From positions 21,204,001 through 21,268,000 of the forward strand of contig NC_092352.1 in the NCBI RefSeq assembly GCF_963676685.1: a stretch of 64,000 bases of DNA. The letters run 5' to 3'. Origin of the DNA: Mytilus edulis. Taxonomy: Eukaryota. The position numbers were made by a program, and so were the translations under genes. Shown one piece after another: positions 1-64,000 of the stretch; position 1 is the first letter of the stretch, and each line of letters opens with the position of its first letter. Below the pieces are notes generated by a model. That model was not told the origin of the DNA. It saw nothing but the letters and a program-made list of their open reading frames with translations, and did not search any database.

Positions 1-39
1 GTAGTGGTATATTTTAATTGACTTGATGCTCTATTTTAG

Positions 40-3000
40 GCAGACTCACCCTATAGTAGTGGTAGATTTTTCTTGAGATTAGATTTTACCACAGACTTCC
101 CCTTTAAGCCACCAAAGGTAAGATCATAAACCGTTCAGTATTATAGTGACAAAATTATGTAAATAGTATATGCAAATTTTGACAAGAAGATGTTATTGAA
201 GAATTGATTTTGTTATTCAAATAGAAGGGTTACTCTTAATTTCCCTATTACTTTCTACATAAATATTCAGATAAGGAAAAAATTACGTAACAATGTCAAT
301 ATTTGGTTAAATTCTTCTTTAGTTTTTTGGAAAATCTTCGATCCCCTTTTGTATCATGTATCTAGTACAATGTTGAGAGATTGTGTGTGCCCTATTTGCA
401 ACAGAAAGGTATTTTTTTAAATGAAAAGTAAACAGTAAAAGCAAGCTCATAATTGTATGTATAATCAAATGAAGCACAATGCTTTCAAAGGGCAAGGTTC
501 ATAACATGATTATGAAGCAGACTAAAGGCGAAGTAAAGTAAATCTCTTCAACAAAGAACAATAGAGGCTCTAAAGTCAGTAAATTTTAAATGTAAAAATG
601 ATGATTTTGTGCATTTTCAGACCTAAACCTACAATCCAACATGTTATGTAACAAAACAAAAAAATCTTCTCCTTTGCAATCAGAAGTTTGCACTGGTGCA
701 GAGAAATCAATGTTTGTAATGATATTATTTGATATTCCACCAAAAAAAGAAGCTAAAAATCATCTGCTCAGAACAAAATTGAATAAAAAAAATTTGAGAG
801 ACAGTTTTATACAAAATTAATGTAATTTTTATCTTTGGTAGATATTATTCCAGACCAAAATTTATCATCCCAATGTTACTGAAGATGGTAAAATATGTGC
901 TGACTTCCTGACAGAGTGGAAACCATCATTTTCTATTGGATATAGTAAGTCTATATAACATGTGTTAATACTGAGAATTTATACACCTCCAGACCCACCA
1001 AAAAAGTCATACTTTACCAGCATCACAGATTTAAAACAGTTTGTTGATCCAATCCTAACCAATGAAGACAGTTTACAAAGATAAAGAATTTACTATTACA
1101 TATTTTATTTTGCCTATTTGCAAGTTAAACAATAGTATTCTGATTAAAGGATATAACATACATTAGCTGGGTAACACATCCAAATTATAAATGTCTTTTT
1201 TGCAGTGTTGCTATGATAGGCATACACAATTTGCTAAAAATTCATAAACTTCATCAAATCATTTTAACCGTTTCTTGAATTCATAAAAAAATCCCAAGAG
1301 ATTTTAATACTCCAAAAATAAACTGATTTAAAAAAAAAACTAATCCAACTCAAAGACCTATTAACTTAAGGAGGCTCGCGGGCACAAAAATTTCAGCAAA
1401 AAATTAAACATTTGTTTTTTCATTATAAATTTTATTTATTACACTATTAGTTATTACTTAATGAGATGGTACAAAAATCTACTAAAAAATCAATTCTGTT
1501 TGGCCCCAGATGACTTTTAAAATGTTAACATCATTGAAAAAGCTCCAAATTATCTCCCTGTCCATTTTTGGCATTAAAATTGAAATATCTTTTTTAACTC
1601 ATCGGTGACCTATATTTTTAGCTCACCTGTCCCGAAGGGACAAGTGAGCTTATGCCATCACTTGGCGTCCGTCGTCGTCCGTCGTCTGTCGTCGTCTGTC
1701 GTCTGTCGTCGTAAACTATTTCAAGAATCTTCTCCTCTGAAACTACTGGGCCAAATACTTTCAAACTTTAACTGAATGTTCCTTAGGGTATCTAATTTAT
1801 AAATTGTATCCGAAGTTTTGATCTATCAACAAACATGGTCGCCATTGCTAAAAATAGAACATAGGGGTCAAATGCAGTTTTTGGCTTATAACTCAAAAAC
1901 CAAAGCATTTAGAGAAAATCTGACATGGGGTAATATTGTTTATCAGGTCAAGATCTATCTGCCCTGAAATTTTCAGATGAATCAGACAACCCGTTGTTGG
2001 GTTGCTGCCCCTGAATTGGTAATTTTAAGGAAATTTTGCTGTTTTTGGTTATTATCTTGAATATTATTATAGATAGAGATAAACTGTAAACAGGAATAAT
2101 GTTCAGCAAAGTAAGATTTACAAATAAGTCAACATGACGGAAATGGTCAGTTGACCCCTTTAGGAGTTATTGCCCTTTATAGTCAATTTTTAACCATTTT
2201 TCGTAAATCTTAGTAATCTTTTACAAAAATCTTCTCCTCTGAAACTACTGGGCCAAATACTTCCAAACTTTAACTGAATGTTCCTTAGGGTATCTAGTTT
2301 GTAAATTGTATCCGAAGTTGTGATCAACAAACATGGTCGCCATTGCTAAAAATAGAACATAGGGGTCAAATGCAGTTTTTGGGTTATAACTCAAAAACCA
2401 AAGCATTTAGAGCAAATCTGACATGGGATAATATTGTTTATCAGGTCAAGATCTATCTGCCCTGAAATTTTCAGATGAATCAGATAACCTGTTGTTGGGT
2501 TACTGCCCCTGAATTGGTAATTTTAAAGAAATTTTGCTGTTTTTGGTTATTATCTTGAATATTATTATAGATAGAGATAAACTGTAAACAGGAATAATGT
2601 TCAGCAAAGTAAGATTTACAAATAAGTCAACATGACGGAAATGGTCAGTTGACCCCTTTAGGAGTTATTGCCCTTTATAGTCAATTTTTAACCATTTTTC
2701 GTAAATCTTAGTAATCTTTTACAAAAATCTTCTCCTCTGAAACTACTGGGCCAAATACTTCCAAACTTTAACTGAATGTTTCTTAGGGTATCTAGTTTGT
2801 AAATTGTATCCGAAGTTATGATCTATCAACAAACATGGTCGCCATTGCTAAAAATAGAACATAGGGGTCAAATGCAGTTTTTGGCTTATAACTCAAAAAC
2901 CAAAGCATTTAGAGCAAATCTGACGTTGGGTAATATTGTTTATCAGGTCAAGATCTATCTGCCCTGAAATTTTCAGATGAATCAGACAACCTTTTGTTGG

Positions 3001-5133
3001 GTTGCTGCCCCTGAATTGATAATTTTAAGGAAATTTTGCTGTTTTTGTTTATTATCTTGAATATAATTATAGATAGAAATAAACTGTAAACAGCAATAAT
3101 GTTCAGCAAAGTAAGATCTTCAATTAAGTCAATTAAGGAGTTATTGCCCTTTAAAGACTTTTTTCACAATTTGTTCATCATGTTGACTTACTTTAAAAAA
3201 TGTTCTCCTTTGAAACTGCTGTATCAATTTCAGCCAAACTTAGGCTAAATGAGTTTCAGAGTATCTAGTATAAATTTTATATTTTATTTCCTTGTATGTC
3301 AAGAAACATAGCTCCTATGGCTAAAATAGAACATAGGAGAAAATGATTATTTTTTTGGCTTTTGAAGAAAATAGGACGATCCAAAAAACATTTAAATAAA
3401 TTGAAAAGCCAAAATAATCATTGATGAGAGATTTAACCAAAAGAATTAAGGTGAGCGATTCAGGCTCTTGAGAGCCTCTTGTTTATTATTGTTTTCAAAT
3501 AAGCTAAATAATTGTAATATTTAAGCGATTTCTTTAATTTATTTTTTATAAATTTGATATTACCTCTATTTCTCCTATTAGTTCAACAGGAAAAAGGGAC
3601 ATTAACAAAAATGTATGCTTCTTTCAGAGGAAGATTGTGAGCTTAAATGAATGGTGACCCCATTTTTATGCCCCACCTACGATAGTAGAGGGGCATTATG
3701 TTTTCTGGTCTGTGCGTCCGTCCGTCCGTCCGTCCGTCCGTCTGTCCGTTCGTTCGTCCGTCCGTCTGTCCCGCTTCAGGTTAAAGTTTTTGGTCAAGGT
3801 AGTTTTTGATGAAGTTTAAGTCCAATCGACTTCAAACTTAGTACACATGTCCCCTATGATATGATCTTTCTAATTTTAATGCCAAATTAGAGTTTTTACC
3901 CCAATGTCACGGTCCACTGAACATGGAAAATGATAGTGCGAGTGTACTGAGGACACATTCTTGTTTTATTTAATTTTTCTATAAAGTATATGATAAAGTT
4001 CATTTATAAAAAAATTACAGCGAAATCCTATATTAGAAAAAAAAAATGGATTAATACCTGCGAGCCTCCTTAAGAAACAATGTGCAAAAACCCTAGTCAG
4101 ATTATCTCTCTCTGGGTCAAAAGTTATGTTATTTTTGCATATGTTTATAAACGATAACAGCTGGCAAAATAATTTCTATATTATGCTTCCTTTAGGACAG
4201 CTATGTGCACCAGTTGTGTGTAGCCAAGGATAATAGTTTAAAGTTTTTTGTTATATCATTTGGTTGCTGCTGCATTTAATATTCCCAACATGTTTTACAA
4301 GCCATACAGTCTTTACTTTTGTTTTTTTCAGTTTAACAAGCCATACAGTCTTTACTTTTGTTATACCCCCGCTTTGAAAAAAGGGGGGTATACTGTTTTA
4401 CCTCTGTCTGTCCTTCCCTCAGTCAGTCTGTCCGTCCCATGAATTTTTTTCGACGCATTTTTCTCACCATTTGATGCCTTTTCAGATTCATCACTCAACA
4501 ACTTCCTGTTTACCGAAAACTTGTATTATTTTACACATGATAACCAAGTTGAAAATTTCCGTCACATTTTTCTCAGGAACTACAATACAAGGATTTCTGA
4601 AATTTTGTTTCATGGTTTATATAAGTCTGCTATACCGTGTGATGCGTTTTCAGATTCATCACTCAACAACTTCCTGTTTACCGAACACTTGTACTATTTT
4701 ACACATGATAACCAAGTTGAAAATTTCTGTCACATTTTTCTCAGGAACTACAATACAAGGATTTCTGAAATTTGGTTTCAGGATTTATACAAGTCAGCTA
4801 TACCGTGTGATGCGTTTTCAGATTCATCACTCAACAACTTCCTGGTTACCGAACACTTGCATATTTTTACACTATTAAAATTATCCACTTGCGGCGGGGG
4901 TATCATCAGTGAGCAGTAGCTCACAGTTTCACTTGTTTTTTTCAGTTTTACAAGCCATAGTCTTTAGTCTTTTACTTTTGTTTTTTTCAGTTTTACAAGC
5001 CATACAGTCTTTACTTTTGTTCCCAAATGCAGATAATCCTGCTGCACCAGAAGTAGCGAAAGAATTTCTAGATAATAAAGAACAATTTGAGAAAACTGCA
5101 ATAGAATGGACTAAATCTTATGCTGTAGAATGA
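40..5133 (+). CDS. Ubiquitin-conjugating enzyme E2, divergent UBE2D/UBE2E-like (5'-partial; last three coding exons)
   Basis: Exons 40-117 (ADSPYSSGRFFLRLDFTTDFPFKPPK), 842-944 (ILFQTKIYHPNVTEDGKICADFLTEWKPSFSIGY; HPN motif and catalytic Cys) and 4991-5133 (ILQAIQSLLLFPNADNPAAPEVAKEFLDNKEQFEKTAIEWTKSYAVE*). All introns are GT-AG with phases 0 and 1, matching UBE2D-type intron positions. The N-terminus lies outside the window. Confidence 0.9.
1617..3483 (+). mobile_element. Helentron-associated (HINE/DINE-1/pearl-like) non-autonomous element with ~500-bp internal tandem repeats
   Basis: 5' GCTCACCT plus hairpin, (GTC)n microsatellite, repeats starting at 1726/2228/2726, 3' inverted AGGTGAGC and terminal hairpin AGGCTCTTGAGAGCCT, inserted in a T-run. 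Confidence 0.8.
3664..3965 (+). mobile_element. Short HINE-type element with (GTCC)n microsatellite
   Basis: TTTTTATGCCCC...GGGGCATT 5' hairpin, (CCGT)n tract, 3' GGACACATTCTTGTT end. Confidence 0.7.
4361..4936 (+). mobile_element. HINE-type element with 168-bp internal repeats
   Basis: 5' ATACCCCCGC, inverted subterminal GCGGGGGTAT, 3' hairpin GTGAGCAGTAGCTCAC; CAGATTCATCACTC recurs at 4483/4651/4819. Same family as 54531-55190. Confidence 0.8.
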
Positions 5134-5824
5134 GTTTTACAGAAAATTATGTAGGAAATATTTATGCTCTGTAACAATAGAATGACTTATTATACTGCAA
5201 CTGTGCTTATTGTGCAGTCAACATTCATTGAGCGTATAAATGTATGCTTTATGCAGTCACTAATTGTATAGTGCCTTGTTTGTGACAGTGATAATGTTTT
5301 TTGTGCTATGAAAAAATACAGATTTTTAGAATTTTTATGCAAATTCATAATTCTAATGGTTCCAAATATTTCATTTAGAACAGTTTTAAGTGTTGCATAA
5401 TAATTGAACAACCCATTTTTTTTTGTGTTCATTGCTCAAAACACGATAGAAATTTTCAGCAAAGCATAACTTCTACCTATTCCTAAGTCTTGTACAAATT
5501 AATTTCATAATTTGAGACAATATATAGTTATTTTATATCTATCACTACGTAAAAACATGATAATGGTATTTGAAGTTAATAAATATATACCTGTTTACCA
5601 TATGTTTTTATATTGGCAGCAACTGTTGGCAACCTTAGTCTTTTATATTTGGAATAATAAAAGTACAGTTTAGGTAACAGTACGTCCTAAAGATGAATGA
5701 ATTACTGTACAACAATTTTTTGTATGTTTGTATATTTAGTTTTCAGTTTTTTGTATTAATGGTTTATAACTGTTTTTGTGCATAATATAACTAATAACCA
5801 AAGATGAACACATGCATATGTTAA

Positions 5825-6195
5825 GGGAGTTCGCTTCTCAGTTTCAAAGTAATTAACTTTTCAAAAGATTAGTTTATATTCATAGGGGATTAATAAAGGA
5901 ATCCATAGAGCAAAAAAAATATAAAGGTCGCCATGCTCGTTTTCGATATATACGCCATTGAAATTTTGGCGGGAAAATATTCTCTTTTGACTTTTCATAG
6001 CTTTATTATTGACAAGTTAAAGTCTTCAAAAACTATTAAAAAGTAATTAACATTTTAAAAGACTTTAACAGACAGCTGAAAACTATACATGTAAAACAAT
6101 TATAAAAAGAAAAATTTGTTTATGCATTCCAATGGATAAAATCAGAGGATTCCGAAAATCTGAACAAAATTCTAAAACATGACAAGCCAGCTTCC
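5825..6195. mobile_element. Degenerate TTAA-flanked MITE (Kolobok-like)
   Basis: TTAA GGGAGTTCGCTTCTCA ... TGACAAGCCAGCTTCC TTAA; imperfect inverted termini. Confidence 0.5.
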
Positions 6196-7543
6196 TTAAA
6201 CCAAAGCTTATGTATTTATTGTTTCATTTTTTTTACAGTAAATACTTCGTATAATCTTATTAGAAACTGACAATTTATAACTATTTAAATGCACTTTGAA
6301 AATTGACTGTTCTGTTCTATATACCATTTAGGTAATAAAGATAACAAAGAGAAACTGAAAAAGGCCAGTGGTCGAAACTTCTTAAATTTAAAAACTACTG
6401 CAATAATTCATCTCAGACAATTGTCATTTGAACAAGACTTATGTGTGATATTTCAACTTTATAATAATGATTATAATTTTACTTCAAATCATTTAATCAG
6501 GACTGGATCAAATTTGAAATGAACTGACCAGATACATGTGAAATTGTTATTGTGTATGAATTTGTTGTGTTGTAATATGGAAAATGATTTAACATTCTTT
6601 GCTGTGAAAATGAAGGCAAGATTAACATACGGTAAACATATGAAACGAAAGATTCTGTTACCAAATTATCCCCCCTTCACACAATGTGTAATATCCTTTG
6701 ATGTTGTTTTTTTCTTTTATATTCATGTACTTGATTTAACATTCCACATGGTATATATATGGTACAAAGTATAATAAACATAAAATGCTACATTGCATCA
6801 TATGACAAAATTGGCAAAAATTTGTTCAATGGGAGATAACCCAAAGTTTGTTTTAAAACTGATGAGATCAAAAATGTCTTTTTTTCTCTCTCTGTATATA
6901 ATGTACTGATTAGTTAACTAATTGCTACACTATAAAATTTGTAATCCTGTCCTTAATTGGCCCTTTATTGGTTTAACAAACACGGTCCTGTATCATTTAA
7001 ACTAATTTATTCTCTACCCATTCTGATTTTGATCAAACTATAATTAAGACCAAGAATCTCAAACATAGCAAAAGTAAAGATATTAATGTAATGATACATG
7101 TTGAATGTCTAACAAAGTGAATTTGTGCATTTTCACTTTGTATGTCTTAATCAAGATTATCATACATAGCTAAACCATCAATCTGATACTGTTTTTTTAG
7201 GTTTGCAAACTTTTATATGATATGTTTATGTAAATAGGAAATATATATACCTGTATGTAGTATAAAAGTGATGCAGTTTCAATAAGATCTAATAAACGGA
7301 ACAATACAATCTCAGTTTGATTTGAAGGTAACAGGATTATGTTTGCTTTGCCACCTAATTTTATTAAATTTGAATATATACCATGTGTCAATATTTAATG
7401 TGATGTTGCTAGCTGAGCTGTGATATATTTTACAATAAACTCTCAGGAATTTATGTTTTGCTTAATTTGATTTGGTTCCCAGGAGTGGGCCTGTTTTGAG
7501 TGATCTACTTTTTGAATTTCCATTAAAATCCCTTATCTGTACA

Positions 7544-7783
7544 GGGGCCTCAGTGGCTAAGTGGTCTAAGTAGTTCTACTACCGGTCAACACTGAGGTTG
7601 GGAGTTCAAACACCACCCGTGCAGGGTCACTAGACTGAAATTTTTACTGACTACTATTTCCTATCGAAGGTCAGTGGTTTTCTCAGGACACACTAACTTC
7701 CTCCAACAAAAAAAACTTGCTGCCATGTAATAGCCTCAATGTTAGGCTTAAAGGTAGCATTAATACCCCAACAATCAATCAAT
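7544..7783 (+). mobile_element. tRNA-derived SINE with (CAAT)n tail
   Basis: Head GGGGCCTCAGTGGCTAAGTGG (A-box-like), GAGTTCAAAC (B-box-like), tail CAATCAATCAAT, 12-bp TSD CTTATCTGTACA at 7532-7543 and 7784-7795. Confidence 0.8.
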
Positions 7784-7896
7784 CTTATCTGTACAAGTTG
7801 ATATGTTTAACAATAAAATGAACATGTCTTTTAATATTGATGATGTAATTAGATGATAATACATTGAACCTTCTAATAATTTAATAATTTAGATCT

Positions 7897-8019
7897 AGAT
7901 TGATTGATTGGTGTTTAAAACAACTTTCAGAACTATTGAAATATTTCATGGCTGTCTGTTTTTATTTTGGTAGAGGGATCCAGAAAAAACTACCCACCTT
8001 CAGTAGGAAAACTGACAAT
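7897..8019 (-). mobile_element. SINE 3' fragment (same family as 7544-7783), truncated at the Penelope-derived array
   Basis: (GATT)n tail on the + strand and GAAAACTGACAATC body shared with the copies at ~14985-15222 and ~59060-59290. Confidence 0.6.
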
Positions 8020-8570
8020 CAGTAAAGACCCGTCGAAATTGCATTTAATTGATAAATTCAACCCTTAACTCAGTAAAAACCTGTCGAAATTGCATTTAAT
8101 TGATAAATTCAACCCTCAACTCAGTAAAAACCTGTCGAAATTGCATTTAATTGATAAATTCAACCCTCAACTCAGTAAAAACCTGTCGAAATTGCATTTA
8201 ATTGATAAATTCAACCCTCAACTCAGTAAAAACCTGTCGAAATTGCATTTAATTGATAAATTCAACCCTCAACTCAGTAAAAACCTGTCGAAATTGCATT
8301 TAATTGATAAATTCAACCCTCAACTCAGTAAAAACCTGTCGAAATTGCATTTAATTGATAAATTCAACCCTCAACTCAGTAAAAACCTGTCGAAATTGCA
8401 TTTAATTGATAAATTCAACCCTCAACTCAGTAAAAACCTGTCGAAATTGCATTTAATTGATAAATTCAACCCTCAACTCAGTAAAAACCTGTCGAAATTG
8501 CATTTAATTGATAAATTCAACCCTCAACTCAGTAAAAACCTGTTGAAATTGCATTTAATTGATAAATTCA
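8020..8570 (+). repeat. 51-bp tandem array (10 full units + 41-bp partial), derived from Penelope RT coding sequence
   Basis: Unit CAGTAAAAACCTGTCGAAATTGCATTTAATTGATAAATTCAACCCTCAACT starts at 8020, 8071, ... 8530; the internal units are identical. Confidence 0.95.
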
Positions 8571-9829
8571 TCAACACTTATCGTTATCTTGATGATATTT
8601 TTGTTAAATAAATTAATTATCAAGAATTTTCTCAATATACTGTTGAAATTTACCCCAAGGAACTTACTTTAAATGAATAAAATTTAGACCGTAATAACTG
8701 TCCTTTCCTAGATTTAGATATTTTGGTTTTAAACAGGAAACTCCACACTAAAATTTACAACAAAAGGGACGATTTTTCGTTCCCTATTGTTAATTTTCCA
8801 GTTTAAGATGGTGATGTTCCTTTGGCACTATCTTACGGTGTTTATATTTCACAGCTCGTTCGCTATGCCCGTGTCTGTTGTGACGCTTTTGATTTTAACG
8901 AATGTAATCTATGTATTACATGTAAATGATTAAACCAGGGATATCGTTACTACAAGCGATTTTGTTATCAGTAAATTAAAAGCAAACTAAATATTACTAT
9001 TATGTTATATACATTTACACATTCATAGATCTACAATCTGTCGATACCTGTATCTTGGCATTGTACAGGTTCATGTTTTTCTCTGACTGTTTATGACGTC
9101 TTTACACTAAATCCATTGGATGATGGATGTGTACTGATTGATATTTTAGTCTTAGATGCATGATTTTTTTAATTATTTGTTTGTGGCTTTCAACTAGCTG
9201 TCGGATAACTGTGAGTACTCTCAGATCTGATCTAGTTTCATTTTTGTTGTTGGGATGTACAGGTACCCGACCACGTCCACTTGTATTTCTGTCCATCTGA
9301 TGAGTTAATCCTTTTTCAACTGTTTTTTGTCAAGCCTAAGAAAGCTCGACATAGGGATAGTGATCTGGCGGCGCAGTTAGCTAACTTCTTAAAAGCTTTA
9401 TATTTTAGAAGGTGGAAGACCTGGATGCTTCATACTTTGTTTATAGATGCCTCATGTTACGAACTTTCCGTCAGTCACATGTCCAATGTCCTCGACCTCT
9501 TTTTCATGGTTCAGTGACTACTTGAAAAAAAAGTTGATTTTTTTTGTAATGTTAAATTCTTTCTAATTATAAGTAATAGAATAACTATATTTGGTATGTG
9601 CGTACCTTGCAAGGTCCTCATGCTAGTTAGACAGTTTTCACCTGACCTTGACCTCATTTCATGGATCAGTGAACAAGGTTAAGTTTTGGTGGTCAAGTTC
9701 ATATCTCAGATACTATAAGCACTAATTCTAGTATATTTGGTGTATGGAAGAACTGTAAGGTGTACATGTCCAACTGGCAGTCATCTGACCTTGACCTCAT
9801 TTTCATGGTTCAGTGATTAAAGTTGAGTT

Positions 9830-12800
9830 TTTATATGACTGCAAAATTTTTGCGGTCGTATATTGGTATCATGTCGGCTTCGTCGGCGTTGTCAGCATCG
9901 TCTGAAGACGGATGGTTTCTGGATAATAACTTTAGTAAAAGTACATAGAATTCAATAAAATTTTAACACAATGTTTATAACCACAAAAGGGATGTTAGGG
10001 ATTGATTTTGGGGGTTATGGTCCCATTGGTTTAGGAATTAGGGGCCCAAAACATACATTTATCTAATTTCAGGACAATAAGTTGTGTACAAGTATTTCAA
10101 TTACTCTGAAATTGTACCACAATAATAACTGTATGGATCTCTCTGACATTGTATCACAAAGTTCCATATAATGAAGTGAAGGCTTGGTGTCAGTTTGGGG
10201 TTGATATCCCTGAACATTTAGAAATAAGGGGCCAAAAAAGGACCAAAAAGAAGCATTTTTATACGACCACAAAAATTTTAATTTTTCGTCGTATATTGCT
10301 ATCACGTTGGCGTCGTCGTCGTTGTCCAGCGTCGTCCGAATACTTTTAGTTTTCGCACTCTAACTTTAGTAAAAGTAAATAGAAATCAAGGTTTATGACC
10401 ACAAAAGGAAGGTTGGGATTGATTTTGGGAGTTTTGGTCCCAACATTTTAGGAATTAGGGGCCAAAAAGGGCCCAAATAAGAATTTTCTTGGTTTTCGCA
10501 CTATAACTTTAGTTTAAGTGAATAGAAATCTTTGAAATTTTGACACAAGGTTTATGACCACAAAAGGAAGGTTGGGATTGATTTTGGGAGTTTTGGTTCC
10601 AACAGTTTAGGAATTAAGGGCCAAAAAAGGGCCCAAATAAGGATTTTCTTGGTTTTCGCACTATAACTTTAGTATAAGTAAATAGAAATCAATGAAATTT
10701 AAACACAAGGTTAATGACCACAAAAGGAAGGTTGGGTTTGATTTTGGGAGTTTTGGTCCCAACAGTTTAGGAATAAGGGGCTCAAAGGGTCCAAAATTGA
10801 ATTTTGTTTTATTTCATCAAAAATTGAATAATTGAGGTTCTTTGATATGCCGAATCTAACTGTGTATGTAGATTCTTAATTTTTGGTCCCGTTTTCAAAT
10901 TGGTCTACATTAAGGTCCAAAGGGTCCAAAATTAAACTTAGTTTGATTTTAACAAAAAATGAATCCTTGGGGTTCTATGCTTAATCTAAAAATGTACTCA
11001 GATTTTTTATTATTGGCCCAGTTTTCAAGTTGGTCCAAATCGGGGTCCAAAATTAAACTTTGTTTGATTTCATCAAAAATTTAATAATTGGGGTTCTTTG
11101 ATATGCCAAATCTAACTGTGTATGTAGATTCTTGATTTTTGGTCCTGTTATCAAATTGGTCTACATTAAAGTCCAAAGGGTCCAAAATTAAACTAAGTTT
11201 GATTTTAATAAAAATTGAATTCTTGGGCTTTTTTGATATGCTGAATCTAAACATGTACTTAGATTTTTGATTATGGGCCCATTTTTCAAGTTGGTTCAAA
11301 TCAGGATCCAAAATTATTATATTAAGTATTGTGCAATAGCAAGAAATCTTCAATTGCACAGTATTGTGCAATAGCAAGAAATTTTCAATTGCACAGTATT
11401 GCGCAATAGCAAGAAATCTTCAATTGCACAGTATTGTGCAATAGCAAATATTTTCATTTGCACAGTATTGCGCAATAGCAAGACATATCTAATTGCAATT
11501 TCAATTGGAGTTATCTTTCTTTGTCCAGAATAGTAGTTGAATCAACTTAAATCATTGTTTTATACAATATTTATAATTGATATTTCAATTGGAGTTATCT
11601 TTCTTTGTCCAGAATAGTAGTTGAATCAACTTAAATCATTGTTTTATACAATATACAATGTATATTCACTTTTACTACCAACTGATAAATTAAAACAATC
11701 TTTACCATTCAGTGATAACCAGCACTTTATTTTACATTTTAATATTTTATGATGTATTTAAATGTGTAGTTATTGTTGCAAACTCCATTAGAAATTTGAA
11801 TTGAGATCAGTTTTGGAAAAAGGGGAAGGGGGATGTGAAAAAAAAATGGGGGGGGGGGTTAAATTTTTCTCATTTCAGATTTTCAGAAATAAAAAGAAAA
11901 TTTCTTCAAACATTTTTTTGAGAGGATTAATATTCAACAGCATAGTGAATTGCTCAAAGGCAAAACAAATATTTTAAGTTCATTAGACCACATTCAGTCT
12001 GTGTCAACTATTTAATCACAATCCAAATTTAGAGCTGAATCCAGCTTGAATGTTGTGTCCATACTTGCCCCAACCGTTCAGGCCTCATGGTTCAACCTCT
12101 GCGGTCATATAAAGCTGCGCCCTGCGGAGCATCTGGTTCTAGTTTACAGACAATAACTTGTGTTAGTGTGTGTATGGATCTCTCTGAAATTTACTACAAG
12201 GTTTCTTACTACAAAGGAAAGGCTGGAACGGAGTTTTGGGGTTCTTGCTCCAAGGGTGGTTTCAAACAAGTGAGGGACCAAAAAAGGGGCCCAAATAAGC
12301 ATTTTTGTAGTTTTCAGTCAATAACTTGTGTTTAAGTGTATAAATCTCTCTGAAATTATACCACAAGTTTCCATACTACAAAAGGATGGTTATAGGGGGT
12401 AATGGATCAAATCATTAAGCAATTATGGGCAAAAAAAGGGGGAAAACAAGGAGTTTTCTGGTTAAAGGACAATTTAGACAATTTAAAAGCAGTGTAAGGG
12501 AGGTGATCCAATTCCAATTAAAATTTACAGAATACTGTTAAATATATGTTTGATTGCTTGATAACCTCCCTTACACTGCTGGAAAATTATGTGAAAGGAA
12601 GTGATAATTGTCTTGAGATGTGTAGCTGTAAATTTATTTTTAGAAGTTACTGTTAATTAATATTAATTTTAACCAGGACTATAAGTTATTTTATATTTTA
12701 ATACTTTATGATGTATTTAAATGAGTAGTTATTGTTGCCAACTTATTAGAAATTTGAATTGAGATTATTTTTGGAATAAGGGATTGGGGAGGTGAAAAAT

Positions 12801-13109
12801 ATGGGGAGGGGTAGGGGGTAAAATTTTTCTAATTTCATATTTCAGAAATTAAAACGATTTTTTTTCAAATATTTTTTTTTAGGGGATTTATATTCAACAG
12901 CATAGTGTATTGCTCAAAAGCAAAAAAAATTTTTTTAAGTTCATTAGCCCACATTCATTCTGTGTCAGAAACCTTTGCTGTGTCAACTATTTAATCACAA
13001 TCCAAATTCAGAGCTGTATCAAGCTTGAATGTTGTGTTCATACTTGCCCCAACTGTTCAGGGTTGACCTCTGCAGTAGTATAAAGCTGCGCCCTGTGGAG
13101 CATCTGGTT
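9830..13109 (+). mobile_element. HINE-type element B, nested in A
   Basis: 5' TATATGACTGCAAAATTTTTGCGGTCGTATA hairpin, degenerate (GTC)n, 3' TATAAAGCTGCGCCCTGTGGAGCATCTGGTT. Confidence 0.75.
10258..12138 (+). mobile_element. HINE-type element C (same family as B), nested in B
   Basis: 5' TATACGACCAC..., (GTC)n, ~160-bp and ~35-bp internal repeats, 3' GCGGTCATATAAAGCTGCGCCCTGCGGAGCATCTGGTT. Confidence 0.8.
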
Positions 13110-14984
13110 GTGTTTTTGTCTGTTTTTCTTATTCTATATGCAATAGGTCTACTATATTTGGTGTATGGAATGATTGTAAGTTGATCAAGTCTAGCTGACA
13201 GGTGTCATCTGACCTTGACCTCATTTTCATGGTTCAGTGGTCAAAGTTTAGTTTGTGAGTTTTGGTCTATTTTTCTAATACTATATGTAATAACTATATT
13301 TTGTGTATGGAAATATTTTATGATCTAAATGTCAGTCGCACAGGTTTACAGTTCATTGCTAAGTGTTAAGTATTTGTGTTTTGGTCTGTTTTTTCTTAAT
13401 TAATAAGCAATAGGTCAACTATATTTGTTGTATGGAAGAATTGTTAGCTGTACATGTCTGCCTAGCATGATTCACCTGACCTTGACCTCATTTTCATGGT
13501 TCATTGATCAATGTTTAGTTTTGTTGGTTAATGTTGAGTTTATGTGACAGTTGTAATAAAGCTTTATATTTAGGACTATGAACATAATATCAATGATAAG
13601 TAAAGAAGGCAAGACATTTCAGCATGTGCACTCTTGTTATAGTTCGTTCTTATATTGTACTGTTATACCACTGTCCCAGGTTAGAGGAGGGTTGGGATCC
13701 TGCTAACATGTTTAACCCCGCCATATTATGTATGTATGTGCCTGTCCCAAGTCAGGAGCCTGTAATTCAGTGGTTGTCGTTTGTTTATGTGTAACATATT
13801 TGTTTTTCATTCATTTTTTGACATAAATAAGATCTTTAGTTTTCTTGTTTGAATTGCTTTACATTGTCATTTCGGGGCCTGTTATAGCTGACTATGTGGT
13901 ATGGGCTTTGCTCATTGTTGAAGGCCGTACAGTTACCTATAGTTGTTAATTTCTGTGTCATTTTGGTCTCTTGTCGAGTTGTCTCATTGGCATTCATACC
14001 ACATCTTCTTTTTTATATGGACTATAAATCACAAGTCTATGTCAACTGTGATGGTTATATGTCGTTGCAGAATGAAAGACCTAGGGATAACAATATGATG
14101 GCTTAATATTTTAAAAGGTAGACAACCTGGATGCTTCATATGTGTGTTTCAGGTGTCTCATGTCACCAAGTTACTGTCTGTCATATGTCCATTGTCCTCG
14201 ACCTCATTTTTTTGGATGTGAATATTTTGTTGTGTAAATTACTCAGTAACAAGTTATAGGATAACAAAATTTGGTATATGGGATCCTTGCAAGATCTACA
14301 TGTTTTTCAACTGATCTCAACCTGATTTCATTGATCAGTGATCAAAGTTAAATTCTTGTAGTCAATAAAATTGAGAATGGAAATGGGGGATACTTCAAAG
14401 GGATAACAACCCGACGAAAGAGCAGATATCAGCAGAAGGCCACCAATGGGTAGACCATATCTCCGATACTATAAGCAATAGGTCAATTATATTTGGTTAA
14501 TGGAATGATTGTAAGGTGTACATGTCAGACAGGCAACTTTTTTTTTGCTTTTTAATGTTTCTATTTATCGCTGTTTTCAAGACTTATATTTTATCCTTAT
14601 GTTCTATTTTTATCCATGGCTAGCATGTTGCTTGTCAAAGAGGATCGCTATACACTATAATAAAACAAAATAGCGCCAATATAAGTTTGATTCTAATTGG
14701 CCCAGTAGTTTCAGAGCAAAGCTTTTTAGTACTACCGACAATCAAGACGGATGATGAGGATAGCTTATTTGACAATTTTGGGTAGGTGAGTTGCATCAAT
14801 ATTATACTCCCACAATAAAATGGTGTTACCAAGGAAGAAACTACAACAAACTGAATTAACTACAACATAAACTTAAGGACTGAAAATATTTCTATATCTC
14901 GCTTTCAGGTAAATAATTAGACAAGACAGAAATTCCAACAAATATAATGTAATATAATGAAAGAAAAATACTCAGTCAACCAAG

Positions 14985-15222
14985 TATTGATTGAACAACT
15001 GAGGTTTAATGCAACTTACAATACTAAAGTGCTGTTTTGTGGCGATCAATTTATATAAGCAAAGGAAGCTTGGATGCATGGAGAGAACCACTGGCTTTAG
15101 GTAGGAATACTGACAATCCTGGTCATCTGCAGCGTGTTGGATTCAAACTCACAACCAGTGTTCAATCACTAACTAGTGATACAGCAGTTTGACTACTTAA
15201 ACCACCCAGCCACAAAGGCCCA
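14985..15222 (-). mobile_element. Degenerate tRNA-derived SINE copy
   Basis: Reverse-oriented homologue of 7544-7783 (GGATTCAAACTC B-box complement, CCACCCAGCCACAAAGGCCC head complement). Confidence 0.55.
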
Positions 15223-16118
15223 CAACCCACAAGTATTGATGAATCTTGATTTTTGTAAGTCATTAATTTCAAAAACAATGATCTATTAACAATTTTATTA
15301 ACAATAAACACATTGCTAAGATGGACATTAATAGCAAGGTTTGTTTAAGTATAACATTAAACACTTTGCACAATAAATGTGACAATTATGTCTAAAGTTC
15401 ACCGTTGTTGACATTATAAAGTGTTTATTTTGAATACCGGTAAGCATAGTCTGTTATGATATAACAATAAAAGGAACGTCTATACATTGAATACAAATTA
15501 TTATCCAATCAAATCATAAACATGTACCTCAAGTCAACTGTTTGTTTCAATATATTCATCAAACCATCATACTAATTTCAGAAACATTCTGGGAAAAAAG
15601 TTTTTTAAGTCAAACATCTGAAACATATTTTTCTATTTTAAAATTATCTCAATACCTGTGCTCAAATTCAATTATATTTTTCATGATTACTCTTCCAAGT
15701 TTCTATAATATTGAATTTATCTGTGTAAACTGAAATTTTAAATAGTAAATGAGAATCTAGGAAAGACAATGGCTTTCTATAACATGTGAATAATTATTAC
15801 AAAAAAAAATCCTTTACAATAATTTTTAAACAGATGAGTCGACAACAGATTTCCCTGCATAAAAATCAATTAAATATGTCTAACTTTTTTATAACATGTT
15901 TTGAAAGTAAAATATTAATCACAGAAACATTTTCAAGGTTTTTACAACACTAAATCTTCATTTATAGCAAAATAAAAACTGATTATTAAAGGCAAAACAC
16001 TGATCCATTCCACTTGATTGAACAGTCATTTAACTCTTTGAGTATCTCTTTTGTTTTTGAATACCAGTGAGACAGACTGGTATCTTTTTTTTTATCGTGT
16101 ATAGCTGTACATCAATGC

Positions 16119-30825
<14,707 letters not shown>

Positions 30826-30922
30826 TTTTGTTATTGTCTGTTGAAATTTTTCTAAAAGTTGACAAAAGACGGAACAGAAGTAAAATTCCGGACGTGAAAA
30901 TCTGAGTCACGTGATTCTAAAA
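30826..30922. promoter_or_regulatory. Compact bidirectional promoter KAT8 / LRMDA
   Basis: 97 bp between divergent ATGs. Contains E-box GTCACGTGA (30906-30914) overlapping TGAGTCA (30903-30909) and ETS-like CGGAA/TTCCGG cores. Both starts lie in an AAAATGGC (YY1-like) context. Confidence 0.75.
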
Positions 30923-33900
30923 ATGGCAGACGAAGTTGAAGAGAAAGTAAACCCAGAGATAAATGAAGATGAAGCAATAGAACAGTTTCAAAATGGCCAG
31001 GTCTGTCGAGCGTTTAAATAACCAACAGAACATTGGACCTTTAATTAATGAGAGAGTAAAATCGTTTCTTCAGTCCCATATATAATAGGGATTTGAAATT
31101 TATTAGAAGCAACTGTTGAAGAATAAAAATAAATATTGATAGTTCAGTGATGTGCCAATTCAATGATTGATATGGACACAAATAGTTCATAACAAATTTT
31201 TAATTGTTGCGAAATATCGCATCAAACAATTTATGCTAAAAGTAAAATGTAACAGATTAAAATATTTCCAAACTCTGGTAAGCTAAAAAGGACAGATCAA
31301 ATCATCCTATTATTCTAAATAATTATGACATCTTGAAAGGCTATTTTATTTTTTTGCTTTTACTCCTTACAGTGGCATCAAAATGAAAAATAGAATACCC
31401 TTTTAGTACACCATAATTGTTTTGACTACCTTCCTATGACACAAATGTATCAGCTCCACAACAAACTTACAGAAGTTTTACAGAAATTTACAAGATAACT
31501 TGTCATGCCACATCTTCTTACCTAATTTATATTGATCCAAAAACTATTGCAGACTTTAGCTATTTCGAAAAGTCAATAGACTACAGACAAAGTGATGTAT
31601 TTTTTCATCTATTTATCATGTTTATTTTTTCTTTCTTATTTTTTTCAATTAATCTACTTCTCTGATTGGTAATTTGATTTAAAACTTAATGTAATATGCT
31701 AAATAACATTGCAATGAGATAAGAATTTAGATTTGTATACAGTTTAAAATTGAGATTGGAAATGGGGAATATGTCAATGAGACAACAACTCGACCAAAGA
31801 GCTGTATCTTTATTGAATTGATATAGATTTATTAGTCATAAAATAGCCATGATGAAGTAATAAACTTCTATTTAATCAATTATTTTTATAAGGAGCTTTT
31901 AATATTTACAAATGCAGCAACATTTATAAGAGTCAAAATTACTTTTATGTGAACTAATCTATAACATTTAATTAAGGGCAAGTCTTTCTTATTATACTTT
32001 GTCTGAGTTAACTCTATAGAAGATCAACATTGTCTAATGGCTCAGTCCAAGTTTACTTGGGCAAAGTTTTCTTTGCGATTGCAAATTAAATAAAATAAAG
32101 AACAGTTTCTATATTTCTGAAATATATAAAATGCATATACAATTTTATTTAACTTGGTTCTTACATGAATGTTGGTCAAATAGGGCCAGAGAAAATCTAA
32201 ATATAGATCAAACAGTCTCTAAATCATTACAAGACAGGCGTTGGCATGCCATTTGGTTAAGTATTTTGTTAATTCATGGTATGATATCTTTTCAGCTATC
32301 TTATATTGGACAAAATGAAGAATGCATTCCAACTTATCTTGCTGAAAAATATTCGTCTATTTCAAAAAGATTTGATCTGAGTTTTAACCAGTTGAAGTAA
32401 GTTTTTATTAAACAAATCAAGGACTTACATTAGGTACTTATATGTACTGGAAGAGAAAATAAATGTATTATTACCGGTAAAGTGCACTATTAAAGGTATT
32501 AAATTAAGAAAAATAACCGCTTGTACATTAAAGTACACCACAAATAACAAGCAGTTTCTTAAGGACATTGAATAATCTTTTCTTTATCTTTTTAGTGACA
32601 CCATTCAATGGGTATGACAGCTTCTCCCCCTCCCCCTTTTTCCTCCTCTGAGTCCTGCCAAGGGGAGATATGGTAAATATAGTCTCTGTCCATCAGTCTA
32701 TCTGTCTGAAACTCATAAATATTCATAGACGGTGACCATTTAACATAAAGCTTTCATACTTGGTTGGATTATTTGTCATCATATTCTCTTGACCATGCTA
32801 TGACCATTTTTATGCCCTATTTAGGGGCATTATGTTTTTCAGTCTGTGCATCTGTTCTTTTGTTTGTTCATCCGCCTCTTAGTCTTTTCGAACCAAAAAA
32901 AGAAACTGAGAACATTTACCTGAAATGAGGGATAATTGAAAGATGTACCAGTACACTCTAATGTCTTATAAATCATTGGTTATTTGAAACATAATATTAA
33001 TAATACAAATGTATATAAATCTTCATTTCAGGTCATTATCCGATTTAGAAAGATTTCAGAATTTAGAGGAACTGGTTCTTGATAACAACAGATTAAGTGA
33101 TGATGTAGTGTTTCCTCGTTTAAACCATCTTCACACACTCACACTAAACAAAAATTGTGTATCCTTTTCTCAATTATTGGGATTTTGTGTAGTGCTTATA
33201 TACAGATATTTGTATATATATATCAAACAAATTCTATGTCTCCTTTGTCATGGTTTATTCTATTAAGGTTTATGACCCCTTTCTGTCATATTTTTGCACA
33301 AATTTTTCAAACTTCAATCGTATCAAAACTACAGATATAATGAATAATAGAGATAGGCCATTTAGTACATATACCAAGGGGAAACTTGATGGAAAGCATA
33401 ATTTTTTACTGTTTCATTGCATTTACTAGAAAAAGAGTACTTTGTGGCAAATAAACCAAGATTTTTATAGAAATTCCAAAGCCTTTAATACAGAGATTTT
33501 TTATATAAAATTTGAAACATAGATTTCTAACTTCCTTTTCTATGATGTGCTAGTGTTTATTTTCTACAAAAAGTTCTAACTAACCTGTAAATACCAAAAT
33601 AACTAAAGTAACTAAAGTCGAGCGCACCGTAAAAGGTGTACTTGATTGGTCCATATTTTTATTTGTTTTAACCAATAACTACATTAATAAACTTGTTTTA
33701 AGGAAATCAATGCTAGCACTGCATGCAATAATCCTTTATCTATCAGTCATCAAATTGCTAAATATAAGAGTACAAGGATAAAGGCTGTGGATTTTCTATA
33801 AAATTTTCATTTGTTTAGCATTGAATCAACACACTTAGGGTACATTATCTTTATACACATTGTTCTGCCAAACATTTTTGTGGTCACATCATGTTATTCA

Positions 33901-36900
33901 CAAAACTGTCACAGATTCTTCTTCAGGGAATGAAGTTATGCACATGCTACTTAAATGATTTATTGAAAGATTTATTAGGGTTTCCCAAATACCCTAAATA
34001 GCCTATTATTTAGTTTTCCATTCAGTAATATTTCTTTATCAACCGCTAATGACTTGCCAATTCTGCTTACAAATGTTTGGAGAGGACAGAAAAAATGTGT
34101 TCAGAGGGTACTGATGTGATGAAAATGCTAAAACATTTTTAGTGTAAAGTGTAAACCTAGGTATAGCCCTTTTTTTCAGATGCATTTTGAATGTCCATTT
34201 AGCACAAACATTTGAAACAAATTCTGTTTATTTATTATAGTATGATCAATCAGTTATTTGCCGAAAGAGAGGTTCTCAAAGAGATCAATTTTATTTAAAG
34301 AAAAATACTTTTGTTATTTAATACTAAGTACTACTGAGTGATACTTGAATTGTACTCTACTACTCATTAACATAGAATAGAAAATTTTATCTAAGTCCGG
34401 TTACATGAAATATTACAAACATAAGCTTTAAAGCTTTTTGCCAACAACATTCCTATAATAAAGGCATTTGAATTCACTAAAATGCAATCTAGCAAAAAAA
34501 TATGTTTTATAGATATGACTGCCTAATGCTCCCCTTCTACAGTTGACTTTGTTGCTAATCCTTAACTAATTAATGGTTATGAGAAAAAGATTCATACTAG
34601 ATTACGCTTAGGGCTTAGTGCTCTTAATGACCACTTGTATAAATATAATCTTACATTAAATAGGTTTTGCGATTTCTGCCCAGGTAATCGTATTGAAAGC
34701 ACTGAGCACTATTTTATTCATTGTGCCCAATACACGAACTATCGGATCACTCTTCTACTTGAAATTAAGAATCTGCTTTGTCCAGATATAAATATAGCAA
34801 TGTTGCGGGATCTATGTCCCAACTATCTGAGCAAAATATTAATAGAAGGTAGTGATGATTTGTCTGATGTCAGATACTAATTTAGAGTTGTTTGAGTGTG
34901 TGTTTTGATTTATTAAATCTTCAAACAGATTTTCTCGATAAACTTATTTGTTCTTAACTTTTTCTCTTGTAATAAAACATATAAGGTTTGAAACACATAT
35001 TCCATTTGACCTGATTGTGCTCAAAATTGTCTTTCCATAATCACTATTCTATATTACTGAATCATACATGTGTGTTAAGTCGTGTGTATGTGAGTAAGAA
35101 TGAGCGAGTGATTGGATGGGTGTGTAGTCAAATTATATTTGTATGTCTTGTACTGTACATATTGTCTTGTCTTGTGTTTAACATGTTTGTATTCAAAACT
35201 TTGATAATTGTGAATCTGTATATATCTATGTTGAGGAGACCCACACGTAGCCTCTGGCTGTTGGCAATCCTCTTTAAATAAATAAAGAATTAAATTAATC
35301 CTTAACTGCTTCATCAGATAACAGATTTGTATCATTTGTTAGACAACCTTGCAGAAAATGTTCCATCATTAACCTATCTAAGTTTATTGGGGAACTTAGC
35401 ATGTCCAAACCAGTTATCTAGTCCAGACAATGATGAAGAAGATTACCAAAGATACAGGTAAAGTTGGTTTTTTTGTTTGCCACCTGAACTTTACACATAT
35501 ATAATGATGTTAAAAATGTCGGTTATGGTTTCACAGATTTTTGTAGACTCCAAGTCTAACAGTGTATGAATTTTGGTTGAATAATGCAGCAGTATTTTAA
35601 TTTCAAAATATACCTGTACCTCCCTTGGTAAAAGCTTGTATCTATAATTTCTTTGTAAAGACAACCAGTCTCATACAACTGCTTGAAATTGAAGTAAATG
35701 CAACTGTAAACAAAATGTCAATTATCTATCATCAATAAGGAGAGCTGATCAGAAAACTGAACATTTGACATTGAGATGCATACACTGGAAAAAAGCACTT
35801 ATCTCTTTTTTCATAAATAAAACTTATACTTTGTCCTGTAAATACATATATACAACCTGTACAAAGGTTTACCAATAAGATTTTCACTTATACTGACATG
35901 AAAAACTTTTAAATGCATCTTTATTGTTAAAATAGATGCAGAAATATTGATATAACCCAACTATTTTTGACACAATATATTGTCACTATTTTAGGTATTA
36001 TGTATTATATAAGTTACCAAAACTGAAGTTCTTAGACTCCACACCAGTCAAACAAGAGGAGTTACTCACAGCCAAAGAGAAAGGTGCTTTTATGAAAGTC
36101 ATCAAGGCAGAGGACAGTGAGGTAAAATTAAATGTTTAAAATGAAGTGTTTTCTCAGCATATCTCATTCTTTTTCTGCATTCAAATATAAAAATATAACT
36201 TCATATTGTGTGTGTACAGCAGATTTTTTTTTATCTCTTATTCAAAAACTGATAGTTTTTATTTATCACAGTATATTTGCTAGAGGTGAGAATCCATACC
36301 ACTCTAAAATCAAACAATATGACCTATTCTCAAAATGATGTCTTTATAAGTCACAACAAAAAACCATACCACATCAAAACTAGACAAAATAGTGAAAATA
36401 TTTATTACGCAGCCACCTAATAAACAAGGTTACACATGTAAGCACAATGATAATGACTGTACCAGTCACATCTGACTATTATTTTGTAATTCATTCAATA
36501 CCTTCCTTTTATCAACAGCTGATTTCTGACCCCAAAATATCACCTGAGACAGATGATTCAAATTACAGTCCACTTCCACAGTCTGCACGTAATGCCGATC
36601 AGCATTCAGGTTAGTATTGTATATTCCCTTTTGGTTGTGGCCTGTTATCTATTTTTTACATGAATAGATATTTCTCGTATCACACTACATGTAGTGTGAT
36701 ACGAAAAAGTGATACAAAAATCTGCTTTAATTGATTGGCTTATCGAGAATGACGAGACAATATTACAGCAATACCATTGGCTATTCATTAGGTCATTGAT
36801 GACTTTCAAAGGTTAAGATGATGTTTCCTCCATGGCATCATACATCTATGTGATTTCAATAATAATATACAACGTACTCACACTTTGCACCTGACAATCT

Positions 36901-37408
36901 TCTTTTTGTCAAATTGTATTACATTCTGAAGTGTACAAAAAGTCTTAAAATGTCTGATTTTAAAGATATATAGGAGCTTCTCACTCCTAGAACTCCTTAG
37001 ATCCCAAATGTACATAGTTTTAATTTGTAAATAATAACTACTGTAAATAGTTACTGCTGGTTTCAATAATGGAGGAGGAAAGGCCTTATGATTACACGAG
37101 CAAGAGTCATTATATACTTTAAGAGTCAGACACTGTATTGAAAGAAGAAGAAGAAAGTTGAACACTGGGAAAAGACATATAAAGTTAATTGTTTTTATCA
37201 ACAGTTGTTCTCTTTGGTTTAATTTACAAGCTTGTTTAGAAGCATTATATGTGTGCATTCTTAGTTAATTTAAAGTTATCAAAAAGATCAAAGCCATTTT
37301 ATGCAATACCTTTGTTTTCTTTTTACAGCTGCCTGGGGAAAAAGTAAATATGTTTACTATGGCAACCATTCAGAGGGAAACAGATTTATCAGAAACCCTG
37401 ACCTTTAA
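30923..37408 (+). CDS. LRMDA: Leucine-rich melanocyte differentiation-associated protein (C10orf11 orthologue), complete, 247 aa
   Basis: Seven exons: 30923-31000, 32296-32396, 33032-33158, 35318-35457, 35995-36121, 36519-36609, 37329-37408; phase-consistent (744 nt). [70 protein letters not shown] and C-terminal [19 protein letters not shown] match LRMDA. Confidence 0.95.
33159..35317 (+). other. U12-type (minor spliceosome) GT-AG intron of LRMDA
   Basis: Donor GTATCCTTTT; branch site TCCTTAAC at 35299-35306, ending 11 nt before the exon; no polypyrimidine tract. Confidence 0.93.
34568..35295 (+). mobile_element. 5'-truncated LINE (CR1/L2-like ORF2 C-terminus + 3'UTR + TAAA tail) with 12-bp TSD
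   Basis: [38 protein letters not shown] (C-terminal Cys/His motif) ... FIKSSNRF. Tail TAAATAAATAAAG. TSD TAATCCTTAACT at 34556-34567 and 35296-35307. Confidence 0.85.
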
Positions 37409-40400
37409 ATGACATTGACCTGTGAACACCATGACTTTGAAAGAAGGAATTAAGATAACATAAGATCTTCACGGTGCTAACCCAAGTGAAACTGATGAGT
37501 TGATATATTTTTATGTAAATGTTTTGTATGTTTGATGTGTACATGGATAAAATGTTATCTTAATTTTTTTCACTTACATACTCATACTCCCAACATATAC
37601 ACATTATGTACATTCTCACATAATCATTTATAATTATCGAAAATATGTTGAAACAGTATGAGATACCTGGCAGAAAAGGTAAAAAATTGATGTATGGATA
37701 TAAGAAATATAAAAAGCATTTTCATTCAAAAAATATATTTTTATGTTTAACCAAAAAAAAAACATAATATAATCTTTTATATAATACTGTATACTGTTTT
37801 TTTATGCTTCAAGATATTAATTATGTGCATTTTTGACATGTTTGTTAAATGTTTTAAGTGAATGTTTATACAATGTATTTACAATATATATATTTTTATA
37901 CAACTTTCTATAATAATTTGTGATAGTTACAAAAAGGGCATAATGCCATAAAATTGTCCTGATTACGGTATATAATGTTAACTACTTACTATGCAAAGCT
38001 ATATGAATATGTGCCATACAAATCAACATGTTATTAATTGTGGTGGGTCCCAGATTTTTAAAAAGGGGAGGCCAATAGGTGGATATCAAATTGTTTTTTT
38101 CAAAATGGACAGACCTAGACCTAGCTTGCTAAAATAAATTACAATTGGGTGTGCAATTTGAATGAATTGCAATAGGTGGAGATAAATTAACTCATCATAG
38201 ATAGCAACACTACCTATTTTTAAAAGTCACAGTAAATGTTTCCATATTTTATGTCAATGATATTCTATTTATCTTTTCAAACATTTGCTTATTGATGAAA
38301 TTTGATGTACAATGTACTGGTACTTAAATTGAAATAAAACAATTTTAATGTTAAATATTGTTTTCTGAAATTGAATTTCATGTAAAAATTATGTATACTT
38401 CTATGAAATAGTCCAAATACATAATAAATAATCAAACATTTAAAGTATTATTACTTTCTTTATTTTATGTTGGGTTTCAACATGAGTACTATAACAAATG
38501 AATATATGGTATGATTGCCAATGTTACAACTCTCCACAACAGACCAAATGACATAGGTCACTGTGCGGCCTTCAACAATGAGCACGAACTAATGTATACC
38601 ATGATGTACGTCTTCAGCATGAGTACTATAACAAATGAATATATGGTATGATTGCCAATGTGACAACTCTCCATAAGAGACCAAATGACATAGGTCACTG
38701 TGCGGCCTTTAACAATGAGCACTATGCATATGTTGATGTGTTTTAAGCATGAGTACTATGCATAGCTTGATATCTTTTTTAAGTATGAGTACTATGTAAA
38801 GGTTGATGCATGTTTTCAGCATGAGTACTATGTATACCATGATGTCTGTTTTCAACATGAGTACTATGTAAAGTTTGATGTCTGTTTTCAGCATGAGTAC
38901 TATGTATAGGATGAGGTCTGTTTTCAGTATGAGTACTACGCATAGGTTGATGTCTGTTTTCAGCATGAGTACTATGTATAGGATGAGGTCTGTTTTCAGC
39001 ATGAGTACTATGCATAGTTTGATGTCTGTTTTTAACATGAGTACTATATATACCATGATGTCTGTTTTCAGCATGAGTACTATGTATAGGATGATGTCTG
39101 TTTTCAGCATGAGTACTAGACATAGGTTGATGTCTGTTTTCAGCATGAGTACTATGTAAAGGATGATGTCTGTTTTCAGAATGAGTACTATGCATAGTTT
39201 GATGTCTGTTTTTAGTATGAGTACTATGCATAGTTTGATGTCTGTTTTCAGCATGAGTACTATGTATACCATGATGTCTGTTTTTAGCATGAGTACTATG
39301 TATACCATGATGTCTGTTTTTAGCATGAGTACTATGTATAGGATGGTGTCTGTTTTCAGCACGAGTAAAACAGACATCAGCATGAGTACTATGTAAAGGT
39401 TGATGTCAGTTTTTATCATGAGTACTATGTATAGGATGGTGTCTGTTTTCAGCATGAGTACTATGTATACCATGATGTCTGTTTTTAGCATGAGTACTAT
39501 GTATAGGATGGTGTCTGTTTTCAGCACGAGTAAAACAGACATCAGCATGAGTACTATGTATAGGTTGATGTCTGTTTTCAAAATGAGTACTATGTATACC
39601 ATGATGTCTGTTTTCAGCAAAAGTACTATGTATACCATGATGTCTGTTTTCAGCAAGAGTACTATGTATAGGTTGATGTCTGTTTTCAGCATGAGTACTA
39701 TGTATAGGTTGAGGTCTGTTTTCAGCATGAGTACTATGTATAGGATGAGGTCTGTTTTTAGCATGATAACTATGTATAGGATGAGGTCTGTTTTCAGCAT
39801 GAGTACTAGCATAGGTTGATGTCTGTTTTCAGCATGAGTACTATGCATAGTTTGATGTCTTTTTTCAGCATGAGTACTATAATAGGTTGATGTCTGTTTT
39901 CAGCATGAGTACTATGTATAGGATGAGATCTGTTTTCAGCATGAGTACTATGTATAGGATGATGTCTGTTTTAAGCATGAGTACTACGCATAGGTTGATG
40001 TCTGTTTTCAGCATTAGTACTATGTAAAGATGATGTCTGTTTTCAGCATGAGTACTATCAATAGGATGAGGTCTGTATTTATCATGAGTACTATGCATAG
40101 GTTGAGGTCTGTTTTCAGCATGAGTACTATGTAAAGGTTGGTGTCTGTTTTCAGCATGAGTACTATGTAAAGGTTGGTGTCTGTTTTCAGTATGAGTACT
40201 ATGTATACCATGATGTCTGTTTTCAGCATGAGTACTATGTATACCATGATGTCTGTTTTCAGCACGAGTACTATGTATAGGATTAGGTCTGTTTTTAACA
40301 TGAGTACATAGGATGATGTCTGTTTTTAGCATGAGTACTATGCATAGGTTGATGTCTTTTTTAAGTATGAGTAGTATGTAAAGGTTGATGTCTGTTTTCA

Positions 40401-43400
40401 ACATGAGTACTATGCATAGTTTGATGTGTTTTCAGCATGAGTACTATGCATAGATTGATATCTGTTTTAGTATTAGTACTATGTAAAGGTTGAGGTCTGT
40501 TTTCAACATGAGTACTATGTATCGGATGAGGTCTGTTTTCAACATGAGTACTATGTATAGGATGGTGTCTGTTTTCAGCATGGGTACAATACATAGGTTG
40601 ATGTCTGTTTTCAGCATGAGTACTATGTATACCATGATGTATGTTTTCAGCATGAGTACTAGACATAGGTTGATGTCTGTTTTCGATTTCTGTTTTCAGC
40701 ATGAGTAGTATACATAGTTTGGTGTATGTTTTCAGCATGAGTACTATGCATAAGATGCTGTCTGTTTTTAGTATGAGTACTATGCATAAGATGATGTCTG
40801 TTTTCAGCATGAGTACTATGTATAGGATGGTGTCTGTTTTCAGCATGAGTACTATGCATAGTTTGATGTATGTTTTTATCATGAGTACTATGTGTAGCTA
40901 TATAGGATGGTGTCTGTTTTCAGCATGAGTACCATGTAACGGATGAGGTCTGTTTTCAGCATGAGTACTATGCATAGGATGGTGTCTGTTTTTAGCATGA
41001 TTACTATGCATAGTTTGATGTATGTTTTCAGCATGAGTACTATGCATAGTTTGATGTATGTTTTTATCATGAGTACTATGTATAGGATGAGGTCTGTTTT
41101 CAGCATGAGTACTATGTATAGGATGAGGTCTGTTTTCAGCATGAGTACTATGTATAGGATGAGGTCTTTTTTCAGCATGAGTACTATGTATAGGTTGGTG
41201 TCTGTTTTCAGCATGAGTACTATGTAAAGATGATGTCTGTTTTCAGCATGAGTACTATCAATAGGATGAGGTCTGTATTTATCATGAGTTCTATGCATAG
41301 GTTGAGGTCTGTTTTCAGCATGAGTACTAACATAGGTTGATGTCTGTTTTCAGCATGAGTACTATGCATAGTTTGATGTCTTTTTTCAGCATGAGTACTA
41401 TAATAGGTTGATGTCTGTTTTCAGCATGAGTACTATGTATAGGATGAGATCTGTTTTCAGCATGAGTACTATGTATAGGATGATGTCTGTTTTAAGCATG
41501 AGTACTATGCATAGGTTGATGTCTGTTTTCAGCATGAGTACTATGTAAAGATGATGTCTGTTTTCAGCATGAGTACTATCAATAGGATGAGGTCTGTATT
41601 TATCATGAGTACTATGCATAGGTTGAGGTCTGTTTTCAGCATGAGTACTATGTAAAGGTTGGTGTCTGTTTTCAGCATGAGTACTATGTAAAGGTTGGTG
41701 TCTGTTTTCAGTATGAGTACTATGTATACCATGATGTCTGTTTTCAGCATGAGTACTATGTATACCATGATGTCTGTTTTCAGCACGAGTACTATGTATA
41801 GGATTAGGTCTGTTTTTAACATGAGTACATAGGATGATGTCTGTTTTTAGCATGAGTACTATGCATAGGTTGATGTCTTTTTTAAGTATGAGTAGTATGT
41901 AAAGGTTGATGTCTGTTTTCAACATGAGTACTATGCATAGTTTGATGTGTTTTCAGCATGAGTACTATGCATAGATTGATATCTGTTTTAGTATTAGTAC
42001 TATGTAAAGGTTGAGGTCTGTTTTCAACATGAGTACTATGTATCGGATGAGGTCTGTTTTCAACATGAGTCCTATGTATAGGATGGTGTCTGTTTTTAGC
42101 ATGGGTACAATACATAGGTTGATGTCTGTTTTCAGCATGAGTACTATGTATACCATGATGTATGTTTTCAGCATGAGTACTAGACATAGGTTGATGTCTG
42201 TTTTCGATTTCTGTTTTCAGCATGAGTAGTATACATAGTTTGGTGTATGTTTTCAGCATGAGTACTATGCATAAGATGCTGTCTGTTTTTAGTATGAGTA
42301 CTATGCATAAGATGATGTCTGTTTTCAGCATGAGTACTATGTATAGGATGGTGTCTGTTTTCAGCATGAGTACTATGCATAGTTTGATGTATGTTTTTAT
42401 CATGAGTACTATGTGTAGCTATATAGGATGGTGTCTGTTTTCAGCATGAGTACCATGTAACGGATGAGGTCTGTTTTCAGCATGAGTACTATGCATAGGA
42501 TGGTGTCTGTTTTTAGCATGATTACTATGCATAGTTTGATGTATGTTTTCAGCATGAGTACTATGCATAGTTTGATGTATGTTTTTATCATGAGTACTAT
42601 GTATAGGATGAGGTCTGTTTTCAGCATGAGTACTATGTATAGGATGAGGTCTGTTTTCAGCATTAGTACTATGTATAGGATGAGGTCTTTTTTCAGCATG
42701 AGTACTATGTATAGGTTGGTGTCTGTTTTCAGCATGAGTACTATGTATAGGTTGATGTCTGTTTTCAGCATGAGTACTATCAATAGGATGAGGTCTGTAT
42801 TTATCATGAGTACTATGCATAGGTTGAGGTCTGTTTTCAGCATGAGTACTAGCATAGGTTGATGTCTGTTTTCAGCATGAGTACTATGCATAGTTTGATG
42901 TCTTTTTTCAGCATGAGTACTATAATAGGTTGATGTCTGTTTTCAGCATGAGTACTATGTATAGGATGAGATCTGTTTTCAGCATGAGTACTATGTATAG
43001 GATGATGTCTGTTTTAAGCATGAGTACTATGCATAGGTTGATGTCTGTTTTCAGCATGAGTACTATGTAAAGATGATGTCTGTTTTCAGCATGAGTACTA
43101 TCAATAGAATGAGGTCTGTATTTATCATGAGTACTATGCATAGGTTGACGTCTGTTTTCAGCATGAGTACTATGTAAAGGTTGGTGTCTGTTTTCAGCAT
43201 GAGTACTATGTAAAGGTTGGTGTCTGTTTTCAGTATGAGTACTATGTATACCATGATGTCTGTTTTCAGCATGAGTACTATGTATACCATGATGTCTGTT
43301 TTCAGCACGAGTACTATGTATAGGATTGAGTAGTATGTAAAGGTTGATGTCTGTTTTCAACATGAGTACTATGCATAGTTTGATGTGTTTTCAGCATGAG

Positions 43401-44519
43401 TACTATGCATAGATTGATATCTGTTTTAGTATTAGTACTATGTAAAGGTTGAGGTCTGTTTTCAACATGAGTACTATGTATCGGATGAGGTCTGTTTTCA
43501 ACATGAGTACTATGTATAGGATGGTGTCTGTTTTCAGCATGGGTACAATACATAGGTTGATGTCTGTTTTCAGCATGAGTACTATGTATACCATGATGTA
43601 TGTTTTCAGCATGAGTACTAGACATAGGTTGATGTCTGTTTTCGATTTCTGTTTTCAGCATGAGTAGTATACATAGTTTGGTGTATGTTTTCAGCATGAG
43701 TACTATGCATAAGATGCTGTCTGTTTTTAGTATGAGTACTATGCATAAGATGATGTCTGTTTTCAGCATGAGTACTATGTATAGGATGGTGTCTGTTTTC
43801 AGCATGAGTACTATGCATAGTTTGATGTATGTTTTTATCATGAGTACTATGTGTAGCTATATAGGATGGTGTCTGTTTTCAGCATGAGTACCATGTAACG
43901 GATGAGGTCTGTTTTCAGCATGAGTACTATGCATAGGATGGTGTCTGTTTTTAGCATGATTACTATGCATAGTTTGATGTATGTTTTCAGCATGAGTACT
44001 ATGCATAGTTTGATGTATGTTTTTATCATGAGTACTATGTATAGGATGAGGTCTGTTTTCAGCATGAGTACTATGTATAGGATGAGGTCTGTTTTCAGCA
44101 TGAGTACTATGTATAGGATGAGGTCTTTTTTCAGCATGAGTACTATGTATAGGTTGGTGTCTGTTTTCAGCATGAGTACTATGTATAGGTTGATGTCTGT
44201 TTTCAGCATGAGTACTATGTATAGTTTGATGTATGTTTTCAGCATGAGTACTATGTGTAGCTATATAGGTTGATGTATGTTTTCTGCATGAGTACTATGT
44301 AAAGGATGAGGTCTGTTTCAACATCAGTACTATGTATAGGATGAGGTCTGTTTTCAACATGAGTACTATGTATAGGATAAGGTCTGTTCTAGCATGAATA
44401 CTAGAAATAGTTTGATGTATGTTGTCAGAATGTAGCTAAGTATGGGTTGATGTGTTTTCTGCATGAGTAATATGTATACCATAATGCATGTTTTCAGAAT
44501 GTGTACTATGTATACTTCA

Positions 44520-44785
44520 GGCGCCTGTAATCCAGTGGTTGTCGTTTGTTAATGTGTTAAATATTTGTTTTTTGTTCATTTTTTTATATAAATAAGGTCC
44601 TTAGTTTTCTCGTTTGAATTGTTTTACATTGTAATATCGTGCCTTTTATAGCTGACTATGCCGTATGGGCTTTGCTCATTGTTAAAGGCTGCACGGTGAC
44701 CTATAGTTGTTAATGTCTGTGTCATTTTGGTCTCTTGTGGACAGATGTCGCATTGGCAATCCTACCACATCTTTTTTTTTATATT
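44520..44785 (+). mobile_element. Retroelement-tail fragment embedded in the satellite (copy 1)
   Basis: GCCTGTAATCCAGTGGTTGTCGTTTG...CCACATCTTTTTTTTTATAT, homologous to 13757-14017. Confidence 0.75.
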
Positions 44786-46092
44786 TGTTGTCTGTTTTCA
44801 GTCCCTTTTCAGCATGAGTACTATGCATAGTTTGATGTATGTTGTCAGTATGAGTACAAGGCATAGTTTGATGTATGTTTTTAACATGAGTACTATGTAT
44901 AGGATGAGGTCTGTTTTCAGCATGAGTACTATGTTTAGGATGAGGTCTGTTTTCAGCATGAGTTCTATGTATACCATGATGTCTGTTTTCAGCACGAGTA
45001 CTATGTATAGGATGAGGTCTGTTTTTAACATGAGTACATTGGATGAGGTCTGTTTTTAGCATGAGTACTATGTATAGTTTGATGTATGTTTTCAGCATGA
45101 GTACTAAGCATAGTTTGATGTATATTTTCAGCATTAGTACTATGTATACCATTATGTCTATTTCAGAATGAGTACTATGCATAGGTTGATGTTTGCTTTC
45201 AGCATGAGTACTATGCATAGTTTGATGTGTTTTAAGCATGAGTACTATGCATAGGTTAAGGTATGTTTTCAGCATGAGTTCTTTGCATAGTTTGATGTGT
45301 TTTCAGCATGAGAACTATGCATAGATTGATGTCTGTTTTAGTATTAGTACTATGTAAAGGTTGAGGTCTGTTTTCAACATGAGTACTATGTATAGGATGG
45401 TGTCTGTTTTCAGCATGAGTACAATACATAGGTTGATGTCTGTTTTCAGCATGACTACTATGTATACCATGATGTATGTTTTCAGCATGAGTACAAGACA
45501 TAGGTTGATGTTTGTTTTCGATGTCTGTTTTCAGCATGAGTACTATGCATAGTTTGATGTATGTTTTTATCATGAGTACTATGTATAGGATGGTGTCTGT
45601 TTTCAGCATGAGTACCATGTATAGGATGAGGTCTGTTTTCAGCATGAATACTATGTATAGGATGAGGTCTGTTTTCAGCATGAGTACTATGTATAGTTTG
45701 AGGTCTGTTTTCAGCATGAGTACTATGCAAAGGATGAGATCTTTTTTCAGCATGAGTACTATGTATAGGTTGATGTATGTTTTCTGCATGAGTACTATGT
45801 AAAGGATGAAGTCTGTTTCAACATGAGTACTATGTATAGGATGAGGTCTGTTTTCAACATGTGTACTATGTATAGGATGAGGTCTGTTTTCAGCATGAGT
45901 ACTATGTATAGGTTGAGGTCTGTTTTCAACATGAGTACTATGTATAGGATGGTGTCTGTTTTCAGCATGAGTACTAGAAATAGGTTGATGTATGTTGTCA
46001 GAATGTAACTATGTATGGGTTGATGTGTTTTCTGCATGAGTAATATGTATACCATAATGCATGTTTTCCGCATGTGTACTATGTATACTTCG

Positions 46093-46358
46093 GGCGCCTG
46101 TAATCCAGTGGTTGTCGTTTGTTAATGTGTTAAATATTTGTTTTTTGTTCATTTTTTTATATAAATAAGGTCCTTAGTTTTCTCGTTTGAATTGTTTTAC
46201 ATTGTAATATCAGGCTTTTTATAGCTGACTATGCCGTATGGGCTTTGCTCATTGTTAAAGGCTGCACGGTGACCTATAGTTGTTAATGTCTGTGTCATTT
46301 TGGTCTCTTGTGGACAGTTGTCTCATTGGCAATCCTACCACATCTTTTTTTTTATATT
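46093..46358 (+). mobile_element. Retroelement-tail fragment embedded in the satellite (copy 2, duplicated with flanks)
   Basis: Near-identical to 44520-44785 at a 1573-bp offset, including the flanking satellite variants. Confidence 0.75.
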
Positions 46359-49300
46359 TGTTGTCTGTTTTCAGTCCCTATTCAGCATGAGTACTATGCA
46401 TAGTTTGATGTATGTTGTCAGTATGAGTACAAGGCATAGCTTGATGTATGTTTTTAACATGAGTACTATGTATAGGATGAGGTCTGTTTTCAGCATGAGT
46501 ACTATGTTTAGGATGAGGTCTGTTTTCAGCATGAGGTCTGTTTTCAGCATGAGTACTATGTATACCATGATGTCTGTTTTCAGCACGAGTACTATGTATA
46601 GGATGAGGTCTGTTTTTAACATGAGTACATAGGATGAGATCTGTTTTTAGCATGAGTACTATGTATAGGATGAGGTCTGTTTTTAGCATGAGTATTATGT
46701 ATAGGATGAGGTCTGTTTTTATCATGAGTACTATGTATGCGATAGTGTCTGTTTTCAGCATGAGTACTATGCATAGTTTGATGTTTGTTTTTAACATGAG
46801 TACTATGTATACCATGATGTCTGTTTTCAGCATGAGTACTATGTATACCATGATGTCTGTTTTCAACATGAGTACTATGTATAGGATGAGGTCTGTTTTC
46901 AGCATGAGTACTATGTATAGAATGAGGTCTGTTTTTAGCATGAGTATTATGTATAGGATGAGGTCTGTTTTTATCATGAGTACTATGTATGCGATAGTGT
47001 CTGTTTTCAGCATGAGTACTATGCATAGTTTGATGTCTGTTTTTAACATGAGTACTATGTATACCATGATGTCTGTTTTCAGCATGAGTACTATGCATAG
47101 TTTGATGCATGTTTTCAACATGAGTACTATGCATAGTTTGGTGTCTGTTTTCAGCATGAGTACTATGCATAGTTTGATGCATGTTTTCAACATGAGTACT
47201 ATGTATAGGATGGTGTCTGTTTTCAGCATGAGTACTATGTATATTTTGATGTCTGTTTTCAGCATGAGTACTATGCATAGTTTGATGCATGTTTTCAGTA
47301 TGAGTACTATGTATAGTTTGATGCATGTTTTCAGTATGAGTACTATGCATAGTTTGATGCATGTTTTCAGCATGAGTACTATGCATAGTTTGATGCATGT
47401 TTTCAGCATGAGTACTATGTATAGTTTGATGCATGTTTTTAGCATGAGTACTATGCATAGTTTGATGCATGTTTTTAGTATGAGTACTATGTATAGTTTG
47501 ATGCATGTTTTAGCATGAGTACTATGCATAGTTTGATGCATGTTTTTAGCATGAGTACTATGTATACCATGATGTCTGTTTTCAACATGAGTACTAGACA
47601 TAGGTTGATGTCAGTTTTTAGCATTAGTACTAGGCATAGGTTGATTTCTGTTTTTAGTATGAGTACATAATGTACTATGTTAATGTTTTCAGCAAGATTC
47701 ATTTCTGTACAGTGTGTAGGGAATAACAACTGCACTAATTATTCAAGTATATTATAAAAGTCATCATCTAAAAATAATGGATATAGAAAAACATCTCCAA
47801 ACAATTATCTTTCAAATGATCTGTGATTGTCAGGATCTTGGCAAGTCTTTCATGCTATGAAGAGCTCTTTTATACATGATGATTGCTTGAAACTTTTGTT
47901 GTATTTTTCTCAGTTATTACAAACCAGACCTTCTTGATTTTGCATACCATATATGCTTTAAAGCTATACTGTGTAAAACTTATTCATTTCTGTTTGCTGC
48001 ATACATTTACATGTGACGTCACTGTACCCAAATTACATGGATTACCCAATTTGCAAAAAAAAGGTTGAAAAATTGTTATTGGTTTTCTTAAAAGAGTCTA
48101 AACCACTAGTATTTTAATAATTTTGCCATTATGCACACATTCAGCATAGCTATTGAGGAACCAAATGAAAATTTTCCACAGAATCACTTTCCCTTGGTCA
48201 AGTTCACAGTTACCATTGTATGAACACAATAGCTATTGTTCTCTCTGGAGTTTATTCAATTGGAAATGTAAATTTCTTCTTGATAAATAGACTTAAGCAG
48301 AACAAAAACTTAACTGTTGAAGAGGGTATGTTGGATAGGGACAAAAAAATGGCATTTCAACAGGCCACTGACAGTACTCTCAATAGTTGTTGCAAGGGTT
48401 GTTAAACTGTAGATAGCCTGACTCACTGACTTATCAAAGTATCAGATTTAGCACTCTTTACATTTTTATTGAAGTCAACTGGATGCTTATGAAAAGACTA
48501 TGAACACCAATCAAGACTTTTTGCTACTAAATCAAAAAGCCATGTATTTTTTCAGACACTGTGGTCAGTATAGCCTCATTTTACTATTTGTATGCCCTGC
48601 CACTTCTAATTGACCCATTTTTACAGAATTACAACAGTTTGAATATGTTGAACGCAGGAAAGTTGAGAATTTCAAATATCCTAGAGCGGGTGATTATATA
48701 AAAACTGCGAAATATAATTTTATATTAAACTGGGACAAATAAACAATTGTCGACCACTAGTTGTTTTGAATTAGGTTTCTTTTGTCTTTGGTTGCTATGT
48801 TATTGACATTTAACCCACATCTTTTTTCAATAAAGTGAATATTTGTCTACCTATTTTGACTTCAAGAAAAGAAAACAATTCAGAACTAGATGTTGTATGA
48901 TATTCAGCAACAAACAACAACCACTGAATTATAGACTCCTGACTTTAGACAGGCACATATGGAATGTGGCAGGGTTAAACAAGATATATGAATAAGCTAT
49001 AAACACTACTTACAACAAAATAAACATGAATTAATGTATCCTATGCAGGAGAATAACAACTAAGTGTGTGACAATAATGATTTATTTTCGACATTGAATT
49101 ACATTTTCTAATTATTGATATAAAGACTACTTTGGCAGTGCTCAACACATTAAAATGAAGATCTAAAGCTTCTTAAACTGTCAAAAAATTTTGTATACAC
49201 ATAAATTATCAAGAACTATTGAAATATATTTATCATAACAAGAAAACAAAAAAATATACATAAAACATCTGAATATGAAAAATGTAGAAGCAAAACAAGC

Positions 49301-51041
49301 AATAATTATAAGATATAAAATCAGTATATTTTATAAAACAACAGAAACTGGTTAACGGTCAATAAAAAATAATTTTGAAAAACAAATAAACAAAAAAGGC
49401 AATATATTTAATATTTAAACAAACTTGAGCTTCATCAAGGCTACATTACCAATATTTGGTACATGTATTGAAACAATTGAATCACTTAATTGTGTTCTCT
49501 TTAATGTAAAGCTCTTTCCTGCATATGCAGCTATGTTTGCTGAAATTTGTGAATAAAAATCTTTCTTGTTAACGACCATTAAAAATATATAAATACTAAA
49601 TATTTAACAAAGCAACATACTCAAAAAAGGAAAAACAAAGAAAATGTCTGCATTTATTTCCTTCAGTTCTGTAAAAAACGACAATAAAGATTATTTGTAT
49701 GAACATATATGTTGCATGGCAATCATGGTAAAACCATGAAAGATCAGTCATAAGAAAAGTTTTTTACCAATTATGCCATAAACATGATCCTAATTCTGAT
49801 ATATAAAAAAAAAACACTTATAAAAGGCCCTTCATAAAGATCAATGCTAATTTTAACAAGAATGAAACTAATATAAATTTTGACAAGTTAATGCTCTACG
49901 TATTGCAAAATTCCATTTAACATAACATTTATTTACTTATTAAAAATGTTCATTAGGCAAATAACAAAATGAAAAATAATTCAATTGCAATAAATATCAT
50001 TAGTGAGGCATGTCACTTTTTTATATTTTACATGGAATTCATAAATATGAATTTTCATATAACCATGATTCAATGAATTTACACTCTCGATGATAACTGA
50101 TTTAAAAATAATCTTTTACTTTAGGTTTAATTGACTTTATCATTACCTAGGTAACCTAACTATTATAACCATAAAACAAAAATACCAAACTAATTTTAAT
50201 GTCAATTCATTATTACATAATTTATAGGACTCACAGTAATTTCATTGTATGCTCACAATATAAATAATGTAACACAACTGGCTAAATATTCATTGTTCCA
50301 GATATTAAAACCAATAACAATATATTACTGTACTGATGCAAAGTTAACCCATTACCCATAATTCATTGCATTTCCTACAGCAAATTATGATATTTGTGAT
50401 AATTTCAGACTGGGCAACTGCTTACTCATTTCACCAAAGTGCAGTAGTAATGCTTCAGTCATTCTTCTTACATAAACATCTTGACAAGGATTTTCTATAA
50501 ATCATGTCTTAAAATTACATCAAATAACAAAGACTTATAATGACAACAATTGTCTCAATATTCTTTAACAATATGCATGTTTTAATGTGATTAAAAGCAA
50601 TGCAGCTAATGCTACTTTCGTAAAACTTTACTGGGAAAATGGAGTAAACAAAATTGTGCTTGAAATATCCAATCCAGTATTTTCATTGGATGAATTCTGA
50701 GTTAGACAATCATATTCTAAATCTTTATGACTGCAATGTCTGATTCTAGGTTCTATATTTAAAAGCAACACAGATACATGCAGACTAGTAAATGTACTCA
50801 CAAAAATAATGTTTTATATATATATATATAAACAAGTCTAAATTGAAAACTACATATATATATATATATATATCTCATTAACAAAACATAAAGCTTATTT
50901 TAGTGAATAAACATAACAATGCTGACCACAATGCTGACCACAATGCTTTGACATGATTATTTAAGTCACCTCACATACATGAAAACTTCAGGATTTACCA
51001 TAAGCAGCAAAACTATACAAATGGAATTTAGAATTAAATTA

Positions 51042-51194
51042 TAAGAAATGACTGTAAAAAAATTTCTGTCTATTCGGAATAACATAAAAAATGTGGTGCA
51101 CACTGTTAAATAACCCGCTACACGCGTTATTCGGTGTGCACCATATTTTTCATGTTATTGCTTCATAGACAGAAAAAATATTAGTCATTCCTTA
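51042..51194. repeat. ~150-bp imperfect palindrome (fold-back MITE)
   Basis: TAAGAAATGACT..TTCTGTCTAT..AATAACAT..TGGTGCACAC / GTGTGCACCA..ATGTTATT..ATAGACAGAA..AGTCATTCCTTA. Confidence 0.75.
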
Positions 51195-51683
51195 AATAAA
51201 ACAATTTTGGTTTAAAATCAAATTCATGATTTTTTTTAGAAACAGTATAGAAACATGTGTTTCATATTCAACACTGCTAGAAGTTACATATTATCTGCAA
51301 ACTAATGACCCATGCCATAATATATTCTTTTCATTTATTATAAAAACCTTAAAATATTGTATTCAAAATTGAAAATTTTACTAATAACGTCTGATTTTAG
51401 GACAATTTCTTAAGCATTATTCAGCAGAAGAATATCCAGCAAATCACTACATAATACGACAAATAAACAATAGCTGATATCCAATTATATCAACACAAAT
51501 GTTTGGGTTTGACCCTGGTTTTACTGTGATGATCCAATGCAATGAACAACTTCCAACTTATATGCCTCGAGTCAGCTGACCATTTATAGAAGTCATGTGA
51601 TGTCTCTCACTCCTGCACAGCAAGCAACTGACTACCATACAAATAATGATGCTGCCTTTGTATAAATGTACAGAAACAGGTTT

Positions 51684-54600
51684 TCAGGCCTGTCTTCCTG
51701 CATATCGTCCTGACTTTGTTTTACGAACCACATAATTCTCTCCTGAGACTCCTTCATCTCCAATCCATTCTTCAGTTAGATCTTCTACCCCTGCTAGTGT
51801 TCTAGGGGGAGGAATAAATGGTTTTGCAAGCTGGAATGTACCACTCATTCCAATTCCTGTTATTTGCCTGAAATAATTGAAAATAAACAATAATGAATGG
51901 ACTGATCTTCAAAGCATACATAACTTGTAATTAAAAGTAACAAAATTCAGTAAGCTGATTCCTTCATCTTTTTTTTTTCCCCTCTTGCCCATGGTACCCG
52001 ATGTTGTCAATCTTTTTTTTTCTCTATTTACCATGATGATGTCCATTTAATTTTTCTTTTGCCCATTGTTTTGTCCATCTTACTTTTCTTTTGACCATGG
52101 CATTGTCCATCTTTTTTTTTCTTTTGACCGTAGGGATGTCCATCTTTCTTTTTCTAATCGTTTTAGTATGCCCCCTGTTATCCTTTTATCCTTTTTAATT
52201 TCACATTTTTTTATTTCTATTTCAGTAACAAAAGTCATTTATAAACAAGAAAACGTACCTTATTACACCATTTTTCAATGCCCTTTCCATGGCAGTTTTA
52301 AACTTATGTGGTCGAGATTCGATATTAAAATCAGGATGATAGTCCATGATGTACTGTTTGATTCTAATAACTGTGGACTGTTTAGGTTCATGACTGGCTA
52401 CAATGGCCTGACAAATCATGTCATCTATGGTTTTACCTTAAAATAGCAAAAAAATATTTAAATGTTTTGAAGAATGTTACAGAAGCACTTTTATCATAGC
52501 CTAACATAATTCATCATGATGAATTTTTCATGATGAATTTTTAATGACAAACTTTTCAGGTAATATGAAAAAAAATAATATTCTAATACTAAAAAAAAAA
52601 TTGCCTTAAATCCAATAGCACCTATAAAAATTGTATTACCTTACTGATGAAAGAGTATGGAGAAGAGACTATAGCAATAATCTAAGTATGATAGCTGTAT
52701 GCCAAACAGTCACTGAGTATTGATGTGATTCAGAAGGACAATGTGAAAGACCATTACCTTATCCAATAGCATGAAGCACAGGGGAAAATACATGGAATAA
52801 CTTTTTTACAAATTTTAAACTACTGCTATATTATATTAAACATACTTGATTCTGGATCGAAATCATCCAACAGTAGACGATAAGATCCCTGACCAACACT
52901 GTTTCCTGAGGACTGTTCCCATATTCCTTTTTCTATTCCTTTCTCAATAGCTGGTTTCAGCCTGTAACAAAAACACAATAAAGGCAAGTTGACTACAGTG
53001 GTTGACTTTGGTTAATGTCTTTCATATTTTTTTTTGTACATTGTTATGTTATAACTTTGGCCTAAGTGTTCTCAATTAAATTGTTCCATACTTTTCATAT
53101 CTGGGCCTTTTAAATTCAACTATATGGTGCAGGTTTTTCTCACTGTTGAAGACCATAATTATGGTTGCCTTGAATTGCTAACATTCACTTCAGTTTAACT
53201 TTGGTGGATAGTAGTCTCATTGGCAATCATACCACATCTTTTTTTATACTAAATCATAAATAAGCATATCTATTTTTGTTAAATCCTTTTGTCAATTTTT
53301 TATTGTATTTTACAGGTCTTTTGTTGGTTGTTAGTGTTGTTATTTTTTTTCTTTCATATCTTTAGCATATACCAAGCATCTCCATTTATTCCCATGTAAT
53401 ATGAAAAAAAGCTGTCATATTTGTATTTTCCTTAAAAAGTACATTACCTGGTTTCAGCATTCACACTAGGATAATTTTCAACCAGATATTTCTTAATTTT
53501 CCCAAATGAGGCCTCTTTGGGTTCACTACAGTAAGTAAAGGCTAAAGGAAATGTATCATCTATCTTCTCAGGGTTACTGTGTGGATCAGTTTTCTCCCAT
53601 TTTGCTACAAGATAAATAGTTTTTAATCTCTGCTGCTTATTGATACAACTACAATGCACACCATCAGAATATAAAAAAGTATATATACATTATCTTGTCT
53701 CACAAATTGTCATATTAAAACGAAATTTTCAATGTGATTTGATGTAAAAAGAAAGTTTTACAAAATTTGCTCATATGAATTCATCACCAGTGTTTTGAGT
53801 TTAGTCTTGAAAAATTACCTGACAAAGACGATGTATGCATGACTATAGTGCCGTTACATTGGATTAAGTTATCAACAGTGAAGTTGAAGTACAATTTAAA
53901 ATTGTTGTGTATAAAAGACACATTTGATTCCCAGTCAAATAGATTTAAGTATTGGTTAATTTCAAACTATCGACAACCAGGAAATGGGTGCACTGTGGAT
54001 GTAAAAATTGCTTTCTTGCTACTACTCATTCCATTTGGTAGAAGCAAAAAAAAACTTTATGATTGAGATTTCACCTTTAACAATGAGTGTTGTAAAATTA
54101 TCGACAAACAGTAAAAATTGCCTACTCGCTACAACTCAACATTATTAAGTTGTTGACCAAATATTAAATCATTCTACTTCATAAAGGCACAGAAAACTTT
54201 GAAAAAAGTTTCCTACCAAAGGTCAAAAGGATAACTTGACCTACATTCACCTTTGGTTACACAGGTAAATGAAAACCCTGTAACACATCCACTAAAAATT
54301 TTCTTGAAGAAATTTGTCGATCAGAGAAATTTGAGCATCCAAAAAAGTCTGCTTACAACAGTGTATATAAAAATATCATTGACTTGTGTTTTGCCTTATT
54401 TCAAAAAGGTTTTAGCAGAGTTAAGCCAATATGCACAATATGGTTAGAAACAGAACTTGAATGATATTTCCATAATAAATCTTAAAAGAGCAAATCACAT
54501 CATAGAACACAATACAGTTTGACTAACCCCAACAAGTGAAACTGCGAGCTACTGCTCACTGCTGATACCCCCGCCGCAATTGGATAATATTAATAGTGTA

Positions 54601-57600
54601 AAAAAATGCAAGTGTTCGGTAAACAGGAAGTTGTCGAGTGATGAATCTGAAAACGCATCACACGGTATAGCTGACTTATATAAATCCTGAAACCAAATTT
54701 CAGAAATCCTTGTATTGTAGTTCCTGAGAAAAATGTGACGAAAATTTTCAACTTGGCTATCATGTGTAAAATCGTACAAGTGTTCGGTAAACAGGAAGTT
54801 GTCAAGTGATCAATCTGAAAACGCATCACACGGTAAAGCTGACTTAGATAAACCCTGAAACCAAATTTCAGAAATCCTTGTATTGTAGTTCCTGAGAAAA
54901 ATGTGACGAAAATTTTCAACTTGGCTATCATGTGTAAAATCATACAAGTGTTCGGTAAACAGGAAGTTGTCAAGTGATCAATCTGAAAACGCATCACACG
55001 GTATAGCTGACTTAGTTAAACCCTGAAACCAAATTTCAGAAATCCATGTATTGTAGTTCCTGAGAAAAATGTGACGAAAGTTTCATGGGACGGACTGACT
55101 GACGGACGGACGGACAGACTGATGGACGGACAGACAGAGGTAAAACAGTATACCCCCCCTTTTTAAAGCGGGTTTAAAGCGGGGGTATAATAATACTAAT
55201 GAAACATGCTACTTCTTATATATGATACAGTGTTCTCCCCAGAAATTTTGGATAGCATCACATTTGGCGTAAAAAATAAATTGTATTTTTTTCAATGTAA
55301 TTTGTCGCGTCGTGGTAATGCTCTATTTCCTTTATGTTATATACCTTATTGTTTATTACAAAATGTATTATATTGTTTGTATGCTATAGGCCCTTTTTTG
55401 ATGAATAAAATATTCTATTCCACCCTATTCTTTGTGTCTATACTGTTGAATTTATAACTGAGAATACAATTAAACTAAAACCATGAGAACAGTATTTTCA
55501 GTTTATGTTTTCTATATTCATTTATAGTTCCAGAATTAATTTATTCCTCTTGGGCCATATACAATTGCACTAAATGTGTAGGAAAAAACACTGGTTATTA
55601 TAATAAAAAAAAGGAAAGAGAAAGTATCATATAGCAATATAATTTAAATTAAAAAACTTTCTTTATCATGTCTATCAAATATATTGGTTCATGGTTCCAG
55701 TTGTTTCTTTTTATCAAAATGATATATATTTTTAACAAGGTTATTTAAAAAATAGTCTGTTAATGCTTAGTTTTCTCTTTAGGTTTCTGTCTACTGTGCC
55801 ATTTGTGGATATATGTAGTTATTATTGTAAAATGCGGGTTTTTGTCATATCTGATCCGATTCCAATCAGTAGTTTACACTAAAATATTAAATGGCCGCCG
55901 AAAACAATGAAAAATACAAAAATAAAACAATGTTTGACAAGAGATTGGGAATGAATATGTCTTTTTTAATGCATTAAATGGATGAAACATAAACTGAAGC
56001 CAATTATGATCACTTTCTAAAAAAAGAACAAAACTTATATAGTTCAAAATCAAAATTTTCACTCTCGATTTACAACTAGTTATAGGAAATGAAAGAAAGT
56101 AATACTAATATTTTGAAAGTCATAAAAAGATAAGACTCAATCTCTTTTCAAAAGAGAAAAAATGTTTGTTTCTTTGAATTTTCATTTTGCAAACATATAT
56201 TTTGATTTATTTTATGATTTTCTTTTCTCCTGTCAAAATTTGAGATTGCATACCACGTGGTATTAATCATGTCACAAGTGACAGCTTGGGGTTTTAGTAT
56301 CCAACCAGTTACCACCCAAAGGGCAATTAACACCTATGTAATCACTTTAAATTGCCTCTATTGTCCGACTTGAAGGGATTACAATTAAGGGTGATATATT
56401 TTTTTTAATATCATAAGCGGTAATTAGATGAAAGTTCACAATTTAGGACATGGCTTTGCCATACAGAAACGAGAAAAATAACATCTTGAAAATAATTATA
56501 GCGTCACAGAAATTATTATAGCGTCGCGGATATTATTATAGCGTCACAGGAAGAAAATATAGCGACGCTAAAACAGCCTGGGGAGAACATTGTATGACAT
56601 CTAGTTCAGGTCTAGTATCCAAATACCAGCTAATCAAGTTAACAGAAAATGGACATGCATTCCCTATACCAAGCTTCGCCTCAAGTTCAAAAGTTTTGCA
56701 ATATCATATTTTAGTGTTTTTAATTGTGTTGTTTACTTACGTTTTTTAATATGTCGTTTTTTCTTCTTTTTCTTTTGTGGCTCTTCTTCCTTTTTAACAT
56801 CTCCCTTTTTGTCATCCCCCTTCTTGTCGTCCCCCTTCTCTTCTAATTTTCTCTTTGTTCCTTTTTTCTTTGGTGTCTCTTCCTCTGGTTTGACTGGTTC
56901 TTCATCTCCTTCCTTGTTTTCTTTTTCTGATTCTTTCCTTTCTTTTTTCTTCTGAAGCTACAGAGCAAAACAATAGAATTGTATCAGTCTCTATACATTT
57001 TATCTGCTTTTTTTAACCTATATAAACAAGGCTGGATGAACCAAAAGTTTATCCAGTCAAGAATAATAGGTTAGAATGAACATTTTTTAACACAATGTGT
57101 CTTCAAAGCAACAATTTATCTTTATCCAACCTTTGTTCCATTCCAAAAATCGTAGCTGAAACTTCTCAACCTAAGTCCCAACAAAATCACTTTAATTCAA
57201 AGTGCTATGAAGGGTAAAGATTGCTTTAATTTATCAATGGGGAGTAAAATCAAACATAGAATTTCAAAAACATGGTGGTGGACAAAGGAAGAAAACTCCA
57301 ATTTTAAAGATTACTTTAACAATGACATCATTCACATTTTTAGAACAGATATTAGATTCCTGCACCTTGCACAAGTTATGTAATTTTTTATTACAACTAT
57401 AACATCATGTTGCAACTTGAATATCTGAGCATATATTACATTGATAAATCTCTTCATGGATAGGATGTTAAGAATGTTATGATCAATGCACTATATTTTG
57501 TGTACTGTGGATTCATTATTATTCGTTAGAAACCAATTTCTTGGATTTCGTTGTTACCCAGCAACCACAAATCCCAATGTCGACAAATTACAAGATTTCA

Positions 57601-60600
57601 ATAAGAATTATACAGACTTGGCAAAACCATGAAATCAAATATCCCCCAAAACTAAGGTCTTCCAAATCCAGGAAAATTGGTATCCATGAAAATAAATGCA
57701 TCCACAGTGTCTCAAAAGTAGTGATAAACCTTGGAAATTTAGATATCATGTAAGTACCATATAGGCTTCTTACTGCATTTCATGCAATCTTTACCCCAAA
57801 AAATCATAAAAAATATACAATTGATAGCATTGTTAGCATCACATACTTTTTCTTCTTTTTTCTGTTTTTCCTTTTCTTTCTCTTTCTCTTCCTTTTCTTT
57901 GATGTCTTCCCTTGGTTCAGCACCAAATATTCTGTAAAACCCGCACTTCCCTGTACCTTTTACCTGTAATCATTCAAAATTCTTTTGTTAAGCATATCTT
58001 AATAGATCACCATTGGAAACTGGCCTCAAAGCCAAGCTCAATACATAAGACATCACCACTAACACACATGCTTTGTTTACTATGTAATATGCATGCTTGA
58101 AATTCTCCTCCGCAGATTAGACACTAAATCGTTAATTCAAAATGATTTCATGCTTAATTAAACAAGTGCACCAATTATCATTAATATTCAAACACTATCA
58201 AAGACCATCAAAGGTAAAAAAAAATAAAAAGCCGATGATTTCCTGTACATTTGATAAACAAAACTAATCCTGGAAATGAGCCAGATCATACACAAAATTT
58301 CAGAGGGTCCACAGGACTACTGATTTACCAGGTTTGGGTAGTCCTCCTAGTTTTCAAGCAAATTCAGGAATCCTAGTGCTATGATTTAGTTCATTTCCCC
58401 TGATTTTTTTAACCCTGCTCACCATTTAACATTACATTTGATAATCACAATTTTAATAAGGCATTTCACAATGAGTGTCAAAAGTGCCATTTAATACTAA
58501 CCAGTTCAATACGTCCATAATAAACTCCACGTTCCAGGGCTTGTAACAATTTATGTGGCTGTAAGTCCACTTGAAGAGCAGGATATTTGTTGGCAGTCGC
58601 TACTTTTATATTAGGAAATCTCACTCCATTCGTCTAGCAAGTGTTAAGAAAATATTACAATCTCTAATGCACTTTAATTTCAGTATTTTGTTTATCAAAT
58701 AGATTTTTTTGCAAGTAAACTAAAATACTGTAAACCAAGTTATGTTCAGGGATCTTTCTTTCCATCTTAACTGAGTATGAATTCAATTTTTGTGATTTTC
58801 TAAAAGTTTTACACATTCACTTTATATTTTCTACTACCAAAATTCACAATAAAAAAAGGCACACAAAAAAAAGATGGTTTACAGTAGACATTCAACCACT
58901 CTACTTTTAAGTGTGACCATATATTAGGCATGCTGGTAAAATCAGTAAATCTATGATTTAAGTGTGTGTTTGCAGGCTGGAAAATTTAGTAAATCTATGA
59001 TTTTCAGTGTCTTTGCAAGCTGATAAATATAGTTAATTTATGATTTAAAGTATATGTTAAATTGGTATTTAATGCAATTTTCAACATTATTGTACTATTT
59101 GGTGAGTTGATTTTTTTGGTAGAGGAATCTTGAGTACCAAGAGAGAACACTGACCTTCGGTTGACCTTCAGTAGGAAACCTGACAATCATAGCCAATTAA
59201 GATTGGGGGATTCAAACTTACAACTTTAGTGTTGACAGGCTAGTGATACAGCAGTTCCACTAAATAGGCCATTGGGCCAACAATACCCCAATTGATTGTA
59301 CCCTAAGTATGTGTTTGCATGCTGATAAGTTTAGTAAATCTATGATTGTTAGTGTTTGTTTCAGGGGGTGATTTTTTTTGCTAATGTATGATCATAAGTG
59401 TGTTTGCATGGCACTGGATTTGTTTTATCTATGATTGTAATTGTTTGTTTGCAGGCAGGTGATTTGTTTTGTTAATCTATGATCATACATGTGTTTGCAT
59501 GGCAGAAGATTTTTGATAATCTATGATTGTAAGTGTGTTTGCATTCTGTCAAATAATATGGATACAGGATTTCCGGTCTCTTTTAGAATTTCCTCCACAA
59601 TATCTCTCATTTTCATGGTTAGACTTTCTGCCTTGGGTTTTGTAGATTTTGGCTTTGCTTTTATTTCTCTGATTAAGCCCTTATAAGGTGATGATTCTTT
59701 GATTCCAAATTCCTTTCCAAACTTATCTTTGACATCCTGAAAGAAAAAAATGGAATTTTTTAAGGACAGATATATTAGGATGAATACGATGTATTCAATT
59801 ATCAAACCAGAAAAAAATAAGATTCAAGTAGATCTGACTGCAATAAATATCACAAGCAACATGAATAGTACTATTAGGACACTCAAGACCATCTAGTACT
59901 TGACATTTTGTATAGATTTCTGTGTGCTGTCAACTGTTATGTTGTTGAGTTGCTGTCTTATTCATTCCTACCCAGCATTTACTTTTTATTCTTATTGGTT
60001 TCAAAGGTCCATAAAAATATTTTGGGTGTCTTTACCAAAATTAAAATAATTATGTCTAACATCCATTTGGTCTTTTTCGAATACTTTAGCATACACGAAT
60101 GAACTTCAGTTAAGTCTTAAATTGTGCTATAAAGTTATGTAAATTTTACCTAAATAGAATTTATTTGTTTCAAAGCTTCAAATAAGAAAGAAAAAAAACC
60201 ACTAACAAAATTTAATGCAAAATTTCTTGAAAAAAAAATCTGCAATCGGTACTTTAAGTCATGTAAGTTTTGTTACCAAAGTATCTGACATGCATTTCTT
60301 TTGTAGCAGTTTATTCTGTGTGCTAATAAATAATAATAGAAATCAGAAAAAATGTTTTACCCTGTTAAACTGTGATGGATCTACTGTAACTGGGATATTC
60401 TGTTGTGCACAGAAATCTGTGAAGTATTCAAACAAGGTCTGGTATGATACGGAGGCTCCTTCCCTTGACTCTACATGCTCTGTTAGCCTGTAAAATTAAA
60501 GAACCTTAGTGAGCACGCTCACATACCCCACGTCCCCACATTGTCATTGGAGAAATTAAATAAGTATAAGAAAAAAAAATTGTATAAGAAAAAATATTGA

Positions 60601-61718
60601 ATAATAATTTCCTGTCAATATACATAGTATGTCCTTATTATCTACAAAATTTCATGAAATTCTGTTGTGTGTTTTCAGAGGAGTTGAGATGACAAACTGT
60701 TGCAGAAGTACATTGAAGCAAATAAGTTCAAAGGGGCTTAACTCCTAGAAAAAAATTGAACCGTAATTTCCTGTTGATATGCACATCTACATAGTATGTC
60801 CTTATTATCTACAAAGTTTCGTGAAATTCTGTTGTGTGGTTTGAGAGGAGTTGCGATGACAAACTGTTGCAGTAGTACATTAAAGTAAATAAGTTCAAAG
60901 GGGCGTAACTCCTAGAAAAAAAATTGAATCGCAATTTCCCGTCGATATGCACAACTACATAGTATGTCCTTATTATCTGAAAAGGTTTTGTGAAATTCTG
61001 TTGTGTGGTTTGAGAGGAGTTGCGATGACAAGAAACAGGACTGACGGACGGACAGACTGACGGACGGACAGGTCAAAAACATTATACCCTCCCCAACTTC
61101 GTTGCGTGGGGTATAATAAATATTGTAACCATCTACTATACCTATATACATATATACTTATATTTACCTATGTAAATAGATCACTTTAATTGTTTTTAAT
61201 GTATCAATATTTATTTAAATTTTAGAAAACTGGAACTGAAGTCAGGCGGGGCATTTTAAATTACAAGCACTATTACATGTATTATTAGAAACAGTCAAGA
61301 TGAAGAACATCATTAAAATCATGGTTATTTAGATTTTGGGTTATTTACCAAACAAACAATTTGTACCTTATAAAAGTATATAGTTTTAGCCTATATTTCC
61401 ATTTCCTTATTATCCAATTCCATAAAACAGTGTTTCATGAGGAAAATATAAATGTATTTTAGTGTAATATATAAAAACTTACCAGTCTGTCAGCTGCTGT
61501 TCACCAGGTGGAACAGTTCTTTTTCTTTTTTCTAAAATCACTGGCACTTCTGCCTCCAGCACTGGTGGCTTTTCTTTTTTCTTTGGCTTTACATCTTTTT
61601 TCTTATTTTTTTCTATTTCTGTTTCTTTTTCCTCTTCAGGTTCCTTTGTTAATTGTTTGCTTCTTTCTTTTTCTGCCAAGTATTCCTGAGTCTTCTTCTT
61701 TAATTTTATTGAAGGCAT
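51684..61718 (-). CDS. HP1BP3: Heterochromatin protein 1-binding protein 3-like (three linker-histone H15 domains plus an N-terminal RFX-like winged-helix region), 544 aa
   Basis: Ten coding exons: 61718-61483, 60487-60361, 59736-59566, 58633-58502, 57963-57847, 56957-56741, 53604-53448, 52961-52846, 52436-52259, 51867-51684; phase-consistent (1635 nt), with an in-frame TAA just upstream of the ATG. H15 repeats: KMRDIVEEILKE..KYPALQVDLQPHKLLQALERG..VKGTGKCGFY; KIDDTFPLAFTYCSEPKEASFGKIKKY; ICQAIVASHEPKQST..IRQITGIGMSGTFQLAKPFIP. These parallel vertebrate HP1BP3. Confidence 0.85.
54531..55190 (-). mobile_element. HINE-type element with three 168-bp repeats (family of 4361-4936)
   Basis: Reverse-complement homologue with the same termini, (GGAC)n tract and 168-bp units. 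Confidence 0.8.
55228..56592. mobile_element. Non-autonomous TIR DNA transposon (CAGTGTTCTCCCCAG termini)
   Basis: TIR CAGTGTTCTCCCCAG / CTGGGGAGAACATTG; flanks TATGATA / TATGACA (7-bp TSD, one mismatch); subterminal TATAGCGTC repeats. Confidence 0.7.
57505..57707. mobile_element. Tc1/mariner-type MITE
   Basis: TA-CTGTGGATTCATT ... AATGCATCCACAG inverted termini. Confidence 0.6.
58728..58884. mobile_element. Tc1/mariner-type MITE
   Basis: TA-CTGTAAACCA ... TGGTTTACAG-TA: inverted termini with TA duplication. Confidence 0.6.
58945..59545. repeat. Degenerate ~45-bp tandem repeat interrupted by a SINE (~59060-59290)
   Basis: Recurrent AATCTATGATTGTAAGTGTGTTTGCA core, about 8-9 degenerate copies. 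Confidence 0.65.
60498..61118 (-). mobile_element. HINE-type element with ~175-bp internal repeats
   Basis: ATACCCTCCCCAAC..GTTGCGTGGGGTATAA 5' hairpin, (GGAC)n tract, three CATAGTATGTCCTTATTATCT units, 3' GTGAGCGTGCTCAC hairpin. Confidence 0.75.
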
Positions 61719-62810
61719 TGTTTACTGCAAATAAAATCAAAATATATTAGAATGACATGTATGCCCTTTACTCATGTTACTGAACATATTGAATGCATAA
61801 ATAGTGAGGCATACAAAATTTTTCCCATACAAACAGATTGTTGGATTTCTGTCAATTATCTGACAGGGGAAGTGCTTTTTGAATTTTTGCTTGGAGAACC
61901 TGAAACAGAAAGTCTTCTAAAACAAGATGGATCACGGTTCTTGGTAAGAGTCACTAAAATATCTGAAAACAGGATAAATTCAATGGTGGGACTCCAAACA
62001 TTTTGAACTATTCTAGGATTTATCCTAGCAAATTCCTTCCTAAAAACCCTGATGGATTGTGAACTGTTACTCATGAATGAGGCAAACTATAATTACTTGG
62101 TGTACAGGAAATTACAATGTTGTAGTTCTTGAGAAAAATACTTTAAACCTCATGATCATGGTCATAAGTGTATGAATATATATATATTTGTTTATCATGA
62201 TCAAATAGTTGATAAAACATGTGTAAGTGATGGAAGCGAAATGCATCCCACAATATTGTGCCGAAATACAACTTGATAATAAATTTCAGGAAGCTCTGAA
62301 ATGTGCAGTTCTTGAGAAAAAAAAATACCATGGGACTGACTGATGGAGCAACTGACAGCTAGAGGTCAACCAGTTAACCTTTCCTTCAGAGAAAGGGAAT
62401 ACATGCAAACTTGGTAAAATCACAAACTTGATCTTTATTACTATAAATACATGTAAATACAACTACACACAAAAATTTCTGCATCAGCCAGCACAGTGAA
62501 ATAATTATACAATTTATAAAGTGTTTCTACACTATGGCATCTACTGACAACATCAGCTATATTGATTGATTTGTAGAACTTGTCTTTCTTTAGCCACTAA
62601 TTAGTTTTGTAAACTCAACATTAATGCTTTCGTCATCTGCTGCACTCAGGCATTTTATCAAAATAAAAATCGAGCTTCCATCTTCATCTTTATATTTGAT
62701 TTCTACCTTGGTAAAACTTGTGACTTGATTGTAGTAGAAAGTACAAATGTATAAACACTGCCCCACATGATAATCTGTTAAGACTTTTAAAGACTCTCCA
62801 TAGTTAAATA

Positions 62811-63038
62811 GGGGTCTCATTGGGGGTTCTGATCCCGGATCCTGCTTACTGTTTTGTCAGATTCCTGTATTCCGCTTGTAAACACTATGTACTTAAGCAA
62901 TTCTCATTTTTTGCAATCCCCTCTGTCCCGCTAGACTTCATTTCCCGTTTTCAAAATGCACAATAATTTGACTTTCATGTTTCACGCTAACAAAAAATCA
63001 GCAGTCCAGCGTCACGCTTAGAACCCAATGAGACCCAC
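62811..63038. mobile_element. MITE
   Basis: Inverted termini GGGTCTCATTGGG / CCCAATGAGACCC. Confidence 0.6.
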
Positions 63039-64000
63039 TTAAATTTCAGAATAATTAAAAATGTGCAAGCAGACAGCTACTTGCCTGAATTCATACAAAG
63101 AAAAACAACACATACATTTCAACTCTCACATTATCAATATACTTGTTAAAAGTATTCCATGTCAAATAAAATTAAAAGTAAAGGATTGCCATGATTGTCT
63201 TAAAATTTAAAGTCCCTTGTTTTGATGGACTGATAAAAATAAAACCTGTATGGGCCTCTAATCACGTGACCAGTCTGCTTACTATAAATAGATCGATATA
63301 TAAAAAAAAAATGCTGTGTTGATCGCATGTTTATGGTCGAATTTCAATTTTACCCAAGTCGGGAAATATTGATGCATCTCAATTATAGCAATGCAATGAT
63401 ACCTGTTGTTGCTAAATTGCACCTGCATTTAGAAATTTAATAAGAATTTGAAAGGTGATTTATCGAGCAAGTGGACCTATGGCTATGCAATCAATGAGTG
63501 CATACGAGTCGAATGATCCGGTTAATTAGGTTTGCAAATAATAAATGCAATAATAAAAACTTGAAAATTGTGTGTTTTCACACTATGTTTATAAACCTAC
63601 CACTTCTTGCAGCACAGCAAAGTAGGTCAGCTTGTACATAAAATGCCAATGCTAATGACGCCCTAACTGATGAGAGGAAACGCAAGAAAGCATAGCTGAA
63701 AAATCGGAAACCAGTTCATCAAGAGGCTTACTAGCTTGTTGTTGATATTTTAGATTTTATCCGTGTACAGTGAATTTAAAATTTTAAGTTAGTTAGGGAA
63801 ATGTTTTAGTGTATAAATTTTAATTAACTCCCGTCTGGATGATATCCGCTGAGGAGGTGTTCCATAACTGGAAGGATTTACGTATAGAAGAAAAAGTTGT
63901 GTACAAAATACAAATACAATACACTGATTGAAAGGGGCATTAAAATTGACAATTAACAAATGAAGAATGTTGAATTTTGATACAAAGATACATGTTACAA

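What the first reader, a model, noticed from the sequence alone, without database searches (positions are those of the whole stretch)
34556..35317. LINE inserted into a U12 branch point, and its target-site duplication regenerated the branch point
Seen: a 728-bp 5'-truncated LINE (34568-35295, sense to LRMDA) is flanked by the 12-bp direct repeat TAATCCTTAACT (34556-34567, 35296-35307). This repeat contains the complete U12 branch consensus TCCTTAAC. Deleting the LINE and one repeat gives ...GTTGCTAATCCTTAACTGCTTCATCAG, a normal U12 3' end. The intron now has two identical branch sites. The upstream copy is followed by an AG 16-17 nt later, inside the LINE (..GGTTATGAG|AAAAAG). The LINE tail places AATAAA just before the true branch site. 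Inference: a potentially gene-killing insertion was neutralised by its own TSD. It also created a candidate alternative U12 3' splice site and a LINE-derived terminal exon with poly(A) signal, which is a route for duplicating minor-intron signals.
Basis: partly seen in the sequence, partly recalled or inferred. Interest (0 to 1): 0.82.

Follow-up and report, generated by a model that had tools for sequence, protein, structure and literature searches.

The report
LINE insertion duplicated a U12 branch site
A truncated LINE landed next to the branch site of a rare minor-type (U12) intron in a mollusc leucine-rich-repeat gene, its 12-bp target-site duplication left an intact branch site beside the acceptor, and RNA shows only the original splice, so this is a tidy but mechanistically ordinary event.

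Summary
TAATCCTTAACT occurs exactly twice in the window (34556-34567, 35296-35307). It flanks a 5'-truncated LINE lying in sense inside a GT-AG U12-type intron (33159-35317).

More than 25 other genomic copies of the LINE family all end in ...GAATTAAATTAA followed by unrelated flanks. TCCTTAAC is therefore target DNA, not LINE. Only the first 3 nt (TAA) of the repeat are ambiguous with the LINE tail.

Boundaries need a small correction. LINE homology is 34573-35298. AATTA (34568-34572) is extra sequence at the 5' junction.

An RNA contig and two raw reads join 33158 to 35318 exactly. No junction into the LINE was seen, and RNA depth on the LINE at this locus was zero. The proposed alternative acceptor and LINE-derived terminal exon are therefore unsupported. 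That acceptor is also weak: GAG, 18 nt from the branch A, against CAG at 12 nt.

DNA contigs from two organism labels carry both junctions. No empty allele was found. The RNA comes from a third label whose insertion status I could not check.

Keeping a motif that lies inside a target-site duplication is an automatic result of staggered-nick insertion. This is a neat natural experiment, not a new mechanism.

The parts
33032..33158 (+). Exon upstream of the U12-type intron. It encodes leucine-rich repeats (...[10 protein letters not shown]) and ends in phase 0.
   Evidence: RNA contig X15 record 9 covers 33032-33158, with joints 32396->33032 and 33158->35318. Pfam LRR_4 scores E 6.5e-5, below the gathering cut-off.
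33159..35317 (+). GT-AG U12-type intron of 2159 nt. It would be 1419 nt without the insertion and one repeat copy.
   Evidence: The joint 33158->35318 'skips 2159, GT..AG' appears in one RNA contig and 2 raw reads. The motifs were read.
33159..33167 (+). U12-type 5' splice site GTATCCTTT.
   Evidence: This is the only GTATCCTT in the 64 kb window. It lies exactly at the RNA-supported donor.
34556..34567 (+). Upstream (5') copy of the target-site duplication TAATCCTTAACT. It carries an apparently unused duplicate branch motif TCCTTAAC (34559-34566).
   Evidence: DNA contigs of organisms A and B run 33781-34602 across this junction. No RNA joint ends downstream of it.
34568..34572 (+). Five extra nucleotides (AATTA) at the LINE 5' junction. 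They belong neither to the TSD nor to the family sequence at this position.
   Evidence: Every other copy reads ...CACGAGGAC before ATGGTTATGAG. Copy L026 likewise has 4 extra nt between its TSD and the LINE.
34573..35298 (+). 5'-truncated LINE fragment in sense to the gene. The ORF2 C-terminus with a CCHC zinc knuckle runs 34573-34880. The 3' UTR runs 34881-35298 and ends ...GAATTAAATTAA.
   Evidence: Other genomic copies match at 85-94% identity from window 34573 to about 35298. There is a weak zf-RVT hit. The full-length relative L039 encodes Exo_endo_phos + RVT_1.
35277..35286 (+). Two overlapping AATAAA hexamers in the LINE tail, 13-22 nt upstream of the functional branch motif.
   Evidence: No RNA 3' ends or RNA depth were seen here.
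35296..35307 (+). Downstream (3') copy of the TSD. It carries the branch motif that sits at working distance from the acceptor: TCCTTAAC at 35299-35306, branch A at 35305. The first 3 nt (TAA) are ambiguous with the LINE tail.
   Evidence: The branch A is 12 nt from the acceptor used in RNA. DNA contigs of A and B start at 35269 and cross into the exon.
35316..35317 (+). 3' splice site AG, in a CAG context.
   Evidence: The RNA joint ends at 35318.
35318..35457 (+). Downstream exon ([33 protein letters not shown]...).
   Evidence: RNA contig X15 record 9 covers 35318-35455. The joint 35455->35993 (cut +2) places the exon end at 35457.

Best explanation
A non-LTR retrotransposon (a LINE with an APE endonuclease and reverse transcriptase) inserted by target-primed reverse transcription into the 3' end of a pre-existing U12-type intron of a leucine-rich-repeat gene.

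Inferred steps:
- The first (bottom-strand) nick fell opposite 34555/34556. That is 22 nt upstream of the acceptor and 3 nt upstream of the branch motif.
- The TAA there could pair with the LINE RNA's ...AUUAA end.
- Reverse transcription stopped early, leaving a 726-bp 3' fragment plus 5 extra nucleotides.
- The second (top-strand) nick fell 12 nt downstream, after ...TCCTTAACT.
- Fill-in duplicated those 12 bp.

Because the whole branch motif lay between the two nicks, an intact copy stayed at its original 12-nt distance from the CAG acceptor. A second copy was stranded 740 bp upstream.

The minor spliceosome still uses the downstream branch site and the original acceptor. The upstream copy is most likely silent. 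Its nearest AG is a GAG at 18 nt, outside the 11-13 nt optimum, and no exon with a downstream donor follows it.

Shown: the repeat, the LINE boundaries, the splice junction, and the presence of the insertion in two organism labels. Inferred: the nick positions, U12 dependence of the splicing, and silence of the upstream copy below the detection limit.
For: - The 12-mer occurs exactly twice in the window and sits flush with the LINE.
- At least 43 matches to the LINE exist in the genome. About 25 aligned copies share the 3' end ...GAATTAAATTAA and then have unrelated flanks. None carries TCCTTAAC.
- A genome-wide pattern for LINE tail plus TCCTTAAC hits only this locus.
- Other truncated family members have TSDs of similar size: L026 12-13 bp plus 4 extra nt, L023 10 bp, L020 about 8 bp.
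- The family is a genuine LINE. L039 has a 1182-aa open frame with Exo_endo_phos and RVT_1.
- The intron has GTATCCTTT at the donor and TCCTTAAC 12 nt from a CAG. The published optimum is 11-13 nt (PMC3584512).
- The genome holds at least 4 U12 snRNA genes above Rfam's cut-off. The L040 copy carries the GTAAGGA box complementary to TCCTTAAC.
- RNA joins 33158 to 35318 in one 1374-nt transcript contig and 2 stranded raw reads. Five consecutive introns of the gene are confirmed in total.
- DNA contigs of organisms A and B cross the 5' junction (33781-34602). They reach 27-30 nt into the LINE at the 3' junction (35269 onward).
Against: - No empty allele or orthologous empty site was found, so the pre-insertion sequence is inferred only. 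The assembly has one copy of the 3' flank. No contig skips the insertion in X1 or X2. A degenerate pattern found nothing in metagenome contigs.
- The RNA runs are labelled organism C, while the DNA runs I laid were A and B. That the RNA-producing allele carries the LINE is therefore likely but not shown. C's DNA runs hold 0.54-0.60 of the stretch's words, similar to A and B.
- RNA depth is low: 2 junction reads.
- The 3'-junction contigs have fewer than 31 nt on the LINE side.
- U12 dependence rests on motifs, not on an experiment.
Confidence: 0.88

Rival explanations
1. The upstream duplicate branch site is functional. U12 pairs with 34559-34566 and the intron is spliced to the AG at 34583 (or 34589). 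This gives an isoform whose last exon is LINE-derived. It would be in frame with the ORF2 C-terminal 98 codons, stop at 34878-34880, and be polyadenylated after the AATAAA at 35277/35281.
For: - The motif is identical to the one at the working acceptor.
- An AG lies 18 nt downstream, and the frame from 34584 is open for 98 codons in phase with exon end 33158.
- AATAAA hexamers are present.
- U12 acceptor choice is reported to be error-prone (PMC3584512).
Against: - No joint 33158->34584 or 34590 appears in raw reads or RNA contigs.
- Raw-read depth is zero across 34576-35311, while most exon bins have 2-4.6.
- The only RNA contig touching the LINE comes from another copy. It has 14 mismatches, and its loose end at 34573 continues into family sequence.
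- The AG is in a GAG context at 18 nt, outside the 11-13 nt optimum.
- No donor-defined exon follows it.
Confidence: 0.07
2. The 12-bp repeat is not a target-site duplication. It would be either part of the LINE's own ends or a chance match, and the branch site was simply never touched.
For: The first 3 nt (TAA) do match the family's terminal ...TTAA. In 3 of 6 other truncated copies that I examined, no clear TSD was found.
Against: - The nine bases TCCTTAACT follow the LINE end in no other copy.
- The upstream copy lies in unique intron DNA, contiguous in single-copy contigs (records 3 and 14).
Confidence: 0.03
3. The intron is removed by the major (U2) spliceosome, and the U12-like motifs are coincidental. 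The duplicated 'branch site' would then have no special meaning.
For: The termini are GT-AG, which both spliceosomes accept.
Against: - GTATCCTTT and TCCTTAAC are each essentially unique in 64 kb. They sit exactly at the donor and 12 nt from the acceptor.
- There is no pyrimidine tract before the CAG.
- The genome encodes U12 snRNA with the matching box.
Confidence: 0.03

Closest known systems
Ordinary intronic LINE insertion by target-primed reverse transcription (5' truncation, 3' end intact, variable TSD, microhomology at the 3' junction, extra nucleotides at the 5' junction)
   Same: All of these hallmarks are present. The fragment is the 3' 726 bp of a family with APE + RT. It is flanked by a 9-12 bp TSD whose first 3 nt match the LINE tail, with 5 extra nt at the 5' junction. 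Other family members show 8-13 bp TSDs.
   Different: The staggered nicks happened to bracket the 8-nt branch motif of a U12-type intron. The duplication therefore produced a second, identical minor-spliceosome signal and left only 22 nt of original intron next to the acceptor.
Introners: transposons whose target-site duplication supplies a splice site (Gozashti et al. 2022, PMC9860276)
   Same: A TSD provides a working splicing signal beside an inserted element. That paper describes families that 'co-opt' the 5' or 3' splice site from the TSD.
   Different: Introners are mostly DNA transposons with 3-9 bp TSDs. They create new U2-type introns in exons and do so family-wide. Here a single LINE copy entered an existing U12 intron, the signal is a branch site, and nothing new is created in the mRNA.
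U12-type (minor) introns as defined in Turunen et al. 2013 (PMC3584512)
   Same: Donor GTATCCTTT. Branch TCCTTAAC 12 nt from the acceptor, within the 11-13 nt optimum. No pyrimidine tract. GT-AG subtype.
   Different: It carries two identical branch motifs 740 nt apart, and the upstream context of the working one is a LINE tail with AATAAA signals.

Membership tests
U12-type (minor spliceosome) intron | Extended 5' splice site /RTATCCTT | tested here: met
   GTATCCTTT at 33159-33167. It is the only GTATCCTT in the window and lies at the RNA-supported donor.
U12-type (minor spliceosome) intron | Branch motif TCCTTAAC about 10-20 nt (optimum 11-13) upstream of the acceptor, without a pyrimidine tract | tested here: met
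   TCCTTAAC at 35299-35306, with the branch A 12 nt from CAG 35315-35317. The optimum is taken from PMC3584512.
U12-type (minor spliceosome) intron | The intron is removed in vivo at these boundaries | tested here: met
   The joint 33158->35318 appears in RNA contig X15 record 9 and in 2 raw reads of X23. Caveat: the RNA is from organism label C.
U12-type (minor spliceosome) intron | The organism has minor-spliceosome snRNAs able to pair with the motif | tested here: met
   Four U12 (RF00007) matches at 103-121 bits, against a cut-off of 53. The L040 copy contains GTAAGGA. U11, U4atac and U6atac were not searched.
U12-type (minor spliceosome) intron | Splicing depends on U12/U6atac | not testable with these tools
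   This needs knock-down or lariat mapping.
Non-LTR retrotransposon (LINE) insertion by TPRT | Homology to a multi-copy family that encodes an endonuclease and a reverse transcriptase | tested here: met
   43 matches in the genome. L039 has an open frame of 1182 aa with Exo_endo_phos (E 3.9e-13) and RVT_1 (E 8e-31).
Non-LTR retrotransposon (LINE) insertion by TPRT | Common 3' end and variable 5' truncation | tested here: met
   The copies share ...GAATTAAATTAA. The window copy begins at a point where the other copies continue upstream.
Non-LTR retrotransposon (LINE) insertion by TPRT | Flanking target-site duplication that is not part of the element | tested here: met
   TAATCCTTAACT lies on both sides. 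Nine of its 12 nt are absent from every other copy's flank.
Non-LTR retrotransposon (LINE) insertion by TPRT | An empty site with a single copy of the TSD in another allele or species | tested here: inconclusive
   There is no second copy of the flank in the assembly. No skipping contig was seen in X1 or X2. Nothing was found in metagenome contigs.
   Only exon-wise checks were done. Exon 33033-33158 scores LRR_4 below the cut-off, and exon 35318-35457 has no Pfam hit. The atlas gave generic LRR neighbours under 0.9. The resemblance of [31 protein letters not shown] and YVYYG..SEGNRFI to human LRMDA is my recollection.

The most novel reading that the evidence does not exclude
The stranded upstream branch site is used at a low level or in particular tissues. 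This would give an LRR-protein/LINE-ORF2-tail chimera ending at the LINE's poly(A) signal. More generally, TSDs spanning the 8-nt U12 branch motif would be a recurrent way in which minor introns gain alternative acceptors or decoy branch sites. That would bear on why alternative splicing of U12 introns is so rare.
Probability: 0.07. Interest if true: 0.6.

Novelty: new member of a known kind. Interest (0 to 1): 0.3.

Why it matters
- It is a clean natural experiment on the minimal 3' requirements of a U12-type intron. Everything upstream of position -22 was replaced by an A/T-rich LINE tail carrying two AATAAA signals. The RNA seen (from organism label C, not confirmed to carry the LINE) shows only the original junction. 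This fits the view that the branch motif, its 12-nt spacing and the AG are sufficient.
- It places an identical decoy branch site, transcribed first, 740 nt upstream with no sign of use. This illustrates how strictly distance and acceptor context restrict minor-spliceosome choice.
- It does not reveal a new mechanism. A motif that lies wholly inside a TSD is always preserved.
- Among all LINE insertions in a 1.4-Gb genome with hundreds of U12 introns, about one such hit is expected by chance. This is my rough estimate, not a computed result.

Tried and rejected
- **Haplotig or empty allele in the assembly.** The 3' flank (35296-36100) is single-copy. The 5' flank only picked up an unrelated SINE-like repeat of about 150 nt.
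- **L029/L030.** The match reached query position 780, beyond the LINE end, and looked like a second copy of the junction. It is a gapped chance extension (…attaaattaaacatcatcagat) with no TCCTTAAC.
- **Literature.** There are no papers joining LRMDA or C10orf11 with minor or U12 introns; the C10orf11 hits are irrelevant albinism papers. There are none on a TSD regenerating a U12 branch point.
- **Orthologous site.** A degenerate pattern (branch motif plus the first codons of the exon) found nothing in metagenome contigs.
- **Gene naming.** The protein atlas on exon 35318-35455 gave only generic LRR neighbours below 0.9.
- **Background 12-mer count.** The empirical count of repeated 12-mers in the window (1653 pairs) is dominated by transposon copies and was not used.
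  - The joined (spliced) protein model was not built or searched.
  - The hypothetical empty-site sequence has no reference and was not searched as such.
  - The large protein search was not spent on naming the host gene.
  - No LINE consensus was built.

Full report

Direct reading of 34400-35500 and 33000-33300 and a script confirm every sequence statement.

- TAATCCTTAACT lies at 34556-34567 and 35296-35307. It occurs nowhere else in the 64-kb window on either strand.
- The 8-mer TCCTTAAC occurs only inside these two copies.
- GTATCCTT occurs once, at 33159.
- The repeat finder reports the pair as its top direct repeat, with a spacing of 740.
- With the window's composition (68% A+T) a 12-mer match has probability 2.6e-7 per register. 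Allowing a few dozen registers around the two junctions, chance is about 1e-5.

**2. What is the inserted DNA?**

A search of the window's own 1.37-Gb genome with 34540-35330 gave 43 matches. I aligned the ends of about 27 of them.

- All begin matching at window 34573 (ATGGTTATGAG...). In the other copies this is preceded by the shared sequence ...TTCACGAGGAC, so the window copy is 5'-truncated there.
- AATTA (34568-34572) belongs neither to the family nor to the repeat. It is extra sequence at the 5' junction.
- At the 3' side the copies share ...CCTCTTTAAATAAATAAAGAATTAAATTAA and then diverge into unrelated flanks. In the window that end is 35298.
- Only TAA (35296-35298) of the 12-mer can be read as LINE. 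TCCTTAACT cannot.
- A genome-wide pattern for LINE tail followed within 8 nt by TCCTTAAC hits only this locus.

The family is a genuine LINE. One full-length relative (L039) has an open frame of 1182 codons with Exo_endo_phos and RVT_1 domains. The window fragment encodes the C-terminal CCHC knuckle, with a weak zf-RVT hit.

The family is small. Only 21 exact tails of 25 nt exist in the genome. It includes a young subfamily whose copies are 98-100% alike. The window copy is 93-94% identical to its nearest relatives and 88% to the young subfamily. This suggests an insertion that is not recent. I did not determine the LINE clade and built no consensus.

Other truncated members show comparable TSDs:

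| Copy | TSD | Note |
|---|---|---|
| L026 | 12-13 bp | plus 4 extra nt |
| L023 | 10 bp | |
| L020 | about 8 bp | |
| three further copies | no clear TSD | |

**3. What is the host feature?**

RNA was laid on 32000-37500. A 1374-nt transcript contig (X15, record 9) and stranded raw reads (X23) define these exons:

- 32293-32396
- 33032-33158
- 35318-35457
- 35993-36119/36121
- 36517-36606
- 37326 onward

An upstream exon near 30990 is indicated by a loose end.

The joint 33158->35318 (skips 2159, GT..AG) is in the contig and in 2 raw reads. The intron has GTATCCTTT at its donor. TCCTTAAC has its second A 12 nt from the terminal CAG, within the 11-13 nt optimum given for U12-type introns (PMC3584512). 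There is no pyrimidine tract.

The genome has at least four U12 snRNA genes above Rfam's threshold. The best one carries GTAAGGA, the complement of TCCTTAAC with one bulged A. I therefore accept the U12-type assignment. Actual dependence on the minor spliceosome is inferred, not shown.

The exons encode leucine-rich repeats. The name LRMDA rests on remembered similarity to the human protein and was not tested. The spliced protein was not joined or searched.

**4. How it most likely happened and works**

The anatomy is textbook target-primed reverse transcription.

- A first nick fell just upstream of TAAT, with 3 nt of possible pairing to the LINE RNA's ...UUAA end.
- The cDNA was 5'-truncated.
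- A few extra nucleotides were added at the 5' junction.
- A second nick fell 12 nt downstream, and fill-in created the TSD.

The branch motif lay wholly between the nicks, so both copies are complete. The downstream copy kept its native 12-nt spacing to the acceptor.

In functional terms the LINE sits 3 nt upstream of the branch motif and leaves 22 nt of native intron. The phrase 'neutralised by its own TSD' is accurate. It also describes an automatic property of staggered-cut insertion.

**5. Is the upstream copy used?**

There is no evidence that it is.

- No joint from 33158 to 34584 or 34590 appears.
- Raw-read depth is zero in all four bins from 34576 to 35311, while most exon bins of the gene have 2-4.6.
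- The unique intron between 33840 and 34391 is also at zero, so there is no marked intron retention.
- The only RNA contig touching the LINE has 14 mismatches and continues upstream into family sequence. It comes from another copy.

The sequence itself argues against use. The first AG after the upstream motif is GAG at 18 nt and the next is AAG at 24 nt. No exon with a donor follows.

If it were used, the frame from 34584 would be open for 98 codons of LINE ORF2 tail, and AATAAA at 35277/35281 could end the transcript. That remains hypothetical. With so few reads I can exclude only usage above roughly a fifth to a quarter of the canonical form.

**6. Distribution and caveats**

DNA contigs of organism labels A (X1, no mismatches, probably the assembly's species) and B (X2) run 33781-34602 across the 5' junction. 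They start at 35269 at the 3' junction. Both labels therefore carry the insertion. The 3' contigs have under 31 nt on the LINE side because assembly breaks in the repeat.

No contig skips the insertion. The assembly has no second copy of the flank. A degenerate pattern found no orthologue in metagenome contigs. The empty site therefore remains unseen.

One caveat matters. Both RNA runs are labelled organism C, whose DNA I could not lay. C's DNA runs hold 0.54-0.60 of the sampled words of 33000-35500, about the same as A and B at 0.55-0.70. The LINE is 29% of that stretch. Presence in C is therefore likely but not demonstrated.

**7. Comparison with what is known, and verdict**

The event is a standard LINE insertion. 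The nearest conceptual precedent for a TSD supplying a splicing signal is the Introner literature, where 5' or 3' splice sites are co-opted from TSDs (PMC9860276). Those are mostly DNA transposons that create new U2-type introns.

I found no paper describing a TSD that duplicates a U12 branch site. I also found none that lists this gene among minor-intron genes.

The finding is a correct and tidy observation with a correct main inference. Its more exciting part, an alternative minor acceptor and a LINE-derived terminal exon, is not supported. Its value is as a natural experiment on the minimal 3' end of U12 introns and on indifference to a decoy branch site. Interest is about 0.3.

Noticed in passing
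window 38715-47666: A satellite array of about 9 kb with a 36-bp unit (also scored at periods 72 and 108), 76-86% matches. It lies just downstream of the gene. It produces long spurious ORFs on both strands.
   Followed up: partly
window 33288-33860 and 32736-32919: Further repeats lie inside and just before the same U12 intron. A SINE/MITE-like unit of about 150 nt at 33700-33860 has over 1300 first-look candidates genome-wide at 90-96% identity. DNA word depth there is in the tens of thousands.
   Followed up: partly
L039 (G000:C4:77204900-77213000), 3986-7531: A full-length member of the LINE family has an uninterrupted 1182-codon ORF2 (Exo_endo_phos + RVT_1) and a possible 340-codon ORF1 at 2391-3410. 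Sister copies are 98-100% identical, so the family may still be active despite its low copy number.
   Followed up: partly
window 35318-35324: A second CAG ends at 35324, 7 nt inside the downstream exon and 19 nt from the branch A. It would shift the frame. It is not used in the RNA examined.
   Followed up: yes
L040-L042 (G000:C10:81471007-81471155; C3:29716479-29716627; C3:29715299-29715447; C3:53888227-53888373): At least four U12 snRNA genes, two of them about 1.2 kb apart on C3. All score 103-121 bits against RF00007.
   Followed up: partly
window 34940-35005: The young LINE subfamily lacks 64 nt present in the window copy and has about 14-16 other letters there. This appears as a 'skips 64' joint in high-depth DNA and RNA contigs that come from other copies. 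It is a subfamily marker, not a variant of this locus.
   Followed up: partly
I did not examine it.
   Followed up: no
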